Positions 1-64,000 of a stretch of 64,000 nucleotides of DNA are shown one piece after another. The stretch comes from Clostridia bacterium (GTDB lineage Bacteria > Bacillota > DULZ01): the NCBI GenBank assembly GCA_012840125.1, contig DULZ01000044.1, positions 17,975-81,974 on the forward strand, in the 5' to 3' direction. A program made the position numbers and the translations under genes. The notes under the pieces were generated by a model. The model had not been told where the DNA came from and ran no database searches. It saw only the letters and a list, made by a program, of their open reading frames with translations. Position 1 is the first letter of the stretch. Each line of letters begins with the position of its first letter.

Positions 1-12
1 ACCGCCTGCCAT
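1..12 (-). CDS. 5' start of the next gene, truncated by the window edge (position after flgM-flgN suggests flgK)
   Basis: ATG at 12 (MAGG...) with GAGGTG RBS upstream; identity inferred from synteny only. Confidence 0.25.
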
Positions 13-40
13 CTAATTCACCTCGTGCCTTTGGGATAGC

Positions 41-520
41 TTAAACGCTTTTATCAATTAAAGCCGGCGACACTGGCGGCTGTTCCACGGTGCCGTCGGG
101 CTGGTAAGTAGATGTCTGGTTAAAAATGTTCAGCAGCTTACGGGTGTAATACAGGGACTGCTGAAGCAGCATCTGGTTTAACTCTTGCTGTTCCTTCAAA
201 AGCTCCAATTTACCATGGAGGACTCTGGCTGTTTCCCTGAGGTCCGCGGGCAAATCGGCATCACCGACCAGTTCACTCAATACCGGAGGAGAAGCTAAAC
301 CCATCTCCTGAGCAAGAGCTTCTAAAGCTTGCACCCTCTTTGCTTCCAAGGGTTGCAGTTTTGCCGCCAGCAGCTGCTGTTGCTGGACGATAGCCAGCAA
401 GCGTTCCAGATCATCCTTTTTTAGCGCTTCCGTTTGCTGGTAGGCTGCCGTCAGCAGGTCCTCAACGACGGGGATCATTTGAGACAGTACGGTTTGCAGT
501 TCTGTTACCGGGTTAGACAT
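41..520 (-). CDS. flgN: Flagellar export chaperone FlgN
   Basis: Helical protein with QQELNQMLLQQSLYY and TYQPDG C-terminal pattern, directly downstream of flgM; start moved to ATG 520. Confidence 0.8.
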   Translation of the reverse strand: MSNPVTELQTVLSQMIPVVEDLLTAAYQQTEALKKDDLERLLAIVQQQQLLAAKLQPLEAKRVQALEALAQEMGLASPPVLSELVGDADLPADLRETARVLHGKLELLKEQQELNQMLLQQSLYYTRKLLNIFNQTSTYQPDGTVEQPPVSPALIDKSV

Positions 521-528
521 GAGCACAC

Positions 529-810
529 CTACTTTTCCTCTCTCATGTGCTTCCACATGCTCTCCGCCAGCTGCCGGGGACTGACGTGATATACTCTGGC
601 CTCCAACTGGGACTTAATTCTGTCTACCAGCTCCTGCCGTATATCCGGTAACGCCATGCCCTGGCGCGCCAGTTCCTGTACTTTCTGGGCTTCCGGCGAC
701 AATTCCAGGATATCTCCTTTGGAAGTACCGTTCTTGCCCTTCGCCTTCAACTGCTGTTGCTGGTGATAAATTTGAAAAGGGTTAACCGGTCCTTTGCCAG
801 TGATTTTCAT
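529..810 (-). CDS. flgM: Anti-sigma-28 factor FlgM
   Basis: MKI start, DILELSPEA, C-terminal IRQELVDRIKSQLEARVYHV motif; sigma-28 promoter upstream. Confidence 0.88.
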   Translation of the reverse strand: MKITGKGPVNPFQIYHQQQQLKAKGKNGTSKGDILELSPEAQKVQELARQGMALPDIRQELVDRIKSQLEARVYHVSPRQLAESMWKHMREEK

Positions 811-850
811 CCATAACACCACCCGTGACTGCGATTGCTCTTTACTATAT

Positions 851-877
851 GTATCGGCACCAGGTGAATTATACTTA
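851..877 (-). promoter_or_regulatory. Sigma-28 (SigD/FliA) promoter of flgM
   Basis: TAAG-N15-GCCGATAC on minus strand versus consensus TAAA-N15-GCCGATA. Confidence 0.8.
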
Positions 878-889
878 AGAGGAAATCAC

Positions 890-1984
890 CTATTTTGTGA
901 CTCCCACTAAATTGGTGATTTCCTCTCCTATTTTCGTCAACGGTACTACTTTGTCCACTACGCCGGCTTCCACCGCCGACTTGGGCATACCGTAAACAAT
1001 ACATGAAGCCTCGTCCTGGGCTATCACATAGCCGGAGGCTTCTTTGATGGCTTTTAAACCCTTAGTGCCGTCCGAACCCATGCCGGTCATGATGACACCC
1101 AGGGCGGAAGGCCCATAGACGCGGGCCACCGATAAAAAAAGCACATCCACAGACGGCCTGAATAAGGTCTGGTAGTCGGTTTTTTCCGAAACCCGTACCC
1201 GTACTTGGCCGTTCCTTTCTTCCACCTCCGTCTGGAAACCTGCCGGGGCAATCAAAGCCTGGCCCTTTTCCACCGCATCCCCGTCTGCCGCTTCTTTCAC
1301 CGGCAAATTGCCTAGATCATTCAATCGATTAGCCAGGGACCTGGTAAAACCGGGCGGCATGTGCTGGGCCACAATTACCGCCGCATCCAGGCCTGCCGGA
1401 AGGGACTTAAATACCTCGGCCAGGGCCGCCGGCCCGCCGGTGGAAGTGCCGATGGCCACCATCGAAAGCGGCTTTTTGTCCTGCAAAGACGGGCGGGAAA
1501 CCGGTGACGGAGCTGCCGCCTCTTCCTTGGGGCAAGGCCGTCCGCCGCATAAAGCTCTCTGGCGTTCAATCCGGTCCACGGGTACCCCGGCCGCCAGCTT
1601 TACTTTGGCCCGGAGTTCCTCCGCCAGCAGCATGATGTCGGCTCGCTTTTCCGGCTTCGGTACAAAATCCACCGCCCCTAATTCCAAAGCCCGCAAAGTA
1701 ATTTGTGCCCCTGCAGTGGTAACGGCACTAAGCATCACCACCGGCAAGGGCTGGGTGTCCATTAAGGCTTTTAAAGTTTCCAAGCCCCCCATGCCCGGCA
1801 TTTCCACATCGAGGGTAATCACGTCGGGTCTAAGCCGCCGGATTTTCTCCAAGGCCTCCCTGCCTTCCCGGGCATAACCTATTACCTTGATCTGGGGGTC
1901 ACTTTCCAGCATGGCGGTGATCATCCGCCGCATGAACGCCGAATCATCGACGACAAATACTTTAACAGGGCTTTGCACCAACAT
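890..1984 (-). CDS. cheB: Chemotaxis methylesterase CheB
   Basis: Receiver domain (VVDDS, TLDVEMP) plus methylesterase motifs GTSTGG, QHMP, TGMGSDG. Confidence 0.97.
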   Translation of the reverse strand: MLVQSPVKVFVVDDSAFMRRMITAMLESDPQIKVIGYAREGREALEKIRRLRPDVITLDVEMPGMGGLETLKALMDTQPLPVVMLSAVTTAGAQITLRALELGAVDFVPKPEKRADIMLLAEELRAKVKLAAGVPVDRIERQRALCGGRPCPKEEAAAPSPVSRPSLQDKKPLSMVAIGTSTGGPAALAEVFKSLPAGLDAAVIVAQHMPPGFTRSLANRLNDLGNLPVKEAADGDAVEKGQALIAPAGFQTEVEERNGQVRVRVSEKTDYQTLFRPSVDVLFLSVARVYGPSALGVIMTGMGSDGTKGLKAIKEASGYVIAQDEASCIVYGMPKSAVEAGVVDKVVPLTKIGEEITNLVGVTK

Positions 1985-4089
1985 TACACACCTGCCTGTC
2001 CCGCCAAACCACGCACGTCAAGAATCAAGGCTACTTTACCGTCGCCCATAATGGTGGCTCCTGCCAATCCCGGGATTTGACCGATAAACTCGCCTAATGA
2101 TTTAATCACGATTTCCTGTTCCCCGATTAATTCATCGACAATAAAGCCGATGCGTTTTTCCGAAATCCCGACCACCACCACCGGCAGCCTGGTTTCCTTG
2201 CTTTCCGGTACAGGAAAATCGAGCACGTCCGCCAGTTTGAAGAGAGGCAGGACTTCACCGCGGAGCAGCACCACATCCCGCTGCTGCACCTTCTGGATGT
2301 CCTTCACTTCCACATCGATGATTTCCACCACATTGGCCAACGGGAAGGCAAAAACCTGCCGGCCTAGATACACCAGTAAGGAGCGGTTAATGGCCAGGGT
2401 CAAGGGCAGCTTGATGGTAAACTTGGTACCCTTGCCCGGGATGGTATCAATATCCACTACCCCGTTAATCTTTTCAATATGGGTCCGGACGATGTCCATA
2501 CCTACGCCGCGGCCGGATACATCGCTTACGGTTTTCGCCGTGGAAAAGCCGGGGGCGAAGATCAAGTTGATGGCTTCCCGGTCTCCCAACCTTGCCGCCG
2601 CCTCGGGGGTGATCACTCCTTTTTCCACGGCTTTTTCCCGGATCACCGCCGGATCAATGCCTTTACCGTCATCCTCCACGGTGATGACGATCTGGTTTTC
2701 CTGGTGAAATGCTCTCAGCTTAATGGTACCGGCAGCGGGTTTTCCTGCCTTCACCCGCTCCGCCGGGCTCTCGATCCCGTGGTCGATGGCGTTACGCAGC
2801 AGGTGAATCAACGGATCGCCGATTTCTTCGATAACCGTCCGGTCTAACTCCGTTTCCCGGCCTTCGATGATGAAATTGATCTCCTTCTCGGCCTTTTGCG
2901 CTAGATCCCGCACCATACGGGGAAAACGGTTAAATACCTGCTCAATGGGAAACATCCTGGCTTTCATGATTTCTTCCTGCAGGTCCCCGATAATGCGGCC
3001 GATATGTACCGTCACTTCTTCTAAAGTTTCCAACAGCCCCTCTGCGCCCAGCTTAGCCTTCAGTCCTCCATTGACATCGGCCAACCTGGTACGGTCGATG
3101 ACCAGCTCCCCCACCAGGTTCATCAAGTTCTCCAACCGCTGCACGTCCACCCGCACCGTCTGGGTGGTCCTAGCGGGCCCTTGGGGCTGGGTATAACTTT
3201 TTTGTGTTTTCGCGGCATCCGTCCCGTTGTCTTCGGACCGTTTGCCCGGTAGTACTCCCGTCACGGCTTCCGGAATTGCCGTAGCTTGCACAGGATGTAC
3301 CTCCACGGCGGCAATTTCCGAAACGGACATAATGGTATCCTGGAGCTTATCCGCCGTTGCCCTGGTGACAATCACGAATTGGAAGGAATCATCGAATTTC
3401 TCTTCCTCAATATCCTCCACCGAAGGAATGGTCTTGATCACTTCTCCCAGGTCTTTAATATTATTAAACACAATATAAGCCCTAGCCCCTTTCATGAGAC
3501 AATCAGGGACCAAGGTGACTTTCACATGCCAGACGTGGTACCCGCTGGCTTTGGCGGCAGCCGCCACATTGACTTCCACGTCATCCATGTTCAAGTCGGC
3601 GCTGTCGATGGTTTTTGGCAGCTCCCCGATCACGGGAGTGGTTTCTTCAACCGGGACCTCCGCCAAAACTTCCGGCTCCCGCGGCTTGGGGGAAGCTCCC
3701 TGGCTCTTGATGTTGCGCAGCTCTTCAATTAAAGGAGAAACATCGATCCCGTTTTCCTGCCCGCTCCTGATATTCTCTTTGAGCTCCTTCAACATATCCA
3801 AGCCGTGCAGCAGGTGATCGATGATTTCCGAGGTGACCTCTAGATGGCCGTGGCGCAGGTCATCCAGTACCCCTTCCATGGCGTGGGTTAATTGGGCCAT
3901 GTTTTCAAACCCCATGGAAGCCGACGATCCTTTCAGCGTATGGGCAGCCCGGAAAATCTTATTAAGAAGCTCCTTGTCGTCCCCTTCCTGTTCCAGGAGC
4001 ACCAGGGTTTCATCGAGAATCTGGATTTGTTCTTCCGCTTCATCCAGGAAAATACTCAAATATTGGCTGATATCAAAATCTGCAGACAT
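1984..4089 (-). CDS. cheA: Chemotaxis histidine kinase CheA
   Basis: Hpt FRAAHTLKG, P2 domain, TVRVD dimerisation domain, HATPase (NAIDHG, SGRGVGMD), C-terminal CheW domain. Confidence 0.98.
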   Translation of the reverse strand: MSADFDISQYLSIFLDEAEEQIQILDETLVLLEQEGDDKELLNKIFRAAHTLKGSSASMGFENMAQLTHAMEGVLDDLRHGHLEVTSEIIDHLLHGLDMLKELKENIRSGQENGIDVSPLIEELRNIKSQGASPKPREPEVLAEVPVEETTPVIGELPKTIDSADLNMDDVEVNVAAAAKASGYHVWHVKVTLVPDCLMKGARAYIVFNNIKDLGEVIKTIPSVEDIEEEKFDDSFQFVIVTRATADKLQDTIMSVSEIAAVEVHPVQATAIPEAVTGVLPGKRSEDNGTDAAKTQKSYTQPQGPARTTQTVRVDVQRLENLMNLVGELVIDRTRLADVNGGLKAKLGAEGLLETLEEVTVHIGRIIGDLQEEIMKARMFPIEQVFNRFPRMVRDLAQKAEKEINFIIEGRETELDRTVIEEIGDPLIHLLRNAIDHGIESPAERVKAGKPAAGTIKLRAFHQENQIVITVEDDGKGIDPAVIREKAVEKGVITPEAAARLGDREAINLIFAPGFSTAKTVSDVSGRGVGMDIVRTHIEKINGVVDIDTIPGKGTKFTIKLPLTLAINRSLLVYLGRQVFAFPLANVVEIIDVEVKDIQKVQQRDVVLLRGEVLPLFKLADVLDFPVPESKETRLPVVVVGISEKRIGFIVDELIGEQEIVIKSLGEFIGQIPGLAGATIMGDGKVALILDVRGLAGQAGV

Positions 4090-4131
4090 CCTACCGGCAC
4101 CTCCTACCCCATTGCCCCGGCAGACTGCAGG

Positions 4132-4644
4132 TTATACCTCTTTCCCTGCAGCCGCCAGTTCCCTGGTATGTTGTTCCAACGCCTTGTGTTCTGACTTATC
4201 GAGCACTTTGTCCAGATCCAGCAGAATAATCAATCTATCCTGCCATTTACCAACGCCGCGGAGGTATTCGGTCTCAATACCGCCTACAATCGCCGGTGGA
4301 GGAGGATCGATGTTGGCCGTAGGAAGTCTAAGGACTTCAGAAACGGAATCCACAATCATCCCGACGGTAACTCCCTTTACTTCCACCACGATAATGCGGG
4401 AATGGGAAGTCTCTTCCTCTAAAGGCAGGCCAAACCGCTTATGAAGATCAATGACAGGCACAATCCGGCCTCTTAAGTTAATTACTCCTTCCACAAACTC
4501 AGGCGTGCGCGGCACTTTGGTGATGCTCTGCATGCGAATAATCTCATGGACCACGGATATTTCAATGCCGTAAGTTTCATTGCCTAACTGGAAAACAACC
4601 AGCTGCTCTTCCATCGCCGTGGCGGTGCTTTTGTCTTGCTCCAT
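4132..4644 (-). CDS. cheW: Chemotaxis coupling protein CheW
   Basis: VPRTPEFVEGVINLRGRIVPVIDL, GMIVDSV; start moved to ATG 4644. Confidence 0.96.
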   Translation of the reverse strand: MEQDKSTATAMEEQLVVFQLGNETYGIEISVVHEIIRMQSITKVPRTPEFVEGVINLRGRIVPVIDLHKRFGLPLEEETSHSRIIVVEVKGVTVGMIVDSVSEVLRLPTANIDPPPPAIVGGIETEYLRGVGKWQDRLIILLDLDKVLDKSEHKALEQHTRELAAAGKEV

Positions 4645-4770
4645 GCTCAACCATCCTTTCTTCGCCGGGTTTGCTGTCAAGGGTCACAATATATACATAT
4701 TTCCATGGATTTTAACGGAATCCTTTGTGCTTTGGAACATCCCACCAAAAAACCTGGGCCCGGTCTGCGG

Positions 4771-6762
4771 TTACTGCTTGCCCACCAGGGAAAACATTTT
4801 CTGCTCGTGGGTAATCCGTTCCACCCTCGTGCCGGCATAAATCACCACGCCGGGAAAAACACGGTCGGCTTTCACCCTCTTGCCCGGTTTAATCCGCACT
4901 TCCGTCACCACTTCCGCCGGGCTCCCCAGTTCCCGCACGATTACATTACCCCCGGCCGCAATCTCGCCGCCCCGGAAGGTGCCGGGGCTGCCTTGGATGA
5001 TTACATCTCCCCCGGCAAAAATGTTGGCGCTGTAAGAACCTTTGCCGGTAATACGCACATCACCGCTGCATTCCAGGTGGGAATTCTGTACATAACCGGT
5101 CACGAGATCGGCTTTGGCGGCGGCGATATCTTCCAAGAGCACCATGGCTTGTTCCGCTTTCTCCAAAAAGCTGGCGAACATTGTATCGGCCATTTGGAGT
5201 CTCTTGATGCCCAGGGGACCGCTGCCGGAGAGCTTTTGGCACAATTCTTCATATTCTTCCGCAAAGATTCTTACTTCAGCGTATTCAATATTCTTCACCA
5301 GCTGTTCCAAGTCGGCCCTGCCTTCCTCCAGCCGCTGGGGCAGGTGGGCAAACTTCTTGCCTAACAGCATCTTGAGGATGATCCCTTCCCCCACCCTGGC
5401 CACGTCCCGGTTTTGGGCAAAAGAAGGATGCATTAAAAGCTGCCCTGCGGCAACCAGCAATTTCGGCAGTTCATCTTTCAGATCGCTGATGACGTTCATG
5501 ACCTTGCCGGCTACGGTGCTCAAGCCGCCGGCCCGCACGGTGCAGCCTACGATGTTTTTGTGGACGATCACATTACCGCCGGCCACAATGGTGGCATTGG
5601 CCGCATACCCGTTGATGATCACCTGCCCGGTGGCTTCGATGGACATTTCGTCCTGCAGACTTCCCATGACCTGGACATCGCCTTTGAAGACCACCTTGCC
5701 CACCTTGGCATCCACATCGCCGGTCAGGACGTAGGAAGGATGCACGGTCACCCGGGCGCCGCGTATTTCCGGTCTCCCGCTGATCAACGCGTAAGCTCGG
5801 CGCCCGCTTTCATCCACTTCCACCCCATTCCCGGCTACCAAAGTGATTTCCTTCGGCGGCTTCGGTTTAAGAATCCGGCCGTAAATATCCAAGCCTGACT
5901 TGCCTTCCACCGGCGGTACCACTTCGGCGATGAGCTGCCCGGCCTCCACGCTGGCCACGGCATGCCGGGCCACTCGCTGCACGAATTTTTCTTCTTCCTC
6001 CTCCGCCGGTTCCTCTTCCTCTTCCAAGTAGACGGCTTTCACGTAAGCATCTCGGGAAGGCATGGGCCTTTCTCCCTCAGCCACCAGCAGCTCGCCGGCT
6101 TGCTCATCGTTGACCAATCTCAGTAAGTTTTCCTCGTGGATGCCGCTTACAATGTTACGGCTGCTGAGAAGGTTCTTCAATTCCGCCAGGGTAATCACGG
6201 GATCCAGGTCCTCCACCAACCTGGCCTTTACCATCAGCTCCCGCCGCGGGGGGCTGTCCTGGATTTCATAAACCTTGCCCTTAGTGCGGTGAATGGTTAG
6301 AAAAGCTTGCAGGTCATCCTCACTTACCCGGAGCTCCGGTTCCCACTCCGGCTCCACTTGTTCCGCCAGGACAACGATATCGTCCCCGGAACTCACCTCC
6401 GTGGGTTTCTCAATGATTTCCCCGTTTACGATTATTTGCACATTGGGACCGGGAGCGATGACAGGGGCCAACCCGTCACCCACCGGATCCTGCACGATGA
6501 CTTGACCGTTGACGATTTGCACGGTGCCGTCCGGTGATACTTCCCCGGACGCGGCACTGTTCTCCCCGGTTTCCTCTGAGGTGGCTTTGACTGAGACTTG
6601 AATGACAGCGGGGGATTCGCCCAGTCCTAAGAAACCTCTTTTCGGTTGACGAATTACTTCAATCTCTAGTGCGTCCCTGGTGCATCCCAACTGCTGTTGG
6701 GCTTTGGCAACGGCTTCCTCGACGGTTTTCCCTTCTACCAGAATTTTCTCCTGCTTGGTCAA
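4771..6762 (-). CDS. FapA/DUF342-family protein with N-terminal Jag_N-like domain
   Basis: GKTVEEAV...KRGFLGLG at N-terminus; PVEGKSGLDIYG, GDVDAKVGKVVFKGDV and beta-helix repeats typical of DUF342. Confidence 0.75.
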   Translation of the reverse strand: MTKQEKILVEGKTVEEAVAKAQQQLGCTRDALEIEVIRQPKRGFLGLGESPAVIQVSVKATSEETGENSAASGEVSPDGTVQIVNGQVIVQDPVGDGLAPVIAPGPNVQIIVNGEIIEKPTEVSSGDDIVVLAEQVEPEWEPELRVSEDDLQAFLTIHRTKGKVYEIQDSPPRRELMVKARLVEDLDPVITLAELKNLLSSRNIVSGIHEENLLRLVNDEQAGELLVAEGERPMPSRDAYVKAVYLEEEEEPAEEEEEKFVQRVARHAVASVEAGQLIAEVVPPVEGKSGLDIYGRILKPKPPKEITLVAGNGVEVDESGRRAYALISGRPEIRGARVTVHPSYVLTGDVDAKVGKVVFKGDVQVMGSLQDEMSIEATGQVIINGYAANATIVAGGNVIVHKNIVGCTVRAGGLSTVAGKVMNVISDLKDELPKLLVAAGQLLMHPSFAQNRDVARVGEGIILKMLLGKKFAHLPQRLEEGRADLEQLVKNIEYAEVRIFAEEYEELCQKLSGSGPLGIKRLQMADTMFASFLEKAEQAMVLLEDIAAAKADLVTGYVQNSHLECSGDVRITGKGSYSANIFAGGDVIIQGSPGTFRGGEIAAGGNVIVRELGSPAEVVTEVRIKPGKRVKADRVFPGVVIYAGTRVERITHEQKMFSLVGKQ

Positions 6763-6804
6763 TGGGATTCCCTCCTTACTCTGCCACCTCCCACGTTGCT
6801 GTAA

Positions 6805-7419
6805 TTATTTTTGTTTTTCTATCTCTCTATCTAATTCAACATAAGGCGCCAGAGCTCCGCGCAGCTCCTCAGCCAAACTGCGGCGAATGCTCAACACCAT
6901 CGCTGCTTTATCCGTATAACTGCTTTCCACCACCCTGGCCTGGTATTTATCGACGAGATACATCACCCGGTTTACCTGGTCATAGCTGCAGGTCAGTGAA
7001 ATGAGTGTCTCCAGGATTTTCTGTTTCCTACCGGCAGCCACCAGGGCTTCTTCCGCGACCCCGCCGTAAGCATCAATCAAACCACGGATACCCAGTTTTT
7101 TCCCGCCGAAGTAACGGGTTACCACCACGGCCACATTAGTTAATTCCTGCTTCAGGATCGCGCCTAAGATAGGTTTGCCGGCTGTACCGCTGGGCTCGCC
7201 GTCATCATCGGAATAGGTGGTTACGTGGGGAGAAATCCCGAGAACATAAGCAGAGCAATTATGCGTGGCTTGGCGGTGCTCTTCTTTAATGGCGTTAATA
7301 AATTGGCGGGCTTGTTCTTCGCTCTCTACTTCCTTCACATGGGCTAGAAAGCGGGAACGTTCAATCACCCGCCGGATGCTGATAGATTGATTTACCGTAG
7401 TGTATTCATCCAAAATCAT
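6805..7419 (-). CDS. yigZ: YigZ/IMPACT family protein
   Basis: SRFLA, ATHNCSAY, DDGEPSGTAGKP, VVTRYFGGKKLG. Confidence 0.93.
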   Translation of the reverse strand: MILDEYTTVNQSISIRRVIERSRFLAHVKEVESEEQARQFINAIKEEHRQATHNCSAYVLGISPHVTTYSDDDGEPSGTAGKPILGAILKQELTNVAVVVTRYFGGKKLGIRGLIDAYGGVAEEALVAAGRKQKILETLISLTCSYDQVNRVMYLVDKYQARVVESSYTDKAAMVLSIRRSLAEELRGALAPYVELDREIEKQK

Positions 7420-7604
7420 AGCTGTTCCAATACGATGCGATGATCCACCAAAGCCATTTCCTTGATGCGAGCCTTCACGATCTTCTTGGTGCCGAAAATA
7501 TTCTCCATGATGATCGTATCACCGTCAGGGATCAGTTTATCCACTTTTTCCAGCAGCAGCTCTTCCCGCCCGTCCTTAATAATATAGGCATTAGATTCGC
7601 ACAT
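7416..7604 (-). CDS. cooT: CooT-family nickel-binding protein
   Basis: 62 aa, MCESNAY start, ENIFG, LVDHRI; strong RBS; 4-nt overlap with yigZ. Confidence 0.82.
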   Translation of the reverse strand: MCESNAYIIKDGREELLLEKVDKLIPDGDTIIMENIFGTKKIVKARIKEMALVDHRIVLEQL

Positions 7605-7732
7605 ATTGGACTACCTCCTAACCGTTATTAGCTCCCACGGTCACATGCAGTTTTATTGTTACCATATTGACAGGAATATTCGTTGAAAAAACAGTAAATC
7701 CCTTCTATTTGCTACAAATAATATCCTGAAGT

Positions 7733-7767
7733 CCAAAAAGCCCGAGGGGGTACCTCAGGCTTTTTGG
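7733..7767. terminator. Intrinsic terminator, probably bidirectional, after the ferredoxin
   Basis: AAAAAGCC-C-GAGG...CCTC-A-GGCTTTTT hairpin. Confidence 0.7.
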
Positions 7768-8157
7768 CTAGCCGTGGATGAGACCGGGGAGGCATTTGGC
7801 GCAAACCCAAACGCTGCTTCCTTTCAGGCGCACGGCAAATAAAGCGGCATCGTATTCCGTCCGGTGGCAGCGGGAGCAGTGGAGGGTGATCTCCTGGGTT
7901 TTCCCGGTGGCTTTCTGGGCGGCCAGGTGCTCCTCTACTGCTTCCTCGTTAAAGGCTTCCGCTTCCCTCTCTTCGATTTGCATGGCCCCGGTGGGACAGA
8001 CCCCCAGGCAGAAACCGGCGCCGTCGCAGAGTTCTTCTTTAATCAACCGGGCTTTGCCGTTGACGATTTCAATGGCTCCCTCGGCACAAGGGCTGACACA
8101 ATTCCCACAACCGTTACACAATTCCTCATCAATACGAATGATTTTGCGCACTACCAT
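7768..8157 (-). CDS. 4Fe-4S ferredoxin with C-terminal CxxC...CxxC domain
   Basis: CNGCGNCVSPC, CDGAGFCLGVCP, CSRC...CAKC; start moved to ATG 8157 (GGAG RBS). Confidence 0.85.
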   Translation of the reverse strand: MVVRKIIRIDEELCNGCGNCVSPCAEGAIEIVNGKARLIKEELCDGAGFCLGVCPTGAMQIEEREAEAFNEEAVEEHLAAQKATGKTQEITLHCSRCHRTEYDAALFAVRLKGSSVWVCAKCLPGLIHG

Positions 8158-8192
8158 CGGCAACATCTCCTTTGTTTCTTGCTTGCAAAGCC

Positions 8193-8235
8193 ATTGTATC
8201 CTATTTGTCATGGAAATAATGTTAACTATATCACA
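8193..8235 (-). promoter_or_regulatory. Class II Crp/Fnr-type promoter of the ferredoxin
   Basis: TGTGA-N6-TAACA (8220-8235) centred at -41.5 relative to a TACAAT -10 (8193-8198). Confidence 0.55.
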
Positions 8236-8286
8236 CCTGTTAACAATTTTGCCAGGTATACGATCCCAATGCAAGCCGCGGGCAGT

Positions 8287-8320
8287 AAAAAATAAATGGG
8301 AACGCGGCCGGGCGCCGGCC
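8287..8320 (-). terminator. Putative terminator of the dnaE2 cassette
   Basis: GGCCGG-N3-CCGGCC hairpin followed on the minus strand, after a short gap, by ATTTATTTTTT. Confidence 0.4.
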
Positions 8321-8439
8321 CACAGGTATAATTAGCCCTGGGCGGGGGCCCAGGGGGCAGCTTTCCATGGGTTAGCCGGCGGGAATAAGCGCCTTCATGA
8401 GCGAACACGCTGGATGCAGCTTCCGACCCGGCGTAACAG

Positions 8440-11400
8440 CTAAAAAGTCTTGCCCGGCTGCCAGCGGGAGAGCCGCGCGGCAATGATCCCGTGTCCCCGG
8501 TCCTGGACGGTGCCTTCCACCAGGATGAGACCGCTTCTTTGGCCGTAGATCTCCTGCCCGTAGCGCTGGTAAATGTCTTCAAACACCGTCACATCAACCA
8601 GGCCGTATTCATCTTCCACTGAAAAGAAGACCACCGTTTTGCCGCTCCTGGTAGGCGGGCGGTGGGGCCGCACCAGTATGCCGGCGATTTTCACCGCCGC
8701 CCCGGGGGGAAGCTCCCTGACACTGCGGCTGTGCTGGAACCCTTGCTGCTGCAACCACTGCCGGTAGTACGCCAGGGGATGGCAGCGCACATCAATCCCT
8801 AACACCTCTTTTTCCTGCCGGTGTTTTTCCCAGGGGGTGAAATCAGCGGCGATCCGCTCCTCTGCCACCGGCACCAGACCCGTTTCCTCTACTTGCTCCA
8901 AAAGGGGCACCTGCCAGAGGAGCTGCTTCCGGTTGGGATGGAGCCCGTCAAAAGCCCCGCTTAAAATCAGGTTTTCCAGGATGTGCCTGGGGGCCTTGAT
9001 CCTCTTTTGAAAATCAACAATAGAAGTATAAGGTTGGCCTGCTAAAATGGCCTGCAGCACCTCCCGGCTCATGCCCTTAACCTGGGCCAGGGAAATGCGG
9101 ATGGCGCCGTCCTCCACCAGAAAAGCGGCGCCGCTTTTATTGATATCCGGGGGCAAGATGGCAATCCCCCGGCGGCGGGCTTCCACGCATAAGGTATTGG
9201 CATCGTAATAGCCCATGGGCTGGTGGCTTAAGAGGGCGGCGAAATAATAAGCCGGGTAGTGACACGCCAGGTAAGCGGAGCGATAAGAGGTATTGGCGAA
9301 AGCCGCGGCATGGGCTTCACAGAAACCGTAGCTGGCATACCCCAAAATACAGCGAAAAATATCCTCCGCCACTTTTTGGTCCACCCCTTGGGCCTGGGCT
9401 TTGGCCACAAAGAGCTTTCCCAGCTCCTCCATTTCCTTCCGGGACCGGGAATGGCTCATCACCCGCCGCATCCGGTCCGCTTCTCCCCGGGTAAAACCGG
9501 CGACGGCGGTGGCTATTTCGATCACCTGCTCCTGGAAGAGAATAACCCCCCGGGTTTTTTTAAGGATCGGCTCCAGCTTGGGATGAAGGTAGGTGACTTC
9601 CTCCAAACCAAGTTTTCGCCGGATAAAAGGTTCCACCATGTCGCCTTTAATGGGCCCCGGTCTAATCAAGGCCAGGCTGGCCACCAGGTCCTCCTGGGTG
9701 GAAGCATGCAGGCGCTGCTGCAGGGCTCGCTGGGCCGGGCTTTCCAGTTGAAACACCCCGATAGTTTCCCCCCGGTTGATCATTTGGAAGGTGGCTTCGT
9801 CCACCGGCGGTATCCGCTCCTCGCAGAAATCTTCCCGTTCCCCGGTAAGAACCCGGACGGTATCCTCCAGCACCGACAACATCCGCAGGGAAAGGAGGTC
9901 CAGTTTCAGGAGCCCCAGTATTTCCACCCCATCTTTATCAAATTGGGTGACCACCACCCCTTTAGCCGCCCGCTGCAAAGGGGTGATGTTCGTTAAAGGC
10001 TGCCGGCTGATCACCAGTCCTCCCAGGTGGGTCCCCATAAACCGGGGCAGTCCCGCCACCTGCCCGCAGAAATGAAACAGCTGTTGGTACTTTTCCCCTT
10101 TAAGATCGCTTTTCCGGAGCTCCGGCAAGCGCTCCAAGAGGGCGGGAATAGCATCGGCATACGCATGGGGAAACAACTTGGCTATCCGGTCCAATTCTTC
10201 CGGCGCCAATCCCATGGCCCGGCCCAGGTCCCGGATGGCCGAACGGGCTTGAAAAGTATTGTACGTGCCCACGGAGGCCACATGCTCCGCCCCGTACTTC
10301 CGGTAAACGTAATCCGCCACCTGATCCCGGTAGCGGGCGTCAAAATCAATGTCAATATCCGGCTGCTCCCCTCTTTCCCGGCTCATGAAACGCTCAAACA
10401 AAAGCCCTCTCTCCAGCGCATCCACTTCCGTAATATACAAGCAGTAGCTGACCAGGGAATCCGCCGCCGAACCCCGGCCGGCATAGCGGATACCCTGCCG
10501 GCGAGCGAACATGGCCACATCCCATACCAGCAGGAAGTAGTCCGCATAACCCAGCTCATTGATCACCACTAATTCATAGTCCAACCGCTCCCGCACCCGG
10601 CGGCTGAGTTTCCCGTAGCGCCGGCGGGCACCCTCATACACCAGGCGCCGCAAGAAGCTCTCCGCCGTCTCCCCCGCCGGCAAAGAAAACTCGGGATAAT
10701 GCTTGGCGGACAGATCCAGGGGCGCCTCGCATTTCTCCGCTATCAAAAGGGTGTTTTGCACCGCTTCAGGATAATCCCGGAAAAGCGCCTCCATTTCCGC
10801 CGGTGTCTTAAGGTAATTCTCCTGGTTTAACGGGCGGTCCGGATGGATATCCGCCAGCCGGGTCAGGGTGCGCACGCAAGTTAAAAGATCATGCACCGGG
10901 AATTGCTCCGGCTCGGCGTAGTGGACGTTATTAGCGGCTACCAGGGGCGCGCCCGTCACCTGGGATAGCTGGGCCAGGCAGCGGTTTAAAGACCGGTCCC
11001 CGGGCAGCATGGTTTGTTCCAGTTCCAGGTAAAAATTTTCCCGGCCGAAAATGTCCTGGTACCGCCGCACCCGCTCCAGGGCTTCCCGGTACCTTTTTCT
11101 TAAGAGTAAAAAAGGAATCTCTCCCTTCCGGCAGCCGGACAAAGCGATTAAATCGCTATGGTATTCTTTCAGAGCAGCCAGGGTGACCCTGGGCTGTCCC
11201 CGGGGGTGATCCAGGTGGGCCCTGGTGAGAAGCCGGCAGAGGTTGGCATAGCCGCCGGCATTTTGGGCCAGCAGCACCAGGTGAAAGCCCTGCTCCAAAG
11301 TAACCTCGGCCCCGATGATGGGCCGGATCCCTACCTTTTGGCAGCGTTCCTGGAAAAAAGGCGCCCCCGCCACGTTGTCGTGATCCGTCAAGGCCAGGGC

Positions 11401-11508
11401 CGGCATCCCTAAGGCCGCCGCCTTGTCCACCAGTTCCTCCAGGCGGCTCGCCCCGTCTAAAAAAGAAAAAGGGGAATGAACATGTAGATGAACGAAATCC
11501 ACGTGCAT
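8440..11508 (-). CDS. dnaE2: Error-prone DNA polymerase III alpha subunit (DnaE2 type)
   Basis: PHP domain (HLHVHS, TDHD), RGSAADS, PDIDIDF, HLGG, FQLES, GFCEAHA, C-terminal OB fold; in a LexA-boxed cassette. Confidence 0.92.
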   Translation of the reverse strand: MHVDFVHLHVHSPFSFLDGASRLEELVDKAAALGMPALALTDHDNVAGAPFFQERCQKVGIRPIIGAEVTLEQGFHLVLLAQNAGGYANLCRLLTRAHLDHPRGQPRVTLAALKEYHSDLIALSGCRKGEIPFLLLRKRYREALERVRRYQDIFGRENFYLELEQTMLPGDRSLNRCLAQLSQVTGAPLVAANNVHYAEPEQFPVHDLLTCVRTLTRLADIHPDRPLNQENYLKTPAEMEALFRDYPEAVQNTLLIAEKCEAPLDLSAKHYPEFSLPAGETAESFLRRLVYEGARRRYGKLSRRVRERLDYELVVINELGYADYFLLVWDVAMFARRQGIRYAGRGSAADSLVSYCLYITEVDALERGLLFERFMSRERGEQPDIDIDFDARYRDQVADYVYRKYGAEHVASVGTYNTFQARSAIRDLGRAMGLAPEELDRIAKLFPHAYADAIPALLERLPELRKSDLKGEKYQQLFHFCGQVAGLPRFMGTHLGGLVISRQPLTNITPLQRAAKGVVVTQFDKDGVEILGLLKLDLLSLRMLSVLEDTVRVLTGEREDFCEERIPPVDEATFQMINRGETIGVFQLESPAQRALQQRLHASTQEDLVASLALIRPGPIKGDMVEPFIRRKLGLEEVTYLHPKLEPILKKTRGVILFQEQVIEIATAVAGFTRGEADRMRRVMSHSRSRKEMEELGKLFVAKAQAQGVDQKVAEDIFRCILGYASYGFCEAHAAAFANTSYRSAYLACHYPAYYFAALLSHQPMGYYDANTLCVEARRRGIAILPPDINKSGAAFLVEDGAIRISLAQVKGMSREVLQAILAGQPYTSIVDFQKRIKAPRHILENLILSGAFDGLHPNRKQLLWQVPLLEQVEETGLVPVAEERIAADFTPWEKHRQEKEVLGIDVRCHPLAYYRQWLQQQGFQHSRSVRELPPGAAVKIAGILVRPHRPPTRSGKTVVFFSVEDEYGLVDVTVFEDIYQRYGQEIYGQRSGLILVEGTVQDRGHGIIAARLSRWQPGKTF

Positions 11509-11512
11509 TCAC

Positions 11513-11758
11513 CTAGTCGTAGATTTTGTAAATAAACCAGGCATCCTGCCGGGTATCCAGGTAAATCTCAAAAATACTGCCCTGTACCGCGATCACGCGG
11601 TAAAAGATTTTCGTGTTTTCCCCCTCCCACCAGCAGCCCGCATCCTTCCAGCAGTCCAGAATCCGCTGGATGGGGTAGTAAGTTCCACGCCAACCAAAGC
11701 CCGCCGGCTTTCCCTCTTTTAACCGGACTTTAACGGGACATTCCAACACCCTACTCAT
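11513..11758 (-). CDS. DUF6504-like small protein
   Basis: FGWRG..YPIQRILDCW...GCWW, W-rich C-terminus; between imuB-like gene and dnaE2. Confidence 0.7.
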   Translation of the reverse strand: MSRVLECPVKVRLKEGKPAGFGWRGTYYPIQRILDCWKDAGCWWEGENTKIFYRVIAVQGSIFEIYLDTRQDAWFIYKIYD

Positions 11759-12806
11759 ATGCCTCTCTCCTAAACCGCCAGGGATCATAAAAAGCCAGCA
11801 TCTGCTCCCGCCGGCTCTTACCCCGGTTACCGGCCCGGTCCAAAAAACCTGCCGGGTAATCCTTGCGCAGCCTGGCCAGAAGCCTATTCAACTGCTCCTC
11901 TTTGGCCCGCGCCGCCTGGTTGCCGAACAGGTTCAATTGCTTGGCCGCCATGGGCTCCAAACCGCCGGCTTCCAGGTACATTTCCTTAGGCGGAGCTGTT
12001 AAACCAAGTTTTTGCCAGAGGCGAAAGGTTTCGTCCGCTAAACAAGCCCCGGAACTGCAAGGTTCGGTGAACAGCCGTTTTTGCATAAAAAGCGTTCCTT
12101 CCCGGCTCACTCCCGCCAGGATTAATTCCCGGCAGCCAAGCCATCTCGCCGCCAGGACTTGCGCCAGCTTTCCCGCTGCTGTTTCCAAAGCCGCCGTTAA
12201 ATCGGCGTCTTCGTCTTCCCGGTAAACGGGAATCCGGATGCTCTCTTGCGGCAAGTTCAAGCTGTTAACCCACTTCCCGTGGGACAAATCCCAGGCAAAA
12301 TAAGCGTCCTGGCCGAGATGGGTTTTTAATTTGGCCGGGGATAGAGCGGCGATCTCGCCCCAGGTTTGAAACCCCAGTTTTAATAAATGCTCTCTCAGCT
12401 TTAATTCCAGCGGCCAGAGCACTTCTAAAGGGAGCCTGCGCTGCACCGCCCCTGCCCGGTCCGAAGATAAGAAAAGCAAAGTCCCTTGCGGCTTTTCCTC
12501 CAGGACCAGTTCGGGAAACAGGGCTGCTCTTGTTCCCAAAAGGCTAAGCGCCCTGGCTAATAACTTGGAGGGAGCCAAGGCCAGAGTCGCTTTTTGCCCG
12601 TAGGCAGGGATCAAGGCTTCCCATATTCTATGGGCTAAGGGCCACGCCGCCTCTTCCTTGCCCAGGTCCAAGAAGAACTCCCGGGGACTGTAGGCTTCCA
12701 AATAGGGAGTGAATTGTTGATAAAAAGAGATGAGAGACTTTCTTAAGGCATAGGCATGATGCTGTTCTACAATTTCCTCGTTATCGACGGTAATAAAAGC
12801 GATCAT
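11751..12806 (-). CDS. ImuB-like inactive Y-family polymerase accessory protein
   Basis: FTPYLEAYSPREFFLD, LAPSKLLAR, LPLEVLWPL, LGFQTWGEIA, C-terminal QLNLF clamp motif; no catalytic N-terminal Asp motifs. Confidence 0.75.
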   Translation of the reverse strand: MIAFITVDNEEIVEQHHAYALRKSLISFYQQFTPYLEAYSPREFFLDLGKEEAAWPLAHRIWEALIPAYGQKATLALAPSKLLARALSLLGTRAALFPELVLEEKPQGTLLFLSSDRAGAVQRRLPLEVLWPLELKLREHLLKLGFQTWGEIAALSPAKLKTHLGQDAYFAWDLSHGKWVNSLNLPQESIRIPVYREDEDADLTAALETAAGKLAQVLAARWLGCRELILAGVSREGTLFMQKRLFTEPCSSGACLADETFRLWQKLGLTAPPKEMYLEAGGLEPMAAKQLNLFGNQAARAKEEQLNRLLARLRKDYPAGFLDRAGNRGKSRREQMLAFYDPWRFRREAYE

Positions 12807-12817
12807 GGCAACTCCCC

Positions 12818-12831
12818 CGAACATTTGTTCG
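12818..12831. promoter_or_regulatory. LexA/DinR SOS box
   Basis: CGAACATTTGTTCG, matching Firmicute CGAAC-N4-GTTCG, directly upstream of the imuB-like RBS. Confidence 0.9.
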
Positions 12832-12990
12832 TTACTTTATTATATCCGGCACCGGTTTCCTTGTCAAAGGGGAAAAAAGGGAAATACTGCAATGTTTTGG
12901 TTAAATTATCGTTGTTAATTCATAACCTGATTGTAATAATTTTGCAAGTAAATTGAATCCTGCTTGTTATTTTTCGCACTATTCATAAAT

Positions 12991-13035
12991 TAGGACATTT
13001 GTCATGTTTTCTTCCGGCAGTAAAGCTGTTAAACT
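12991..13035 (+). promoter_or_regulatory. Putative activator-dependent promoter of small ORF 13171
   Basis: Inverted repeat GACA-TT-TGTC (12994-13003) upstream of extended -10 TG-t-TAAACT (13027-13035). Confidence 0.4.
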
Positions 13036-13170
13036 GTAATCAAAAAAAGGAACTAAGGAAGAGCCCATAGTCCTATTCTGGAGGCTGAGCTTCTCGCCAA
13101 GCCCCAAGAAGGAGTCAGAGGCCGTCATCCTAAAGCTGGAGTCCTAAGAGACCGAAGGAGGTGTTGAGCA

Positions 13171-13320
13171 GTGGATGTTATGCTGCTCATGCTGGGTTCC
13201 GCAGTTTCGGCAGAAACTTTAGGGGTGAGGTTTTCTGGCTATCTAGGAGTAGGACTATTATTTATTCTCTGTTTGACTATGATTTACGGCTTGACATGCG
13301 GCCTGTTATTCTATAGCTAG
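13171..13320 (+). CDS. Small hydrophobic protein A, 49 aa (not in ORF track)
   Basis: AGGAGGTG RBS 7 nt before GTG; MDVMLLMLGSAVSAETLGVRFSGYLGVGLLFILCLTMIYGLTCGLLFYS; strong terminator directly after the stop. Confidence 0.7.
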   Translation: MDVMLLMLGSAVSAETLGVRFSGYLGVGLLFILCLTMIYGLTCGLLFYS

Positions 13321-13365
13321 AAAAGCAAAATCCATTCTGCCTAAGCGGAATGGATTTTGTTTTTC
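13321..13365 (+). terminator. Intrinsic terminator
   Basis: 15-bp stem CAAAATCCATTCTGC/GCGGAATGGATTTTG followed by a T-run. Confidence 0.85.
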
Positions 13366-13398
13366 TCCCTCGCACACCAACTCTAAGGAGGGATCGGC

Positions 13399-13566
13399 AT
13401 GTTCTTGATAATTTCGGCTTTGGCGATGCTGGTTACGGCTTTATTATCCCATCGTTTCGGCGCCAGATTCCTGTCTTACACGGCCCTATGCCTGGGCACC
13501 GTCACATCCTTTTCCCTTTGCGTCTTAACCGCCCTCGGGATCGGGCAAGCATTTACTCCCTTTTAA
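13399..13566 (+). CDS. Small hydrophobic protein B, 55 aa (not in ORF track)
   Basis: TAAGGAGG RBS before ATG; MFLIISALAMLVTALLSHRFGARFLSYTALCLGTVTSFSLCVLTALGIGQAFTPF; overlaps the response regulator 3' end by 14 nt. Confidence 0.6.
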   Translation: MFLIISALAMLVTALLSHRFGARFLSYTALCLGTVTSFSLCVLTALGIGQAFTPF

Positions 13567-14194
13567 AATTCAGCCGTTGCGCCAACACGGCGGCTTGGGA
13601 ACGATTAGTCAGGTTGAGCTTGCGGAAGATATTGCTCACGTAATTACGCACGGTTTTTTCACTCAAAAACAAGCACTGGGCAATTTCCTTATTGGTTTTA
13701 GCCTCCGCAATCAGGGCTAAAACCTTTTTTTCTTGTTCCGTCAACCCGGCCAGCTCCGGGGGATCCTGCCGGCGGATTTGCTCCCGCATCGCCGCCACTT
13801 GCTCCTTGTCCAGCAAGCTCTCGCCCTGGTACACCTTTTCAATGGATTTAATTAAATCCCCGCTCCAAACCTTTTTCAGCACATACCCTTCCGCCCCCGC
13901 CAGGACGGAGGCCATCACCGCTTCTTCATCCGCATAGGAAGTGAGCATAATGACCTTGATGGACGGATCCTGGCTGCGAATCTCCCGGCAAGCCTCAATC
14001 CCGGACATCTCCGGCATCCGCACGTCCATAATCACGATATCCGGTTTGAGTTTTAATGCCTTGTCCACCGCCTCCCTGGCACCGGCGGCTTCCCCTACCA
14101 CCTGCAGGTGCTCCTGGCTGTCAAACAAAGCCCTCAACCCCAAACGCACCACTTCATGATCATCCACGATCAAGAGAGATATTTTCCGGGACAA
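13553..14194 (-). CDS. NarL/LuxR-family response regulator
   Basis: IVDDHEVVR, MDVRMP, LTEQEKKVL...LFLSEKTVRNYVSNIFRKL HTH; likely TTG start at 14194. Confidence 0.93.
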   Translation of the reverse strand: MSRKISLLIVDDHEVVRLGLRALFDSQEHLQVVGEAAGAREAVDKALKLKPDIVIMDVRMPEMSGIEACREIRSQDPSIKVIMLTSYADEEAVMASVLAGAEGYVLKKVWSGDLIKSIEKVYQGESLLDKEQVAAMREQIRRQDPPELAGLTEQEKKVLALIAEAKTNKEIAQCLFLSEKTVRNYVSNIFRKLNLTNRSQAAVLAQRLNFKRE

Positions 14195-14236
14195 AAAAAC
14201 ACCCCCACCGAGCAATTAATCCCACATATTTACCGG

Positions 14237-15655
14237 CTAAGAACCCTGTTTCAACATGACCAAAGGAATCCTCATCTGGATCTTCGTTCCCTGGGACGGC
14301 CGGCTGGTAATGCTGAATTCCCCGCCCAGGTTTTTCACCCTTTCCGCCATATTATTCAGTCCCCGGCCGGACAAGGCGTCGCTGTCCATGATTTCATCCA
14401 TTTGGAACCCGCGGCCGTCATCGGCAATGGCGATATACAACTGTTCACCTTCCTGGCATATATTAATCGAAGCTTGCCTGGCCTGGGCATGACGGGCAAT
14501 GTTGGACAGGGCTTCGCGGAAAATATGAATCAGCTCCTGAGCCTTACGGGGATCGAAACTAATGGTATCCTCGGCCACCTGGTAAGAAAGCTGGACCTGG
14601 ATACCGCTGGCGGAAAAGCTTTCGATTAAATTCATCAGTTGATCAGGCCACTTAAGACTCCCTTCTTCCGGCTGGGTTAAATCGAGAATGAAATACCTGA
14701 TATCCCTAATAGTCCGGTCCAAATTATCCATGACGTTGGCAATGATTTCTTTCCCTTTGGCGGGAGACACATCGATAGTGGTATTGGCCACTTCCAGGCT
14801 GAGCCCGATGGCATATAAAGATTGGATGACCCCGTCGTGGAGATCCCGGCCGATGCGCAGGCGCTCTTGTAAAATCGCCTCCCGCTGCTCCGCCTCGGCC
14901 AGCTTTTTCCGGTTCTCCACATTAAAAATTTCCATAACCCTGATGATGAATCCTGCCATCCCCAACCCGGCAATGGTCCGCAGGATACCTGCCAGGGAAC
15001 TGTACCAGGCACCGGAGAAAAAGGTTAGCAAAGGAGCGTTGGGCACCTGGAGACCGCAAGCCAGGGCATACAGGCAAAAACTGGTAATAACTCCATAGAG
15101 GTTTGGTACGAGATTAGGCAAACCTACACTGCTGAATTCTTTCGCTTGCACGGTTAGAGCCAGCGCCGCTAAAATGGAACCGGGCAGCGCCAGCAAGAAT
15201 CTCGACCAGGTCAGGGCGACATGCAGCCACTGAATCCTGCCGGGTGAATAACTGAACATAAAGATCCCCAGCCACAACAACGATAGAAAGACTACCGTCA
15301 CCCGCAGGTAATAATCCTTTCCCAAAACCAGGGTGAGCACCTCTACGGCAAACCAGTAGAGCATACAGTAGGAGACGGTATTGAGGAGCACTTCCCCCAG
15401 GGTAAACCAAAAAGTTAAGTAACCCGGCACATGAGGGGCCATGCTCAGGGGAATAAAAGCACCGGCCCACTGAGCCAGCCCTTGGCACAAGCCGAATAAT
15501 CCCAACAGCCAAATTTTTTTTACTATTTTTAAATCGCTGAGGTGCTTGTACTGCTGGAACTGCAGCAGGATAATAAACCCCATCATGAAAAAAAGGAGCC
15601 CAGTGATAAAACCGGTAATATTAAATAAACGCTGGAAGGTCAGGAACAGCTCCAT
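14237..15655 (-). CDS. Membrane sensor histidine kinase (HisKA_3 type)
   Basis: Multiple N-terminal TM helices; ERLRIGRDLHDGVIQSL H-box; EALSNIARHA, DDGRGF, GRGLNNM. Confidence 0.92.
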   Translation of the reverse strand: MELFLTFQRLFNITGFITGLLFFMMGFIILLQFQQYKHLSDLKIVKKIWLLGLFGLCQGLAQWAGAFIPLSMAPHVPGYLTFWFTLGEVLLNTVSYCMLYWFAVEVLTLVLGKDYYLRVTVVFLSLLWLGIFMFSYSPGRIQWLHVALTWSRFLLALPGSILAALALTVQAKEFSSVGLPNLVPNLYGVITSFCLYALACGLQVPNAPLLTFFSGAWYSSLAGILRTIAGLGMAGFIIRVMEIFNVENRKKLAEAEQREAILQERLRIGRDLHDGVIQSLYAIGLSLEVANTTIDVSPAKGKEIIANVMDNLDRTIRDIRYFILDLTQPEEGSLKWPDQLMNLIESFSASGIQVQLSYQVAEDTISFDPRKAQELIHIFREALSNIARHAQARQASINICQEGEQLYIAIADDGRGFQMDEIMDSDALSGRGLNNMAERVKNLGGEFSITSRPSQGTKIQMRIPLVMLKQGS

Positions 15656-15762
15656 CCCGGTATCTCCTGTTGCGGAAATATAACACAGTATTGCAACTTT
15701 ATTATACGCCACGGCTATATTGATTGACAAGGGCGGCCAAGCCGGAGTTCAAGGGCTTGCGG

Positions 15763-15805
15763 TGCGAAATGGATCACATCTTTTTGCTGCCTGAACTGTT
15801 ATAAT
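15763..15805 (+). promoter_or_regulatory. Class II Crp/Fnr-type promoter
   Basis: TGCGA-N6-TCACA (15763-15778) centred at -41.5 relative to extended -10 TG-t-TATAAT (15797-15805). Confidence 0.6.
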
Positions 15806-15836
15806 TGAAGGGAGTATGCGAAGGAGGGGATGCAGC

Positions 15837-16721
15837 ATGAAATGGGATCCGGAAGCGGCACAGCGATTAGAGAGGGTTCCCTTTTTTATCAGGAAAAAAG
15901 TGAAAAGGCAGATTGAAGAATATGTAGCGGCTCAGGGAAAGGACATTGTCACCAGCGCCGATGTCACCGCCGCCAGGCAGCATTTCACCGGGGGCAGTAC
16001 TTTAACCACGGGCCAGGAAGAATTGTCCCAGCTGGATTTAGACAGGATCAGGGAGCTGGTGGAAAAAGGAGTTCCCACGGAAGCACTGGATACCAAATAC
16101 ATCAAATTCCGCCTCTGCGGCGGAGCCGCCGGGTGCCCCTTAAATCTCATGGACCAGATGAAACCCTATGCTGCGAGGCTGGCGGAAATTGCCCGGGAAC
16201 AGGGCTTGGAGACCTTTTTGGCCGGCAGCCACGACGGGCCGGTGCTCTTCCATCACCAGTTCAAGATCACTTTGTCCGGCTGTCCCAACAACTGTTCCCA
16301 ACCCCAAATTGCCGATTTTGCCGTCATCGGACAAGCCAGGCCTTCAGTCACCGGTGCCAAGTGCAACGGCTGTGAGCTTTGCGTCAAGGCCTGCAAGGAG
16401 AACGCCCTTACCGTGGACGATAACGGCCCCCACTTTGACGACGCACTATGCCTTCTATGCGGTGACTGCACCAGGTACTGCCGGAAAGAAGTCATCGTCA
16501 ACGGGCCGGAAAGATACCGGGTGTTAATCGGAGGGAAACTGGGCCGCCACCCGCACTTGGCTATCCCCTTGGCACTGGAAGCTGCCTGGGAGGAAGTAGA
16601 AGACCTGCTCCGCAAAACCATCGTCCTCTATCAAACCCAAGCCCTGGACGGGGAGCGCTTTGGGGACCTGGTCCAGCGTCTGGGAGATGACCGGGTCATT
16701 AAATTGATACGGGAACAGTAA
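15837..16721 (+). CDS. Siroheme/[4Fe-4S] sulfite-reductase-like (AsrC/Dsr-like) protein with N-terminal PCP_red-like domain
   Basis: CGGAAGC and GCPNNC siroheme-cluster motifs; ferredoxin motifs CNGCELCVKAC, CLLCGDCTRYC; GGKLG; N-terminal WDPEA...VPFFIRKKVK. Confidence 0.78.
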   Translation: MKWDPEAAQRLERVPFFIRKKVKRQIEEYVAAQGKDIVTSADVTAARQHFTGGSTLTTGQEELSQLDLDRIRELVEKGVPTEALDTKYIKFRLCGGAAGCPLNLMDQMKPYAARLAEIAREQGLETFLAGSHDGPVLFHHQFKITLSGCPNNCSQPQIADFAVIGQARPSVTGAKCNGCELCVKACKENALTVDDNGPHFDDALCLLCGDCTRYCRKEVIVNGPERYRVLIGGKLGRHPHLAIPLALEAAWEEVEDLLRKTIVLYQTQALDGERFGDLVQRLGDDRVIKLIREQ

Positions 16722-16723
16722 GA

Positions 16724-16747
16724 AAAGGGACTCTTCCGAGTCCCTTT
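16724..16747. terminator. Bidirectional terminator
   Basis: AAAGGGACTC-TTCC-GAGTCCCTTT between convergent genes. Confidence 0.8.
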
Positions 16748-16758
16748 CGCGCTAAGTA

Positions 16759-17535
16759 TTATAACCCTTTCACGGCCATCTTGTTCGCCTGATCATGACA
16801 GTTGAGACAGCTGTTGCCGTAGTTCTCCTTGTAGTGCTCGCCCTGCAGGTGAGCTTTGTGCATTGCCAAGCTCAGGGCTAAAGGACTGCCTTCAGCGTGG
16901 CACTGGACACAGGCCGATGCATTGTCGATGGGCAACTGCGGGTGACCCTCGATCTTAGCAATGGTTGCCGCGAGGCTGTAATCCTTGTCGTCGGAGACTT
17001 TCCTGTGACAATCGGTGCATCCGCCCGGTGCTTTGTCCACGGCGGCCACTTCGATAGTCACAAAGTTCGTCCCTTCCGGTGCCAGCTCACCTACCGGTAC
17101 GGTGCCATCTTCCGCCAACTTATGGCAGTGCACACAGGCAACGCTGATGGCTCCGCCGTAATGAGCGGAATGCAGTACCTTTCTCAGGCTCAGATCGCCG
17201 TCCCCATGGCAGGGCTGGCAATCAGACACGGCCTGCACCTGCATTTGCGGGTGATTCTCAATTTTTGCGATGGTATCAGCTACGGTACCATGGCAGTCGG
17301 CACAACCGGCTTTCTCTGCCGAAGATACGAAAACCATGTCCCCGCCTGCACTCGCTTCTTGTTGTTGGGGTTCCTCCGTTGCCGGTTCTTCAGCAGCCGG
17401 CTCTTCCGCGGGCTGTTCTGCCGCCGGTTGCTCCGGTTGTTGGGTGTCAGTCGATTGACCACCGCCACCGCAGCCAACTACCAGGAATAGGGCAAAAATA
17501 GCCATGGTGATAGCCACTAACAGCTTCTTGTTCAA
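16759..17535 (-). CDS. Hexaheme cytochrome c lipoprotein
   Basis: Lipobox LVVG-C; P/E/Q/A-rich linker; six CxxCH (CADCH, CQPCH, CVHCH, CTDCH, CVQCH, CLNCH); TTG start after AAGGAGGTG. Confidence 0.9.
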   Translation of the reverse strand: MNKKLLVAITMAIFALFLVVGCGGGGQSTDTQQPEQPAAEQPAEEPAAEEPATEEPQQQEASAGGDMVFVSSAEKAGCADCHGTVADTIAKIENHPQMQVQAVSDCQPCHGDGDLSLRKVLHSAHYGGAISVACVHCHKLAEDGTVPVGELAPEGTNFVTIEVAAVDKAPGGCTDCHRKVSDDKDYSLAATIAKIEGHPQLPIDNASACVQCHAEGSPLALSLAMHKAHLQGEHYKENYGNSCLNCHDQANKMAVKGL

Positions 17536-17560
17536 GAGCTTCACCTCCTTCCCCCTCCTC

Positions 17561-17614
17561 GTGTGATTAACTTCACACACCTGAATCCTACTCTTTCCAG
17601 GTGCAAATTGTCAA
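17561..17614 (-). promoter_or_regulatory. Sigma-A promoter with an operator over the start site (Rex- or Crp/Fnr-type)
   Basis: TTGACA-N18-TAGGAT, then palindrome GTGTGATTAACTTCACAC (17561-17578). Confidence 0.65.
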
Positions 17615-17737
17615 TCAATATAAGAGGGTGTTTTCTACAGCAAATTGCTAAAAAAGAGAGTATTTAATCCGAAACGGGCCATATTGCTTGTTCAAATTTT
17701 ATTAACAAAATATTAAGGTTTAGGCAATAATTATCCC

Positions 17738-20700
17738 TCAGACCGGTATCGCCTGCCCCAATTGGAAGAAATACAGGTATTTTTCTTTCACGGGCCGGCC
17801 GTAGATTTCCCCCACGGCCCTGGCATATAGTTCCAATTGATGGCGGTAACCTGCCACCACCCGGGACAAGTCATCTTCCCGGACCTGGTCGTTCTTGTAA
17901 TCGATCAGGATGATCCCATCCTCTTCCACGAGCAGGCAGTCGATGATACCCTGCACAATCACTCGTTCCGTTTCCCCTTCGCCCAAGTCCGGGTAAATCT
18001 CCCGGGCGGGTATGCCTAAAGTGAACGCCACTTCCCTTTTCACCTTTTCCGGGGGAGCCGCCGCCAGCTTTTGTCCCAGGGGACTTTGGAAGAAATCCAA
18101 GAAGCGTTTCCATCCCACGGCTTGGGCTTGTTCCGGCGTCAAGAATTCCTCTTCCACCATCTTTTCAATTTGCCGGTTAATTAACTCCTTGGTATCCACG
18201 GCGTGGAAATCCAGGTGCTGCATCACCAAATGCATGGCCGTACCCAGTTCCGCACCTGTCAAAGCCTGGGTCTCCTGCAGGAAACGGGGCCTGGCCGTGA
18301 TGGTGGCCCTGGGGATGACCGGTTGTGCCGCCTCATCCTGAACCTGCAGCCGCCGCTTTAACTCCGTGGCGGAAAGCTTGGCTGCTTTGCCGGCGGAAAG
18401 GAGGAACGGGTAGCGCCAGGTAAGACGACCCGCCAACCCTGCTTCCGCTTCCTTATCCCCTGCTGCCGGTTCCAACGGCTCCAATTTCCTAATCCTATCC
18501 CAGGGCAAACCCGCCAGCTTGTTTTCGCTGCCCGGCACCGGCAAAGGGTGCCCGGCAGGTGTGTCCCAGTAATACACTTGGAACAGGCCCGGCGGGAGAT
18601 GATGAGGGGCGCTTAGGGCAGGTCCCAACCAATCCAAGTAGGACCTGGCTTCCGCCAGCACCGGCAGGGGCAAGAGACCTCCGGCACGGCCCTTTTCCTG
18701 CCACCGCTCCTTCAGTTCTTCCGGTTCCCGGCCGGCCCCGACTAAAATCAATTTTTCCCTGGCTCGGGTCAAGGCCACGTAGAGAACCCGCAGTTCTTCA
18801 GCCAGCATGGCCTTCTGCAGGGCCGCCCTGATACCCCAGTAAGCCATGGTCGGGTATTTGACCCGCAGCTCCAAATCACAGTGCATGGGTCCGAAGCCAA
18901 AGTCCTGGTGCACCAGGGGGGTGCGGTCTAAGTCTTTGAAGTTAAAGCGGCCCCCTAAATTGGCCACGATCACCACCGGGAACTCCAGTCCCTTGCTCTT
19001 GTGAATGCTCATGATCCGGACCACATCATCGCTTTCCCCGTAGGCGCCGGCCAGTCCCAGGTCCTCGTTATCTTCCTGCAGCTTTTCAATGAAGCGCAAA
19101 AAGCGGAACAAGCCGTGCCGGCTGAAGGCATCAAACTCCCTGGCCCGGTCATAGAGGGCATAGAGATTCGCTTTGCGCTGCCGGCCCCCCGGCATGGCCC
19201 CGGCATAATCCAAGAAGGCAGTTTCCTCATAGATCTGCCAGATCAAGCGGCTTAAAGGCCCCTGCCTGGCCAGGGTCCGCCAGCGGTCCAAATTCGTCAA
19301 GAATCCCTCTAATTTCCGCGCCGGCTCCCCATCCGGCGTCCCGGCCATGTAATCCCGCAGTGCGCCCCAGAAACTTCCCCAAGGGCGGTGGAGGCGCACT
19401 TTCGCCAGCTCATTGGTATTTAAACCTACCAGGGGGGAACGGAGCACTGCCGCCAGGGGGATGTCTTGATCAGGGTTGTCAATGATTTGCAGCAGGGAGA
19501 GCATGATGCTTACTTCCGTCGCTTGAAAATAGCCGGTCCCCAGTTCGGCATAAGCGGGAATATTATACCGGTGCAGTACATCCAGCAAAACATTGGCTTT
19601 ATCCCTGGCGCTGCGGAGAAGGATGACTATGTCTTTGAAACGAACGGGACGGTAATCGTTGATGCTTTTATCCCAAACATGGCCGGGGGGCTCTCCCTCC
19701 AGGCCCACCAGCTGCCTGATCCGGTAAGCAATCAGCTGTGCTTCCTTTTCCAGGGCTGTCAGCTCCACTTCCTCCGCAGCCCCTTCACCCTCCTCGCTTC
19801 GGCTCCCGTTGATGACGTGGAATTCCACCGGCCCGGCCACCAAGGGAATCCCCGCCGGCGGTTCCGGATAATGAGCCCGGTAGATCAATTCGGCTTCTTG
19901 GTCGTAATCCAACTCCCCTGTCTTCGCAGTCATGATGCGGCGGAAGATCCAATTTACCCCGTCCACGACTTCCCGGCGGCTGCGGAAATTGGCGGACAGC
20001 AGGATCTTGCGCTGGGGGCTGCCTTCCTGCCGGGCATAAGCCAGGTACTTGGCCAGGAACAGCCCCGGGTTGGCCATCCGGAACCGGTAGATGCTTTGCT
20101 TCACGTCTCCCACCATGAATAATGACGGCAGTGCCCCATCACCGGTGTCCTCGCCGGTCAACACCCGGAGGATGAGATCCTGCAGGTCATTGGTATCCTG
20201 ATATTCATCCACCATGATTTCCCGGTATTGTTGGGCCAGCTCCCGGGCGACGGCGGAGGGCCGTACTTGCCCGGTATCATCGACACGGCACAACAGCTGC
20301 AGGCAGTAATGCTCCAGATCACTGAAGTCCAGCTGCCCCCGCCTGATTTTGGCTTGCCGGTAGGCTGCCATAACATCCCGGAGCAAGGACGCCAGCTCCC
20401 TCACGATGGGGGCCACGGCCAGCAGCTCCTGCCGGTATGCTTCCGGGCCGCGCAGGAAGTATTTTTTCAGCTCTCCCATGGTGTCCTTGGCTTCATCTCT
20501 AAGCTCCTTCACCCGCTCCTTAATCTGTTCATCCACCTGATCCGTCTTTTTGATCCCCTTGAGAGAGGCGTACTTGGTGGCCGCCAGGTACTTCTCCTGC
20601 AGCACGGACCAGGCCAGTCCTTTTTCTAAAGCCGCCAAAAGGTCTTCCAAACCGGCGTATTCCTTACGCAAATTATCCAGGTAAGCCTTGGGCCCTTTGG

Positions 20701-21424
20701 GCAATGCCGCCAGCGCCATGGCCTGCCGGTAAACATCCAGAGCCCCCTCCACCTTGAGGGCTATGGTACCGGTGAGCTCCGGGTACCAGGGCATTTCCTC
20801 CAGGGGCTTCAATGTCTCCTCCTCATAAAAAGCCAAAGCATGTTCCAGCCACCGGTCCGGGAAAGGCTGTGCCCTTAAGAAACGGGCCAGGCGCAGGATT
20901 TCCTCCGCCAGCAACCCCTCCCGCTGGCTGCCGTACATTTCCGCCAGCCGGAAAAAGGTTTCACTGCCCCCGGTGTACCTCTCTTCCAGCACCTGCTCCA
21001 GCACTTCCTGTTCCAACAGGAGGCTCTCTCGTTCGCTCAACACTTGGGCCGCCGGGTCCAGGCCCAGTTCGTAAAAATACCGCCGCACCACACTTAAACA
21101 GAAACTGTGCAGGGTGGAAATCTGGGCTTTATGCAGGAGGGCCAGCTGCCGTTTCAAGTGGTGGTTGGCGGGATCTTGATTTAATGCTTGTGCCAGGGCC
21201 TGCCCAATGCGGGTCCGCATCTCGGCGGCCGCCGCTTCGGTAAAAGTCACCACCAGCAGCCGGTCCAGGTCCAGCGGCCGGACCGGGTCCAGGAGCCGTT
21301 GAATAATTCTTTCCACCAGCACCGCCGTTTTGCCGGAACCGGCAGCGGCCGCCACCAGGATCTTCCTTTCCCGCGCCCGGATGGCTTGCTGCTGCTCCGC
21401 CGTCCACTGCACCGTCTTACTCAT
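17738..21424 (-). CDS. addA: Helicase-nuclease AddA
   Basis: AAAGSGKT, VDEYQD, GDVKQSIYRFR, SIHKSKGLEF, LYVALTRA, nuclease QGIID...IDYK. Confidence 0.97.
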   Translation of the reverse strand: MSKTVQWTAEQQQAIRARERKILVAAAAGSGKTAVLVERIIQRLLDPVRPLDLDRLLVVTFTEAAAAEMRTRIGQALAQALNQDPANHHLKRQLALLHKAQISTLHSFCLSVVRRYFYELGLDPAAQVLSERESLLLEQEVLEQVLEERYTGGSETFFRLAEMYGSQREGLLAEEILRLARFLRAQPFPDRWLEHALAFYEEETLKPLEEMPWYPELTGTIALKVEGALDVYRQAMALAALPKGPKAYLDNLRKEYAGLEDLLAALEKGLAWSVLQEKYLAATKYASLKGIKKTDQVDEQIKERVKELRDEAKDTMGELKKYFLRGPEAYRQELLAVAPIVRELASLLRDVMAAYRQAKIRRGQLDFSDLEHYCLQLLCRVDDTGQVRPSAVARELAQQYREIMVDEYQDTNDLQDLILRVLTGEDTGDGALPSLFMVGDVKQSIYRFRMANPGLFLAKYLAYARQEGSPQRKILLSANFRSRREVVDGVNWIFRRIMTAKTGELDYDQEAELIYRAHYPEPPAGIPLVAGPVEFHVINGSRSEEGEGAAEEVELTALEKEAQLIAYRIRQLVGLEGEPPGHVWDKSINDYRPVRFKDIVILLRSARDKANVLLDVLHRYNIPAYAELGTGYFQATEVSIMLSLLQIIDNPDQDIPLAAVLRSPLVGLNTNELAKVRLHRPWGSFWGALRDYMAGTPDGEPARKLEGFLTNLDRWRTLARQGPLSRLIWQIYEETAFLDYAGAMPGGRQRKANLYALYDRAREFDAFSRHGLFRFLRFIEKLQEDNEDLGLAGAYGESDDVVRIMSIHKSKGLEFPVVIVANLGGRFNFKDLDRTPLVHQDFGFGPMHCDLELRVKYPTMAYWGIRAALQKAMLAEELRVLYVALTRAREKLILVGAGREPEELKERWQEKGRAGGLLPLPVLAEARSYLDWLGPALSAPHHLPPGLFQVYYWDTPAGHPLPVPGSENKLAGLPWDRIRKLEPLEPAAGDKEAEAGLAGRLTWRYPFLLSAGKAAKLSATELKRRLQVQDEAAQPVIPRATITARPRFLQETQALTGAELGTAMHLVMQHLDFHAVDTKELINRQIEKMVEEEFLTPEQAQAVGWKRFLDFFQSPLGQKLAAAPPEKVKREVAFTLGIPAREIYPDLGEGETERVIVQGIIDCLLVEEDGIILIDYKNDQVREDDLSRVVAGYRHQLELYARAVGEIYGRPVKEKYLYFFQLGQAIPV

Positions 21425-24400
21425 GCTGCTCCCCTCCCTTCACTTCCATAGTCATCAACTGCAGCGGCATATCCCCGGCCAGGGGCGGCAAGAGGCGGTA
21501 ATCATTGCCGTCAACGAGACTGTCAAACTGGCAGCAAGGCTTGTAATCGCAGTGCCCGCAGGGTGTCTCGTTTTTCAACCGGTACGGGGCAATGGCCGTC
21601 TTCCCTTGATAAATTTCCCGGGCCAGGTCTTTAATTTTCTTGCGGGTAAAATCCCGCAGCACCGCCAGCTGCTCCTCATCCAGGACTTTGGAGCCTTTGT
21701 AAAACTCACCCTGGGTGGTAAGGCGGATATTGATGAGATCCTGCCCTGCCCCCATGCTTTTGGCCAATTCCTTGTCCTTGAGGATCCAACCTTGCATCTT
21801 CAATGCTTTGCGCAGCTCTTGTTCGGCTTCCTCCCGGCTGGGCGGGTGGTCCAGGCGCAGCACCGGGCTTTGCACGGGAAAATAAAACATTCCCCCGCCG
21901 GAAGGAGGCGCATCCATAAAGTATTGATAATTGCTCAAGGCCACATCCAGGTAAACTGGCAGTTGGAGGGACAGGCCGTAGTAGCACCGGGACAAATCCA
22001 GCTGGCGGCTGCTGCTCTTGTAATCGATCACCCTAAGATAGTACCGGTCTTGGATCCGGGCCGCATCCACCCGGTCGATCCGTCCCTGCAGTTTGATGGT
22101 CACCCCTTCTGCCAGGGGAATCTCCAGGGCCGGCCCGCCTTCCTCACCAAAAGGCAGTTCCACCGCCACCGGCTCAAAAGTCCTCAGCCTGGCATGCCGG
22201 GTCAGCATGGTGACCGCCGTCAATAGATGCTGCTCCACCAGTTTCATCCGGTGCCGGTAGGTGGAAGAGCTTAAAAAGACCCCGTGCTCCATTTCCGGCA
22301 GCAGGTTCTGGCAAATCTCCCGGGTGAGCTCCGCCAGTTCCTCATCGGACAGGTCACCCCAGGCCCGGCCTCTTTCCTTAATCTTGTGCACCAGCACCTG
22401 CAGTGCTTGGTGGTAGAAATTGCCGACTACCAGGGCGTCCACCCGGTATTGTTCCCGCACTTTAAGTTTTAAGCCGTACTGCAGGAAATAGCGGAAGGGA
22501 CAGGCGGCAAAAGTCTCCAGGCGGGAGACGCTGCTGGCAAGCTCCCTTTGGAAAAAGCTTGCCGCCACCGGCTGCTCCAGGGGCTCGGAAGCATTCCGGT
22601 AAAAAAGAGCGGCAACCATCAGCTGCATCCTGGCCCGCAACTCGGGATACTGCAGCAAATGATTATAGACGGTGAACCAGAAGGGAGATATCTCCTCTCC
22701 CCGGGTGACGCTCCGGAACCGTTCCGCCAGGTAGCTGACGGCTTTTTTCCCGTTGACCAGGTAATCCAGGACCGGCCAGTCGTCTTGTCCCGGCTCACCG
22801 GATAAATACTCCAAGGCCAGCTGCGGGAACATGTTTTTCACCTGTTGCACCAGGGGCGACGGCATTAATTCTTTGCCTGTTTCGTCGGCCTTTGGGTAGC
22901 TCAGCCAGAGGTATGCGGAAGGGCGGGTGAAAGCGATATAAGCCAGGAACTGCTCATGGAAAAGAGCCAGCTTGCTGGTGGGAGCCAGCTCCAACCGGTT
23001 CCGGGCCAGTTCTTCCCGCTCGCCGTCGCTGAAAATCTCATCTTCTTTGATCCGGGCGGGGAAAACCCCTTCGTTCAGCCCCAGGATGAAAGCAGCTTTC
23101 AGTTCCGGCTGCCGGGAGCGGTCGGTGGAACCCACCAGTACCTGGTCCAGGGCCGGCGGGATGAGCCCCAGCTTCATGTTTTGCAGTCCTGCCTCCAGGA
23201 TTTTGGCGTATTCCGGCAGGCTCATTTCTTCCCGCCCCAGGGCCGTCACCATCTGATCAAACAAGTCCATCACCTGATCCCATACTTGCTTGTGCTCCAA
23301 GGCTTTCTCCGGCTCACCCCGGTTTTCCGCCTCCCGGCACCAGCGATCCAGGGTTTGCGGCACCCGCAAATCCCGCAGCAGGTCATACAGGCCGGCGGTG
23401 AGCACCTGCACCGGCCAGGTCCCCCGCCCGGCCAGCTGCCGGTAGAACTTTTTCAGGGCGGCCGTCCCCTTCTCCCGCCAGCGGTTAATACGCTCCCGGG
23501 CCTGCTGCCCGGCCCCGGTATCCGCAAAACCAAAATGCCAGGCTTCCTCCTGCAGCCACCGGCTGCCCCTGATCCCATACTGCAAGACATAGTTTTCCAG
23601 CTCGTCCACCTCGTGCCGCTCCATGGGCACCAGGTCCGTTTTCAGATACCGGAACAAGGGCTCGTAGGACCAGTAAGTATTAACGGTTTCCAGGGCGGAA
23701 ATGAGCAGCTCCACCAGGGGGTGGTGGGTGACGGGTCTTTTCATGTCCATGAAAAAGGGAATCTCGTACTCCTGGAACACGGTGGCCACCAGTTCCCCGT
23801 AAAGAGACATGTCGCGCAGGATGACCGCCATATCCCGGTAGCGGTAACCCTTTTCCCGGGCCAAGCGCTGGATCTCCCGCGCCACGCCTTCCACTTCCAC
23901 GCGCCTGGTGGCGGCACTCACCAGCCGCAGGTCGGCCGGGGCGCAGGGATAGGAAGCTTTAGGTTCTTGATAGTGTTTTTCCAGGAATCCCAAGGCAGGG
24001 TTGGTGAACCGTTGAGCCCTTTCCCCGGGCACCAGGATTTTCGGCGCCTCCATGGTTACCTCCAGCTGTTCCGCCAGTTCCACCAGCTTCCGGTAGGTAA
24101 TGAGGGTGGGATGGAATAAATCCATCTCTGCCGCGTCCCCGTCGATGTCTTGCGGGTCCAGGCATAAAGTGATATTGACCTGGCGGCAGTAGCCCATGAG
24201 ACTACCCAGTACCTTCATCTCCTGGGGGGTAAAACCGTTAAAGGTGTCCACCCAAATGCGGGCTTCCTTCAGGGAAGGCGCCAGGGGGATCCGCTCCGAC
24301 AGGAGATTAAGATAATCGTCGGGATCCGTGTGATTAACGGCCAGGGATGCCTCAAAGGCCTCATACAATAAAACCAGGTCATGCAGCTTGCGGGCCAGCA

Positions 24401-24869
24401 CCAGGTCCCCCCGGCCCCCGGCCTTCAACCTGTTATATTGCTCCCGGAGGTGGCTTGGGGTGACGTTATAACTCTTAAACTCCTTGAAGGTACCGGCCAG
24501 TTTGGCCACAAAACCCGGCTCCCTGACCAGGTGATGAAAAATCTGCAGGGATTTTTCCTGCTGCAGCAGCAGGGAGCGCAGGAGCATCGTTTTCCCCAAC
24601 TCGTCCAAATACTGCCGGTTGGTGCCTCCCGCTTCTTGGAAAACCAGCCAGCCCAACCGGCGAAAGCTCATCACCTGGGCCCGCATCAAACCTTCCCTCC
24701 GATGATGGGTCAGGAGGGCTTTCTCCATCTGGAAACTGGCTTGTTCAGGCACCAGCAGGATCAGCGGCGGTCCGTCCACCGGGTCCCTTTGCAGCCAGCC
24801 GGTGATTTCCGCCAGGCAAGTACTCGTTTTGCCGGTCCCTGCCCGGCCTAGGATAAAGCGCAAACTCAC
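21417..24869 (-). CDS. addB: Helicase-nuclease subunit AddB
   Basis: GRAGTGKT, LVPEQ, ACPFRYF, GRIDRVD, IDYKS, C-terminal CGHCDYKPCC Fe-S ligands. Confidence 0.97.
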   Translation of the reverse strand: MSLRFILGRAGTGKTSTCLAEITGWLQRDPVDGPPLILLVPEQASFQMEKALLTHHRREGLMRAQVMSFRRLGWLVFQEAGGTNRQYLDELGKTMLLRSLLLQQEKSLQIFHHLVREPGFVAKLAGTFKEFKSYNVTPSHLREQYNRLKAGGRGDLVLARKLHDLVLLYEAFEASLAVNHTDPDDYLNLLSERIPLAPSLKEARIWVDTFNGFTPQEMKVLGSLMGYCRQVNITLCLDPQDIDGDAAEMDLFHPTLITYRKLVELAEQLEVTMEAPKILVPGERAQRFTNPALGFLEKHYQEPKASYPCAPADLRLVSAATRRVEVEGVAREIQRLAREKGYRYRDMAVILRDMSLYGELVATVFQEYEIPFFMDMKRPVTHHPLVELLISALETVNTYWSYEPLFRYLKTDLVPMERHEVDELENYVLQYGIRGSRWLQEEAWHFGFADTGAGQQARERINRWREKGTAALKKFYRQLAGRGTWPVQVLTAGLYDLLRDLRVPQTLDRWCREAENRGEPEKALEHKQVWDQVMDLFDQMVTALGREEMSLPEYAKILEAGLQNMKLGLIPPALDQVLVGSTDRSRQPELKAAFILGLNEGVFPARIKEDEIFSDGEREELARNRLELAPTSKLALFHEQFLAYIAFTRPSAYLWLSYPKADETGKELMPSPLVQQVKNMFPQLALEYLSGEPGQDDWPVLDYLVNGKKAVSYLAERFRSVTRGEEISPFWFTVYNHLLQYPELRARMQLMVAALFYRNASEPLEQPVAASFFQRELASSVSRLETFAACPFRYFLQYGLKLKVREQYRVDALVVGNFYHQALQVLVHKIKERGRAWGDLSDEELAELTREICQNLLPEMEHGVFLSSSTYRHRMKLVEQHLLTAVTMLTRHARLRTFEPVAVELPFGEEGGPALEIPLAEGVTIKLQGRIDRVDAARIQDRYYLRVIDYKSSSRQLDLSRCYYGLSLQLPVYLDVALSNYQYFMDAPPSGGGMFYFPVQSPVLRLDHPPSREEAEQELRKALKMQGWILKDKELAKSMGAGQDLINIRLTTQGEFYKGSKVLDEEQLAVLRDFTRKKIKDLAREIYQGKTAIAPYRLKNETPCGHCDYKPCCQFDSLVDGNDYRLLPPLAGDMPLQLMTMEVKGGEQHE

Positions 24870-24872
24870 CTG

Positions 24873-27800
24873 CTACCACCCCTTCATCTCCACCGGCACA
24901 CCCCAGGCTTCCAGTTCTTTACGGTGGGACAAGCAAAAGATTTGCCTGTCTCCGGCCAGAGCCTGTAACAGGTCCCGCACCACGGTGAGCCGGTTTTCAT
25001 CATAATTGAGAAAAGGATCATCAAAGATAAAAGGCAAATGGATTGCCCCGGCCAGCAAATCGCCGATGGCCAGCCGTAAGGCCAGGAACAACTGGTCCCT
25101 GGTCCCCTGGCTGAACTGGCCGGGATTTCTTTCCTTCCCTTGTTCCAGCAATTTGACAGAAAAATCCTCCGTGACCACCACTTCCCGGCCGGTGCCGGTA
25201 AAAAGCCGGAAATAGTGAGTAGCTTGCTCCGCCAGCCGTTCCCGGTAGGAGGCGTTATAATCATCGATAGCCGCTTTCAGTTCCCGGTAAGCCACCGCCA
25301 GGACCTCCGCCTCAAAAGCCAGGGCTTGTCTTTGTTCTTCCAGCGCAGCCAGCTCCTCCAGCCCTTGGGCGATATTCAGGGGCCTTTGCCCCTCCAGGTA
25401 ACCTTGCTGCCGCCGGAGTTCCTGGTCCCGCTCTTTCAATTCTTCCTCCTGCCGGGCCAGCTGTTGGATCTCCTCTTCCAACAGCCGGTATTGTTCCTCC
25501 AGCTCCTGCCACCCGGCGCCTTGGGTAAAGGCCGGCAGTCCGGGATGCTGCCGGGCCAGCTGCTGCAGCTGATCCAGGACCAGCCGGGCCTGGTTATCCG
25601 TTTCCAACAGCTTTTGGGCCAATTCCTTCGCATCCTTCACCGCTACGCCGGCTAACAGCCCCTGCCGCTGCCCCTCCAGCTGGCTGAGCCGCTGCCGTTT
25701 CCGTTGAAACTCCGCCCACAAGTCCCCGGTGGCTTTGGGATCGCCGGACCCCGGTGCCAGGTAAGCAGCATAGGTATCTTTCATGCCGGCCATTTCTCCC
25801 GCCACCAGTTCCTTCCTCTCCCGGGCAGCCTTCAGGTCTTGCCCCAGCTGTTCCATGGTCTTGAGCAGGCCGCTTTTTTCTTCCCGGAGCTCCCGGTACC
25901 GGAGGGCATCTGCCTCAACCTGCTCCGGGGAACTGTCCCACCGGTAGGGAGCCACTTTCTCCTGCCAAAAAGCCAGTTTTTCCTCCCACTGTGCCGGTAG
26001 GTCCCCCAGTTCCGCCTCCTTGTTTTGTAAGCCCGTTAACCGGTCATAGACAGCTTGCCACTGTTCACAAGACCGGCGTACAGCCTGCCAAGCGGCCTCA
26101 TCCATCCCGGCCAGCCAGGCCGCCAGTTCCGGCATTTTTTGGCACCGCTGCCCTAAAATACCGGCTAACCGCGCCAGTTTCCGGCACCAAGGAGGCCCTT
26201 CCTCCGGGGCTATCAGGGCCGGATCCCTGCCTTGAAACTCTTCCCCGGTCATCTGGTCGATTTGCCCCTGCAGGGCTTCCGCCCGCTGCTCCAATTCCTT
26301 AAAGGCCGCGAAGGCTTGGGGTAGACTTTCCCCAAAAGCCTCTTCCTGCCTCTTCAGCAAGGCATGGAAATCCTCCAGCTGCTTCCGCGCTGAGACCAGT
26401 TCCCGTTCTAACCCGGCCAAAGCCGCTGCCTCTTCCGGAGCCCTGCCCGGGGTTGCTTTGAAGACAACCCGGGCCAGTACCCAACCGGCCGCGGCACCCA
26501 GGCACCCACCCAGCAGCAGCCCAATCCCTTCGGCGGTCATCCAGCCCAAGACCGCCACTAGGCAAGCCAGGCCGGCGGTGATCAGGAGGGACTTCTGCCG
26601 GCGGGCGGCTGCCGCAGCCTCTTCCCGCCGCCTGTCTTCCCACCGGGCTTCTTGCCATGCCCTCTCTTTTTCTTTGACGCGGGTTTCTAAAGCCAGCTTC
26701 AAGGCCCGGTAATCGGCTAAAGCCTCTTCTTGGGCCCGGGTTAAATCTTTAAAACAAGCGTACCGGGCGCCCATTTCCTCTCGTATAGACGCCAGTTCCT
26801 CCCGGTACTCCTCTATTTTCTGCCATAACCTGAGCAGGCGCTGGGAGGCCGGTACCAGGTTGTCCAGCTCGGTGAGTGGGTGGGGCCCCAGTTCGCCCCA
26901 GGGAGGCAGCTGCGCCAGTTCCCCGGCACAGCGCGCCTGTTCCTCTTTTAATGCCTGCAGGTTATCCAGCAGCGTTCGGTATTCCAGGTGAAGTTTCCGG
27001 CATTCCCGGAAATCCGCCGGCAGGTGGGGTTTTTCCGCAAACACGGCCAGCTCCTCCAGCTGCCGGTCCAGCACCGCTAAATCCTCCCTTTTACCATCCA
27101 GAGCGGTTTGCAGCCGGTGGATTTCCTTTTCCAGCCTCTGCTCCTCCTCTGCCAGGTCCACCAACCGGTCAAGGGCTTCCGGCAGTTCCGCCGGGGCCTT
27201 GAGAAAAGGGGCATACCTGTCCGCCAGCTCGGCTTGTTCCCGGTCCAGGGTCTCTTCCAGCACCCGCAGCTTGTCCCCCGCTTCCCGCAGCTCTAACTGC
27301 CGGGACAGGATCTCCCGGTAGCGTTCCTGCAGCTGCCGGCCCTGGCGCCAGGCTTCTTGGAGCCGTTTTTTCCGGGCCAGGGTTTTACCGGTCCGTTCCA
27401 ATTCCTTTTCCAATTCCGCCCTGGCCGACAAAACGGACTGCAGGCGGTTAACCGTGGCTTCTCCCGCCTCAATTTCCCCTGCCAAGGCTTCCACCCGCTG
27501 CTCAAGTTCCTCCAGGGGCCGGTCTTTGGTACCGTCCCGGGGAAAACCGTACTGCTTCAGGAAACGGGTAAGCCCGCTCAACTCGCTTTTGAGCTGTTCC
27601 AGGGCTTTGCCGAAATGCCCGCCGGAACCGGAGAGCAAGGACTGCACGTGCTCGGAAAGCTGCTCTCCTTCCGGCAGCGGTTGTTCCACGCAAAAGGAAC
27701 TGGTGAATCCTTCGCCGGTGGTGATACCGATCAGTTTTTTCAGGTGCTTGGGGTAAACGCCGGAGTCTTTGAGGGCCCTGGGGTTGTGCTCCCCGCTGAA

Positions 27801-28142
27801 CAGGACATGCCACTGTCCCTGCCGGTCCTCCGCCAGTTCCACCCGGTGACTGTCAAAATTCCGCTTGACCCGGTAGCGGCGGTCATCGACAGCAAAAATC
27901 ACTTCCCCTTCAAAAGCGCCGCCGTCTTCCCAGGAGCGGTAGCGGTCCGTGCCGAATTGATCCGGGTTGCTGCTGGTGGGCAAGCCGAAGAGCACGGCCC
28001 TTAATCCGGCCACCAGGGTGGATTTTCCCGCTTCATTGGGGGCCGCCAGGACATTCAGCCCGTCCCTTAAATCTACCTGCACCCCGTCCCGGTAAATACC
28101 GAAACCTCTTAAACCGATGCTCAACCATTTAACTTTGGCCAA
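24873..28142 (-). CDS. SMC/Rad50-like ATPase, YhaN (SbcE)-like, with a central hydrophobic hairpin
   Basis: Walker A APNEAGKST, long coiled coil, FSQGTRDQLFLALR signature, Walker B FIFDDPFLNYD. Confidence 0.85.
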   Translation of the reverse strand: MAKVKWLSIGLRGFGIYRDGVQVDLRDGLNVLAAPNEAGKSTLVAGLRAVLFGLPTSSNPDQFGTDRYRSWEDGGAFEGEVIFAVDDRRYRVKRNFDSHRVELAEDRQGQWHVLFSGEHNPRALKDSGVYPKHLKKLIGITTGEGFTSSFCVEQPLPEGEQLSEHVQSLLSGSGGHFGKALEQLKSELSGLTRFLKQYGFPRDGTKDRPLEELEQRVEALAGEIEAGEATVNRLQSVLSARAELEKELERTGKTLARKKRLQEAWRQGRQLQERYREILSRQLELREAGDKLRVLEETLDREQAELADRYAPFLKAPAELPEALDRLVDLAEEEQRLEKEIHRLQTALDGKREDLAVLDRQLEELAVFAEKPHLPADFRECRKLHLEYRTLLDNLQALKEEQARCAGELAQLPPWGELGPHPLTELDNLVPASQRLLRLWQKIEEYREELASIREEMGARYACFKDLTRAQEEALADYRALKLALETRVKEKERAWQEARWEDRRREEAAAAARRQKSLLITAGLACLVAVLGWMTAEGIGLLLGGCLGAAAGWVLARVVFKATPGRAPEEAAALAGLERELVSARKQLEDFHALLKRQEEAFGESLPQAFAAFKELEQRAEALQGQIDQMTGEEFQGRDPALIAPEEGPPWCRKLARLAGILGQRCQKMPELAAWLAGMDEAAWQAVRRSCEQWQAVYDRLTGLQNKEAELGDLPAQWEEKLAFWQEKVAPYRWDSSPEQVEADALRYRELREEKSGLLKTMEQLGQDLKAARERKELVAGEMAGMKDTYAAYLAPGSGDPKATGDLWAEFQRKRQRLSQLEGQRQGLLAGVAVKDAKELAQKLLETDNQARLVLDQLQQLARQHPGLPAFTQGAGWQELEEQYRLLEEEIQQLARQEEELKERDQELRRQQGYLEGQRPLNIAQGLEELAALEEQRQALAFEAEVLAVAYRELKAAIDDYNASYRERLAEQATHYFRLFTGTGREVVVTEDFSVKLLEQGKERNPGQFSQGTRDQLFLALRLAIGDLLAGAIHLPFIFDDPFLNYDENRLTVVRDLLQALAGDRQIFCLSHRKELEAWGVPVEMKGW

Positions 28143-29280
28143 TGCGTTTTCCCCCCTGTAAGGCGAGGATACCCTGGGTAAGGGCCCGGTTCAGCAGCCG
28201 TTTTTCTTCCTCGGATGCTGCTTGCTGCAGCCGCTCTTTCATGCGCCGGATGAAAAAGCCGGTGATGGTTTTATCCTGGGACCACCGTTCTAACTGATCC
28301 GGAGAGAGAAAATAGGAGCGGTCCACCAGCTCCAGGTAACGGAAATGATGCCTGACCCTTTCCTGCAGCCGCCGGCAGTCCAAGGGGAAGTCAACAATGC
28401 CCTGCAGTTCCACTTGCACCAGAGCCCCGGGATCTGCCTCCGCGGCAATAAGGGCCGCCAGGGAGGCTTCGTCCGCCGCCTGGCTGATATCCAACTGCCG
28501 CAGCTGGAACCGGGGCACCTGCACCGGCAGCCCGGTCAATTTAATCCCTGTACCGGGTTCCCATTCCCCCAGCACCAGCTCCCCCGTACCCAAATCATGA
28601 AATCCCTTGCCGGCGGCCATACCGGGGTACACACCCAAGCCGCCGCCGATTTTAATCGCCCGGTAACGGTGGAAATGGCCTAATGCCACGTAGTCATAGT
28701 TGGCTCGCGCCAGGCCCTCCGGGTCTAGAGGCAAGCTTCTTTCTCCCCCCTGCCAGTTATAGGAGCCGTGAAAAATCCCCAGGTGAAACCCTTCCTGCTG
28801 CACTCTGGGAAAGTCTTCTATAGGGGGTTCCGCCCTGGTCACCCCTCCCACGTAGGCCAGGCTGTAAACATACAGTTGATGCCCTTTTATTTCCGCCTGC
28901 AGCACCGGTTCCGGCATGGGGTTCGTCACCAGCAAACCGGGCCAGCGATCCTGGGCCTCCCGGTAAACGCTGTCCCGGTACGTGAATTCGTCATGATTGC
29001 CCGGCACGGTAATCACCAGCTTCCCGGCGTCAATGCACCTTTGCAGCTGGCGGACAGCATATTCCACCAGCTCCGGGCCCGGCCGGTGGGTTTCAAACAA
29101 ATCCCCGGCAATGATCACCAGGTCGATTTCCCGGTCCGGGGCCAGGGCATAGGCTACCGCCTGCGCCAGCACCTGATCTCTTTCCTGTTGGATTTGCTTT
29201 GCCAGGTCCGGTTCCATAAAAGAAGGGTGCCAGCCCAAGTGCAAGTCCGATAGGTGCAAAAAACGGATCAACTGCCCCAC
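28129..29280 (-). CDS. Mre11/SbcD-family metallophosphoesterase, YhaO-like
   Basis: SDLHLG, AGDLFE, PGNHD, FHG, LGHFH. Confidence 0.9.
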   Translation of the reverse strand: MGQLIRFLHLSDLHLGWHPSFMEPDLAKQIQQERDQVLAQAVAYALAPDREIDLVIIAGDLFETHRPGPELVEYAVRQLQRCIDAGKLVITVPGNHDEFTYRDSVYREAQDRWPGLLVTNPMPEPVLQAEIKGHQLYVYSLAYVGGVTRAEPPIEDFPRVQQEGFHLGIFHGSYNWQGGERSLPLDPEGLARANYDYVALGHFHRYRAIKIGGGLGVYPGMAAGKGFHDLGTGELVLGEWEPGTGIKLTGLPVQVPRFQLRQLDISQAADEASLAALIAAEADPGALVQVELQGIVDFPLDCRRLQERVRHHFRYLELVDRSYFLSPDQLERWSQDKTITGFFIRRMKERLQQAASEEEKRLLNRALTQGILALQGGKRIGQS

Positions 29281-29286
29281 CTACCT

Positions 29287-30225
29287 CTATTCATTGAAAA
29301 TATAACGTTCCAGGGTGCGGATGTAAGGCCAGCTTTCCTGGGAGTAGTTGTGCTTCGCCTGCAAGAATTTATCTACTTCCGCGTCCAGGTAATCCGCCTG
29401 GTGCAGGATAGCCGCTTCCAGGAATTTGGGCCTTTTAGGCGACTGCCACTCGTAGCGACCGTGATGGCTGACAATCATATGTAATACCTTCAGTTTCAGC
29501 GTCTCCGGGAAATCGGGAAGGGACCGGATCCGGTCCTGCACCAGGTTAGCCCCCATCACGATATGGCCCAACAGCCTGCCGGCGTCGGTGTAGTCGATGA
29601 ACAGGTCGTACCGGTATTCGTAGATCTTGCCTATATCGTGCAGTACGGCCCCGGTTAACAACAGGTCCCGGTCAATGCCTTCATAAGCGGCGGCAATCTG
29701 CTCAGCTAATCTCATCACATTCAGGGTATGTTCCAACAGCCCGCCCAGGTAGGCTTGGTGATGGGATTTAGCCGCCGGTGCCCGGCGAAACTGCTCCGCC
29801 AGGGTTTCATCGGCAAAAACCTGCCGGAGGAGGTTTTGCAGGTGCGGGTTGGCCACCTGCGCAATTTTTTGCTGCAGTTCCTCCCACATTTCCGCCACAT
29901 CCCGGGGGGAAGTGGGCAGGAAGTAGACCAGGTCCGCCGGTTTGACGTTAACTTTTTTCACCGTTTCCAAGGTGATCTGGGGTCGCTGGTTATAAGTGGT
30001 GACAACACCCTTCACCAGCACAAAATCGGCGATATTTAATCCGGCGGCTTCATCTTCCGCGTTGTCCCACAGCTTGGCATCTATTTCTCCGGTTTTATCC
30101 CCCAGGGACAGGGATAAAAACTTGCCCGGCTTTTCTTTAAAGGGAAGCAGTTCCTTGCGCCTCACTTGGAAGACATTGTAAACGGGCTGCCCTATCTCCA
30201 ATTCTGCCACAAACTTTTTTTGCAA
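29287..30225 (-). CDS. yhaM: 3'-5' exoribonuclease YhaM (OB fold + HD domain)
   Basis: DKTGEIDAKLW OB fold; HHQAYLGGLLEHT, LHDIGK, SHHG, ADYLDA. Confidence 0.9.
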   Translation of the reverse strand: MQKKFVAELEIGQPVYNVFQVRRKELLPFKEKPGKFLSLSLGDKTGEIDAKLWDNAEDEAAGLNIADFVLVKGVVTTYNQRPQITLETVKKVNVKPADLVYFLPTSPRDVAEMWEELQQKIAQVANPHLQNLLRQVFADETLAEQFRRAPAAKSHHQAYLGGLLEHTLNVMRLAEQIAAAYEGIDRDLLLTGAVLHDIGKIYEYRYDLFIDYTDAGRLLGHIVMGANLVQDRIRSLPDFPETLKLKVLHMIVSHHGRYEWQSPKRPKFLEAAILHQADYLDAEVDKFLQAKHNYSQESWPYIRTLERYIFNE

Positions 30226-30393
30226 ACTGATGCACCTCCTGCGCCATGATTACTTCCCGTTCCATGAAAAGGAATCCTGCCGCCCGGATAGATTTTATCG
30301 GCCACACCCGTGATCCTTCAGGGTGTAGCAGTTATTTGTTACCAAAATAAACTATATTAAAAGGTAATTTCCCGCGAAAAAGGAGGATAGGGC

Positions 30394-30597
30394 ATGAAGA
30401 TCCAGCCGGAATTCCTGAATTTGCTGCGCAGCCTAAAACCCTTCGTCAACGAACAGGGGGTTGTGGCTTTAACCACTTTGGAGAATGTGTTTGAGATCTT
30501 GGAAGACCCGAAAGTGCAGGCCCTGTACAAGAACATGGAGACATTTGCCGCCATGCGGAAAACCAGGCCAACGCAGCCCGGCGAAGATACAACGTAA
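30394..30597 (+). CDS. Hypothetical protein, 67 aa
   Basis: AGGAGG RBS; plausible helical sequence; no family recognised. Confidence 0.65.
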   Translation: MKIQPEFLNLLRSLKPFVNEQGVVALTTLENVFEILEDPKVQALYKNMETFAAMRKTRPTQPGEDTT

Positions 30598-30664
30598 ACG
30601 GCATGCATAACACCGGGGCAAATGGGGAAACATGGAAGCAGGACCAAGCATAAGGAGGGCTTCC

Positions 30665-30823
30665 ATGGCGAGACAGTGCAGTTTTACCGATTGCTGGTGG
30701 TATGAAAAGGAAGCGGAACAGGCGCTCCACGGGGACGGGGGAGGTTGACTGCACCCTGATCCCGCAGGCTGCGATCCCAACCGCTTAACGGCCAACGGAA
30801 AACCCCATTGCTTCTTGACCTAA
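30665..30823 (+). CDS. Small Cys-rich ORF with an in-frame TGA at 30746-30748 (candidate selenoprotein or nonsense pseudogene)
   Basis: TAAGGAGG RBS; MARQCSFTDCWWYEKEAEQALHGDGGG-TGA-LHPDPAGCDPNRLTANGKPHCFLT-TAA. Confidence 0.4.
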
Positions 30824-30876
30824 CTGCAAAAGGGGAAGGCACTAGCCTTCCTCAGTTTTTTGGCCCCACCAATAAG

Positions 30877-30939
30877 GCGATTGGTATTAATCGGTGGCTT
30901 CAAAGGAGCCCTATTTGGGGATGAGCTCGGTCGCCCTCG
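30877..30939 (+). repeat. Partial diverged copy of the element at 44473-44668, in opposite orientation
   Basis: 22-nt identical core AAGGAGCCCTATTTGGGGATGA within a ~63-nt alignment. Confidence 0.75.
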
Positions 30940-30946
30940 TGCCGAT

Positions 30947-30983
30947 CGGCAAAAGGGAAGGCATCGTGCCTTCCCTTTTGCCG
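30947..30983. terminator. Terminator of the ahb operon
   Basis: Perfect 17-bp stem CGGCAAAAGGGAAGGCA-TCG-TGCCTTCCCTTTTGCCG right after the ahbB stop. Confidence 0.75.
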
Positions 30984-31463
30984 TTAAGCTCCGTTTTCGA
31001 CATAATAGCGCATGCTGGATTTCTTCAGCTCCCGGGTACTGTACAAGATCCGGTAATTGGCGACGCCTACCTGCTCCGACAGCCGTTTCGCCATGGCCTC
31101 GCATTCCTCCCGGGATTGACCGTGAATCATCGTGTAAAGGCTGTAGGGCCAGCCGGGGAATTCAGGTCTGTGGTAACAATGGGTTACTTCCGGGCAGGCC
31201 GCCAGCTTCTTCCCTACTTCTTCCGCCTCTTCCTCCTTCACCTGCCACACCACCATGGCGTTAGCGGTGAATCCTGCTTCCCGGTGCCGGATGGCCGCGC
31301 CCAAGCGGCGGATCATTCCCTGCTCTTTCATCCAGCGGATCTTTTCCAGCAGCAGGTCTTCATCGATGTTGAGCTTCTCTGCCACGGCGGCATAAGGCCT
31401 GGGCACCAGGGGCAGATCCCCCTGCAGTTCACGAATAATGGCCTTATCCAGTTCCGTCAGCAT
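30984..31463 (-). CDS. ahbB: Siroheme decarboxylase subunit AhbB
   Basis: Lrp/AsnC-like fold: LQGDLPLVPRPY, VTHCYHRP, YTMIHG, ELKKSSM. Confidence 0.88.
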   Translation of the reverse strand: MLTELDKAIIRELQGDLPLVPRPYAAVAEKLNIDEDLLLEKIRWMKEQGMIRRLGAAIRHREAGFTANAMVVWQVKEEEAEEVGKKLAACPEVTHCYHRPEFPGWPYSLYTMIHGQSREECEAMAKRLSEQVGVANYRILYSTRELKKSSMRYYVENGA

Positions 31464-31939
31464 CAGGCGCTCCCTCCCAGGAAGTCGAAGTTGACCTTGA
31501 TCTTGAAAAAGCGCTTGGCGGGCAGATTGAGTACTTCCACCCCGAACCGGCTCTCCATCTCCCGGATGATTTCCTCAATACGCTCCTTGGAATGGGCGAT
31601 GACCGTAAACCACATGTTGTACTCGTGTTCCCGCAGGTAGTTGTGGGTCACTTCAACCAAACCGTTGATGTATTCCGCCACTTGGTCCATCTGATCTTCG
31701 GAGACCTTCGCCGCACACAAGGTGCTGACGTAACCAAGCTTGCGGGAATCAAAAATGGCTCCCATGCGGCGGATATAACCGGCTTCTTTAAACCGCTTCA
31801 GCATCTCCAGCACTTCTGCTTCACTGAGCCCGAACTTTTGCCCTAATTCCTTAAAGGGCTCCTTGGCGATGGGTAAATTGGTTTGCACCTCGTTGAGCAC
31901 GGCTCTCTCCAGCTCTGTCAGCACTGGGCCTTTTTCCAA
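31463..31939 (-). CDS. ahbA: Siroheme decarboxylase subunit AhbA
   Basis: VQTNLPIAKEPF, IRRMGAIFD, STLCAAKV, VTHNYLR..EYNMWFT. Confidence 0.88.
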   Translation of the reverse strand: MEKGPVLTELERAVLNEVQTNLPIAKEPFKELGQKFGLSEAEVLEMLKRFKEAGYIRRMGAIFDSRKLGYVSTLCAAKVSEDQMDQVAEYINGLVEVTHNYLREHEYNMWFTVIAHSKERIEEIIREMESRFGVEVLNLPAKRFFKIKVNFDFLGGSA

Positions 31940-31941
31940 CC

Positions 31942-32937
31942 TTATACCCCCCGTCGACCATGATAGAGACACCAAGGTTCTTCCGCCATGTAGTCCTGAT
32001 CATGATAGAAATATGCCCTGGCCCGGCAGCCGCCGCAGATCTTCTTGTACTTACAGGAACCGCAGCCGCCCTTGTAGTTAAGGGTGCGCAGCTCTTGGAA
32101 AACCGGATGGGTTTCCCACAACCGGCTGAAAGGAATGTCCCGCACATTGCCCAAAGGTATATTCAGGTAAGCGCAAGGCTGCACATCGCCTTTGGGACTG
32201 ATGATGCAATAATGGGTCCCTGCGAGACACCCTCGCTGGAAACGCATGTCCATGCCCATTTCCTTGGCAATGCGCATGAACTGGGGCGCGCAGGTGGGCT
32301 TGAGCTCAATGTCCACCTGTTTTTGCTTCTCCAGGATCCGGGTCAGGACCCGTTCATAAGCCTCGGCTCGTAAGGATTCTTCCTCGATATTAACCGCCCG
32401 GCCGGTGGGCACCAGAAAGAAAAAGTGATGGGCCACGGCACCGATTTCCACGGCGAAATCGGTGATGGCTTCCAGTTCCTCCTGGTTCCAATCAAAGACC
32501 GTGGTATGCACTTGAAAAGGCAGCCCCGCCTCCCGGCAGTTCTTCATACCCTGGATGGCTTCCCGGTAAGCACCCCTGTACCGGCGCAGTTCATCGTGTT
32601 TTTCTTCATTTAGGCTGTCCAGGCTGATACCGGCTCCCATCAAGCCGGCTTCCTTCAGCTTCCGGGCCGCTTCCGGGGTAATCAAGGTACCGTTAGTGCC
32701 TAACACGGGCCTTAACCCCAAGCTTTTCGCATAAGCCACCAGTTCATAAAGATCCGGCCGCATGAGGGGCTCGCCGCCGCTGAAAATCATGATTTTAAAG
32801 CCGGCCTTGGCTATCTCCTCCAACATGGCCTTGGCTTCTGCGGTGGACAGCTCCTCGGCTGCCTTGGCCCCTGCATCCCGGTAGCAGTGATCGCAATACA
32901 TATTGCACTGGTTGGTGGAATTCCAAGAAATAATCAA
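31942..32937 (-). CDS. ahbD: Radical SAM heme b synthase AhbD (NirJ2-like)
   Basis: CNMYCDHC, SGGEPL, KPTCAPQF, SPASM cysteines GCLAG...CGSC...CGGC. Confidence 0.88.
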   Translation of the reverse strand: MIISWNSTNQCNMYCDHCYRDAGAKAAEELSTAEAKAMLEEIAKAGFKIMIFSGGEPLMRPDLYELVAYAKSLGLRPVLGTNGTLITPEAARKLKEAGLMGAGISLDSLNEEKHDELRRYRGAYREAIQGMKNCREAGLPFQVHTTVFDWNQEELEAITDFAVEIGAVAHHFFFLVPTGRAVNIEEESLRAEAYERVLTRILEKQKQVDIELKPTCAPQFMRIAKEMGMDMRFQRGCLAGTHYCIISPKGDVQPCAYLNIPLGNVRDIPFSRLWETHPVFQELRTLNYKGGCGSCKYKKICGGCRARAYFYHDQDYMAEEPWCLYHGRRGV

Positions 32938-32963
32938 AAAGCTAACCCCCTTCCCGGCAACCC

Positions 32964-34139
32964 TTAAGCCAAGCCGATTTCCTCATCGGTGAGGTAGCAG
33001 GCCGGATCCGCCTCCCAGAAATCGCCGGTAACGGCTTCCGCCCTGGCCCTGAAGTTGCCGTTGCATACATCCAACCACCGGCAAGCGGCACAACGCCCTT
33101 TGAGTAAAGGCTTCCTGTTTTTCAAGCCGCCGAGAATCGGGTGGGACACGTCGGACCAGATTTCACCGAAAGGACGTTCCCGGACGTTGCCGAAAGTATG
33201 GTTTTGGGTGAACTGATCCGGGTGCACGTTGCCGTGCCAGTCCACGGCCCCGATGGCGATACCGGTCCGGTTCCCGCCGTTGCGCTTAAGAAGCTTCAGG
33301 ATTTCCTCCGCCCTGGCGCTGTCTTTTTCTTTCATCTTGAGATAGATGTAAATGCCGTCGGCATGGTTATCCACCGTTAAGATTTCCTTGTCCAGGCCGC
33401 GCCGGTGGAAATCTAAGGTCCTGGCCATAATCAAATCCAAGGCCGCCCTGGTTTCTTCATGGGTAATATCCTCTTCCACCATTTTACTGCCGCGCCCGGA
33501 GTACACTAGATGGTAAAAACACACCCGGGGAATCCCCACTTCTTCAATCAGGTTGAAAATGGCTTCCAATTCCCCGTAATTATGACGATTAATCGTAAAT
33601 CTCAGGCCCACCCGCTGGCCCACCGCCAGGCAGTTCTCGATCCCCCGGAGGGCCGCCTCAAAAGCACCTTTCTTGCCGCGAAACTCGTCATTCTTCTCGC
33701 CGATGCCGTCCAAACTGATGCCCACGTAACCAACGCCGATATCCTTGATTTCCTGGGCCACCTGCCGGTCAATCAAAGTGCCGTTGGTCGAAAGGGTGGG
33801 ACGAATACCCTTTTCCCGGGCATACCGGGCCAACTCCAGCACATCGGGCCTGGCCAGCGGTTCACCGCCGGACAGGAGCAGTACCGGCACCCTGAAATCC
33901 GCCAGGTCGTCGATGAACTGCTTGGCTTCCTCCGTGGTAAGTTCTCCCTCATATTTCTTGGCTTCCGCCCCGGCATAGCAATGGATGCAGTTGAGATTGC
34001 AGGTACGGGTACAGTTCCAAACTACCACGGGGCCCATTTCCGTCGTGGCACCGTGCACGGCACCCCTGGAACCATGGCTGTAACGCAGGCTGTCACCGAA
34101 AAAACTTGTATCACATAACAACTTGGTCACGCTGATCAA
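32964..34139 (-). CDS. ahbC: Radical SAM Fe-coproporphyrin III synthase AhbC (NirJ1-like)
   Basis: MISVTKLLC start, WNCTRTCNLNCIHCY, HPDQF, CNGNFRARA. Confidence 0.88.
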   Translation of the reverse strand: MISVTKLLCDTSFFGDSLRYSHGSRGAVHGATTEMGPVVVWNCTRTCNLNCIHCYAGAEAKKYEGELTTEEAKQFIDDLADFRVPVLLLSGGEPLARPDVLELARYAREKGIRPTLSTNGTLIDRQVAQEIKDIGVGYVGISLDGIGEKNDEFRGKKGAFEAALRGIENCLAVGQRVGLRFTINRHNYGELEAIFNLIEEVGIPRVCFYHLVYSGRGSKMVEEDITHEETRAALDLIMARTLDFHRRGLDKEILTVDNHADGIYIYLKMKEKDSARAEEILKLLKRNGGNRTGIAIGAVDWHGNVHPDQFTQNHTFGNVRERPFGEIWSDVSHPILGGLKNRKPLLKGRCAACRWLDVCNGNFRARAEAVTGDFWEADPACYLTDEEIGLA

Positions 34140-34220
34140 AGTAATCCCATCCTTTATATAAAATAGTAACTATTACCGGCAAATAATGCAAGAACATTCC
34201 GGTAGACTTTCCCCCGGCTG

Positions 34221-35768
34221 CTACGCCGGCGGCCCACCGGCAAAGTTGGCTACAATAGCTTGTACCAACCCGTTAACGGTGTACTCCCGGGCCGTGACAT
34301 CCACCCGGAGACCCAAATCCTCTGCCGTTTTCGTAGTAATGGGACCAATAGAAACTAGTTTAACACCCTCCAACAGCCGTTCCCGCTCTTCCGGCGGCAG
34401 GAGTTCCACAAAATTGCGGACCGTAGATGAACTGGTAAAGGTCACGATGTCCACTTTTTTATCCCGCAAAGCTTCCAGCAGGGCTTCCCGCCCCCGCGTG
34501 CTTTTCACCGTGCGGTAGACAGTTACCTCCGTTACTTGGCCGCCCAGTTCCCGCAGCGCTTCCGCCAGCACTTTCCTGGCAATGTCCGCCCTGGGCAGGA
34601 GAACTTTTTCCCCGGGCCGGATTTTATCTTTCAGGCCTTCAATGATGGCTTCCGCCACGTACTCCTCGGGCATGTATTCGACCCGCAAGGCATACTTTTC
34701 TAAAGCTTCTCTCGTTTTGGGCCCGATGGCACAGATCTTGATGCCGTACAATTTCCGCACATCGTAACCCAAGCTCAAAAGCCGCTGGAAAAAGCTCTTC
34801 ACCCCGTTGACGCTGGTGAAGATTACCCACTGGTATCCTTCCAGGGCGTGAATGGCTGCATCCACCGGCGCCCAATCCAGGGGGCTCTCAATCTCGATAG
34901 TAGGGCATTCCATTACCGCCGCCCCCAGTTCCTTGAGAGCCGAAGATAAGGCACTGGCCTGTTCCCTCGCCCTGGTCACCACCACCCGGCGGCCGAACAA
35001 GGGCTGCTTTTCAAACCACATGAGTTTCTCCCGCAGCTTCACCACTTCGCCCACGATAATGATAGCCGGGTTGCTGAAATTGGCGGCCCGGGCCTTTTCC
35101 ACAATGTCCGCCAGGGTTCCGGTCAAGGTCTCCTGTTCCGGCCTGGTGCCCCACCGGATCAAGGCGACAGGGGTACTGCCGTCCCGGCCGTGGGCCAAAA
35201 GCCGGTCGACAATTTTCGGCAAATTGGCCATGCCCATTAAGAAGACCAAGGTACCCAGCCCGGTGGCCAGCTTCGCCCAGTCAATGCTGGACTCTTCTTT
35301 CGCCGGGTCTTCATTACCGGTAATAATCCCGATGGTGGAAGTGCAATCCCGGTGGGTGACGGGGATGCCGGCATAGGCGGGTACCGCCACGGCGGAAGTA
35401 ATACCGGGCACAATTTCAAAAGGAATCCCGTGTTCCGCCAGGACTTCGGCTTCTTCCCCACCCCGGCCGAAAACAAAGGGGTCGCCCCCCTTGACCCTGG
35501 TCACTACTTTCCCTTCCAAGGCTTTATCTTTCAAAAGCTCGTTAATCTCCTCTTGTTTAAGGGTGTGGCGTTCCGGTGATTTCCCCACATAGATTAATTC
35601 CGCTGCCGGACCGGCATGTTCCAGGATCGCCGGGTGCACCAGCCGGTCGTAGACGATCACGTCGGCTTTGGCAATAGCTTCCCTGCCCTTTAAAGTTAAC
35701 AGCCCGGGATCCCCGGGACCGGCCCCAACTAAATAAACATAACCTTTTCCTCTATTCACAGGCCTCAA
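34221..35768 (-). CDS. cobA: Uroporphyrinogen-III C-methyltransferase/synthase fusion CobA-HemD
   Basis: VGAGPGDPGLLT, KGGDPFVFGRGGEE; HemD part VVTRA, FTSVNGV, FTSSSTV. Confidence 0.95.
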   Translation of the reverse strand: MRPVNRGKGYVYLVGAGPGDPGLLTLKGREAIAKADVIVYDRLVHPAILEHAGPAAELIYVGKSPERHTLKQEEINELLKDKALEGKVVTRVKGGDPFVFGRGGEEAEVLAEHGIPFEIVPGITSAVAVPAYAGIPVTHRDCTSTIGIITGNEDPAKEESSIDWAKLATGLGTLVFLMGMANLPKIVDRLLAHGRDGSTPVALIRWGTRPEQETLTGTLADIVEKARAANFSNPAIIIVGEVVKLREKLMWFEKQPLFGRRVVVTRAREQASALSSALKELGAAVMECPTIEIESPLDWAPVDAAIHALEGYQWVIFTSVNGVKSFFQRLLSLGYDVRKLYGIKICAIGPKTREALEKYALRVEYMPEEYVAEAIIEGLKDKIRPGEKVLLPRADIARKVLAEALRELGGQVTEVTVYRTVKSTRGREALLEALRDKKVDIVTFTSSSTVRNFVELLPPEERERLLEGVKLVSIGPITTKTAEDLGLRVDVTAREYTVNGLVQAIVANFAGGPPA

Positions 35769-36690
35769 ACTCCTGTCGTAATTGATTTAATATTCCCTGA
35801 GCTCCTTCCGCCAGGAGCCTGCGGGCTAACTCTTGACCCAGTTTTTCCGGTTCCTCGGGTGAACCGGCTTCTATACCCCTTACAACTCTCGCGCCGTCCA
35901 GGCTGGCTACCAAGCCTCGCAGCACCAGTTTGCCCTCCTCCAACCGGGCCAGTGCCCCGATGGGGATCTGGCACCCGCCTTCCAAGGTGCGCAGGAAAGC
36001 CCTTTCCGCCCGCACCGCTGCCGTCGTATCCGGATCGGCGATTTTTTGCAGGAGAGACAGCAGTTCCCGGTCATTCTCCCTGATCTCCACCCCGATGGCC
36101 CCTTGCCCGACGGCGGGTAAACACAAATCATAGGGAATGTGCTGGGTCACCAGGTGGTCATAACCCAGCCTCTGCACCCCGGCCGCCGCCAGGATAATGG
36201 CATCGAAACCTTCCCTTTCCATTTTGGCGATCCTGGTGCCCACATTGCCCCGGAGGTCTTCGATCTTTAAATCAGGGCGGTGAGATAGAAGCTGGGCCCG
36301 CCGCCTTAAGCTGCTGGTACCCACTTTGGCCCCTTGGGGCAGTGTGTCCAGGGTATAGCCAAAAGGCGACAGCAGGACATCGCCCGGTTCAGCTCTTTTC
36401 ATGACGGCGCCGAGGCGCAGCCCCGGGGGCAGCTGGGTAGGCAGGTCTTTCATGCTGTGAACTGCCAGGTCAATTTCTCCCTGGAGCATCGCCATCTCCA
36501 ACTCTTTGGTAAAAAGCCCCTTATCGCCGATTTTGGCCAGGGCCACATCCAGCAGCTTGTCCCCTTTCGTTTTAATCTTTTTAACGGTGAAGGTCAACTG
36601 CGGATGAGCCGCCTGCAGTGCTGCAAGAACACAGTCCGTTTGCCACAAAGCAAGAGCGCTGTCCCTGGTGCCAATAACGATTTCCCTCAC
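35752..36690 (-). CDS. hemC: Hydroxymethylbilane synthase
   Basis: GTRDSALALWQ, KGLFTKELE, AVHSMKD, GTSSLRR, LEGGCQIP. Confidence 0.98.
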   Translation of the reverse strand: MREIVIGTRDSALALWQTDCVLAALQAAHPQLTFTVKKIKTKGDKLLDVALAKIGDKGLFTKELEMAMLQGEIDLAVHSMKDLPTQLPPGLRLGAVMKRAEPGDVLLSPFGYTLDTLPQGAKVGTSSLRRRAQLLSHRPDLKIEDLRGNVGTRIAKMEREGFDAIILAAAGVQRLGYDHLVTQHIPYDLCLPAVGQGAIGVEIRENDRELLSLLQKIADPDTTAAVRAERAFLRTLEGGCQIPIGALARLEEGKLVLRGLVASLDGARVVRGIEAGSPEEPEKLGQELARRLLAEGAQGILNQLRQEFEACE

Positions 36691-38025
36691 CTAATTACCT
36701 CCGTCCCATTTACCGCTGTAGATCTGCTTCAACTGTTCGCGGTTTAATCTGTTTTCCTCGTCCGGTACATCCAGGTCAAAAAGGTTCTGCAGGACCTCCG
36801 TGTACAGGTGACCCTGCCGGGTATTGGCATATTCTTTCAAGTTGACAATAGGGCTGTGAATCAGCTGGTTGACAATGGAGTTGGCTAGAGAACACACTAC
36901 CTTTTTCTCTTTATCCGACAGCTTGGGCAGCCGCCTTAAGGCCCTTTCCAGCTCCCTCTCTTTAATGGCATTGGCCTTGTCCCGCAGCGCCACAATCGTC
37001 GGCACTACAAACAAGGTGCCCAGCCATTTGAAGAAAACATCGATCTCTTCCTCGATTAATATTTCCGCTTGTTTGGCGGCTTGCTTGCGCTCTTCTAAAT
37101 TCTGGTCAATGACGTGACGCAAATCGTCGATGTCGTAAAGCTTCGCCATGGACAATGAGCCTACCTCAGGATCAATGTCCCGGGGCACGGCAATATCGAT
37201 GAACAACAAAGGCCGTTCTCTCTGCGCCAGTGCTCCTTCCACGTCTTCCTTACGAAACACATAACCGGGAGCTGCGGTACAGCTAATTAGAATATCCGCC
37301 GTTGCCAGGTAGCTGTTCAATGCTTCCAGTTTGACGGCTCTACCGCCCAGCTTTTCGGCCAGGGCCACCGCCTTGTTATAGGAACGGTTGGTGACAAATA
37401 CCGTGTCCACCCCGTTGGCTACCAGGTAGCTCACGGCCAGCTGGCTCATTTTGCCTGCTCCCATCACTAAAACCGAACGGCCGCGGAGTTCCCCGTAAAA
37501 GGACCGGGCCAGTTCTACTGCCGCATAGCTAATGGAAACGGCATTCTGATCGATTTTGGTTTCGGTGCGCACTTTCTTGCCCACCGAAATGGCTTGTTGA
37601 AACAACGTATTTAATATATTGTTGGTAGCACCTAATTCACAGGCCCGCTCATAGGCCTCCCGCACCTGACCTAAGATCTGGGTTTCCCCCAAGATCATGG
37701 AATCCAACCCCGCCGCCACCCGGAACAGGTGCTTTACGGCATCATACAGGACGTACCGGTACAGGTAATCCATGTTTTCCGCCACATCCAGGGCCCCATA
37801 CTCAGTTAAGAAGGCATAGATGCTGCTGGTACCCACCTCCACATCTGTGGTGGCGATATAAACCTCGGTCCGGTTACAGGTTGACAAAATAGCACAGCCT
37901 TCTACGGCCGGTTTCCCACGCAATTGACGAAGCGCGTCAGCCAATTCCCTGTGGCTGAAAGCAAACTTTTCTCGAATCTCCACCGGGGCTGTCTTGTGGT
38001 TGATGCCAACTACGACGATAAACAT
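36691..38025 (-). CDS. hemA: Glutamyl-tRNA reductase
   Basis: GINHKTAP, LSTCNRTE, GLDSMILGETQILGQ, GAGKM, DIAVPRDI. Confidence 0.98.
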   Translation of the reverse strand: MFIVVVGINHKTAPVEIREKFAFSHRELADALRQLRGKPAVEGCAILSTCNRTEVYIATTDVEVGTSSIYAFLTEYGALDVAENMDYLYRYVLYDAVKHLFRVAAGLDSMILGETQILGQVREAYERACELGATNNILNTLFQQAISVGKKVRTETKIDQNAVSISYAAVELARSFYGELRGRSVLVMGAGKMSQLAVSYLVANGVDTVFVTNRSYNKAVALAEKLGGRAVKLEALNSYLATADILISCTAAPGYVFRKEDVEGALAQRERPLLFIDIAVPRDIDPEVGSLSMAKLYDIDDLRHVIDQNLEERKQAAKQAEILIEEEIDVFFKWLGTLFVVPTIVALRDKANAIKERELERALRRLPKLSDKEKKVVCSLANSIVNQLIHSPIVNLKEYANTRQGHLYTEVLQNLFDLDVPDEENRLNREQLKQIYSGKWDGGN

Positions 38026-38651
38026 TGGTTGATCCGCTCCTCAAGCAGCTGAAACTGATCCTGCCTAATCAGCTCCAACAAATCGGAATAGCTTTCCACC
38101 AGACGGCGAAACATCATTTCCCGCTGCCCTTGACACGGCACACGGGCCAATACCATCTCCCTTGCCCGTCCTAAATATTCTAATAGTATTGCATATTCAT
38201 TTCCATATTGTTGCTCCAATTCCTGCCGGATCTTTTTGGCCAGGGCAGGACTTTTTCCGCCGGTGGAAATACTGATGGTAAGATCCCCGCGACGAACAAC
38301 CGCCGGCACGATAAAGCTGCAGTACTCCGGATCATCTACAACGTTGATAGGGATATTGCGCGCAAAACAATCCATGGCCACCCTCCGGTTCAACTCCCTG
38401 GAATCGGTGGCGCTGATGGCGATAAAAACCTGTTCCAGATCCTCCTCACAGTACTCCCTGCCTGCATAATCAATCCGCCCTGCTTGCGCCAACTGCAAGA
38501 TGGCCTCCGTGGCCTCGGGGCTCACTACCTTTACCAGGGCCCGGCACTCCAGCAAGGACTTAACCTTACGCTCTGCTACCCTTCCCCCGCCCACGACTAG
38601 GCATTTCTTGCCGGTCAGGTTCAGGGATACGGCGTAATAAGGTGTCTCCAT
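38010..38651 (-). CDS. sirC: Precorrin-2 dehydrogenase/sirohydrochlorin ferrochelatase (SirC/CysG-N type)
   Basis: VVGGGRVAERK, NVVDDPEYCSFIVPA, ISTGGKSPALA. Confidence 0.9.
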   Translation of the reverse strand: METPYYAVSLNLTGKKCLVVGGGRVAERKVKSLLECRALVKVVSPEATEAILQLAQAGRIDYAGREYCEEDLEQVFIAISATDSRELNRRVAMDCFARNIPINVVDDPEYCSFIVPAVVRRGDLTISISTGGKSPALAKKIRQELEQQYGNEYAILLEYLGRAREMVLARVPCQGQREMMFRRLVESYSDLLELIRQDQFQLLEERINQCLSS

Positions 38652-38676
38652 GTTGTTGTCCTCCCGTAGGTCTGGC

Positions 38677-38694
38677 TTGTGTAAGATTTCGCTA
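38677..38694. promoter_or_regulatory. Weak Rex-like operator upstream of the heme operon
   Basis: TTGTGTA-AGAT-TTCGCTA, 11/14 matches to TTGTGAA-N4-TTCACAA. Confidence 0.3.
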
Positions 38695-38764
38695 TCATTA
38701 TTTATAATCCTTCCTGACGAAACTTTAACATAATATTAACCTATTTATTGCATCTTGTATACAG

Positions 38765-39967
38765 TTATTTCGACAATGCTTCAGCCCCCGCCTGCCTGGC
38801 CAAGTCGTAGATTTCCTTGAGAGGCCGGGCGTATTTTGCGGCAATGAAGCGGCAGTCCTCATATTCCGGTGCAATATTGTACACCTCTTCTCCCAGGCGG
38901 GCTACTTTAACCCGTACAGTCTCCGGGCCCCAGGCGCCGGTGACGGGTATAGTCTCATAGGGCAGCATGTATTTTTCCACCGGGTAAACCCTGAGACCGA
39001 TGGAAGTGGTTTCCCGCAAGACAACCTGCTGCATGAGCTGCAAGCGTTCCGGCGCACACAAGACTTTCAACATCACTGCCGGCCGGTTTTTTTTCACCTG
39101 CAGGGGCACCAGGGATACATCCATGGCTCCATGTTCATACAGCAGCCGGAACAGGTGATCATAGATTTCCGGGTTCATGTCATCAATGTTCACTTCCAAC
39201 ATGAGGGCCGGTTCTTTAAGGAGCCGGTCTTCGCCCCTGGCCGTGGTTTGACCCGCTTTCACACCGATCACCAGCCGCAGCAAGTTGGGAATGGCCAGTT
39301 CCCAGCCCCCGGCACCGTAACCCACCCGGCAAATCTCCATAGGGGGCAAGCTGCCGTAACCACGGCAGTAAGCAGTAAGAATGGCGGCGCCGGTGGGAGT
39401 CGCCAGCTCTTTGGCAATGTCCCCGCCGTAAACGGGCACCCCTTGCAGCAGTTCCAGGGTGGCCGGGGCCGGTACGGGCAAGACACCGTGGGCGCATTGC
39501 ACCAAACCGGTACCGGTCCTAACCGGGGACGCGTACACCTCCTCAATCCCCAACCGCCACAGGCCGCAGGCGGCCCCGACAATGTCCACAATGGCATCCA
39601 CCGCGCCCACTTCATGAAAATGAATTTTATCCGGCGTGGTGCCGTGGATCCTGGCTTCCGCCCCGGCCAATCTCCGGAAGATGGCGATGCTCTTTTCTTT
39701 CACCGGTTCCGGCAGCCGGCTCTTGAGGATAATGTCCTCAATGTCGGCCAGGTGCCGGTGAGCCTTTTCCTCCCCGGTCACCACGGTCACCTTGGTGCCG
39801 GAGACACCATGCTTCAACACCGTTTCCGCTTTGATTTCATAACCGTCGATGCCCAAAAGGCGCAAATCATCTTTGAGAGTATCTAAAGGTAAGCCGGCAT
39901 CGATTAACGCGCCCAGCACCATATCCCCGCTGATCCCGGCAAAACAATCAAAATAACCTATGTACAT
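38765..39967 (-). CDS. larC: Nickel-pincer cofactor Ni-insertion protein LarC
   Basis: DCFAGISGDM, HFHEVGAVD, TPTGAA, EVNIDD, ETTSIG, PEYEDC. Confidence 0.93.
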   Translation of the reverse strand: MYIGYFDCFAGISGDMVLGALIDAGLPLDTLKDDLRLLGIDGYEIKAETVLKHGVSGTKVTVVTGEEKAHRHLADIEDIILKSRLPEPVKEKSIAIFRRLAGAEARIHGTTPDKIHFHEVGAVDAIVDIVGAACGLWRLGIEEVYASPVRTGTGLVQCAHGVLPVPAPATLELLQGVPVYGGDIAKELATPTGAAILTAYCRGYGSLPPMEICRVGYGAGGWELAIPNLLRLVIGVKAGQTTARGEDRLLKEPALMLEVNIDDMNPEIYDHLFRLLYEHGAMDVSLVPLQVKKNRPAVMLKVLCAPERLQLMQQVVLRETTSIGLRVYPVEKYMLPYETIPVTGAWGPETVRVKVARLGEEVYNIAPEYEDCRFIAAKYARPLKEIYDLARQAGAEALSK

Positions 39968-40086
39968 AACCAGCCTCCCAACTTGTTAATTAAGGACGCC
40001 TGATACCCGGCGCCGGCACCATTATCAATGTTCCCGCTCCGAATATTTTTCCCCAACAGACTCAAACTAGTATAAGCACACCGGTC

Positions 40087-41517
40087 TTGTGGACCGTTGA
40101 GATCGAGGTGGATACATTGTCTGACCAATTCCGGAAATACTGGCCCTATTTGGCTTGGGGCATCCCCGTCATCGGCGGGTATTTCGGCATCAAATACCTG
40201 GCCGAAAAGATGGTAAAAGACAACATCAAAAAAGCCACCCGGCTCATCTTAACGGAGAAATACGATGAAAACATGTGGGAATTGGTATCAGCCACCCGCC
40301 GCTTTACCCCGCAAACCATCGTGGAAAACAGCCTAAGGGCCCAGTCAGGCAAAGCCATCGACCGGCCTTTAGGAACTCCTAAAAAATTCCCGTCTTTCGA
40401 TGACTTGATGTTTAACATGGCCCAACTCCATACCATGCCGACGGCGGATCTGAAGCTCATCGATTTAACCACCGTCATCGGCAAAAAAGCGGCCCGGCCC
40501 TTGCGCCTATCCATGCCGGTCATGGTCTCCGCCATGGCTTACGGCATCGCTTTAAGTGAACCTTTTAAAATCGCCCTCGCCCTGGGGGCGACTATGGCCG
40601 GTACTGCCACCAACACGGGAGAAGGACCCTTCTTACCCAGCGAAAGAAAAGCTGCTCAACAGTTAATTTTACAATATAACCGGGGGAATTGGAACAAAGA
40701 CCCGGAAATTGTACGGCAGGCAGACATGCTGGAACTGCAGTTCGGCCAGGGGGCCACCGGGGGCACCGCCCACACCATCTCCGGCAAGGACATGACCCCT
40801 GCCTTGCGCCGCCGTTTCGGCATCAGCAGCCATCAATCCGTGACGGCCCACGCCCGCATACCCGGTATCAATTCAGCCCAGGATTTAATTCGCACCATCA
40901 AGGAACTGCGAAAAACTACCGACGGCATCCCCATCGGGGTGAAACTGGGGGCCGGCAAGTATTTGGAAAAAGACCTGGACGTGGCCCTGGCCGCCGGTGT
41001 CGATGTCATCTGCCTGGACGGCGCCGAAGCGGCCACCAAAGGTTCCCACCCGATCCTGCAGGATGATTTCGGGGTACCAACTCTTTTTGCCCTCATCAGG
41101 GCCCAGAACTACCTGGAAAGAACGGGAAGGAGAAAAGACGTGGATCTGGTAATCTCCGGGGGCATCCGCACTCCCGGCCACGTCTTAAAAGCCGTTGCCC
41201 TGGGCGCCGATGCCGTGTACATGGGCAGTGCGGCGATCTTCGCCACCAGCGACGTCCAAACCGTGAAGACCATTCCCTCGGAACCCCCTACCCAGATCGC
41301 CTGGGAGACCGGTAAATATGCCCGGAAATTCAACATCGAAGAAGGAGCCCAATCATTATATCGATTCCTCACGGCTACCGCCGACGAAATACGGGCCGGC
41401 CTGCAGGCTTTGGGAAAGAAATCCCTCAAAGAGGTAGGCAAAGAAGATCTCATGGCCCTATCCAAGGAAATCGCCGAAGCCGCCGGCGTACCCACCGTCT
41501 ACCAGCCCTGCCGGTAA
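40087..41517 (+). CDS. FMN-binding glutamate synthase family protein
   Basis: N-terminal TM helix; AMAYG, NTGEG, FGQGA, GVKLG, DGAEAAT, ISGG, LGADAVY. Confidence 0.82.
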   Translation: MWTVEIEVDTLSDQFRKYWPYLAWGIPVIGGYFGIKYLAEKMVKDNIKKATRLILTEKYDENMWELVSATRRFTPQTIVENSLRAQSGKAIDRPLGTPKKFPSFDDLMFNMAQLHTMPTADLKLIDLTTVIGKKAARPLRLSMPVMVSAMAYGIALSEPFKIALALGATMAGTATNTGEGPFLPSERKAAQQLILQYNRGNWNKDPEIVRQADMLELQFGQGATGGTAHTISGKDMTPALRRRFGISSHQSVTAHARIPGINSAQDLIRTIKELRKTTDGIPIGVKLGAGKYLEKDLDVALAAGVDVICLDGAEAATKGSHPILQDDFGVPTLFALIRAQNYLERTGRRKDVDLVISGGIRTPGHVLKAVALGADAVYMGSAAIFATSDVQTVKTIPSEPPTQIAWETGKYARKFNIEEGAQSLYRFLTATADEIRAGLQALGKKSLKEVGKEDLMALSKEIAEAAGVPTVYQPCR

Positions 41518-41562
41518 AAAAGCACAGGGGACATGCAGCCGTCCCCTGTGCTTTACCCGGAA

Positions 41563-41811
41563 TTAGATGCGGGTAATACCGTCAACATTGATGTTCTTAG
41601 AGCCTTTTTCCACGAAAGATTTACAGCAGGTTTCCATGCAGCTGTTGACGGGGGTAGGTGTTACGTTTTTCGCCTGCGTGGCGTCAAATCGCTCAGGCAG
41701 GGAATCTCCCAACCGGTCGGTGGTCACCAGGATCTCGTTGGCTGAACACTTATTTCCCTGGCTCCAATAGTGACAGTTGCTGACGCTGCAGTGAACGTGT
41801 TGTTGCTGCAT
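41563..41811 (-). CDS. DUF1540-like Cys-rich protein
   Basis: HCSVSNCHYW...CSANEILV and ETCCKSF motifs. Confidence 0.78.
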   Translation of the reverse strand: MQQQHVHCSVSNCHYWSQGNKCSANEILVTTDRLGDSLPERFDATQAKNVTPTPVNSCMETCCKSFVEKGSKNINVDGITRI

Positions 41812-41874
41812 TGATTCAACACCTCCTGTACAATAGTTTGAGCCAGGCGCCGGGATTTAGCCCAGCAATTTTTG

Positions 41875-41907
41875 CAAAAAAACAAGGCAGGGGATCGATC
41901 CCTGCCT
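41875..41907 (-). terminator. Terminator after the hybB-like gene
   Basis: AGGCAGGG/CCCTGCCT stem with a T-run on the minus strand. Confidence 0.6.
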
Positions 41908-41920
41908 AGCTGGAAACATT

Positions 41921-43081
41921 TTACGCCGCTTGAGCGTTTTTCCCGGCTTCCTCCGCCCCGGCATGCTCATGCCCGGCAAAAAGGTTGAAATTTTCGGCAA
42001 TAAAAGTGTATACCAGTACCCCCGCGGCAACCAGCATCGCCGTCACGCTGATCTCCATCCAGCTGGGAAAATAGGACCCGCCGGCTGCGCCCGCCATCCC
42101 AATTAGAGCCACGTTGAACCGGTTCAGCATCACGCCGCCCACCACAAGTGCACCAATTGTCGCAAGCCCCTGGCTGTTACGCCGTACAGCGGGAATAGAA
42201 GCCATGATGCCGGGAGCAATCACACCGACGACCATTTCCAGCAGCCACATGTTGCTTTCCAAGGAAGTGGTGAAGACGGTGCCAAGCTGGCCCCGCACGT
42301 ACAAGTCCGTCACTTTCACTAGGAAGTAAATGCCTAAGATGACCGGTAACCCTTTGGCAAAATCAGCCAAGATCGGAGTCTCCGACTTGAGCCCAAAAGC
42401 ACGGGTGGCTAAGCTTGTTTCCACGATAACCATCCCGATCCCCACCGCCAGGGCGCTCAGGAAAAACATGATGGGCAGGATCGGGGTCCACCACAGGGGA
42501 TGGAGTTTAGACGGTACCAGGAGAAACAGGGAGCCCAAGGAAGACTGGTGCAAAGTAGAAAGAATGATACCGGCACCAACCAGCGGAATAGTAATGCGGT
42601 GCAAAACCCTGATCGCCTTTTGCCGGCGGAATCTTTCGAACACCACCGGGCTGAACTCCAGCGCCAGCACCGTTAAATACAGCATGACACACCAGGCAAC
42701 CTCAAACATCACGGACCGGGGCTGCCACATAACGATGGGATGCCAGATGTTGTAGTATTTACCCAAGTCAAAGACCAGTCCCATCGCCACCAGCACATAA
42801 CCGATGAAGCCCGTTAAAATGGCCGGTCTTAAAAGGGGAGCAAATTTCTTCTTATTAAAGATGTAAACCGCTGCCGCCGTAGTAAAGGCGCCGGCAGCCA
42901 GGGCCACTCCACAAATCACGTCGAAAGCAATCCACAATCCCCAGGGATACTGGTCCGTGAGATTGGTTGCCGCCCCTAATCCTTTAAAAAAGCGCACGTA
43001 ACTGGATACTAAACCGAGGAGGACTATGGCGATCAATACTCCCCTGGTAGGTGTCATTTTGAAAGTCCACTTCCGCTTCAT
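41921..43081 (-). CDS. hybB: NrfD/HybB-family quinone-interacting membrane subunit
   Basis: TNLTDQYPWGLWIAFD, DLGKYYNIWHP, SVMFEVAWCV, LSTLHQSSLG, LNRFNV. Confidence 0.85.
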   Translation of the reverse strand: MKRKWTFKMTPTRGVLIAIVLLGLVSSYVRFFKGLGAATNLTDQYPWGLWIAFDVICGVALAAGAFTTAAAVYIFNKKKFAPLLRPAILTGFIGYVLVAMGLVFDLGKYYNIWHPIVMWQPRSVMFEVAWCVMLYLTVLALEFSPVVFERFRRQKAIRVLHRITIPLVGAGIILSTLHQSSLGSLFLLVPSKLHPLWWTPILPIMFFLSALAVGIGMVIVETSLATRAFGLKSETPILADFAKGLPVILGIYFLVKVTDLYVRGQLGTVFTTSLESNMWLLEMVVGVIAPGIMASIPAVRRNSQGLATIGALVVGGVMLNRFNVALIGMAGAAGGSYFPSWMEISVTAMLVAAGVLVYTFIAENFNLFAGHEHAGAEEAGKNAQAA

Positions 43082-43938
43082 TGCTTATCACCCCGATCCT
43101 TAGTCAACTGGTAAGCTGTTCCCAAGACCAGCGCACCCCCCACCACCACGGCGGGAATCTTGGATAGAGCCATCTGGGTGTATTCGGGCAGGGGCCGGGT
43201 TCCCACATTGGACGGGAAGCCCAACTGTTCAAAGGGTACATCTGACAGGAACATGAAAGATGTTCCTCCCACTTCTGCCAGGCCGTAAATATGAGGTACA
43301 TACTTATCAGGTTCGGCTTGCAGGCGAGCTTTTGCTTCCGCCACCAGCTCTTCCCTGGTGCCGAACAAAGTGGCTTTAGTGGGACAAGCGGAGGCACAAG
43401 CCGTTGGTTCCCCTGCTTTAACCTTATCCGCACAGAAAATGCATTTCCGGATCACGGGAAACGGGCTGTCCCATTGGTATTTCGGCACATTAAAAGGACA
43501 AGCCACCATGCAGTACCTGCACCCCATGCACTTGCCCCCGTCGTAAACCACCGGTCCTTCCGGTGTTTTAATCAAAGCCCCCACCAGGCAAGCGGAGACG
43601 CAAGCGGGATCATGGCAGTGGAAACATTGATGCCTGACAAAACGTTTTTCCTTGCTGCCCTTTATATCTACTTCATAAGACTTTACGGCCACCCAGGTCT
43701 CGGCGTCCAATACTTCATTTTGCGTACCGGACAGCCCGTTCTGCTGCTGGCATGCCATGTAGCACATACCGCAGCCGATACACTTGGTAATATCAATTAA
43801 CATGCCTTTGGCCTCCGGGCTTAGCGCAGGTGACGACCCGTGACCGGAGCCAATACCTGCTTGCGCTTTGCCTGCGGGGAACAAGGCTAAAGCGGCAGCG
43901 CCGAGACCGGCCATTTTCAGGAATTTTCTTCTATTCAT
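43078..43938 (-). CDS. hybA: Tat-exported 4x[4Fe-4S] protein, HybA/NrfC-like
   Basis: MNRRKFLK Tat signal; CIGCGMC, CFHCHDPAC, CMGCRYC, CIFC...ACASACP; C-terminal TM anchor. Confidence 0.88.
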   Translation of the reverse strand: MNRRKFLKMAGLGAAALALFPAGKAQAGIGSGHGSSPALSPEAKGMLIDITKCIGCGMCYMACQQQNGLSGTQNEVLDAETWVAVKSYEVDIKGSKEKRFVRHQCFHCHDPACVSACLVGALIKTPEGPVVYDGGKCMGCRYCMVACPFNVPKYQWDSPFPVIRKCIFCADKVKAGEPTACASACPTKATLFGTREELVAEAKARLQAEPDKYVPHIYGLAEVGGTSFMFLSDVPFEQLGFPSNVGTRPLPEYTQMALSKIPAVVVGGALVLGTAYQLTKDRGDKQ

Positions 43939-43985
43939 ACGGTATCAACCTCTACTTTCAAGCTCAGTTTTGCACCAGGCAGAAA

Positions 43986-44035
43986 TTGTGAATAATTTCT
44001 CTTTTATGGCTATATTTAGTGAAATATTTCTCTTT
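43986..44035. promoter_or_regulatory. Tandem Rex-like sites upstream of hybA
   Basis: TTGTGAATAATTTCTCTT and TAGTGAAATATTTCTCTT, 31 bp apart. Confidence 0.45.
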
Positions 44036-44065
44036 CTTCCTGAAAAATTTTTCGCGGGGCTTTTT

Positions 44066-44209
44066 TTACAGCAAACAACACACCATTAACCCCAACATCA
44101 AAGAGATGATTAGCCCGCCGCAGCTCACCAGTAACCAAGCCAGCAGCCCTTTCTTCTCACACCGGCATTCCAACGCGGCCAGCCCCGCCATGATTAAGGC
44201 AATATCCAT
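44066..44209 (-). CDS. Small hydrophobic Cys-rich protein C, 47 aa (not in ORF track)
   Basis: AAAGGGGGG RBS; extended -10 TG-c-TAAACT (44243-44251); MDIALIMAGLAALECRCEKKGLLAWLLVSCGGLIISLMLGLMVCCLL. Confidence 0.5.
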   Translation of the reverse strand: MDIALIMAGLAALECRCEKKGLLAWLLVSCGGLIISLMLGLMVCCLL

Positions 44210-44472
44210 AATTTTAACCCCCCTTTGTATTCTCTTACCTAGAGTTTAGCAAGAAATGATTGCAATGCAGGGGGATTATCCTGTCTTCTCACTGGCGGTT
44301 TTCTTGTCTTTTTCTTTCAAAAAATAATAGACAATGACATTTAATATACTACAGCAATAGTTCTTAGGAATTTTGTTGCATATCTCATGAATTTAATTAT
44401 CTTTTAGCAATCTAACCGGTTATATTGCCCAGGATTTTTATTAGTTTTTCGCAATATTATGGGCAAGAAAAT

Positions 44473-44668
44473 CAGACTGTAGACAAAAGGGTGTTCGGTG
44501 TTAATCCCAGGGCTGGGGAGCGAGGGAGCTCGAGAGAAAACGCCAACCTCTGAGCGCCGAAAGAATCGAATGGGAGGCGTCCGAGAGCCACCGAGGTCAT
44601 CCCCAAATAGGGCTCCTTGCAGCCGGCGATTAACACCGAACGCAAAGGAGCAGTTTGTCAACAAGCTG
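44473..44668. mobile_element. MITE-like element, 196 bp, with IS1182-like ends
   Basis: Terminal IR CAGACTGTAGACAAA / TTTGTCAACAAGCTG (12/15); internal IR GTGTTCGGTGTTAATC / GATTAACACCGAACGC (15/16); partial second copy at 30877; no transposase. Confidence 0.65.
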
Positions 44669-44694
44669 CAAGATAATACCATATTTATTGATGC

Positions 44695-45615
44695 TTAAGG
44701 CAGCATTCCGTCCATTTCCCCGCCTGCCTGGCCGGTCAAGGTGATCACCAGTTGTCCCGGCACACAGACGATGGATTGTCCCGGCCGGCTGATAAACCCG
44801 GTCCTGACACAGGCTTGATCAGGGCAGCCCGCAGCCTGGATGCGGATTTTACCTTCCCGCACCTCCACGGTATAGGTGTGGCCCCGGCCTTGTACCGGAT
44901 ACACCCCGTCCTCCTCCAGGGAAACCTTTAGAATCCTTTCCCCGCCCACTTTGACTTCCGCCATACCAGCGGCAGCGCCTTTCGCGCCTGGCCCAGTGAA
45001 CGGAACAGCAACGCTTAAGACCAGGCAACATGCCAAGAGGCTCACAGCCTTCCAGTCGGGGCGGCAAAAGGAAACGGATCTTCCCTCGAAAAGCTTGATC
45101 AGGGGACGACTCAGGCCTGCTACCAGGGCACCGCAGGGCACGGCTGCCAGGGTGAGCATCGGTAAATACCAGGCCAGGGCCCCATGACTCAAAAGAAAAC
45201 GTGCCGCCAGCAGCTGCCCCCAGTTATGGGCGACGGCACCGGCCATACTGGTCGTCACCAGGTCCCCCTTGTCTTGGCGGAACGCCTGCCAGGCATACAT
45301 GACCAGGATACTGGCCAATCCCCCGGTCAAGCCCAGGTAGAATCCTATGGATAATAATTTGCCTGTCAGGATGCCCCCCAGGACCTGGCGGCACACCACC
45401 AAAACAAAAGCCGGCCTCCAACCCCAGAGCTCCAACGCCAAGAGCGCCGCGGTATTGGCCAGCCCCAGCTTCACACCGGGTAATCCTAACGGGGGCAACA
45501 TCCCCTCCACCGCCTGCAGTATAAGAGCCAGTGCCAGCAGCACCCCCAAACGGGCCACCGGCTGGGCCCCTCTTAACCCGAGGGCGGCAGGTTTGGTTAG
45601 GGACAATTCTTTCAT
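44695..45615 (-). CDS. Fusion of a Gx-transporter (HepS-I-like) domain and a NusG-domain-II-like protein
   Basis: N-terminal PGVKLGLAN, GAVAHNWGQ; extra TM helix; C-terminal GCPDQACVRTGFI...IVCVP. Confidence 0.8.
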   Translation of the reverse strand: MKELSLTKPAALGLRGAQPVARLGVLLALALILQAVEGMLPPLGLPGVKLGLANTAALLALELWGWRPAFVLVVCRQVLGGILTGKLLSIGFYLGLTGGLASILVMYAWQAFRQDKGDLVTTSMAGAVAHNWGQLLAARFLLSHGALAWYLPMLTLAAVPCGALVAGLSRPLIKLFEGRSVSFCRPDWKAVSLLACCLVLSVAVPFTGPGAKGAAAGMAEVKVGGERILKVSLEEDGVYPVQGRGHTYTVEVREGKIRIQAAGCPDQACVRTGFISRPGQSIVCVPGQLVITLTGQAGGEMDGMLP

Positions 45616-45625
45616 AGCAGAACAC

Positions 45626-46657
45626 CTACTCAGGAAAGGATATGGAATCTTTCACGCCGCTGCTCACTTGTACATTCAAGTCCCGGTCAATCATGACACA
45701 ATCCACGCCGGGCCAGTTCTCCACCAGGGCCATGCCTGCTTCCGGCCCCAGGATAAAGACGGCTGTGGCCAGCCCATCCGCCAGCACCCCGCTGGGCGCC
45801 AGGATCGTCACACTGGTTAACTCCCGGGCCGGATAACCGGTAAAGGGATGCAATAAATGAGAAAAACGCTGTCCTTCGTAAAAGCGATAACGCTGGTAAT
45901 CACCGGAAGTGGTGACCGCCCGGTCCTGTACCGTCACCACGGCTATTGCCCGGGACGGGTCCCGCGGGTGGCGGATGCCCAGTTTCCAGGGCCGGCCTTC
46001 CGGATGCCGGCCCAGGACGTAATAATCACCACCGAAATCGATCAAGGCGTTTTCGATCCCCCAGCTTTTCACAAGGGCAGCAATCAGGTCCACAGCATAG
46101 CCTTTGGCGATACCTCCCACATCCAACTTCATCCCGGGCTGGGCCAGCTGCACCAGCCCGCGGGCCGGATCGAGCTTAAGCTCCCGGTAATCCACTAACC
46201 GGCAGGCTTGGGCCACCTCCGCCTGCCCGGGGGGTTGCCAGTTCTCCTGCGCCTCCGGTTTTGAGGCAGGCCCGATCTGCCACAGCTCCGCCAAGGGACC
46301 GATGGTGGGATCAAAATAACCTCCCGTCCTGGCGGCCAAGTCCCGGGCTTGTATCAATAAATCCATGGTCTTATCGCTCACGGGAACCTGTTGACCGGCC
46401 TGGGCATTAATGCGGCTGATGTCGCTGTCAGGGGAAAAACGGTTGAACAACCGGTCCATCTCCGCCAGCTCATTGATCACGGCTTCTTTTTGCGCACCGG
46501 TCAAGCCGGGGGTGGTTAAGCGGAAATAGGTATCCATGCTGAAGGTCTCCAACTGTTCCAGTCGGGGAGGTGGCTCTTTAGTGCAGCCCGGCCAAACCAC
46601 GGCCCCAAGAAGCACCAAGCACCACAGGCTCGCCCGGGCCAGTTTTTTCCCTCCCAT
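45626..46657 (-). CDS. apbE: FAD:protein FMN transferase lipoprotein ApbE
   Basis: Lipobox WPGC; SMDT, FDPTIGPL, DVGGIAKGY, TSGDYQR, ADGLATA. Confidence 0.93.
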   Translation of the reverse strand: MGGKKLARASLWCLVLLGAVVWPGCTKEPPPRLEQLETFSMDTYFRLTTPGLTGAQKEAVINELAEMDRLFNRFSPDSDISRINAQAGQQVPVSDKTMDLLIQARDLAARTGGYFDPTIGPLAELWQIGPASKPEAQENWQPPGQAEVAQACRLVDYRELKLDPARGLVQLAQPGMKLDVGGIAKGYAVDLIAALVKSWGIENALIDFGGDYYVLGRHPEGRPWKLGIRHPRDPSRAIAVVTVQDRAVTTSGDYQRYRFYEGQRFSHLLHPFTGYPARELTSVTILAPSGVLADGLATAVFILGPEAGMALVENWPGVDCVMIDRDLNVQVSSGVKDSISFPE

Positions 46658-46687
46658 GTCCTTCCCCTTTCATCATGCGGTTAGGCA

Positions 46688-47518
46688 TTAAGCCAGCAGT
46701 TTTTGTTCCGGGGATACGGTTTTCGTCAGTTCGATACAACCGGACGGGCATTTAGCGGCACAAGCACCGCAAGCGATGCATTTCGTCACATCTACCTGTG
46801 CCAGGTTGTTCACCATGGACACGGCTTGCTGCTCGCAGGCCTTCACGCAGGCCCGGCATGCCAAACAACCGACCTGGCAGTACTCCCTGACCATCTTTCC
46901 TTTATCATGGGAATTGCAGCGAACTACTAAAGGCACATCATAGTCCATTACAGCCAAAACTCTACGAGGACAAGCTGCCGCACAAGCACCGCAGCCGGTG
47001 CACTTTTCTTTATCCACCACCGGCAGGTGATCTTCGCCCAGGGTGATGGCACCGAAAACGCACACGGTGGTGCAGGTCCCCAAGCCCAGGCAGCCTTCAT
47101 GGCACCCCTTGGGACTGGACCCGATCAGGGACGCGGCCCGGCAGTCCTTGATCCCCTCGTATTGAGCCAACCACCTGGCCAGCTTGTAATCACCCCGGCA
47201 GCGTACCTTCACCACTTGTTTTTTCCGGGTTCCGGAAGCTTCTACCCCCAGAATGGCACAGATTTCTTTTTTCGCCTCGGCATCAACCACCCGGCAAGCA
47301 TCCACCGAGGCCGCTCCCGCCGCCAGGGCTTCAGTATAACCGGAACAGCCGCTGCAGCCGCAGCTGCCGCAGTTGGCGCCCGGCAAGAAGGAAGCCAGCA
47401 GCTCCACTTTGGGATCGCTGTCCACCTTGAACTTACCTGCCGCCCAGGCCAACCCTGCCGCAAACACAACCCCCAGTCCACCCATTACACCGGCGGAAAC
47501 CAAGACTTCCTTTAGCAT
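46688..47518 (-). CDS. rnfB: Rnf subunit B (polyferredoxin)
   Basis: TM anchor, LPGANCGSCG, GCLGLGTC, CTGCGAC, GCLACRAC, CIACGAC. Confidence 0.92.
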   Translation of the reverse strand: MLKEVLVSAGVMGGLGVVFAAGLAWAAGKFKVDSDPKVELLASFLPGANCGSCGCSGCSGYTEALAAGAASVDACRVVDAEAKKEICAILGVEASGTRKKQVVKVRCRGDYKLARWLAQYEGIKDCRAASLIGSSPKGCHEGCLGLGTCTTVCVFGAITLGEDHLPVVDKEKCTGCGACAAACPRRVLAVMDYDVPLVVRCNSHDKGKMVREYCQVGCLACRACVKACEQQAVSMVNNLAQVDVTKCIACGACAAKCPSGCIELTKTVSPEQKLLA

Positions 47519-47551
47519 TGTTGTTCCCCCTTTCCTTTTTTACTATCAGGC

Positions 47552-48133
47552 TCACATAGGCACTAACCCGGAAAAGCCCAGAAAAGCCATCGACATGATA
47601 CCGGCGATGATTAGGGCCAAGCTGGTCCCTTTAAAGGCCGGCGGCACGTCCGCAAATTCCAGTTCTTCCCTGATACCCGCCATCATCACCAGGGCAAATG
47701 TGAAACCTGCACCCGCTCCAATGGCAAAGACCGTGGTTTCCAAGAAAGTGTACGTGCTTCCGGCCACAATTAACGCAATGCCGAGGATGGCACAGTTAGT
47801 GGTAATCAAGGCCAAATAAATACCCATGGCTTGATACAACTGCGGGAAAAACTTTTTCAGCATCATCTCCAGCAGCTGCACTAAACAAGCAATCATCAAA
47901 ATGAATACCACGATTTTCATAAACTCCAGGCCCAAGGGATCCAGGATGTATTCGTAGACCAGCCAAGAAGCCATGGCGGACACCACAAGTACAAATGACG
48001 CGGCCAACCCCATGCCCCAGGCGGCATCCAGTTTCCGGGTCATGCCCAGGAAAGGACAGATGCCCAGGAAACGCGCCAGCACAAAGTTGTTGACCAGGGC
48101 GGATCCTACCAGCAAGAGCAGCAACTCTTTCAT
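47552..48133 (-). CDS. rnfA: Rnf subunit A
   Basis: NNFVLARFLGICPF, LITTNCAILG, AGIREE; both Fe-S Cys present. Confidence 0.95.
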   Translation of the reverse strand: MKELLLLLVGSALVNNFVLARFLGICPFLGMTRKLDAAWGMGLAASFVLVVSAMASWLVYEYILDPLGLEFMKIVVFILMIACLVQLLEMMLKKFFPQLYQAMGIYLALITTNCAILGIALIVAGSTYTFLETTVFAIGAGAGFTFALVMMAGIREELEFADVPPAFKGTSLALIIAGIMSMAFLGFSGLVPM

Positions 48134-48789
48134 GATTTCGCGGCCTCCTTCCCGACCAGCCTAATTTGATGCCTAGCGGCCTGCTGGAATTGACGCGCCC
48201 GGCGCATTTCCACAAAGTTGAGGACAAAGACGATGAGGCCCATGGTCAGGAAAGCCCCGGGAGGCATCTGCATGATCTTCCACGGTATAAAGCTTTCCCC
48301 CATGATTTGAAAACCAAACAGAGTGCCGGCACCCAGCAGTTCCCTGACGCAGCCGATGAAAGTCAAAGCCCAGGTAAAGCCTAAACCAGTGCCGACGGCA
48401 TCGGTAACAGCCCGGGAAATGGGCATTTTGGAGGCAAAGGCTTCGGCTCGCCCCAGGATAATGCAGTTCACGACGATGAGAGGCACAAATATGCCTAGAA
48501 TTTTATAAATCTCCGGCAGCATGGCTTTTAATAACAGATCCACAATGGTCACAAAAGTAGCGATAATCACGATATAGGCGGGGATGCGAATCTGGCTGGG
48601 AATTAGCTTTTTCAAAGCCGAGATGATGGTGCTGGAGCAGATTAAAACCGCCGTCGTAGCCAACCCCATGATCAAACCGCTTTCCGCAGAAGTGGTCACC
48701 GCCAGCGGGGGACACATCCCGATCAACATCCTAAAGGTCGGGTTTTCCCGGAACAGGCCCCGCAGGATATCATCAAAATGATGTTGCAT
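48130..48789 (-). CDS. rnfE: Rnf subunit E
   Basis: ENP...GMCPPLAVT, IRIP, PLIVVNCIILGRAE, PPGAF. Confidence 0.95.
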   Translation of the reverse strand: MQHHFDDILRGLFRENPTFRMLIGMCPPLAVTTSAESGLIMGLATTAVLICSSTIISALKKLIPSQIRIPAYIVIIATFVTIVDLLLKAMLPEIYKILGIFVPLIVVNCIILGRAEAFASKMPISRAVTDAVGTGLGFTWALTFIGCVRELLGAGTLFGFQIMGESFIPWKIMQMPPGAFLTMGLIVFVLNFVEMRRARQFQQAARHQIRLVGKEAAKS

Positions 48790-48801
48790 CTTTATCCCTC
48801 C

Positions 48802-49359
48802 TTACTCCTCTCCTACATAGGCCAGCACCTGCTGCACCGTAGTGCCCACCGTAGCCGTCACCGCTACCGAGGAAACGGTAGCCCCGGTAATGCCGTCCAC
48901 GTCTTGGCCTACGGCAAAGGGATCCCCCACCGGTTTCCCTGGAAACTGGCTCAAAAAGGCTTCATCGGTTTCAATGCGGGAACCCAAGCCCGGCGTCTCC
49001 CCGTGGCTCAACACTTTGATGCCGGCCAGGGAGTTAGTGCTGAGATCGATGCCGACGGCTATTTTCATCTCCCCGCCGTAGCCCGTTCCCACGGCCTCAT
49101 ACGCAATACCGATCCTGCGGTTGTTTTCATCCAACCCTTCATAGACTTGGGTGACCCCGGCCGGCAGCTCCCCCTGCGCTTCCACCGCTTGGAAACGCTG
49201 GGCCGCAGGCAGCACTTCCTTAAAGCCTTTACTGATCATTTCCTCCATCTGCCTGGCTTCCACGATGGGCATGGTAAAACTGTAAAACGCTCCTAATCCG
49301 CCACCGGAAATCGCTGCAATGAGACCGAGAGTCAAAATCAACTTGATGGCATTTTTCAT
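48802..49359 (-). CDS. rnfG: Rnf subunit G (covalent FMN)
   Basis: TM anchor, GYGG, HGETPGLG, intact DGITGAT flavinylation motif. Confidence 0.93.
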   Translation of the reverse strand: MKNAIKLILTLGLIAAISGGGLGAFYSFTMPIVEARQMEEMISKGFKEVLPAAQRFQAVEAQGELPAGVTQVYEGLDENNRRIGIAYEAVGTGYGGEMKIAVGIDLSTNSLAGIKVLSHGETPGLGSRIETDEAFLSQFPGKPVGDPFAVGQDVDGITGATVSSVAVTATVGTTVQQVLAYVGEE

Positions 49360-50306
49360 ATGGCGGCTCCCCTCCTTTTAGCCCGCAAGAAACGATTGAG
49401 CATGGGCGTTAAACCGTTCATGAGCAAGACAGCGTAAAAAAGGGCATCGGGATTCTGCCCGTAGTATCGCATCACAACCGTAAACAAACCCACACCTATC
49501 CCAAACACCAACCTGCCCCAAGGGGTAATCGGGTTGGTAACCGGGTCCCCGGCCAGGTAAAAAGCTCCCAGGATTAATCCCCCTACCAGCAAATGCCACA
49601 GGGGATCTTCGCCCACCAGGAGCATGAAAATGCCCACCGCGGCCAGCATACCGAGGGGGATTCTCCAATCCACGTAACCCTTGGCCACCAGTACCAGGCC
49701 TCCCAAAACCAGCGCCACCACGGCGAATTCCGCCATGAAACTACCCGTACTTCCCAGAAGCAGGGATTGATAACCGGGTAACGCTTCCCCGGCTTTCCAC
49801 AAATCCATCGGGCTTGGCACTCCCGTACCGCCGGAGAAAGGCAGGGTCCAATTGCTAACCTGTTCCGGGAAGGAAACAGCCAGGAAAACACGGCCTACCA
49901 CCGCCGGATTAAATGGGTTGCACCCGGTTCCACCGAAGACCTGCTTGCCAATGGTAATGGCAAAGACAGCACCCAGCATCGCTGCCCAAAAAGGCACCGT
50001 CGGGGGCAGGGTCAAAGCCAGAATCAACCCTGTTAAAACAGCCGTACCGTCCATGAGGCTTAAAGGCTTGTTTCTCAGTTTCAGGCAAGCTGCCTCCGTC
50101 AAGACCGCCGTACCCACACAGAGGGACAGCACCAGCAGGGCCGGCCAGCCGAACAGGTACAGCACCCAGAGCACCGCCGGCATTAATGAACCAATAGTCC
50201 AGTACACAATCTTGTCTACGGAAATGGCCGCATGAATGTGAGGCGGCGGGGAAGTAATCAGCCTCAAATGATAGATTCTTTTTTCCTCGGCCTTTAGCAC
50301 AGACAT
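49356..50306 (-). CDS. rnfD: Rnf subunit D, divergent flavinylation loop
   Basis: TSPPPH, KQVFGG...NPFNPA, GDPVTNP, LLMN; WTLPFSGGTGVPSP instead of D-x-x-(T/S)-x-A-T-P; start ATG 50306. Confidence 0.88.
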   Translation of the reverse strand: MSVLKAEEKRIYHLRLITSPPPHIHAAISVDKIVYWTIGSLMPAVLWVLYLFGWPALLVLSLCVGTAVLTEAACLKLRNKPLSLMDGTAVLTGLILALTLPPTVPFWAAMLGAVFAITIGKQVFGGTGCNPFNPAVVGRVFLAVSFPEQVSNWTLPFSGGTGVPSPMDLWKAGEALPGYQSLLLGSTGSFMAEFAVVALVLGGLVLVAKGYVDWRIPLGMLAAVGIFMLLVGEDPLWHLLVGGLILGAFYLAGDPVTNPITPWGRLVFGIGVGLFTVVMRYYGQNPDALFYAVLLMNGLTPMLNRFLRAKRRGAAI

Positions 50307-50332
50307 TTTTGTCACCTCCTTGACCAACGCTC

Positions 50333-51598
50333 CTAGCTGACCAGCATCTTTTTCGCCAGTCTCAGTAACTGCAGTAAGGGTTTCCCGGCAGGGCAAACAT
50401 AAGAGCACCGGCCGCACTCATTACACAACAAAACCCCTTCTACCTTGGCCGCTTCCCAGTTTTGTCGCGCTGCATAAGCGGCAATTCGCTGGGGCAATAG
50501 TTTAACCTGGCAGACTTGGTAGCACCGGCCGCAGTGAATGCAAGCCCGGTCCAGGTAATGAAAAACCTCATCTTCACAGAAAGTCAGGATGGAAAAAACT
50601 CCTTTGCCGACAGGCAAGTCAAGCCTGGGTACGGAAGTACCGTTGAGAGCGCAGCCTACCACCACCTTGGCCAGCTCCGTTTCCTTGACTTCGGCGGAAA
50701 TGAGCACTTCTCCCAGGTCAGTTCCCAACGGCACTTGATAATAGCCCGGTCTCCTGACCCCGTTTCCTTCCACCAAAATCAACTGTTCCATATACGGTTC
50801 TCCCAGGAACAGGGCCCGGTGAATTGCCCTGGCTTGCTGCAGAGTGACCGGCAAAATCTCTTCCGCCAGCGGCGAGGCGCCCCGCTCCAGGGGACGACCG
50901 GCGATTTCTTCCACCGCCCATTTCACCGGCATATCGGGTGAATTCCCGGCACCGGGCAAAGTCCTGGCTTTAGGGAATTCGCTCAACAATGTCTTAAGGG
51001 TGGGACTGGGGTGGCTGTGCCAGACTAACCCAGCCTCCGGGTACAGTGTGAATAAGACCCGCAAGCCGGAGATTACCTCATGAAACCAAGGAGGCAACTC
51101 TTCCCCACCGGACCCGTTAAGCGCCCCCACCCACCCGTGGAGAAGGAGGGTATGGATGCCGGCTCCGGGAGACGGCAGCCCGTACACAAAAGTGGTCCCG
51201 TCCACAAAAGTAATCACAATCCCCGCTGCATTTAATCGTTCATAAATCTCCGCCGCCGTCATGCCATTTATACCTGTTATTTTGGACAACTCTACACTTT
51301 CCCCCAAACCGTCATTCTCCACCACTACCGTGGTGGCCGGCACACCTTCACAGTTATCCATCACCGCAATTTGTTTCACTCTACCGCTCACGGGACTGTG
51401 AACCGCTGCCCCTCCGGTCACCGCCACCGGCTGTCCCCGTAAAACTCTCGTGCCGGGCTCCACCAGCACCTCACAGGGCAAATCTTGACGCTGGCACGGT
51501 ATCCTGACCACCGGCGGAAGGGTCACAGGCAGTATCTCCAGGTCATGGGGAACAGATTGCTTCTTTTCGTCATGTTTTCCGAAAGTCGATGATATCAT
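50333..51598 (-). CDS. rnfC: Rnf subunit C homolog lacking FMN/NADH motifs
   Basis: VHSPVSG, AAGIV, SLBB region and two Fe-S motifs (CIHCGRC, CNECGRCSYVCP) kept; GGAGFP, NGAECEP, YPQG, GGPMMG replaced. Confidence 0.85.
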   Translation of the reverse strand: MISSTFGKHDEKKQSVPHDLEILPVTLPPVVRIPCQRQDLPCEVLVEPGTRVLRGQPVAVTGGAAVHSPVSGRVKQIAVMDNCEGVPATTVVVENDGLGESVELSKITGINGMTAAEIYERLNAAGIVITFVDGTTFVYGLPSPGAGIHTLLLHGWVGALNGSGGEELPPWFHEVISGLRVLFTLYPEAGLVWHSHPSPTLKTLLSEFPKARTLPGAGNSPDMPVKWAVEEIAGRPLERGASPLAEEILPVTLQQARAIHRALFLGEPYMEQLILVEGNGVRRPGYYQVPLGTDLGEVLISAEVKETELAKVVVGCALNGTSVPRLDLPVGKGVFSILTFCEDEVFHYLDRACIHCGRCYQVCQVKLLPQRIAAYAARQNWEAAKVEGVLLCNECGRCSYVCPAGKPLLQLLRLAKKMLVS

Positions 51599-51610
51599 AT
51601 AGTTGCCCCC

Positions 51611-51712
51611 TTGTGATAGTGTTAATTATCTCTAATTATTCTAACATCTTGAGGATTCGCAATTCTAAGCAAATACTGGCGGACTGATAACTTTTTTCTA
51701 ACAATTGTCTAA
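51611..51712 (-). promoter_or_regulatory. rnf operon promoter region
   Basis: Extended -10 TG-t-TAGAAT (51638-51646); Rex-like TTGTGATAGTGTTAATTA (51611-51628); TTAGA direct repeat at 11-bp spacing (51697-51712). Confidence 0.5.
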
Positions 51713-51743
51713 TGCTGGTTGCCATCCCATTACTTAGACAAAG

Positions 51744-51808
51744 AAAGACCCGCAAGCAGGCAACGGCCCCCGAACACTTCCGGCCGGTCATGCTTGCGGG
51801 CTCTTTTT
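51744..51808. terminator. Long-loop hairpin after the two-component operon
   Basis: CCCGCAAGCA / TGCTTGCGGG stem flanked by A- and T-runs. Confidence 0.5.
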
Positions 51809-51818
51809 CCGGCATTTT

Positions 51819-52541
51819 TTAATCCGCATTTCTCACTTGTACCTCTCCGCCGCCGAACTTGTAACCTACCCCCCAGACGGTTTTAATGTAGCGCGGATTG
51901 GATGGGTCTTTCTCGATTTTTTCCCGCAGGCGACTGACCATTACTGTGACGTTATCTGCATCACCTATATAATCGCTGTCCCAGATCTGGTCCAACAAGT
52001 TCTCTCTCGTAAAAACATAGTCGGGATGAGATGCGAGCAACCACAACAGCTTAAACTCTTTCGGCGTCAGCTGTACCTCTTTACCGTCGAGCATTACCAA
52101 ATGCCCGCGCAAATCGATAAAGAGACCATTGCATTTAATGACATTGGGTTCTGCCGCTTTACTGCTCCTTTGCCCGGCGGTCCTTCGCAACATGGCTTGC
52201 ACCCGGAGAGCCAGCTCCGAAGGGCTGAATGGCTTGGTGAGGTAATCATCGCCACCCATCCTGAAGCCCAGCAGCCGGTCTAACTCGTCCCCCCGGGCGG
52301 ACAGGATGATAATGGGCACATCCGATTCTTCTCTCATCACCCGGCAGACCTCAAAGCCATCAACTTTCGGCAGCATCAAATCCAGGATCACCAGGTCGGG
52401 TTTTTCGCGCCGGAACACTTCAATGGCCTCTTCCCCGTCGCTGGCGGTAATGATTTCGTGCCCCTCCCTGGACAGCCGGTGCACAATCACCTTTAGAATA
52501 TCAGGTTCATCGTCTACCGCCAAGATTCTGCTACCTGCCAT
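51819..52541 (-). CDS. OmpR-family response regulator
   Basis: VDDEP, LDLMLP, GGDDYLTKPF, LTPKEF, IKTVWGVGY winged HTH. Confidence 0.95.
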   Translation of the reverse strand: MAGSRILAVDDEPDILKVIVHRLSREGHEIITASDGEEAIEVFRREKPDLVILDLMLPKVDGFEVCRVMREESDVPIIILSARGDELDRLLGFRMGGDDYLTKPFSPSELALRVQAMLRRTAGQRSSKAAEPNVIKCNGLFIDLRGHLVMLDGKEVQLTPKEFKLLWLLASHPDYVFTRENLLDQIWDSDYIGDADNVTVMVSRLREKIEKDPSNPRYIKTVWGVGYKFGGGEVQVRNAD

Positions 52542-54225
52542 CTTCTGTCACCCCCGCTTCTTTTAAGATTTTTGGTATCGTAAAGTAAAAATTGGATCCC
52601 ATACCTAAATCGCTTTCCACCCAGATCCTCCCCCCATGCATTTCCACAAAGCTCTTCGCAATAGCCAGGCCCAATCCTGTGCCCGGGTGCTTGCGGGTAG
52701 ACGAACCGTCCACTTGACGGAACGCCTCAAAAATATATTCCTGTTGTTCGGGAGCAATGCCTATCCCCGTGTCGCTGACGCAGACCAGCACTTCCTGCTC
52801 ATGCTCCTTATAGCAAGCTTTGATGCGCACCAATCCTCCCGCATCAGTGAATTTCACGGCATTGCTGATCAAGTTGACCAGGACCTGATCTACTTTCTCC
52901 TTGTCTGCGTACACCTCTGTACCGGGAAGTTCTTCCTCCACCAGTATCCTGACTTCCTTTTTTAAGGCGATGGGCTCCATGCGATGGGCCACATCCCGGA
53001 TCACATCTGCCATGGCAAACCAGGAAGGCAGTAAACCCATCTTTTTCGCTTCGATTTTGGCCATATCCAGAATAGCATTGATGGAAGTCAACAATCGCTG
53101 GCTGCCTCGCAGGACGTCGTTGAGGTATTCTTTTTGCAGGTCTGTCAACTCTCCTCCCACCCCCTCTAACAGGAGCTCCACAAAGGCCGTAATGGAAGTC
53201 AGCGGTGTGCGGAGCTCATGGCTCACGCTGGCCAGGAACTCTGACTTTAACTTATTCGCTTCCGCCAAACGGCGGTTGGCTTTCCGCAACTCTTCCTGCT
53301 GCTGCTTCAGAATCTCGTTGGCATGCCGCAGTTCGGCGGTTCGCTCGGCCACCTGGTGTTCCAGGTCATCGTAATATCGTTTCAGGCGGGTGGCCATACT
53401 GTCCAATTGCTTCGCCAGCTGGCGAATTTCCACCGGAATGGTAATGTTAGGCAAGGGATAATCCAAGTGCCCTTCCCCGATGGCCGTGGCGGCCCAAGCC
53501 AGTTTCGTCAACGGGCGTTCCACCAGCTGCCGCACAAACCAGTAAATAGCCAGGGCACTTAACACGATGAGGGAGCCGGTGATGGCCACTTGGGCGATGG
53601 TTTCAGTACGCAGGGTTTCCTCCAGCACCACCATGGGTATCCCTAGACTCACGGCCCCGGCCAGTTCCCCCAGTTCATACCGGGGTACTTCCTGGGAAAA
53701 GGCAATGCGGCTGTCATTGCTGTGACAAGTCAGGCAGGGCTCTTCAATATGGATCGGCAATAAATACCGGAAATACCTCCTGCCGTCGATGGTATCAATG
53801 CCCCAGGCCTCTTGGGCATTCTGACCTGCCCGCAGTTGGCCTAACAGCTCCAGCTCAAATGCATCGGGTGCATGGAGGTCATCACTGCTAGGCAGCCAGA
53901 TTTCTTTAAAAAACCAGGCCTCATCCCCGCGAAACAGCTCCCGCACCCCTTTTTCCGCCGCCGCCGGGTCCAAGTGTTCAAACTGGGCCAGGTTCTTGGG
54001 ATCGGTACCGGGATAGTAATACTGGTAACTCTCTGCCACGAAAGCCCGCGTAGCCAAAAACTGGGACGCAGCCACCCTGGCCTTGTCCATCAGTTCGGCT
54101 TCCGCCCTGGCTTTTTGCCGCTCGAAAGTCCAAACAAAACTTACCACGGACACCCAGATGGTAATGATGGCCAGACACAAAACCAACCGGACTCCCAGCT
54201 TGTCAAGCAATCTGGCGTTTTTCAT
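52531..54225 (-). CDS. Sensor histidine kinase with an extracytoplasmic heme-c (DUF3365-like) domain and HAMP
   Basis: TM - YFRYLLPIHIEEPCLTCH - TM, HAMP, SHELRTPL, NLISNAVKF, GTGLGL. Confidence 0.9.
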   Translation of the reverse strand: MKNARLLDKLGVRLVLCLAIITIWVSVVSFVWTFERQKARAEAELMDKARVAASQFLATRAFVAESYQYYYPGTDPKNLAQFEHLDPAAAEKGVRELFRGDEAWFFKEIWLPSSDDLHAPDAFELELLGQLRAGQNAQEAWGIDTIDGRRYFRYLLPIHIEEPCLTCHSNDSRIAFSQEVPRYELGELAGAVSLGIPMVVLEETLRTETIAQVAITGSLIVLSALAIYWFVRQLVERPLTKLAWAATAIGEGHLDYPLPNITIPVEIRQLAKQLDSMATRLKRYYDDLEHQVAERTAELRHANEILKQQQEELRKANRRLAEANKLKSEFLASVSHELRTPLTSITAFVELLLEGVGGELTDLQKEYLNDVLRGSQRLLTSINAILDMAKIEAKKMGLLPSWFAMADVIRDVAHRMEPIALKKEVRILVEEELPGTEVYADKEKVDQVLVNLISNAVKFTDAGGLVRIKACYKEHEQEVLVCVSDTGIGIAPEQQEYIFEAFRQVDGSSTRKHPGTGLGLAIAKSFVEMHGGRIWVESDLGMGSNFYFTIPKILKEAGVTEDGR

Positions 54226-54355
54226 CGGTACCGTCTCCGTTCTGATAAAATAAAGCAACACAAACTCAAAGAAAGGTTAACTTCTATGCAATATTTTAAC
54301 ATGTTCTAGCGTTCACAAACAAGGTTAAAACAGGTAATTTTGATTATTTCATCGA

Positions 54356-54637
54356 CTATTTTTTATTCTCTTCCCCCGCCTGGTATAGTAAATCACAGGC
54401 TTTTTCTACCAGGTGGGCGGGAACGTATATTTCCACACCGAAGGAAGATCCCGTATAAATCTTCGCCAGGCTGCTGTACCCGGGATACCGGCGCATGGTC
54501 GGAACCTCATTGGTTTCCAGCCAACCTGTAATAATGTCTGCTTCCACATCGTTCAACACACTCTGCAAGAAGACCCAACTGCTGCTTCCGTTATGCTCTG
54601 CCTCTCCGGCATCGGATGAGCCAAACGGCATGGGCAT
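54356..54637 (-). CDS. DUF2007-like putative signal-transducing protein
   Basis: W.FL, EADIITGWLETNEVP, VEIYVP...A..LL pattern. Confidence 0.65.
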   Translation of the reverse strand: MPMPFGSSDAGEAEHNGSSSWVFLQSVLNDVEADIITGWLETNEVPTMRRYPGYSSLAKIYTGSSFGVEIYVPAHLVEKACDLLYQAGEENKK

Positions 54638-54821
54638 GGCCGGTCACCTCGGCATTCCTGTGATTTTTCTAGTTTGAACCCCATATGCCTCTACCATACA
54701 TATTACGCTTCTTAAGACTGTATTTCCTGCTCCGGAATTTTTTCTTGCTGAAACCCGCCAGCAGGATTACAATATGACTATCTAATATTTACCAGTTTTC
54801 TGGGGGGAGGAATAAAATTGC

Positions 54822-55889
54822 ATGAAAGACTTGCTGTTCGCGTTTAACTGCATCGAAGAAAATTCGCGCCATGGATTGTTGGGAGAATGCGCCGGTCCTC
54901 ATACCGTGGAACTGCTGCATCAAACCCTCCATGCCGCCGGTCACCGGGTCTGGCCCATCAATGTGCAATCCCCGGAACAGTTGACCTCCTATCTCCAAAC
55001 CATACCCCGGCCGGTCATGGCCTTTGTCTACGCAGAAGGTTTTATCCAACAGCCTGAAACTTTATGGAATGGAGCAGGGCAGAGCCTGTTACGGGAAATA
55101 TTATCACAGCACCATATTCCTTCCACTCATTCCACGGCGGAAGTAATGCAGCTTTGCCGTCACAAGCATTTAACCTCTACCCGGTTGGCAGCCTTCGGCT
55201 TACCGGTACCCCCGTTTATTACCGGCACGCCGAGCCGGTTTTTGCTTTCCCGGGAAGAGCCTGCGCTGGACTTTCCCTTGTTTGTCAAACCCGCCAGCGG
55301 CGGCGCCAGCTTGGGTATCGACGAAAGTTCCGTAGTGTTTAACCAAAGCCAGCTCAAACGAAAAATCGAACTGCTTTACCAGCAACTGGGCGACCTGCCG
55401 GTGATAATTGAAACCTACCTGCCCGGACGCGAATATACGGTTGGGGTGATCGGCAACGAGATCAAGTACGTCCTTCCCCCCATGGCTTTTTCTCCGGAAA
55501 CGGGAATTAGGGACTTGGAAAGAAAAAGAAATCCCCTGGACAACTCCTGGGAATTTCTAGCACCGGGCGACCCGCGCTGGCACCGGATCGTGAGTTTGGC
55601 TCATGCTGCTTTTGATGCCCTGAAAGCTTCCGATGTCGTCAGGATCGATTTGAAAGAGGACAGGCACGGGAACATCCATATCATCGATGTCAACGGCACC
55701 CCCGCCCTCGGCGCCAACGCTTCCCTGGTAGCCATGGCGGAATACATTGACATCAGCTACACCCAGCTCATCAGTACCATCTTGAAGAGCAGCTATGAAC
55801 GGCACCGGCTCGACCCGCCGGGCAGGCTGCTGGAGCTGGCCGCCGAAGGCATTGACAAGCTGATCTCTTATGCCACCCTGGTGGCATGA
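54822..55889 (+). CDS. D-Ala-D-Ala-ligase-like ATP-grasp enzyme
   Basis: FVKPASGGASLGI, ETYLPGREYTVG, RIDL, DVNGTP; N-terminus not typical of Ddl. Confidence 0.75.
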   Translation: MKDLLFAFNCIEENSRHGLLGECAGPHTVELLHQTLHAAGHRVWPINVQSPEQLTSYLQTIPRPVMAFVYAEGFIQQPETLWNGAGQSLLREILSQHHIPSTHSTAEVMQLCRHKHLTSTRLAAFGLPVPPFITGTPSRFLLSREEPALDFPLFVKPASGGASLGIDESSVVFNQSQLKRKIELLYQQLGDLPVIIETYLPGREYTVGVIGNEIKYVLPPMAFSPETGIRDLERKRNPLDNSWEFLAPGDPRWHRIVSLAHAAFDALKASDVVRIDLKEDRHGNIHIIDVNGTPALGANASLVAMAEYIDISYTQLISTILKSSYERHRLDPPGRLLELAAEGIDKLISYATLVA

Positions 55890-55896
55890 CACGAGC

Positions 55897-55934
55897 AAAA
55901 AGGCCCTACCTGCACCACAGGTACGGCCTTTTTT
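55897..55934. terminator. Bidirectional terminator
   Basis: AAAAAGGCC-C-TACCTG...CAGGTA-C-GGCCTTTTT. Confidence 0.8.
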
Positions 55935-55941
55935 CATCTAT

Positions 55942-57306
55942 TTACTTAATAGCCGGCAAGCAAGCCAGGCTGGCTTTAATGAATTCTTCATTATGCTCCA
56001 CGTCTTCCATGCCGCCGGACAGGTAGTGATCATAAGCCGTCAGGTCAAAATGGCCGTGACCGCTTAAAGTAAAGAGAATAACCTTGTCCTCGCCGGCTTC
56101 CTTGGCCCGGTTGGCCTCCCGGATGGCGGCGGCAATGGCATGGGCGCTTTCCGGCGCCGGTAGGATGCCTTCTGTCTTGGCGAACAAAGTAGCTGCTTGG
56201 AAGACCTCGGTCTGGACCACAGCCAGCGCTTCCACCAACCCGTCATGGTACAGCTGGCTCACCAGGGGTGAATCCCCGTGATAGCGCAGCCCCCCGGCAT
56301 GAATCCCCGGCGGCATGAATTCATGTCCCAGAGTATACATCCTCATCAGCGGAGTCAGCTTGGCAGTATCCCCGTAATCATAAGCAAACTCCCCGCGGGT
56401 CAGGGTGGGACAGGCTGCCGGTTCCACGGCCAACAGCCGCGGCCCTTTACCGGCCAGGACATCCGGTACGAAGGGGAAAGCCGTCCCGCCAAAATTACTG
56501 CCTCCGCCGCAGCACGCAATGACCACGTCAGGATAAGCATCCACCAGGGCCAGCTGTGCTTTGGCTTCCAGGCCGATAATCGTCTGGTGCAGCACCACGT
56601 GATTCAACACGCTGCCCAGGGCGTAATTGGTATCATCCCGACCGGCGGCTTCTTCCACCGCTTCACTGATAGCAATACCCAAACTGCCCGGGTTGTCCGG
56701 GTCCTTGGCCAGGACCTGTCGCCCCGCTTCAGTCAAATTGCTGGGGCTGGGAATGACGGTAGCGCCGAAAACCTCCATTAAGGACTTGCGATAAGGCTTC
56801 TGCTGGGAGGAGATTTTCACCATGAACACCCGGCATTCCAAACCGAAATAATTGCATGCCAAGCTCAAAGCCGTACCCCACTGGCCCGCTCCCGTTTCCG
56901 TGGTGAGCCGTTTAATGCCGGCCTTCTTGTTATAGTAAGCCTGCGGGATGGAGGTGTTCAGCTTGTGGCTGCCCGCCGGGCTTACCCCTTCATACTTGTA
57001 ATAAATCTTGGCAGGCGTGTCCAGGGCTTTTTCCAATTGGAAAGCCCGGTACAAAGGCGAAGGTCTCCACAACCGGTACAATTCCTGCACTTCTTCAGGA
57101 ATGTCAATCCAACGTTCGGTGGATACTTCTTGTTTAATCAACTCTTCGGGGAAAATCGCCGCCAAATCCTGCGGGCCGGCCGGTTCCTGGGTAACCGGGT
57201 TTAGAGGCGGGGCCGGTTTATTCGGCATATCAGCCTGCACATTATACCAGCGGGTAGGCATGTCCTTTTCGGGTAAGAAAATTTTGGTTGGATGGAATTT
57301 GCTCAT
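55942..57306 (-). CDS. trpB2: Tryptophan synthase beta-like PLP enzyme TrpB2
   Basis: [51 protein letters not shown]. Confidence 0.95.
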
Positions 57307-57455
57307 CTTTATCTCTCCTCTCCTTGTCTCATCTCGAGCACACTTGCTTGTATTGTATCCAAAATCTCCTTCCTTGTCTACTGTTTTGCCAAAAAATTCG
57401 ACTGCATGAACCTCCCCCTTTTTGCCAAAAATAAGGCTCGAGGAGGTAGTATGTC

Positions 57456-57740
57456 ATGAACCAGGTACGGGGTACTTTACCCAAGAAATCACCGGAAGGC
57501 GTCAAGGAACTCCAATCCCAATTGTGTAAACTGGGTTATGAGTTTGCCGAGGACATGGCGGAAATCTCTTTCTCCCGGCCGGGCCGCCTGGAATCAGTGC
57601 TAGCGGAAGTCACCCCTTTAGCGGAAAAGGCAGGCTGGGATGTCCGCCGGGAACTATATTTGGAAGAAACCAATCCTGAACTGACTGCCAAATCCATCTA
57701 CGAAAGGGGGCGCATCCTCAGGTTATACCCGACCCATTAA
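57456..57740 (+). CDS. Hypothetical protein
   Basis: GAGGAGG RBS; 94-aa ORF heading the spore-coat genes. Confidence 0.6.
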   Translation: MNQVRGTLPKKSPEGVKELQSQLCKLGYEFAEDMAEISFSRPGRLESVLAEVTPLAEKAGWDVRRELYLEETNPELTAKSIYERGRILRLYPTH

Positions 57741-57760
57741 ATCAAAAGGAGGTGAACCGT

Positions 57761-57958
57761 GTGCCCAACTTAACGGCCATGGAATGCTTGCTGTTAAGCG
57801 AGCATTTCAAATCTGAAACAGGCATGATCAACATGCTCCAGTATGCCGGCCAAAACACTTCCGACGCCCGCTGCCGGAAACTGTGTGAAACCATGCTGCA
57901 GGAGCATCAACAGCAGTTCCGGAGCCTGGCCCAGTATATTGAACAGATGAATTATTAA
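57761..57958 (+). CDS. Spore coat protein, Coat F/ferritin-like small protein
   Basis: LTAME.LLLSEH, YAGQNTSD..CR, HQQQF..L; GTG start after AGGAGG. Confidence 0.6.
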   Translation: MPNLTAMECLLLSEHFKSETGMINMLQYAGQNTSDARCRKLCETMLQEHQQQFRSLAQYIEQMNY

Positions 57959-57974
57959 TAAAGGAGGGGACTAA

Positions 57975-58238
57975 ATGCCTCAGCTTTCCGATAAGGACAT
58001 GATGCAAATCATCCTGGACAAGCATAAGCATTGTGCCGTAAAGCTAATCCAGCTGGCCATGGAATGTTCCGACTTCGGTCTCCGCAATGAGGTCCTCAAG
58101 ACCCTGGACATGTGTCTTAAGCACCAGCACCATACTTATGAACTGATGCGCCAGCTGGGCTGGTATCAGACCACGCCCGCCTCCCCGGATGAAATCAGGG
58201 GGCTCAAAAATCTCATCAACCAGCAAGCCATGGTATAA
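57975..58238 (+). CDS. Spore coat protein, Coat F family
   Basis: LSDKDMM, ECSD..LR, LMRQLGWYQ..PA. Confidence 0.75.
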   Translation: MPQLSDKDMMQIILDKHKHCAVKLIQLAMECSDFGLRNEVLKTLDMCLKHQHHTYELMRQLGWYQTTPASPDEIRGLKNLINQQAMV

Positions 58239-58243
58239 TGAAA

Positions 58244-58265
58244 GGGCTGTCCAATCGGACAGCCC
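58244..58265. terminator. Terminator hairpin
   Basis: GGGCTGTCC-AATC-GGACAGCCC. Confidence 0.6.
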
Positions 58266-58362
58266 CTAGGTTGTTTTAACCCGCAGAAACAAATACGCCG
58301 GCGTTCTCTTTAATTCCCCCAAAGCTTCCCTTAGGGTGACAAATTTGGGCTAGGATGAGCTG

Positions 58363-59631
58363 TTACGCACTTGATAAATCTATAATCTCACCTATTCGGG
58401 GGACAATAGCCCTAACTCCTTTCTGACGGAGCATATGAGCTAGTTCGTCCCCTTTTTCGCGCGCTACATGGGTTATAACAACTATTGGATCTCCCTTTAT
58501 CTTCCTTAACATATCCTCAATATCTTTCCAATCTGGGTGGACTTTCCATGTAAATCGAGTTACTCTAGCTTTAATCCCATCAACTGCGCCTTTAAGTACT
58601 TGATCGCCTTTTGTTCCTTCATATAAGAAACCTGTAAAAATTATGCTGTTATTCTCTGATATCCCCAAGCGGTCTATGAGCTCCTTTGTGGCACCAGAGC
58701 TACCCATGGCGTCGGTGGCCAGAATTACAGCTTCCCCTTTTTGGGGTATGTCCGAAATACGGCAAAATTCCTTGATTTTTTCATTATCACAAATATTTGT
58801 TATTTGTGCCGGACATTTTATTCCGGATCTTTCTGGGTCACGCAGAAAACCTCTTAATCCCGCAAGAATTGGAGCCTCTACATATATTGGCACATTAACC
58901 TTTAGTGCGCTGCTTAATAAAATCAAAATTTCTTGAGAGCGTCCAATGCGGGGAACGGGCAGAAGAACGCTCCCCCCCTTACTAACCGTAGCTGTAATTG
59001 CTTCCAAAAGCTGCTCATAAATACTATCCTGCCTTATAACAGCAGCCCCATATGCTCCATCCAAAACTACGGCATCAGCATGGCCGCTAAACTCAGGAGG
59101 AGAAATGAATAAGCTTGAAGTGGACCAATCGCCTGTGTATATTATTCGCTTGTCACCCCACATGATATCAAACCATGCTGAACCTGGTACGTGGCCACTG
59201 GGATTAAAGCAAATCTCGCAGTCTTTAATTTTTATCTTGACCCCGAAATCAACAGGGTGTAAGGGTAAAGATAATACATGCTCCATTTCGTAGGGCTTCT
59301 TATGCCCCATAGAATCAACTGCCTGTAACCAAGCAGAACAACTTTTGGTAACCTCCGGTACAACTAAATGATGCGTATATATCGGCCTCTGAATTCCTAA
59401 TTTTGTAAGAACCGGGAGGGCTCCGCAGTGATCTTCGTGAGCGTGGCTTAAAAAAGTAGCGTCAATACGAGTTAATAGATTAACATCCCACTGAGGGTAC
59501 TCCCCTGCCTTAAAAGCAGTAAATGTACGTTTAACGCCGCAATCCATTAGTATAAAGCCATTTCCATCCCCCAATAGAAAGCAAGAACGTCCTTGCTCGG
59601 AGACTCCTCCCCAGCAGTACAACTTTAACAT
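58363..59631 (-). CDS. Metallo-beta-lactamase/beta-CASP-type hydrolase
   Basis: HAHEDH, GHVPGS, YTGD, DGAYG, GRSQE, VHPD. Confidence 0.85.
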   Translation of the reverse strand: MLKLYCWGGVSEQGRSCFLLGDGNGFILMDCGVKRTFTAFKAGEYPQWDVNLLTRIDATFLSHAHEDHCGALPVLTKLGIQRPIYTHHLVVPEVTKSCSAWLQAVDSMGHKKPYEMEHVLSLPLHPVDFGVKIKIKDCEICFNPSGHVPGSAWFDIMWGDKRIIYTGDWSTSSLFISPPEFSGHADAVVLDGAYGAAVIRQDSIYEQLLEAITATVSKGGSVLLPVPRIGRSQEILILLSSALKVNVPIYVEAPILAGLRGFLRDPERSGIKCPAQITNICDNEKIKEFCRISDIPQKGEAVILATDAMGSSGATKELIDRLGISENNSIIFTGFLYEGTKGDQVLKGAVDGIKARVTRFTWKVHPDWKDIEDMLRKIKGDPIVVITHVAREKGDELAHMLRQKGVRAIVPRIGEIIDLSSA

Positions 59632-59744
59632 CGACTAACCCCCTGTTTCTGTGACGGCTTAAAAACAAACTTGCTTCGCCATTTAAGGATTCTATCTTTC
59701 GGCAACGCGTCGGCCCAAATAGAGCTTCCGGAAAAACTCGTTTC

Positions 59745-60989
59745 TTATGCCCCGAACTTGGATGTAAAACCCATCAAATCCATTAGAACATTGAAGAAAG
59801 CCGAGCCAGTAATTCTGCCCAATCCACCACCGGCGCAACTTCTCTCTCCGAAGTGAGTTTGCAGGTCGCTTCGTACCGCAGGTCCCCACATGGCCGCAGG
59901 AACTGGATCGCCTGAATGATCACGTATGCTACATGGAGTGGAGTGATCGCCGGTTATGGCTACATGAACACCTGCTTCTAAACCGTCCAACAAGTTCCCT
60001 ACTAGCAAGTCTAGTTTTTCTGCGACCTCTATCTTGAGGTCCCATCTTCCGTCGTGACCCGCAAGGTCTCCTGCCTTTACATGAATTACTACTAAATCGA
60101 ACTTCTTTATCAATTCTAAGGCTAACCTGGCTTTGGCCACAGGATCAAAATCATAAGAGCCGGTTATACCTTCACCTGAGAACACCTCAAGTCCCGCCAT
60201 TCTTCCTATAGCAAGCACAGTGTTTTCACCGGTTATAAGAGCTCCTTTCAGCCCTTTATAACGCTCGCCGAGGGGCGGAATAGCGTTAACAATCCCTGCG
60301 CCGCGCGTTAGGACTGCATTGGCTGGCGGTAACCCAGCCGCCTCTCTGGCAAGGTTGACTGGGTGTGCTTTCAATTTTTCTTTTGCTATATCAAGGAACT
60401 TCTGCACCAATCTAGCGGTCTTAGCAGCTTCGGGGGTATTGTCCAGCGGGCAAACTTTGCGCATTGGCTGTCCTTCACAAGCAGTACCGGGATCTGAATC
60501 AGAGACAGCTGGGCTAAGACCGGGCCCGCGGAGTACCAGTACGGCCCTATGTTCCGTACCGGCAGCGAAGAAAGCAACTGTATCTTCGCCCAAGTAAATC
60601 TTATTAAGGCAGGAGGCTAGTTCACTTGTTCCCTCTTTTATGCGGCCCGCTCTTCTGTCGACTACTATACCTTTCTCATCGATGGTGGCAAAATTACACC
60701 TGAAAGCCACATCGCCCGCCTCAAGCTGTAACCCAGCCCCCAAGGCCTCAATAGGACCACGACCCTTATAGCATTTAAAGGGATCGTATCCTAAGGCACA
60801 CAGCGTGCCTACATCTGTACCACAGGGAACCCCTGGGGCGTAGGGATCCACCAACCCAACAATACCGCTACAAGCCAGCCGGTCCAGGTTGGGAGTGTTG
60901 GCTGCTTCTAACGGCGTCTTCCCCTTCAACTCCGAAACAGGACGGTCACCAAGACCATCTGCAATTACCAGCACACCTTTTGTCTTCAT
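59745..60989 (-). CDS. ApgM-like cofactor-independent phosphoglycerate mutase family enzyme
   Basis: ADGLGD, TPLEAANTPNLD, YKGRGPIEALG, DRRAGRI, DLAGHDG, GDHSTP; GTD where GSD is expected. Confidence 0.85.
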   Translation of the reverse strand: MKTKGVLVIADGLGDRPVSELKGKTPLEAANTPNLDRLACSGIVGLVDPYAPGVPCGTDVGTLCALGYDPFKCYKGRGPIEALGAGLQLEAGDVAFRCNFATIDEKGIVVDRRAGRIKEGTSELASCLNKIYLGEDTVAFFAAGTEHRAVLVLRGPGLSPAVSDSDPGTACEGQPMRKVCPLDNTPEAAKTARLVQKFLDIAKEKLKAHPVNLAREAAGLPPANAVLTRGAGIVNAIPPLGERYKGLKGALITGENTVLAIGRMAGLEVFSGEGITGSYDFDPVAKARLALELIKKFDLVVIHVKAGDLAGHDGRWDLKIEVAEKLDLLVGNLLDGLEAGVHVAITGDHSTPCSIRDHSGDPVPAAMWGPAVRSDLQTHFGERSCAGGGLGRITGSAFFNVLMDLMGFTSKFGA

Positions 60990-61024
60990 CAGCTACTTCT
61001 CCTTTTATGCTTTTTTATGGCTGC

Positions 61025-61795
61025 TTAAAGTACCATATGCCTCCGGAAATATAGGAGCGCTCCGGCAACGAGCACAGTCGCTGCCCACGAAATTCCTGTC
61101 TTGGTAGAAGTTATTTCTTTAACATAACTCAACTCCACCTTTACGGAGGACCCTGTCGGTACACCTGGGGCATCCTCGTTGCCAGACAATTCCACAGTTA
61201 TACCGCTTGAATTATTGTCTCGTACTACTTTAAAGTCTTCCTTAGGAGAAGTGACCGCGAACACTTCACAACCCGGGGGCAAGGTAACCCTGCAAGTGTA
61301 TTTTCCTATGCCATAGGGAGTGTTGTTTTTGAAATTATAACTGAAATTCCTGAGATCGCCTCTGCTGGTTGGGCCACCTTCTGCATTTGTCTTATTGCTT
61401 TTTGCCTCTTTAAAAAGTTCCGGGACGAGATAAGTTATTTTTAGAGTTACTTCTTTAATTTCGCCGCTGTCTTTGACATTCCACTGATACCATTTATTAC
61501 CGCCATATTTTACTTCCTTGGGTTCCGGGTCTTCTACTGCAGCACCTGTAACCTCAGTCTGAACCCAGCTACCCTTTAGAGCAGGTTGGGGTAAAACTAT
61601 AGCCCCTTCGGGTCCCGGCTTTCCTTTCCAGATAACTTCTAGCTTCGCATCACCATTGGCGGAAGCCACTATCTTTTCTTCCAACTCATTATTAACTTGC
61701 TCTGCTTGCACCGGCGACGACCACTGCGCTAGGAGTATCAAGCCCAGGCAGATACTCCATACTGTTATCAATAGCCCTCTCATGAGCCCTCTCAT
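61025..61795 (-). CDS. Hypothetical exported, membrane-anchored protein
   Basis: Signal-peptide-like N-terminus, C-terminal TM helix plus RRH; RBS present. Confidence 0.7.
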   Translation of the reverse strand: MRGLMRGLLITVWSICLGLILLAQWSSPVQAEQVNNELEEKIVASANGDAKLEVIWKGKPGPEGAIVLPQPALKGSWVQTEVTGAAVEDPEPKEVKYGGNKWYQWNVKDSGEIKEVTLKITYLVPELFKEAKSNKTNAEGGPTSRGDLRNFSYNFKNNTPYGIGKYTCRVTLPPGCEVFAVTSPKEDFKVVRDNNSSGITVELSGNEDAPGVPTGSSVKVELSYVKEITSTKTGISWAATVLVAGALLYFRRHMVL

Positions 61796-61820
61796 AGAAC
61801 ACCCTCTCCCCTATTGACTT

Positions 61821-63296
61821 TTAATATAGCCCGATCCATTTAAACCACGTCACGGCGGCCAGGCACATGAGCGCGCATTTTACGAGCAACACGATTACTC
61901 CGTAGAAGAGCTGATTAGTAACGGTGAACTGGCCCGTCGAATAGAAAATCAAATTCGGCTTGCAGTTAGGCGGCAAGGTTATGCTATCAGCGATGGTGAA
62001 AGCTGCTGGTAGGGCCAAAGCCAACGGATTGTAGCCTGTCACTTTAGCCAGTTCGATTATGGTTGGTAACAAAATAGCGGTCCGAACTGTTTTGGATGTA
62101 AAGACCATATGGCTGAAACTTGATATGAATACTACTGCGGCGAATACCAGTATAAACGGTAGCTGAGACAAGTTGGCTGCTCCAAAAATACGGCTTAACG
62201 CCCACGATGCGATACCCGCATTCTCAAGAGCCATACCTACTGCGTAGGCTCCACAGCTAAAAATCATAAGATCCCAAGGGATCTGGGTCTCTTTCCAGTT
62301 CAACAGACCTGTTAGATACATGAGAGTCGCAGCCAGAATGGCAACCATTACGAGCGAAATATTAAACCCGAACATTTTTACATGGTAAGGTCCCGTTGCC
62401 CATAGGAATACTGTGAGTACAAATATACCTAAGGCCTTCCATTCTTCTCGATTCAAGCGGCCCATATTTTTTATTTCTGCTCCCATTTTTTCCAGCCCCT
62501 GGCCCTTAGGAGTTCTGACCTCAGGAGGATAGAGCAGAAGACCGATAAAGTAACCAAGTATCATAGTCATAAAGGCTATGGGCATAGCGGCCAGGAACCA
62601 CTGACCCCAACTTACGTTTACACCGGCAAGGTCTTTAAGGAATCCTACAGCCATTATTTGCGGAGCAGTAGCCGTCAAAATGCCACTAGTGCTAATATTA
62701 TTTGCCTGAAGTTCCTGAATCATCAGTAATCTACCAAAATTAGATTTACCTGGGATAGCTCCATAAGCCTCGGCTAGTGCTAAAGCCAGGGGCAACATGA
62801 TAGCAGCCCGCGCCGTAGTGGAAGGGACAACTAAGGTAATTATGAAGTTGACAATAATCATCACCAGAAGGGCCGTTTTGGCTGTCTTACCGAATTTCGT
62901 GATCATGAATAATGCCAGCCTTTTGCCTAACCCCGTTTTCTCCATACCTGAGGTAATAATAAAGGCTGCAACCATGAGCCATATTACGTCATAGCCGAAA
63001 ACACCCAGGATAGATTTTTCATCCCATGCTCCTGTAATTGCCAGCAAAACAATAGCCACCAAGGCCGTTACATATACCGGGATGGCTTCGGAAACCCATA
63101 GTATCAGGGCCAAAAAGAATACTGCGGCGGCGGCCTTGCCCTGCATCGTTACACCCGCCGGCGCAGGCATAGTGTACAACAAAGTAAAAACTATAATGGC
63201 AAGAGGCAGTCCTAAATACGTGAGCCATTTTTCAGAAGGGCTCTTATTACGTTGAGCCAATAGGTTTTTGGGAGCCGTTTTTTCTCTACTTGTCAT
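61821..63296 (-). CDS. DASS/SLC13-family Na+-coupled anion symporter
   Basis: WVSEAIP, VPSTTARAAI, TATAPQ, IPWD, TLPP..KPN; many TM helices. Confidence 0.9.
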   Translation of the reverse strand: MTSREKTAPKNLLAQRNKSPSEKWLTYLGLPLAIIVFTLLYTMPAPAGVTMQGKAAAAVFFLALILWVSEAIPVYVTALVAIVLLAITGAWDEKSILGVFGYDVIWLMVAAFIITSGMEKTGLGKRLALFMITKFGKTAKTALLVMIIVNFIITLVVPSTTARAAIMLPLALALAEAYGAIPGKSNFGRLLMIQELQANNISTSGILTATAPQIMAVGFLKDLAGVNVSWGQWFLAAMPIAFMTMILGYFIGLLLYPPEVRTPKGQGLEKMGAEIKNMGRLNREEWKALGIFVLTVFLWATGPYHVKMFGFNISLVMVAILAATLMYLTGLLNWKETQIPWDLMIFSCGAYAVGMALENAGIASWALSRIFGAANLSQLPFILVFAAVVFISSFSHMVFTSKTVRTAILLPTIIELAKVTGYNPLALALPAAFTIADSITLPPNCKPNLIFYSTGQFTVTNQLFYGVIVLLVKCALMCLAAVTWFKWIGLY

Positions 63297-63485
63297 ACCT
63301 TTTAACCTTACCTCCTTAACGTTTTAATTTTCTTAATGCTTATATCTGATTTAATATTTCTACCTATTCTCAATCTTTCTACTTAATCGCGGCCTAGTTT
63401 TTTTCTAAAGCTACATCAAGTCTTTTCAAGTAAGAGTTTATTTAGAAGGAATTCAGATGTACAATACCGAATTATTTATCTAATT

Positions 63486-63503
63486 GATAAGGCTAACCTT
63501 ATC
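63486..63503. promoter_or_regulatory. Inverted repeat in the divergent LysR/DASS promoter region
   Basis: GATAAGG-CTAA-CCTTATC; one base longer than the T-N11-A LysR rule. Confidence 0.4.
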
Positions 63504-63523
63504 GATTGGAAAGGAGTCCGGCC

Positions 63524-64000
63524 ATGACCTTAAGGCAGCTTCGTACTTTCTGCTGTGTAGTAGAAGAGGGGGCTTTTCACAAGGCCGCAGAACGCTTGTT
63601 CCTGACCCAACCAGCCGTAAGCCAACAGATAAATCTCCTTGAACGATATTATGGAACTAAGTTATTCGTGCGTAAGGGTAGAAAAATTTCCCTTACCCCG
63701 GAAGGTCGCTTCTTGTACGAACTAGCAAAACAGATTTTGTCCGCCATCGATGAAATTCCAGTAAAGTTTGAGGAGCTTCGCAGTACCGGCATAAAGACGA
63801 TATCTATAGGGGCTTCCAGTTTGACAGGAACTTATATACTCCCCACGGCCCTAAACATATATAGGAGATTGTACCCAGGTATCAAAATCTCTCTTGAAAT
63901 AGGCTATGCTAAGGATATAATTCAAAAGCTTCGTGAGCGCCAACTTGATTTTGGTTTTTTTGGAAAGCACCCAAGCTGGTCAGAAAATGGAGAGCTAAGG
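63524..64000 (+). CDS. LysR-family transcriptional regulator, truncated by the window end (not in ORF track)
   Basis: GGAAAGGAG RBS; MTLRQLRTFCCVVEEGAFHKAAERLFLTQPAVSQQINLLE...LTPEG. Confidence 0.95.
   Translation, partial: MTLRQLRTFCCVVEEGAFHKAAERLFLTQPAVSQQINLLERYYGTKLFVRKGRKISLTPEGRFLYELAKQILSAIDEIPVKFEELRSTGIKTISIGASSLTGTYILPTALNIYRRLYPGIKISLEIGYAKDIIQKLRERQLDFGFFGKHPSWSENGELR

Follow-up and report, generated by a model that had tools for sequence, protein, structure and literature searches.

The locus

The window, that is, the whole 64,000-nucleotide stretch of Clostridia DNA that we analysed, contains two small hydrophobic genes, ORF A and ORF B, that run convergently into a gene pair encoding a NarL-type response regulator and its sensor kinase. 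The features discussed below are:

12930..12986, plus strand: upstream block with repeated TTG[TC]NA[TG] heptamers (TTGTAAT at 12932, TTGCAAG at 12943, TTGTTAT at 12964)
12992..13005, unstranded: 6-2-6 palindrome AGGACA-TT-TGTCAT, putative operator for the NarL-type regulator, centred at about -43.5
13027..13035, plus strand: extended -10 element TGTTAAACT, with no good -35; predicted transcription start near 13042
13043..13170, plus strand: 5' leader of about 129 nt with a purine-rich, Shine-Dalgarno-like box near its 5' end
13155-13161, plus strand: Shine-Dalgarno sequence of ORF A, AAGGAGG, 9 nt before the start codon
13171-13320, plus strand: ORF A, GTG start, hydrophobic protein of 49 aa (MDVMLLMLGSAVSAETLGVRFSGYLGVGLLFILCLTMIYGLTCGLLFYS)
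13321..13365, unstranded: terminator-like hairpin between ORF A and ORF B, stem AAAATCCATTC/GAATGGATTTT, then TTTTGTTTTT
13385-13392, plus strand: Shine-Dalgarno sequence of ORF B, AAGGAGGG, 6 nt before the start codon and kept as [AG]GGAGGG
13399-13566, plus strand: ORF B, ATG start, two-helix hydrophobic protein of 55 aa (MFLIISALAMLVTALLSHRFGARFLSYTALCLGTVTSFSLCVLTALGIGQAFTPF)
13553..14215, minus strand: NarL/LuxR-type response regulator (Response_reg and GerE), likely start TTG at 14194 (213 aa)
14237..15655, minus strand: sensor histidine kinase of 472 aa, with an N-terminal region of ~250 residues followed by HisKA_3 and HATPase_c
15701..15730, minus strand: sigma-70-type promoter of the kinase/regulator operon, TTGTCA-18-TATAAT (11/12), without a copy of the palindrome

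Several of these features had been named in the original prediction: strong ribosome-binding sites before both ORFs, a leader of ~130 nt, an extended -10, an inverted repeat at about -43 and a strong terminator between the ORFs. All were recovered at the positions given above, the -10 element as a conserved sequence and the terminator as a hairpin with an invariant stem and a T-run. Three things had been missed: the bidirectional appearance of the hairpin, the expected position of ORF B inside the 3' UTR of the kinase/regulator mRNA, and the sequence conservation of the leader.

The regulator is readily recognized by Pfam (E-values 2e-29 and 2e-20 for Response_reg and GerE), and its nearest NCBIfam models are MadR, MctR and NarL, each of them under cut-off. 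The N-terminal region of the kinase, which matches no Pfam family, comprises about 7 TM helices and lacks sizeable loops. The catalytic half of the kinase scores best against the NCBIfam models MctS, LiaS and MadS, all far below their cut-offs (for Strep_LiaS, 103 bits against a cut-off of 450).

ORF A and ORF B are conserved genes

Synteny and codon-level conservation, which had been proposed as the check on both ORFs, came out in their favour. Both frames are intact in 11 of 11 orthologous loci (9 distinct versions), and they stay open although dS among the versions runs from 0.3 to >2; dN/dS is 0.08-0.26 for ORF A and 0.08-0.18 for ORF B. The fraction of invariant columns at codon positions 1, 2 and 3 is 0.71, 0.82 and 0.41 in ORF A and 0.50, 0.77 and 0.12 in ORF B. 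Orthologues of ORF A, aligned from five other loci, share 63-88% identity, and more copies were read in L063-L066 and, partially, in L044; for ORF B identity is 62-76%. When hydrophobic ORFs of 30-90 aa preceded by a Shine-Dalgarno sequence were searched for, the two orthologous loci screened yielded ORF A and ORF B alone, and 52 kb of unrelated kinase loci yielded two weak matches. By these comparative measures ORF A and ORF B are genuine protein-coding genes under purifying selection.

The same screen also gave an alternative in-frame start of ORF B in L052. The two genes had been described as unannotated, which holds for their names: gene callers did predict both on other assemblies, as nameless hypotheticals.

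Both peptides are very hydrophobic (GRAVY 1.4-1.5), with a net charge, counting D, E, K and R only, of -1 for ORF A and +2 for ORF B, and they are probably located in the membrane. The two hydrophobic stretches originally assigned to each fit ORF B, for which the AlphaFold monomer shows helix 2-20, a break and helix 22-51 (pLDDT 74). For ORF A the description is doubtful: the first stretch is 12 residues only, and the monomer is a single helix (pLDDT 81) in which a hairpin is not established. On hairpin packing the monomer models are uninformative.

The two proteins had also been called mutually similar. Smith-Waterman scores exceed those of composition shuffles in 10 of 12 pairs (p about 0.002-0.03); BLASTP gave no alignment at E<=100, and hhalign returned a probability of 13% (P=0.002). 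The shared loop motif G-[VA]-R-F-x-x-Y is present in both, but the orthologues broaden it differently, to G-[VL]-R-[FLV]-S-G-[YF] in ORF A and to [GN]-x-[RK]-[FL]-[LI]-S-Y in ORF B. The similarity is weak, and ORF A and ORF B are possibly distant paralogues.

Neither protein has a significant match in Pfam, NCBIfam, PHROG, PADLOC or PDB. The best hits are at chance level: 7TM-7TMR_HD in Pfam for ORF B (E=0.038, 14.3 bits against a cut-off of 29.4) and FLVCR1 in PDB for ORF A (E about 9). By Pfam and NCBIfam neither belongs to MgrB, SafA or another described family, no homology to the TM domain of the kinase was seen, and no paralogues were found in the own genome. A profile search of 1.84 billion proteins with ORF B returned 2 representatives only; two DNA-pattern scans of metagenomes, for the leader and for the hairpin, gave no matches, and a scan of genome contigs gave only G003 and G005, both already known. 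Members of the micro-protein family are restricted to uncultured digester Clostridia of two genera.

A shared hairpin and overlapping transcripts

The hairpin that follows ORF A has a folding energy of -30.8 kcal/mol on the plus strand and -24.7 on the minus strand. An A-tract precedes the stem and a U-tract follows it, so that the minus strand shows the same terminator architecture. In all loci the stem stays unchanged, and loop length ranges from 4 to 11 nt; a simple terminator scan missed the element because its loop is >8 nt. From the ORF A stop to the regulator gene, that scan gave no further terminator on either strand. To judge by its sequence, the hairpin looks like a bidirectional intrinsic-terminator-like element.

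The spacer between the hairpin and the Shine-Dalgarno sequence of ORF B is 14-40 nt long and only 7% invariant. Since no conserved promoter was found between hairpin and ORF B in the aligned loci, read-through would be the simplest route to ORF B, and ORF B is probably expressed in this way. Hexamers considered as an internal ORF B promoter inside ORF A are not conserved.

On the other strand, the last 14 nt of the regulator gene overlap the 3' end of ORF B. The regulator stop codon lies inside ORF B at every locus, with a convergent overlap of 4-14 nt, so that both transcripts must overlap. With this tail-to-tail arrangement and the shared hairpin as the only terminator, the kinase/regulator mRNA would be antisense to ORF B, and, as far as the sequence tells, ORF B must lie wholly within its 3' UTR. 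An antisense effect of the overlapping transcripts is plausible.

Such an arrangement recalls type I toxins. ORF A and/or ORF B might be membrane-damaging peptides restrained at the RNA level, with the leader occluding the Shine-Dalgarno sequence and start of ORF A, the 3' UTR of the kinase/regulator mRNA acting as cis-antisense to ORF B, and the two-component system linked only by RNA overlap. In favour of this are the small size and strong hydrophobicity of the peptides, a long 5' UTR, conserved and structured, that places Shine-Dalgarno sequence and start codon in small invariant stems, a convergent transcript that must span all of ORF B up to the shared hairpin, and a locus that is single-copy and lineage-restricted. 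We nevertheless consider this quite unlikely. No dedicated or conserved antisense promoter or sRNA was found at the locus, where the sole nearby promoter-like site on the minus strand (13005..12978, 9/12) points away from the ORFs; the peptides do not have the usual single TM helix with a charged tail; the genes are in tight synteny with a signalling pair, neither mobile nor multi-copy; and PADLOC and PHROG are without a match.

The promoter region and its palindrome

Upstream of ORF A, conservation is concentrated in a few blocks. The core palindrome is invariant in 6 of 6 full-length aligned loci, and the surrounding 19-nt block reaches 89% invariance against 11-12% in the flanking spacers. 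The extended -10 is kept as TGnTA[AT]A[CT]T in 6 loci between variable spacers. The heptamer block further upstream has 50% invariant columns, compared with 7-12% in neutral spacers, and is kept even in L059, which has a left neighbour other than imuB; possibly it holds auxiliary regulator sites or a UP-like element. An antisense ORF of 49 aa at 12979-13128 is not conserved, as 1-nt indels between orthologues break its frame.

NarL sites have a 7-2-7 layout, which the palindrome also matches. In the 2.47-Mb genome the palindrome is unique at up to 2 mismatches. An inverted repeat of the x-2-x type is the layout of NarL/LiaR-type regulator sites, and the x-2-x layout of the palindrome together with the adjacent A-rich stretch matches LiaR/CesR-type sites (PMC4447274). 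From this layout we infer that the NarL-type regulator binds the palindrome. Because the site is absent from the kinase operon promoter and from elsewhere, no regulon logic stands behind the assignment; the one look-alike that a regulon search gave, C28:1688, is part of a terminator hairpin.

Alternatively, the palindrome might be bound by another factor, a repressor at +1 of an alternative promoter or a LexA-like protein, and co-inheritance with the two-component system would then stem from a shared role and not from direct regulation. A fairly conserved alternative promoter does lie upstream, TTGTTA (12964-12969) with a 16-nt spacer and TAAATT, and with it the palindrome would fall on the transcription start, a repressor position. 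The centre of the palindrome, ACATTTGT, is also that of a true LexA box, CGAACATTTGTTCG, at 12818-12831, and an SOS cassette (imuB-like/dnaE2) is the left neighbour of the module in nearly all loci long enough to show it. However, the real LexA boxes of this genome read CGAACAT[AT]TGTTCG, and the palindrome differs from the CGAAC...GTTCG boxes at 5 of 14 positions, with mismatches in each of the two GAAC/GTTC arms; as a LexA box it was rejected. L059 keeps the whole promoter region next to a different left neighbour, the downstream extended -10 is better conserved than the alternative promoter, and the four genes come and go jointly. Independent control is in our view rather unlikely.

The leader RNA

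The leader forms a long imperfect hairpin at 13056-13131, and the true Shine-Dalgarno sequence and start codon of ORF A lie in small invariant stems, for example GAGCAG (13165-13170) with CUGCUC (13183-13188). As many as 74% of its columns are invariant, unpaired stretches included, which makes it as constrained as first codon positions. A small upstream ORF does not account for the region: the leader contains no ATG, GTG or TTG, and 1-nt indels among the orthologues break all frames. Its strong sequence conservation suggests an additional regulator, outside the two-component model.

It might be possible that the leader acts as a new cis-regulatory RNA, sensing some ligand or protein and gating translation of ORF A, in a manner that could coexist with two-component control. 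Besides the conserved unpaired stretches and the position of the ORF A start, compensatory changes in three pairs of the long hairpin speak for this, the observed covariation being reached by only 2 of 500 shuffles. On the other side, only 6-9 closely related sequences enter the comparison, the folding energy has a z-score of only -0.24, no better than shuffled sequence, and an Rfam scan of 12500-16000 gave no match at E<=1 apart from a chance miRNA match inside the kinase gene. A search for a wider RNA family ended at home: among 61 genomes the covariance model R1 matches this locus only, once per genome, and a gene-specific leader fits such a pattern better than a riboswitch class. A riboswitch-like role is in our view rather improbable.

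Four genes inherited together

All 11 loci with an orthologous kinase carry ORF A, the hairpin and ORF B, and the kinase orthologues, at 63-86% identity, all adjoin both ORFs. Of 6 genomes of the family, 3 have both ORF B and the orthologous kinase, and 3 have neither. One of the latter, G001, has none of the four genes, and there the imuB-like gene directly adjoins the NIR_SIR/PCP_red gene and cytochromes. L059 has a different left neighbour and G003 a different right one, and the four genes stay together in both. On this comparative evidence the two ORFs, the regulator and the kinase behave as one insertion/deletion unit and are co-inherited, and the two micro-proteins are most likely the dedicated output of the adjacent sensor, as gene content and order suggest. 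At 7 loci with more distant kinases of this sensor family (30-42% identity) no A/B-like ORFs were found nearby; hence the micro-proteins do not accompany this sensor fold in general.

ComP is a peptide receptor among the polytopic HisKA_3 kinases with NarL-type partners. By analogy, ORF A and ORF B could be precursors of signals or of a two-peptide antimicrobial, exported or processed and then sensed by the polytopic kinase, as in ComX/ComP-ComA or in three-component bacteriocin regulators. The kinase and its partner are of the ComP kind, two neighbouring small peptide genes stand behind an activator-type promoter, and ORF A begins in a signal-peptide-like way (...AVSA/E). Against this, and against class IIb or leaderless two-peptide bacteriocins in particular, the loci examined contain no gene for modification, export (ABC) or immunity, a double-glycine leader is missing, and the peptides are uniformly hydrophobic to the C-terminus, neither cationic nor amphipathic. 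Moreover, the N-terminus of ORF A has Asp in place of a positive n-region, and its AxA site is lost in L059. We regard this as very unlikely, the least probable of the alternatives.

Discussion

Taken as a whole, the locus may be a self-contained four-gene signalling module in which regulator-driven micro-proteins act as output; we propose this tentatively, as a reading that falls somewhat short of an even chance. The seven-TM kinase, which has no extracellular domain, would sense a membrane signal and phosphorylate the NarL-type regulator. A regulator dimer on the single palindrome (about -44) would then turn on the weak extended -10 promoter that has no -35. The resulting transcript, a structured leader followed by ORF A, would mostly end at the hairpin, and a read-through fraction would add ORF B. 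Both proteins would enter the membrane as helical micro-proteins and be the sole output of the system. As the likeliest route they might associate with each other and with the membrane domain of the kinase, exerting feedback on its activity in the style of MgrB/PhoQ; alternatively, they could have a direct effect on the membrane. The kinase/regulator mRNA would be antisense to all of ORF B and the ORF B mRNA antisense into the regulator gene, an overlap that could add mutual damping at the RNA level.

A more elaborate version joins these elements: a heteromer of the two hairpin micro-proteins gates the 7-TM kinase that controls their synthesis, the tail-to-tail overlap and the shared bidirectional terminator turn the kinase and micro-protein mRNAs into antisense regulators of each other, and the leader is a new cis-regulatory RNA that provides a second input. 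We think it rather doubtful that all of this holds together.

One close analogue of the module proposed here is MgrB with PhoQ/PhoP (also SafA, PmrR and KdpF-KdpD), in which small membrane proteins under two-component control bind the sensor kinase. As with MgrB, micro-proteins of ~50 aa are encoded apart from the kinase operon beside a dedicated sensor/regulator pair, and the promoter looks activator-dependent; by analogy the expected logic would be a feedback loop within the membrane. Unlike MgrB, there are two proteins, without sequence similarity to it, encoded by convergent genes with an overlap into the regulator gene, and unlike PhoQ the kinase is a 7-TM HisKA_3 protein without a periplasmic domain.

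The envelope stress systems LiaFSR, CesSR and VraSR of Firmicutes share the HisKA_3 kinase with a NarL/GerE regulator (by Pfam) and have, like the arrangement predicted here, a very small adjacent regulon and an operator built as a 2-bp-spaced inverted repeat with an adjacent A-rich stretch (PMC4447274). Here, however, a LiaF-like gene is missing from the module, the TM helices of the sensor number about 7 and not 2, the NCBIfam scores are far under the cut-offs, the proteins of 49 and 55 aa are unrelated to LiaI or LiaH, the products of liaIH-type targets, and the palindrome differs in sequence from TCAGHCTnnAGDCTGA.

At type I toxin-antitoxin loci with 3'-overlapping antisense RNAs (TxpA/RatA, BsrG/SR4) and in excludon-type convergent overlaps, as here, the mRNA of a small hydrophobic ORF has to be wholly complementary to a convergent transcript, and the 5' UTR is long and structured. 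They differ from our locus in that the antisense partner here would be the 3' UTR of a signalling operon in place of a dedicated sRNA and the peptides have no charged tail. Finally, ComQXPA likewise combines a polytopic HisKA_3 kinase (ComP), a NarL-type regulator (ComA) and an adjoining small peptide gene (ComX), but the present locus has no ComQ-like modifying enzyme, and its peptide genes are convergent instead of upstream and encode membrane-like, not secreted, products.

Enterobacteria offer well-documented cases of small membrane proteins that tune sensor kinases. To our knowledge such proteins are barely known in Gram-positive anaerobes, and annotation routinely misses them. The reach of the present family is limited to the two genera of digester Clostridia. 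Within it, the locus offers a clean, comparatively validated case that brings together two micro-proteins, an operator-like site with a single target, a conserved leader RNA and an obligatory sense/antisense overlap, and the whole module, at about 2.7 kb, could be moved in one piece into a laboratory host.

Layout of the locus

All elements named in the original prediction, i.e. the two small ORFs with their ribosome binding sites, the separating hairpin, the leader, the extended -10 and the inverted repeat, were located in the window. Together with a regulator and a kinase gene they are arranged as follows.

Features of the module
12930-12986, read on the + strand: conserved intergenic block
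12992-13005: palindrome AGGACA-TT-TGTCAT
13027-13035, + strand: extended -10, TGTTAAACT, without recognisable -35
Between promoter and ORF A, + strand: leader of ~129 nt
13171-13320, + strand: ORF A, GTG start, 49 aa, AAGGAGG 9 nt upstream
13321-13365, between ORF A and ORF B: long AT-rich hairpin, then TTTTGTTTTT
13399-13566, + strand: ORF B, ATG start, 55 aa, AAGGAGGG 6 nt upstream
13553-14215, - strand: Response_reg and GerE regulator, likely start TTG at 14194
14237-15655, - strand: HisKA_3/HATPase_c kinase, convergent with ORF A and ORF B
15730..15701, - strand: sigma-70 promoter of the kinase operon, 11/12 match

Judged by sequence, the regulator and the catalytic half of the kinase are ordinary NarL/HisKA_3 proteins; the nearest NCBIfam models (MadR/MctR/NarL and MctS/LiaS/MadS, respectively) scored far below cut-off. 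Kinase residues ~1-250 comprise about seven TM helices with short loops only, and no Pfam or NCBIfam model matches this sensor domain (residues 1-255). Homologues of the 7-TM domain, 28-42% identical, are scattered across the phylum.

ORF A and ORF B as protein-coding genes

Orthologous loci came from two same-family MAGs (G003 and G005), from a JGI contig (L052) and Logan contigs (L044, L053-L058, L059) found via the small proteins, and from contigs L063-L066 found via kinase orthologues at 63-78% identity. Logan contigs derived from runs SRR29281509, SRR25048696 and SRR24425290. Synteny and codon-level conservation, which had been proposed as a check on the ORFs, were both found: ORF A, hairpin and ORF B keep an identical order in 11/11 loci (9 distinct versions; the L044 contig holds ORF A in part only), and dN/dS is 0.08-0.26 for ORF A and 0.08-0.18 for ORF B (Nei-Gojobori; dS 0.3 to saturation). 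In a five-sequence alignment the invariant fractions at codon positions 1/2/3 are 0.71/0.82/0.41 for ORF A and 0.50/0.77/0.12 for ORF B. When hydrophobic ORFs of 30-90 aa behind an SD were screened for, two orthologous loci gave only A and B, plus an alternative in-frame B start in L052, and 52 kb of unrelated loci gave two weak matches. By the dN/dS values, the codon-position pattern and this screen, both ORFs are protein-coding genes.

In the AlphaFold models ORF A is a single helix (pLDDT 81), and ORF B has a helix 2-20, a break at G21 and a helix 22-51 (pLDDT 74). Neither protein has a significant match in Pfam, NCBIfam, PHROG, PADLOC or PDB, and no paralogues were found in their own genome (2.47 Mb, 106 contigs). 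Small hydrophobic proteins such as these might be type-I-toxin-like peptides, which we consider quite unlikely here, or pheromone or two-peptide antimicrobial precursors, which seems more unlikely still. Searching 1.84 billion representatives with a profile gave two clusters only, both of this clade. Kinases of this sensor family that are further removed (30-42% identity) have no comparable ORFs nearby; the micro-proteins are therefore a lineage-specific addition.

The two proteins had been described as mutually similar. This stands only as a weak signal: BLASTP gave no alignment, but the profile-profile comparison reached P=0.006 with 3 and 4 sequences and P=0.002 (probability 13%) with 6 and 7 sequences, and Smith-Waterman scores exceeded those of composition-preserving shuffles (p ~0.002-0.03) in 10/12 pairs; all orthologues are from two closely related genera, so these statistics, like the leader covariation described below, rest on few independent events. 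Three features coincide in the alignment: the loop motif (G-x-R-[FLV]-x-x-[YF]), the LG after it and an LC within helix 2. It is plausible that A and B are distant paralogues.

Inheritance of the module

The own genome, G003 and G005 have both ORF B and the orthologous kinase, and three other genomes of the family (G001, G002 and G004) have neither; the closest kinase in G001 is at paralogue level, 31% identical. The G001 locus (L051, G001:C8:79500-87000) is an "empty site": it has 0/4 module genes, and an imuB-like gene abuts a NIR_SIR/PCP_red gene and tandem multihaem cytochromes, the same flanks that border the module in the window. This site shows that the four genes came or went as one block. 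The left neighbour has changed in L059 and the right neighbour in G003, with the four genes together in both, which is good evidence that they form a single functional module.

On the left, divergent from ORF A and ORF B, lies an SOS mutagenesis cassette (8440-12867, - strand).

Features of the SOS cassette
8440-11508, - strand: DnaE2-like polymerase
11513-11788, - strand: DUF6504 protein
11751-12824, - strand: imuB-like Y-family pseudo-polymerase
12818-12831: perfect Gram-positive LexA (Cheo) box, CGAACATTTGTTCG
12867..12839, - strand: cassette promoter, 12/12 consensus

Full LexA boxes of this kind occur only three times in the genome; the terminator scan mis-called this one as a hairpin. 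On the right, in most loci, the module adjoins a gene (15816-16721) for a 301-aa protein whose PCP_red N-terminus (protochlorophyllide-reductase 57-kD-like) is joined to a 4Fe-4S domain of the NIR_SIR type and to ferredoxin-like motifs. Elsewhere in the own genome (L039, G000:C30:6500-13500) a paralogous regulator-kinase-regulator array, whose kinase shares the 7-TM sensor family at 31% identity, lies beside genes for a large membrane protein and an Fe-S protein with a TAT signal. In G020 (L042) the surroundings are similar and include a multihaem cytochrome. Control of respiratory modules may be a frequent role of this sensor family.

Promoter and palindrome

Conservation across the locus is uneven.

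Invariant fraction by element (five sequences)
Upstream block: 0.50
Palindrome block: 0.89
Spacer, palindrome to -10: 0.12
Extended -10: 0.67
Start-site region: 0.11
Leader: 0.74
Hairpin plus T-run: 0.65
Spacer before ORF B SD: 0.07

At <=2 mismatches the palindrome is a single site in the genome; its one look-alike belongs to a terminator and was rejected as a second site. A reading as LexA box was also discarded, as only the centre resembles the true box at 12818-12831 and both GAAC/GTTC arms are broken. Taking 13030-13035 as the -10, the palindrome is centred at about -43.5 and overlaps a poor -35, an arrangement typical of promoters that depend on an activator. The sites bound by LiaR/CesR-type GerE regulators are inverted repeats whose halves are 2 bp apart, next to a stretch of A (PMC4447274); the palindrome here has an equal layout but another sequence. 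Heptamers TTG[TC]NA[TG] at 12932, 12943, 12964 and 12999, about three helical turns apart, are kept in six loci, one with another left neighbour; that at 12999 forms the palindrome's right arm. These heptamers may serve the regulator as additional half-sites.

It might also be possible that another factor controls the promoter independently. An alternative promoter (TTGTTA at 12964-12969, 16-nt spacer, TAAATT) would set the palindrome at +1, but it is less conserved, and we regard independent control as unlikely.

The leader RNA

Between 13056 and 13131 RNAalifold predicts a long imperfect hairpin with compensatory changes in three pairs (GC/AU, UA/CG, CG/UA). In the alignment 93.7% of cells are paired, vs 30-50% with partners slid, and the covariation was reached by 2/500 shuffles only; all three events fall between one pair of clades. 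Folded as a single sequence, the leader has an ordinary energy (z-score -0.24). The SD and GTG start of ORF A lie within small invariant stems: GAGCAG (13165-13170) pairs with CUGCUC (13183-13188) in an invariant 6-bp stem with variable loop, and the GTG is at its base. Third positions are 41% invariant in A vs 12% in B, a difference that suggests constraint on ORF A at the RNA level. No upstream ORF was found in the leader, which has no start codon and all frames broken by 1-nt indels.

The sequence of the leader is constrained well beyond the needs of a simple stabilising hairpin. A riboswitch-like leader, as extra or alternative input, might be considered; there was no match in Rfam, a covariance model run on 61 genomes found this locus only, and we think such a role improbable.

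The shared hairpin and the route to ORF B

With an A-tract 5' of the stem and a U-tract 3' of it, the hairpin between A and B looks terminator-like in both directions (-30.8 kcal/mol on the + strand, -24.7 on the - strand; ViennaRNA). Its stem is invariant and its loop 4-11 nt; the terminator pattern scan overlooked it because the loop exceeds 8 nt. The same scan found no further terminators on either strand from the ORF A stop to the regulator gene, and in every locus the regulator gene ends, with its stop codon, 4-14 nt within ORF B. From this arrangement, as read in the DNA, the kinase/regulator mRNA must cover all of ORF B in antisense up to the shared hairpin, and any ORF B mRNA must go antisense into the regulator gene. 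This overlap may have regulatory consequences. Since there is no conserved promoter between hairpin and ORF B, expression of B would most simply occur by read-through, as originally proposed, leaving A in excess of B.

Proposed function

The 7-TM kinase would sense a membrane-borne cue, and the phosphorylated regulator would bind the palindrome and activate the A(-B) transcript, A and B being the only membrane output of the system. Most likely they would act on or with the kinase membrane domain, in MgrB/PhoQ-like feedback; alternatively, they would affect the membrane directly. We hold the regulatory link between the two-component system and A/B tentatively, as a serious possibility a little short of probable, and the kinase-feedback role with less confidence. 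In MgrB/PhoQ a small membrane protein exerts feedback on a kinase. KdpF-KdpD has been reviewed (PMC10730256). The arrangement here might work like such small-protein/kinase circuits, but no described family includes A and B. In conclusion, there is good support for the locus being real, and it is tidy and portable. It is restricted to one lineage, and the function proposed for A and B is putative.

Follow-up and report, generated by a model that had tools for sequence, protein, structure and literature searches.

The E. coli HybOABC system pairs HybA, a Tat-exported 4x[4Fe-4S] protein with a C-terminal helix, with HybB, a heme-free NrfD-type subunit for which residues assigned to the quinone site and to proton paths have been listed (PMC8076601). 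Desulfovibrio Hmc likewise contains an exported iron-sulfur protein, HmcB, and an NrfD-type subunit, HmcC, together with the 16-heme cytochrome HmcA and HmcDEF. Qrc (QrcABCD) of Desulfobacterota is reported to reduce menaquinone electrogenically from an outside donor by means of a periplasm-facing iron-sulfur subunit and an NrfD-type subunit (PMC6303296). The Rnf complex of the archaeon Methanosarcina acetivorans is reported to deliver electrons to a membrane carrier via MmcA, an additional redox protein that is exported and whose gene accompanies rnf (bioRxiv 10.1101/2022.07.20.500911). Two-subunit Nqr/Rnf-like systems have lost the flavinylation threonine of NqrB/RnfD and carry electrons one way, from the cytosol to an extracytosolic FMN domain flavinylated by ApbE (PMC8238504; bioRxiv 10.1101/2024.03.13.584918).

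The window, by which we mean the whole 64,000-nucleotide stretch of Bacillota DNA analysed here, encodes on its minus strand a HybA-like Tat-exported 4x[4Fe-4S] protein with a C-terminal TM anchor (43078..43938, 286 aa) and a HybB-like integral membrane, quinone-interacting subunit of the NrfD family (41921..43081, 386 aa), whose ORFs overlap by 4 nt in the ORF list. The HybA-like protein begins with the twin-arginine signal MNRRKFLKMAGLGAAALALFPAGKAQA (core NRRKFLK), which lines up with the signal of E. coli HybA, and it matches the latter over the full length with 35% identity (E 2e-54); the corresponding identity between the HybB proteins is 29%. Its 16 cysteines form four ferredoxin-type motifs (Fer4_11, E 3e-20), namely CIGCGMCYMAC, CFHCHDPACVSAC, CMGCRYCMVACP and CIFC...CASACP, so that both marks of an NrfC/HybA-type protein, the four [4Fe-4S] Cys motifs and the twin-arginine signal, are present. 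The HybB-like protein scores 71.3 bits on Pfam NrfD (PF03916), where the cut-off is 25.8, and covers profile positions 3-306 of 313. The top NCBIfam matches are HmcC (338 bits; NF045714, cut-off 550) and HybB (306.5 bits; NF008133, cut-off 450) for this protein, and HmcB (272 bits; NF045715, cut-off 420) and HybA (224.3 bits; NF008134, cut-off 263) for its partner, and none of these scores reaches the equivalog cut-off. The pair shares with Hmc the subunit types, the sulfate-reducer-type genome and the best NCBIfam matches, but no HmcA or HmcDEF adjoins it, and the cluster is free of CxxCH-rich ORFs; it also differs from HybOABC in having no adjoining HybO/HybC and in belonging to a clade of stand-alone pairs. 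Its matches to the QrcC and QrcD profiles are weak (77 and 127 bits), and Qrc, unlike the window pair, also contains QrcA, which is multiheme, and the molybdopterin-like QrcB. Searches against PDB sequences returned no match at E <=0.001 for the HybB-like protein and only generic FdnH/NrfC-type subunits for the HybA-like protein. In alignment A6, the E. coli HybB residues D58, R89, Y99, D109, S129, E133, Y141, E148, E155, H184, S186, S187, K198, E291 and R329 are invariant, and the HybB-like protein keeps every residue assigned to the quinone site or to a proton path. A classical MenA is encoded on the same contig as hybAB; a search for the futalosine pathway showed it to be absent. The ORFs, export signal, Cys motifs and Pfam matches thus bear out the pair as first described in the initial annotation, and its observation of a missing catalytic subunit also holds, with no hydrogenase, molybdoenzyme or cytochrome gene from the rnf cluster to the terminator at 41907-41885.

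That intrinsic terminator (41885..41907, minus strand) lies directly 3' of hybB and consists of an 8-bp stem, in which six pairs are GC, and then a T-run. Beyond it, a gene for a small Cys-rich DUF1540 protein (41563..41811, minus strand; Pfam E 2.5e-16) is a conserved downstream neighbour: the 82-aa ORF is a DUF1540 protein at the related loci L001-L003, has the same size without a Pfam match at L004, and has a BLAST match in genome G005. At its other end, the hybAB unit is headed by a gene for a 47-aa protein with two TM segments (44066..44209, minus strand) and a strong AAAGGGGGG ribosome-binding site, which is kept in L001, L004, L112, L113, L114 and the Rnf-less genome G001. Upstream of this ORF is a leader/promoter region (44210..44469, minus strand) that is highly conserved between the window and L001 (alignment A2) and contains a 22-bp palindrome (I2, 44407-44428) occurring once in the genome. 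Between the leader and the FmnA-like gene of the rnf cluster sits a dispersed, MITE-like repeat of ~200 nt (44470..44690, no strand assigned) with a 19-nt terminal inverted repeat (I1), which is missing from L001 and recurs on other contigs at least 10 times, in full or in part. Repeat, leader and 47-aa ORF lie within an AT-rich gap of 756 bp between the FmnA-like gene and hybA. The pair had been placed directly downstream of the Rnf operon; proximity to rnf is retained, but apbE, the FmnA-like gene and this gap intervene, and strict operon membership of hybAB in the window is unsupported because the unit has its own leader and small ORF. An Rfam scan of 41000-52500 returned nothing relevant. 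The motif TTAGA-N6-TTAGA, a candidate OmpR-type operator, is found only at the rnfC promoter and is absent upstream of hybA; an operator of this kind shared by rnf and hybAB was rejected, the motif count in the window not being above chance.

The rnf cluster itself, encoded on the same strand, is a variant. RnfC (50333..51598) keeps both [4Fe-4S] Cys motifs, has no Complex1_51K (PF01512) match and contains neither GxGGAxFP nor NGAECEP. These two motifs are missing from every RnfC of the variant clade and present in 11 of 11 canonical controls, while the [4Fe-4S] cysteines are invariant within the clade (8/8). PH28_bin88, considered as a counter-example with canonical RnfC, was set aside: it has the Complex1_51K Pfam match, yet both RnfC motifs are missing. 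In RnfD (49356..50306), the flavinylation site is degenerate, reading GTGVPSPM for D-x-T-x-A-T-P-L, and in the alignment other clade members have ..SSPL or ..QSPL against ..ATPL in eight canonical controls. RnfG (48802..49359) has one FMN_bind domain with an intact D-G-I-T-G-A-T flavinylation site; relatives that are basal in the clade have two such domains (L112, L114, L170) or three (G038). RnfA (47552-48133) and RnfE (48130-48789) both match Pfam Rnf-Nqr and each keep two cysteines, in the pairs ...GICPFLG.../...TTNCAILG... and ...GMCPPLA.../...VVNCIILG..., which we take as the intramembrane [2Fe-2S] site. RnfB (46688..47518), the ferredoxin-side polyferredoxin, has FeS and Fer4 profile matches. 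Features of a canonical Rnf are thus kept in the RnfG site, the RnfA/E cysteines and the RnfB FeS domains, and lost in the FMN/NADH domain of RnfC and the ApbE flavinylation motif of RnfD. Judged by these motifs, the return path is degenerate at RnfC and RnfD and the outbound path is retained. Loss of the RnfD site and the proposed outbound flow are shared with the two-subunit Nqr/Rnf-like systems; unlike the window, those use NAD(P)H via a fused NqrF-like domain and are without RnfA/E/B/C, whereas the window cluster has the full set of six Rnf subunits, with a ferredoxin-type RnfB as donor side.

After rnfB, the cluster retains genes for an ApbE flavin transferase lipoprotein (45626..46657; Pfam ApbE 288 bits, lipobox WPGC) and an FmnA-like membrane protein with Hpre_diP_synt_I and NusG_II domains (44695..45615; Pfam 120 and 83 bits), both on the minus strand. 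By inference from the Listeria FmnA/FmnB system, we take the product of the latter to be a putative flavin exporter. In Listeria, flavin-based extracellular electron transfer (PplA, FmnB, FmnA) carries electrons outward from demethylmenaquinone. The likeness extends to the ApbE-type flavin transferase, the FmnA-like membrane protein and the multi-FMN_bind exported proteins of the window's relatives; the route proposed below differs in having quinone as acceptor and an FeS/NrfD pair. Upstream of rnfC, genes for an OmpR-type response regulator (51819-52541, minus strand) and a sensor kinase (52531-54225, minus strand), both assigned by Pfam, the latter with a Tll0287-like periplasmic domain bearing one CxxCH (CLTCH), are kept in L001, L112, L113 and L114. 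L004 has the whole regulator gene, whereas its kinase gene is cut by the locus end, and the rnf clusters of G038 and L170 have no adjoining OmpR regulator or sensor kinase.

Every assessable lineage with a variant rnf cluster has HybA beside apbE (7/7, from two GTDB families): the window; L001-3; L113; L112/G005; L114/L004 (=G160); G038/L116/L132; and L170. In G038 and L170, rnfCDGEAB-apbE ends with HybA and the downstream flanks differ. The G038 hybA starts 25 nt after apbE, and this rnf-linked copy is the sole HybA ortholog of a genome in which a lone HybB ortholog stands by itself on another contig. Canonical rnf clusters of the same phylum have HybA/HybB in 0 of 11 cases; in these controls the motifs of RnfC and RnfD are intact, RnfG has a single domain and RnfD is 43-48% identical. 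A metagenome scan of 38 loci found no HybA at any locus with an intact-motif RnfC, and L132 was both the only locus with a full-length motif-less RnfC and the only one bearing HybA. Close relatives are present in the Logan runs SRR29281534, SRR23005575 and SRR11356281. All variant clusters belong to one clade (RnfD at least 52% identical), and HybA may thus accompany them because one ancestor had this arrangement, not because it was selected repeatedly. The co-occurrence with motif-less RnfC that had been proposed as a check is therefore found in one direction, from variant Rnf to HybA, and fails in the reverse direction, where HybAB occurs in G001 without Rnf.

As a plausible mechanism, the unit of small ORF, hybA and hybB would encode a self-contained NrfCD-type module, in which the 47-aa protein may also have a role, and in this lineage the module is most likely the quinone-side partner of the re-wired Rnf. 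HybA would be exported by Tat, held by its C-terminal helix and act as a four-[4Fe-4S] wire on the outer face, and HybB would bind menaquinone within the membrane. Reduced ferredoxin would feed RnfB, and the iron-sulfur site of RnfA/E would carry electrons across to the outer face, where RnfG has its covalent FMN. Since the normal return from RnfD-FMN via RnfC-FMN to NAD+ is degenerate, the electrons would go to HybA; we infer a contact between RnfG-FMN and HybA, from which they would pass via HybB to menaquinone. We give this chain, from ferredoxin through RnfB/A/E, RnfG-FMN, HybA and HybB to menaquinone, about an even chance of being correct. The cluster has no gene for an exported redox protein other than HybA. 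Against the chain stand the eight invariant cysteines of RnfC, which suggest that a path to the cytoplasmic side, and to a partner there, may still be available to electrons. Nqr depends on the covalent FMN of NqrB, and direct, Nqr-like quinone reduction at RnfD is disfavoured, the RnfD site that matches it being degenerate. Ion-motive force could reverse the chain, from menaquinol to ferredoxin, and the upstream heme-c sensor kinase and OmpR regulator probably set expression. As reported for M. acetivorans, electrons would pass from Rnf to an exported redox partner and on to a membrane carrier; the archaeon uses a multiheme c-type cytochrome and methanophenazine, whereas the Bacillota of the window would use an FeS protein with an NrfD subunit and menaquinone.

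The occurrence of HybAB apart from Rnf bears on this proposal. The sister-genus genome G001 has HybAB orthologs (identities 73% and 65%) that share the small ORF and the downstream synteny but have dsrN-M-K upstream, and neither an RnfD nor an orthologous kinase was detected there, so the module has a role that does not depend on Rnf. Over 500 HybAB relatives in other phyla are stand-alone, and they show no Rnf. Such pairs are very common in our survey and, in other phyla, almost always tied to heme-c sensor kinases: a two-component system adjoins 71 of 83 loci, and at 60 of 62 loci the kinase has CxxCH near residue 114 and Cx4CH near residue 157 in its periplasmic domain. The order hybA-hybB-HK-RR is conserved in Acidobacteriota, Ignavibacteria, Bacteroidota, KSB1 and others, a pairing for which we found no description in the literature searched. 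At L005, overlapping RR-hybA-hybB form one operon beside a Tll0287-type kinase, without Rnf. HybB is fused to a tri-heme c7 domain in about ten relatives, and a small multiheme gene adjoins others. HybAB is thus not exclusive to Rnf, and it could be an autonomous menaquinol:periplasmic-carrier (or carrier:menaquinone) module for heme-c or other exported partners, kept near rnf by inherited order and shared heme-c two-component control and receiving no electrons from Rnf. The separate leader and small ORF of the window agree with this. We nevertheless consider it unlikely, if a rival of some weight, as it leaves unexplained why HybA remains linked to rnf-apbE even in G038 and L170, which have no two-component system beside the cluster and carry HybB at another place, and why, among Rnf clusters, HybA is found only in those whose NAD(H) side is degenerate. 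The heme-c motifs of the adjoining kinases and the gene order conserved across phyla would also suit a role of HybAB as input of the kinase, poising its periplasmic heme against the menaquinone pool as a "regulatory quinol dehydrogenase", with Rnf as the regulated target only. The H2-sensing regulatory hydrogenase paired with HoxJ offers an analog, and the window kinase too has a heme-c (Tll0287-like) sensor. However, HybA(B) is kept in G001, G038 and L170 with no such kinase nearby, a 4x[4Fe-4S] plus 10-TM module would be expensive for sensing alone, and the kinase and regulator types of the window are unlike those of the widespread cassette (OmpR vs sigma-54), which makes this reading quite improbable.

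It is also improbable, in our estimate, that HybAB is a spare anchor and wire serving a catalytic subunit whose gene lies at another place, for instance that of the exported [FeFe] hydrogenase, of a molybdoenzyme or of a formate dehydrogenase. A paralogous pair on contig C62 (38% and 44% identical) does follow a Tat [FeFe]-hydrogenase gene, an arrangement also seen in Desulfotruncus and Desulforudis, and not all of the 11 full-length molybdopterin enzyme matches in the genome have their own NrfD. Hydrogenase-linked and stand-alone pairs, however, form separate clades (support 100/100), and the former have the Tat signal on the catalytic subunit and none on HybA, whereas the window HybA has its own. 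No catalytic gene recurs beside about 80 stand-alone relatives, and the genome's only [NiFe] hydrogenase (contig C105) was rejected as the partner because it has its own cytochrome b. A hexaheme lipoprotein (16759-17580) had further been suggested in the initial annotation as a possible electron carrier between RnfG and HybA. Exported and lipid-anchored with a long acidic tether, it is encoded in the same genome and might act as such a shuttle, but its gene lies 25 kb from hybAB among unrelated genes, and its homologs are present in the Rnf-less G001, G002 and G004 and absent from G038, while G003 and G005, which bear Rnf and HybAB, show only weak fragments interrupted by in-frame stops. On this position and phyletic pattern, unlinked to the cluster and not co-varying with Rnf, the shuttle was rejected and is highly implausible.

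A more far-reaching reading, to which we give slightly less than an even chance, is a respiratory chain not described before. A half-Rnf with only its outbound path would hand electrons to HybA/HybB outside the membrane and form with them a ferredoxin:menaquinone oxidoreductase, reversible as menaquinol-driven ferredoxin reduction and with possible ion coupling at two sites. Its known carriers are a few sulfate-reducer-type Bacillota, and the wider stand-alone HybAB clade would be a general plug-in quinone adaptor, wired elsewhere to heme-c sensor kinases. We found no description of a link between Rnf and NrfD/HybA in the literature searched. The route of low-potential ferredoxin electrons to or from menaquinone in Gram-positive sulfate reducers and syntrophs is an open question, and to our knowledge these organisms are without Qrc, Tmc and type-I cytochrome c3. 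If true, an Rnf in which an outward-facing quinone module of FeS/NrfD type replaces the NAD(H) outlet would solve this in a new way and be a bacterial counterpart of the archaeal Rnf-MmcA, encoded in a defined cassette of 11-13 genes that could be expressed and assayed.

The minus-strand genes hybA (43078-43938) and hybB (41921-43081), whose reading frames overlap by 4 nt, encode an iron-sulfur protein and a membrane protein with the parts of a quinone-reducing module. HybA (286 aa) carries the twin-arginine signal MNRRKFLKMAGLGAAALALFPAGKAQA at its N-terminus, 16 cysteines in four ferredoxin-type motifs (Pfam Fer4_11) and a C-terminal hydrophobic helix, and aligns with E. coli HybA, signal included, over its full length (35% identity, E 2e-54). 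HybB (386 aa) belongs to the NrfD family (Pfam NrfD, 71 bits against a gathering score of 25.8). The top NCBIfam models, HmcB (272 bits) and HmcC (338 bits), followed by HybA (224 bits) and HybB (306 bits), all stay below their equivalog cut-offs. Calisto and Pereira (PMC8076601) list the residues for quinone binding and proton paths in E. coli HybB; in our alignment with this protein D58, R89, Y99, D109, S129, E133, Y141, E148, E155, H184, S186, S187, K198, E291 and R329 are invariant. The same contig encodes MenA, and menaquinone should thus be available. As the initial annotation had observed, the cluster holds no hydrogenase, molybdoenzyme or cytochrome gene. A strong terminator (41907-41885, minus strand) lies 3' of hybB and is followed by a DUF1540 gene for a Cys-rich 82-aa protein (41563-41811), at whose position a reading frame is kept in the loci L001-L003 (called DUF1540), in L004 (82 aa, no Pfam match) and in the genome G005 (BLAST match).

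The pair had been described as lying directly downstream of the Rnf operon, which holds for the same-strand order but only approximately for the directness. On the minus strand, a sensor kinase gene (Tll0287-like periplasmic domain with one CxxCH, by Pfam and motif) and an OmpR-type regulator gene are followed by rnfC-D-G-E-A-B, an ApbE lipoprotein gene and a gene for a membrane protein with Hpre_diP_synt_I and NusG_II domains (Pfam), which we infer to be an FmnA-like flavin exporter, and a 756-bp AT-rich gap separates the latter from hybA. Within this gap sits a dispersed, MITE-like repeat of ~200 nt (44470-44690; terminal inverted repeat of 19 nt). Other contigs carry at least 10 complete or partial copies of it, several of them where a contig ends, and the orthologous spacer of L001, an 85%-identical relative, lacks it. 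The gap also holds a well-conserved leader with a 22-bp near-perfect palindrome (44407-44428, GCAATATAACCGGTTAGATTGC), which occurs once in the genome, upstream of a small reading frame, and may serve a dimeric regulator, of a type other than OmpR, as operator. The small frame (44066-44209, minus strand) encodes a 47-aa protein with two TM segments behind a strong ribosome-binding site; since all close relatives, one without Rnf among them, keep it ahead of hybA, the transcription unit is most likely small ORF-hybA-hybB. No regulator motif shared by the regions upstream of rnfC and hybA was found.

The Rnf complex of this cluster is itself unusual. RnfC lacks a Complex1_51K match and both the GxGGAxFP and NGAECEP motifs while keeping all eight cluster cysteines, and RnfD reads GTGVPSPM where eight canonical RnfD of the same phylum read D-x-T-x-A-T-P-L. 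The RnfG flavinylation site (D-G-I-T-G-A-T) and the paired cysteines of RnfA and RnfE are retained. Our phylum-wide search found RnfD in 127 of 401 genomes, with the variant (RnfD at least 52% identical) in only two GTDB families, f1, that of the window, and f34. The f34 genome G160 (L120, L004; taken as Clostridiales bacterium PH28_bin88) has 7% contamination, a caveat on the cassette's family spread.

HybA follows apbE in every assessable variant cluster: the window, L001-3, L113, L112/G005, L114/L004 (G160), G038 (L116, also L132) and L170. In G038 and L170 hybA closes the rnfCDGEAB-apbE series (starting 25 nt past apbE in G038); their downstream flanks differ, and both are without a two-component system and without hybB next to hybA. 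The only HybA ortholog of G038 is this rnf-linked copy, and its HybB ortholog, likewise single, is isolated on another contig. RnfG has two FMN_bind domains in L170 (10947-12005), L112 (4485-5549) and L114 (5616-6701) and three in G038 (L116 7931-9589), each with a flavinylation motif and joined by Pro/Ala-rich linkers. These multi-domain proteins of the basal members appear to form an extended outside flavin wire, with the window's genus having probably reverted to one domain. In 11 control rnf clusters of the same phylum, the RnfC and RnfD motifs are intact, RnfG has a single domain, and no HybA, HybB or kinase gene lies alongside. Likewise, among 38 metagenome loci none with an intact-motif RnfC has HybA; the only one with HybA, L132, is the only one with a full-length motif-less RnfC. 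The PH28-type RnfC was considered as a counter-example, since Pfam reports Complex1_51K, and was rejected because both motifs are missing. In four metagenome loci (L147, L151, L152, L162) a canonical rnfC is immediately preceded by apbE and genes for multiheme cytochromes, which looks like the Desulfobacterota-type cytochrome-associated rnf.

With moderate confidence, we propose that this variant Rnf feeds menaquinone through HybA and HybB. Ferredoxin electrons would enter at RnfB and be carried by RnfA/E across the membrane to RnfG, whose covalent FMN would lie on the outer side. Since the route back through RnfD and RnfC is degenerate, they would continue along the four clusters of HybA, and HybB would reduce menaquinone; under an ion-motive force the chain may run backward. 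Gene content, motif pattern, conserved residues and one-way co-occurrence are observations; the RnfG-HybA contact, this direction of flow, ion coupling and a role for the 47-aa protein are predicted from sequence. The invariant [4Fe-4S] cysteines of RnfC suggest that its cytoplasmic arm may still pass electrons to a further partner.

The initial annotation had also allowed for transfer via a hexaheme lipoprotein, a shuttle that we now regard as very improbable: its gene (16759-17580) does lie in the window, 25 kb from hybAB among unrelated genes, and does not co-vary with Rnf: the Rnf-less genomes G001, G002 and G004 have it, G003 and G005 show only stop-containing fragments of it, and G038 lacks it. 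It is improbable, to a lesser degree, that the pair is a spare anchor serving a catalytic subunit whose gene lies at another locus. NrfD-family genes number eight in the genome, most of its 11 full-length molybdopterin matches are flanked by FeS and NrfD genes of their own, and its single [NiFe] hydrogenase is accompanied by a dedicated cytochrome b. Outside the window, at 16081-19611 of contig C62, a gene for a lipoprotein [FeFe]-hydrogenase with a Tat signal and fused large and small subunit domains precedes a signal-less HybA and a HybB, a pair paralogous to that of the window (identities of 44% and 38%); this set, also arranged so in Desulfotruncus alcoholivorax (L085) and Desulforudis sp. 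(L087), is probably an outward-facing membrane-bound [FeFe] hydrogenase:quinone module. In the HybB tree such hydrogenase-linked pairs form a separate clade (support 100/100), and the window HybB groups with stand-alone pairs. Contig C29 (~50100-64100, outside the window) carries an apparent DsrMK-type pair with DsrN and a DsrK-J(triheme)-O-P-like set, as judged from BLAST and heme-motif patterns only.

Two further alternatives arise from the wider stand-alone clade. With each species represented by one genome, our scan yielded more than 597 relatives, and we surveyed 83 loci, three from relatives fetched earlier and 80 from the scan (46-57% identical; mainly Acidobacteriota, plus Ignavibacteria, Bacteroidota, KSB1 and others). 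hybA lies immediately upstream of hybB in 81/83, and rnf genes occur in 0/83; immediately downstream are a histidine kinase (71/83) and a sigma-54 response regulator (65/83), and upstream membrane-anchored GcvH-like genes combine with a Peptidase_M54-like gene after the regulator in 58/83. The periplasmic domain of the kinase carries CxxCH (~residue 114) and Cx4CH (~residue 157) in 60 of 62. In L005, a Clostridia contig without Rnf (HybB 56% identical), RR-hybA-hybB overlap as one operon adjoining a Tll0287-type kinase. Stand-alone HybAB is thus a common, portable module that generally sits beside a heme-c sensor system and not beside Rnf. That the window pair serves as an input device for its heme-c kinase is doubtful, slightly more so than the anchor; no orthologous kinase was found in G001, a genome of a sister genus that keeps the pair. 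That the pair is a general quinone adaptor which only shares inheritance or regulation with rnf is unlikely too, though the strongest of these rivals. Co-occurrence runs one way, from variant Rnf to HybA and not from HybAB to Rnf, and the variant clusters all fall in one clade, so the association could trace to one ancestral arrangement.

The cassette of one or two GcvH-like genes, hybA, hybB, kinase, sigma-54 regulator and Peptidase_M54-like gene (L007-L083, e.g. L007 5428-12891 and L075, Geothrix fuzhouensis) extends over Acidobacteriota, Ignavibacteria, Bacteroidota, KSB1, Verrucomicrobiota and Planctomycetota, and no description of it was found in the literature searched. HybB is fused to a tri-heme c7 domain in ~10/83 loci; C-terminal fusions to tri-heme (one hexa-heme) cytochrome c7-type domains occur in L014, L019, L038, L058, L070, L071, L073, L086, P0042, P0052 and P0066, and a small multiheme gene abuts the pair in L025, L081 and L082, suggesting that elsewhere stand-alone HybAB has c-type hemes as its partners.

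G001, in the window's family (91% complete, 20 contigs), keeps the small ORF, HybA (65%), HybB (73%) and the same downstream synteny with no detectable RnfD; the module clearly has a life without Rnf. Here dsrN-M-K-like genes lie upstream of hybAB (L103, G001:C8 10434-16196; L119 3803-5621), with a split YeiH-type gene, and ~23 kb off, the contig holds a tandem pair of hexaheme cytochrome genes. The HybB tree places G001 in a trichotomy with the two Rnf-bearing groups, a topology compatible with both loss and gain.

The window pair would work like E. coli hydrogenase-2 HybA/HybB and HmcB/HmcC, but falls below the cut-offs of both systems and lacks their catalytic partners. In logic the proposed chain resembles M. 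acetivorans Rnf-MmcA, but would instead employ menaquinone and an FeS/NrfD pair. Two-subunit Nqr/Rnf-like systems have likewise lost the RnfD/NqrB flavin site, whereas the variant keeps all six Rnf subunits. Neither the 2025 Rnf/Nqr review (PMC12174285) nor the NrfD review (PMC8076601) nor the other literature searched describes an Rnf-HybA/NrfD system, and an Rnf-HybAB chain would be of high interest if confirmed biochemically.

What the first reader, a model, noticed from the sequence alone, without database searches (positions are those of the whole stretch)
46688..51598. Non-canonical Rnf complex: RnfC has lost its FMN/NADH site while the outward electron path is intact
Seen: at the positions of canonical RnfC motifs, G(M/L)GGAxFP reads ITFVDGTTF, N(G/A)AECEPY reads HGWVGALN, KYPQG reads GNSPD and GGPMMG reads GCALNG. 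Both Fe-S motif sets remain and the frame is intact. RnfB clusters, RnfA/E Cys ligands, the RnfG DGITGAT motif and ApbE are all present. Known: canonical flow is ferredoxin-RnfB-RnfA/E-RnfG-RnfD-RnfC-NAD+. Inference: this complex cannot use NAD(H) and acts as a one-way conduit between cytoplasmic ferredoxin and an extracytoplasmic partner, with RnfC/D kept as scaffold or repurposed. This is the best candidate for an undescribed system in the window.
Basis: partly seen in the sequence, partly recalled or inferred. Interest (0 to 1): 0.88.

Follow-up and report, generated by a model that had tools for sequence, protein, structure and literature searches.

The report
Rnf pump without its NAD site
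This anaerobe's only Rnf membrane redox pump has lost the pocket that normally passes electrons to NAD+ yet is kept under selection, so it probably feeds ferredoxin electrons to a neighbouring quinone-linked iron-sulfur module, as the methanogen Rnf feeds a cytochrome.

Summary
RnfC (50333-51598, minus strand) aligns end to end with solved RnfC structures. All four NuoF-type FMN/NAD(H) motifs are replaced, both 4Fe-4S motifs are intact, and the Complex1_51K domain is not detected. This is not decay. Thirteen protein clusters share the state (34-76% pairwise RnfC identity between operons). dN/dS is about 0.10. Only the former flavin domain evolves unusually fast. The genome (97% complete) has no second rnfC.

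RnfD in the clade also departs from the ApbE flavinylation motif, while RnfG, RnfA/E, RnfB and ApbE look canonical.

A Tat-exported HybA-like 4x[4Fe-4S] protein follows the operon in 6 of 8 motif-less loci and 0 of 73 canonical ones. In most clade loci a HybB/NrfD-like membrane subunit comes next. MenA lies nearby. Relatives carry two or three FMN domains in RnfG.

The state is not unique. Methanosarcinales RnfC and RnfD, from the ferredoxin:methanophenazine Rnf with MmcA, show the same two losses, and so do two other bacterial lineages.

Best reading: an NAD-independent Rnf whose electrons leave on the outer face, probably to menaquinone. The partner and the direction are inferred. It is a new variant of a known kind.

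The parts
50333..51598 (-). rnfC variant, 421 aa. It has the RnfC_N barrel, a degenerate NuoF-like domain without FMN/NAD(H) motifs, an SLBB domain and a 2x[4Fe-4S] ferredoxin domain.
   Evidence: Domain and alignment results. AF2 model: pLDDT 80.5; best PDB matches are RnfC (TM 0.66), then NqrA (0.58).
49356..50306 (-). rnfD, 316 aa from the ATG at 50306. The loop that normally carries D-x-x-[ST]-G-A-T-P-L reads GGTGVPSPM; only a Ser aligns with the FMN-bearing Thr.
48802..49359 (-). rnfG, 185 aa, with one FMN_bind domain and a canonical DGITGAT flavinylation motif.
48130..48789 (-). rnfE, with both conserved Cys (GMCPP, VVNCI).
47552..48133 (-). rnfA, with both conserved Cys (GICPF, TTNCA).
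46688..47518 (-). rnfB, 276 aa, a polyferredoxin-type input subunit (PF04060 plus several 4Fe-4S motifs).
45626..46657 (-). apbE, the FAD:protein FMN transferase.
44695..45615 (-). Membrane protein with Hpre_diP_synt_I and NusG_II domains. It is also common next to canonical clostridial rnf operons, so it is not specific to the variant.
44066..44209 (-). Conserved 47-aa ORF, read by eye as a two-helix membrane protein, upstream of the hybA-like gene.
43078..43938 (-). HybA/HmcB-like protein with a Tat signal (RRKFLK), four 4Fe-4S motifs and a C-terminal hydrophobic anchor.
41921..43081 (-). HybB/HmcC-like NrfD-family membrane subunit, a putative quinone site.
41885..41907 (-). Terminator-like hairpin with a T-run after hybB. 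It is the best such site in the cluster.
51819..54261 (-). Two-component system directly upstream: a histidine kinase with a Tll0287-like sensor domain and an OmpR-type regulator. Its position is conserved in the family and in PH28_bin88.

Best explanation
This is an NAD-independent variant of the Rnf complex. All six subunits are kept.

Shown:
- RnfC has lost the NuoF-type FMN/NAD(H) pocket.
- RnfD does not fit the ApbE flavinylation motif.
- The ferredoxin input subunit RnfB, the RnfA/E cysteine site, the flavinylated RnfG and ApbE all look canonical.

Inferred: electrons from reduced ferredoxin cross the membrane through RnfB, RnfA/E and RnfG-FMN, and this step is coupled to ion translocation as in other Rnf/Nqr enzymes. 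They then leave on the outer face instead of returning through RnfD and RnfC to NAD+.

The most likely acceptor is the neighbouring Tat-exported HybA-like 4x[4Fe-4S] protein with its HybB/NrfD-like partner. That would pass electrons to menaquinone and make the ensemble a ferredoxin:menaquinone oxidoreductase. It may be reversible, that is, driven by the ion gradient towards ferredoxin reduction.

RnfD, and RnfC with its two 4Fe-4S clusters, are retained under selection. Their role is probably structural or in the ion path, comparable to NqrA in Na+-NQR.

The functional precedent is the Methanosarcina ferredoxin:methanophenazine Rnf. Here a HybA/HybB-type module would take the place of the cytochrome MmcA.
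For: 1. Motif loss with intact Fe-S motifs. PF01512 is absent and TIGR01945 scores below its cut-off.

2. The state is maintained. Thirteen protein clusters share it; RnfC identity between operons runs from 34 to 76%. For pairs with dS of 0.5-0.8, dN/dS is 0.10 for RnfC as a whole, 0.13-0.17 for residues 101-250 and 0.06-0.07 for the C-terminal part. At matched RnfA/E identity, the former flavin domain is far more diverged than in canonical operons (47 vs 84%, 25 vs 59%). The C-terminal part is about as conserved as in canonical operons for close pairs (81 vs 83%, 74 vs 73%) and somewhat less for distant ones (49 vs 61%).

3. It is the only rnfC in a 97%-complete genome.

4. The RnfD motif is non-canonical in every clade member. 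It is present in 141 of 147 canonical loci by regex, and 3 of the 6 exceptions are close variants of the motif.

5. The same double loss occurs in Methanosarcinales (rnfC_Methano equivalog hits next to a 5-6-heme ORF), in a Proteiniclasticum-type operon and in a proteobacterial MAG. In the tree sample the two losses agree in 60 of 60 rows.

6. Among loci with at least 8 kb downstream, a HybA-like gene is present in 6 of 8 motif-less loci and 0 of 73 canonical ones. In L105 it overlaps the preceding gene by 4 nt, so it lies in the same operon.

7. RnfG carries 2 FMN_bind domains in L021, L022 and L108 and 3 in L105. The two aligned two-domain proteins keep canonical flavinylation motifs in both domains.

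8. MenA scores 245 bits, about 6 kb beyond the window end. The HybA/HybB paralogue elsewhere in the genome follows a Tat-exported [FeFe] hydrogenase. That shows how such modules are used here.
Against: - No biochemical data exist, and the partner and the direction of flow are inferred from gene neighbourhood only.
- A sister genus (G001, 91% complete) keeps the small-ORF-hybA-hybB unit at the syntenic site without any rnf. The module therefore has an Rnf-independent role.
- In the window a gap of about 750 bp, with promoter-like sites, separates hybA from the rnf-apbE block.
- The eight Fe-S cysteines of RnfC are invariant and its ferredoxin domain is under canonical-level constraint. A pure scaffold would not obviously need this. 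NqrA lost its clusters.
- The Ser of RnfD that aligns with the FMN-bearing Thr is invariant. ApbE can use Ser and tolerates single motif changes, so some flavin may still bind there.
- The co-loss of the RnfC and RnfD motifs rests on only 2-3 independent events, and the sign test is not significant.
That enzyme could already provide a ferredoxin-to-quinone route.
Confidence: 0.55

Rival explanations
1. The U-shaped path is kept but ends elsewhere. RnfD binds flavin non-covalently, or through the invariant Ser. The two 4Fe-4S clusters of RnfC then pass electrons to, or take them from, another cytoplasmic partner instead of NAD+. That partner could be a ferredoxin-like protein or a flavoprotein that docks where the FMN domain used to act.
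For: The Fe-S cysteines are invariant, and the C-terminal part of RnfC is about as conserved as in canonical enzymes for close pairs. The Ser in the RnfD loop and the following P-[LM]-E-[LM]-W are conserved. ApbE accepts Ser and tolerates single substitutions in the motif. The HybA/HybB module can exist without rnf.
Against: No candidate partner gene is conserved in or next to the operon. The RnfD loop departs from the motif at several positions at once, and those positions vary within the clade. The Methanosarcinales enzymes, which work without NAD, delete that loop altogether. The extra FMN domains on RnfG point outward, not inward.
Confidence: 0.2
2. The outward conduit is real, but the acceptor is a c-type cytochrome or an extracellular acceptor rather than HybA/HybB and menaquinone. 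Candidates include the multihaem protein at 16759-17580. This would parallel Methanosarcina MmcA.
For: The window encodes a cytochrome c7/MtrC-like multihaem protein. The Methanosarcinales loci have a 5-6-haem ORF next to rnfC.
Against: No cytochrome gene lies in or beside the operon in any clade locus. The only neighbour specific to the clade is HybA-like. A shared Rex-like operator linking the cytochrome, rnf and hybA is not statistically supported.
Confidence: 0.15
3. RnfC still binds FMN and NAD(H) through non-canonical residues, and the complex is an ordinary ferredoxin:NAD+ oxidoreductase.
For: The overall fold is predicted to remain RnfC-like (TM 0.66 to 9eri_C). The protein length and domain order are unchanged.
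Against: All four motifs are lost at once. Residues 101-250 evolve much faster than in canonical RnfC and reach about 25% identity between distant clade members. An active-site domain would not be expected to drift this far.
Confidence: 0.05
4. The operon is decaying and non-functional.
For: Two cofactor sites are lost, and RnfC is the fastest-evolving subunit.
Against: All frames are intact in more than ten loci. dN/dS is 0.04-0.17 for every subunit and domain. Synteny is conserved across three lineages.
Confidence: 0.02

Closest known systems
Rnf of Methanosarcina acetivorans and other Methanosarcinales (MmcA-RnfCDGEAB, Na+-translocating ferredoxin:methanophenazine oxidoreductase)
   Same: It has the six Rnf subunits and does not use NAD+. 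As shown here, RnfC lacks all four FMN/NAD(H) motifs while keeping both 4Fe-4S motifs, and RnfD lacks the flavinylation motif. Electrons go to a membrane carrier through an extra outer-face redox protein.
   Different: The archaeal partner is a multihaem cytochrome encoded upstream of rnfC; here it would be a Tat Fe-S protein with an NrfD-type subunit downstream. The archaeal RnfD deletes the loop, whereas this clade keeps it with an invariant Ser. The two groups are not sisters in the RnfC and RnfD trees. The window's RnfC scores 161.6 bits against the 650-bit cut-off of NF041837.
Canonical Rnf (ferredoxin:NAD+ oxidoreductase; A. woodii 9ERI, C. tetanomorphum 7ZC6, A. vinelandii 8AHX)
   Same: Gene order rnfCDGEAB with apbE. 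RnfA, E, G and B match their family models, and RnfC has the same overall fold.
   Different: The FMN/NAD(H) site in RnfC is missing, the RnfD flavinylation motif is non-canonical, and a HybA/HybB-like module is linked to the operon.
Na+-NQR (NqrA-F)
   Same: NqrA is an RnfC homologue that has lost its cofactors and is kept as a non-redox subunit. In NQR electrons end on a quinone. The RnfC model is the next-best structural match to NqrA.
   Different: There is no NqrF; the input subunit is RnfB. RnfC keeps both 4Fe-4S clusters. NqrB keeps its covalent FMN and reduces the quinone itself, whereas here RnfD has lost the motif.
NQR/RNF-like unidirectional systems (Meheust et al. 2021, eLife; PMC8238504)
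   Same: These use part of the Rnf/Nqr machinery for one-way electron flow to an outer-face FMN-binding domain.
   Different: They are two-protein systems built on an RnfD-like protein fused to an NqrF-like NAD(P)H domain. Here all six subunits are kept, and the ferredoxin-RnfB-RnfA/E branch would be the one in use.
HybA/HybB of E. coli hydrogenase 2 and HmcB/HmcC of Desulfovibrio (NrfC/NrfD-type quinone modules)
   Same: A Tat-exported four-cluster ferredoxin with a C-terminal anchor, paired with an NrfD-family membrane subunit. The best NCBIfam hits are HmcB/HybA and HmcC/HybB.
   Different: Scores are below the equivalog cut-offs. No hydrogenase, molybdoenzyme or cytochrome gene is adjacent.

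Membership tests
Rnf complex (RnfABCDGE-type ferredoxin:NAD+ oxidoreductase) | Six subunits C, D, G, E, A and B encoded together | tested here: met
   Pfam and NCBIfam hits for all six, in the order rnfCDGEAB
Rnf complex (RnfABCDGE-type ferredoxin:NAD+ oxidoreductase) | Four Cys of RnfA/RnfE that hold the intramembrane Fe-S centre | tested here: met
   RnfA has GICPF and TTNCA; RnfE has GMCPP and VVNCI. Ligand positions follow PMC9588780.
Rnf complex (RnfABCDGE-type ferredoxin:NAD+ oxidoreductase) | RnfG FMN_bind domain with the D-x-x-[ST]-G-A-[ST] motif, and ApbE present | tested here: met
   DGITGAT in RnfG; PF04205; ApbE PF02424 at 288 bits
Rnf complex (RnfABCDGE-type ferredoxin:NAD+ oxidoreductase) | RnfC NuoF-like FMN/NAD(H) site (GGAxFP, NxECEPY, KYPQG, GGPMMG; PF01512) | tested here: not met
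   All four motifs are replaced; no PF01512 hit; TIGR01945 scores 195.6 against a cut-off of 245.95
Rnf complex (RnfABCDGE-type ferredoxin:NAD+ oxidoreductase) | RnfC C-terminal 2x[4Fe-4S] motifs | tested here: met
   C353/356/359/363 and C392/395/398/402, invariant in the clade
Rnf complex (RnfABCDGE-type ferredoxin:NAD+ oxidoreductase) | RnfD covalent-FMN motif D-x-x-[ST]-G-A-T-P-L | tested here: not met
   The loop reads GGTGVPSPM; only the acceptor position is conserved, as Ser. Whether any flavin is attached cannot be told from sequence.
Rnf complex (RnfABCDGE-type ferredoxin:NAD+ oxidoreductase) | Ferredoxin:NAD+ oxidoreductase activity coupled to ion transport | not testable with these tools
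   Needs biochemistry
Archaeal Rnf (Methanosarcinales, ferredoxin:methanophenazine) | RnfC without NAD(H)/FMN motifs and RnfD without the flavinylation motif | tested here: met
   Shared state
Archaeal Rnf (Methanosarcinales, ferredoxin:methanophenazine) | Multihaem cytochrome MmcA encoded with the operon | tested here: not met
   No ORF with several CxxCH motifs in or beside the operon in the clade loci scanned (L021, L105), and no cytochrome family among the called genes of the other clade loci. The archaeal loci have a 5-6-haem ORF.
Archaeal Rnf (Methanosarcinales, ferredoxin:methanophenazine) | Equivalog scores and common descent with the archaeal subunits | tested here: not met
   rnfC_Methano scores 161.6 against a cut-off of 650. 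The clade is separate from the archaea in the RnfC and RnfD trees.
Na+-NQR | NqrF (FAD, 2Fe-2S, NADH) as input and a cofactor-free NqrA | tested here: not met
   RnfB is present instead of NqrF, and RnfC keeps its Fe-S motifs
HybA/HybB- or HmcB/HmcC-type quinone module | Tat signal, four 4Fe-4S motifs and a paired NrfD-family membrane subunit | tested here: met
   PF10518 and PF13247 in the Fe-S protein, PF03916 in the membrane subunit; the genes overlap by 4 nt (43078-43081)
HybA/HybB- or HmcB/HmcC-type quinone module | Equivalog-level identity and an adjacent catalytic or cytochrome subunit | tested here: not met
   HmcB 272 against 420, HybA 224 against 263, HmcC 338 against 550, HybB 306 against 450. 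No hydrogenase or cytochrome gene is adjacent.

The most novel reading that the evidence does not exclude
Rnf complexes that serve membrane or outer-face acceptors all release electrons at the outer-face flavin of RnfG. The RnfD-RnfC return branch then becomes dispensable for catalysis and loses its flavin sites. This has happened repeatedly: in this Clostridia clade, in Methanosarcinales and in other lineages.

In this clade the exit would be wired through one to three RnfG flavin domains into a Tat-exported HybA-like ferredoxin and an NrfD-type subunit. The result would be a previously undescribed bacterial ion-pumping ferredoxin:menaquinone oxidoreductase. It would also be a living intermediate on the road from RnfC to the cofactor-free NqrA.

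If true, this would also answer where electrons leave the methanogen Rnf, which is still stated as unknown.
Probability: 0.3. Interest if true: 0.8.

Novelty: new variant of a known kind. Interest (0 to 1): 0.62.

Why it matters
Rnf is routinely annotated and modelled as a ferredoxin:NAD+ oxidoreductase. For this organism, and for other lineages with the same losses, that assignment would be wrong, and so would energy and redox budgets of anaerobic digester and oil-reservoir communities built on it.

The clade gives a bacterial counterpart to the methanogen Rnf, whose electron exit route is still unknown. It also gives a concrete, testable candidate partner in the HybA/HybB-like module.

RnfC is caught part-way to the NqrA state, with the flavin site gone and the Fe-S clusters kept. 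That bears on how Na+-NQR arose from Rnf.

Tried and rejected
1. A new Cys-ligated metal or Fe-S site replacing FMN. C35 and C316 are new and conserved. However, C42 and C156 also occur in canonical RnfCs, C156 is Trp in the window's own protein, and residues 101-250 drift fast. This reading is not supported.

2. A second, canonical rnf in the genome. None was found. The other TIGR01945 hits are NuoF-like or ferredoxin fragments.

3. Descent from the archaeal Rnf by gene transfer. The clade is monophyletic (98-100 support) and is not sister to the archaea in either tree.

4. A statistical test of RnfC/RnfD co-loss. Concordance is perfect, but only 2-3 independent events exist, so the test is not significant.

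5. A phyletic test of Rnf/HybA-HybB coupling. It failed as a strict rule, because G001 has the module without rnf.

6. A riboswitch or other known RNA in 41000-55000. None was found at E <= 0.1.

7. A Rex-like operator shared by the cytochrome, rnf and hybA. There were 4 hits against 1.7 expected, and 8 of 100 shuffles did as well. The rnfC site is not among the hits.

8. A metagenome scan for more clade members. It gave two short fragments with clade-level identity (L130, L136) and one 37% partial match (L201) whose full ORF keeps the canonical motifs.

10. Literature searches for a motif-less bacterial RnfC or an Rnf-NrfD link found nothing relevant.

Full report
**What is there.** A co-directional gene cluster lies on the minus strand. 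In order it encodes:
- a histidine kinase with a Tll0287-like sensor domain (52531-54261) and an OmpR-type regulator (51819-52541);
- rnfC (50333-51598), rnfD (49356-50306), rnfG (48802-49359), rnfE (48130-48789), rnfA (47552-48133) and rnfB (46688-47518);
- apbE (45626-46657) and a membrane protein with Hpre_diP_synt_I and NusG_II domains (44695-45615);
- after a gap of about 750 bp that holds a conserved 47-aa ORF (44066-44209), a Tat-exported HybA/HmcB-like four-cluster ferredoxin (43078-43938) and a HybB/HmcC-like NrfD-family membrane protein (41921-43081).

The best terminator-like site of the region follows the last gene (41885-41907).

RnfC aligns over its whole length with the RnfC chains of the three solved Rnf complexes (E 9e-38 to 9e-24). 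Pfam finds RnfC_N, a weak SLBB domain and the ferredoxin domain, but not Complex1_51K. TIGR01945 matches only the two flanks and stays below its cut-off (195.6 against 245.95). Both CxxCxxCxxxC motifs are intact. According to the structural literature, this stretch of canonical RnfC is the NuoF-like module that holds FMN and opens to NAD+. An AlphaFold2 model (pLDDT 80.5) keeps the RnfC fold. Its best PDB matches are RnfC (TM 0.66) and then NqrA (TM 0.58). RnfA, RnfE, RnfG, RnfB and ApbE carry their expected ligands and motifs.

**It is a maintained state, not decay.**
- In 5.8 billion clustered proteins the query has nine close relatives (52-76% identity). None has a Complex1_51K hit.
- An exhaustive search of 1.84 billion representatives adds three at 36-40% identity that also lack the motifs. 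There is then a gap to canonical RnfCs at about 31%.
- For three operons with unsaturated dS (0.5-0.8), dN/dS is 0.10 for RnfC as a whole, 0.13-0.17 for residues 101-250 and 0.06-0.07 for the C-terminal part. Other subunits give 0.04-0.12.
- I compared these operons with 74 canonical operons at the same RnfA/E divergence. The former flavin domain is far more diverged (47 vs 84% identity for close pairs, 25 vs 59% for distant ones). The C-terminal SLBB-plus-ferredoxin part is about as conserved as in canonical enzymes for close pairs (81 vs 83%, 74 vs 73%) and somewhat less for distant ones (49 vs 61%).

So the middle domain has lost most of its specific constraint. The protein, and above all its Fe-S domain, is still needed. 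The genome (97% complete) has no other rnfC.

**A second break in RnfD.** Canonical RnfD carries D-x-x-[ST]-[GS]-A-T-P-L, the ApbE motif. It is present in 141 of 147 canonical loci by regex, and three of the six exceptions are close variants. In the clade the loop reads GVPS-PM, VIQS-PL, PTTS-PL and similar. Only the acceptor position (Ser) and the following P-[LM]-E-[LM]-W are conserved. Because ApbE can use Ser and tolerates single changes, sequence alone cannot exclude some flavinylation. The defined motif is nevertheless not met.

**The state is not unique.** The same pattern scan found other motif-less RnfCs.
- All Methanosarcinales copies lack the motifs. Five of them pass the NCBI equivalog model for the Methanosarcina RnfC and sit next to a 5-6-haem ORF, which is MmcA.
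- A Proteiniclasticum-type operon lacks them, in a genome that also has two canonical rnfC genes.
- A proteobacterial MAG lacks three of the four.

In each of these the RnfD motif is also missing, and the archaea and the Proteiniclasticum type delete the loop altogether. Of 30 motif-less loci, 25 had a scorable RnfD and none of those has the motif. On the RnfD and RnfC trees the clade studied here is monophyletic (100 and 98 support) and is not sister to the archaea. The losses therefore arose at least two or three times. With so few independent events, the perfect concordance is not statistically significant.

The Methanosarcina enzyme is a known Na+-translocating ferredoxin:methanophenazine oxidoreductase that does not use NAD. 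Its internal electron route is stated to be unknown. One preprint says its cofactor sites are conserved. The alignments here show that this does not hold for the flavin sites of RnfC and RnfD.

Earlier notes of this scan report similar RnfC losses in sulfate reducers, Limnochordia, Omnitrophota and gut Clostridia. I did not test them.

**What the electrons may go to.**
- Among loci with at least 8 kb downstream of rnfC, a HybA-like gene is present in 6 of 8 motif-less loci (all from this clade) and in 0 of 73 canonical ones. The ApbE and NusG_II genes, by contrast, are common next to canonical clostridial rnf operons.
- The link holds in three lineages: the window's family, Clostridiales bacterium PH28_bin88 (37% RnfC identity) and GCA_049323775 (38%). 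In the last, the HybA-like gene overlaps the preceding gene and no NrfD gene follows.
- RnfG has one FMN_bind domain in the window and its nearest relatives, two in L021, L022 and L108, and three in L105. The two aligned two-domain proteins keep canonical flavinylation motifs in both domains. That is the pattern expected of an outer-face flavin wire.
- The organism has MenA about 6 kb beyond the window.
- Its other HybA/HybB pair sits behind a Tat-exported [FeFe] hydrogenase. In this genome such pairs therefore connect outer-face redox proteins to the quinone pool.
- The rnf-linked HybA has its own Tat signal and no catalytic neighbour.

**Limits.**
- A sister genus, G001, keeps the small-ORF-hybA-hybB unit at the syntenic site with no rnf in the genome. 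The module is a separate unit and can work without Rnf.
- The intergenic gap in the window has promoter-like sites.
- The conserved Fe-S domain of RnfC is not explained by a pure scaffold role.
- The direction of flow (ferredoxin oxidation or ion-driven ferredoxin reduction), the coupling ion and the acceptor are all inferred.
- No known RNA element and no significant shared operator were found.

**Verdict.** This is a bacterial, HybA/HybB-linked counterpart of the NAD-independent archaeal Rnf, and so a new variant of a known kind. I put about 0.8 on 'no NAD(H) chemistry at RnfC'. I put about 0.55 on the full statement, including an outer-face exit, with HybA/HybB and menaquinone as the most likely but unproven acceptor.

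Noticed in passing
window 44066-44209 (-): Unannotated 47-aa ORF (MDIALIMAGLAALECRCEKKG...), read by eye as two hydrophobic helices. It is conserved upstream of the hybA-like gene in L101, L103, L106, L108 and L022. A weak match (38% identity, E 0.5) lies at the same position in G001, which has no rnf. It seems to belong to the hybA/hybB unit.
   Followed up: partly
L021 12211-13296; L022 4485-5549; L108 12235-13299; L105 8188-9834: RnfG of clade relatives is 354-548 aa with two or three tandem FMN_bind domains. The two aligned two-domain proteins (L021, L022) keep canonical flavinylation motifs in both domains. The window's RnfG has one domain.
   Followed up: partly
L116-L127 and L096 (Methanosarcinales genomes G041-G073): Methanosarcinales RnfC lacks all four FMN/NAD(H) motifs, and their RnfD lacks the flavinylation loop. 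A preprint states that the cofactor sites are conserved in M. acetivorans Rnf.
   Followed up: partly
L049/L114 and L110, L113 (genome G042, Proteiniclasticum sp.): One genome holds a complete motif-less rnf operon (RnfC and RnfD both lacking their flavin motifs) alongside two canonical rnfC genes.
   Followed up: no
L210 (G001:C8:100500-120400), 7005-9252: A sister genus has the small ORF, hybA-like (64%) and hybB-like (75%) genes next to the same downstream neighbour as in the window. The whole rnf-apbE block is absent, and no rnfC was found in that genome.
   Followed up: partly
L211 (G000:C62:10000-28000), 6082-9612: The own genome encodes a Tat-signal [FeFe] hydrogenase (518 aa, large and small subunit domains fused) followed by a HybA-like (no Tat signal) and a HybB-like gene. 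This looks like an outer-face, quinone-linked FeFe hydrogenase.
   Followed up: partly
window 52531-54261 (-): The histidine kinase upstream of rnfC has a Tll0287-like sensor domain (67.5 bits). The same kinase-regulator pair precedes rnfC throughout the family and in PH28_bin88, but not in L105.
   Followed up: partly
window 16759-17580 (-): ORF with cytochrome c7, MtrC/MtrF-domain and NrfB-like hits, so a multihaem c-type cytochrome in a Clostridia-class genome. It is a possible alternative outer-face partner.
   Followed up: no
G000:C36:88013-88843 (about 6 kb beyond the window end): MenA (245 bits, above cut-off) is present; no MqnA/MqnD family hit was found. The classical menaquinone pathway is therefore likely.
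   Followed up: partly
window 17562-17577 and 43987-44002: Rex/CRP-like palindromes (TGTGA-N6-TCACA type) lie upstream of the cytochrome gene and of hybA. The count in the window is not above chance, and the rnfC upstream region has only a half-site.
   Followed up: partly
L091 14128-16233: In the proteobacterial motif-less operon, RnfB is 701 aa, far longer than usual.
   Followed up: no
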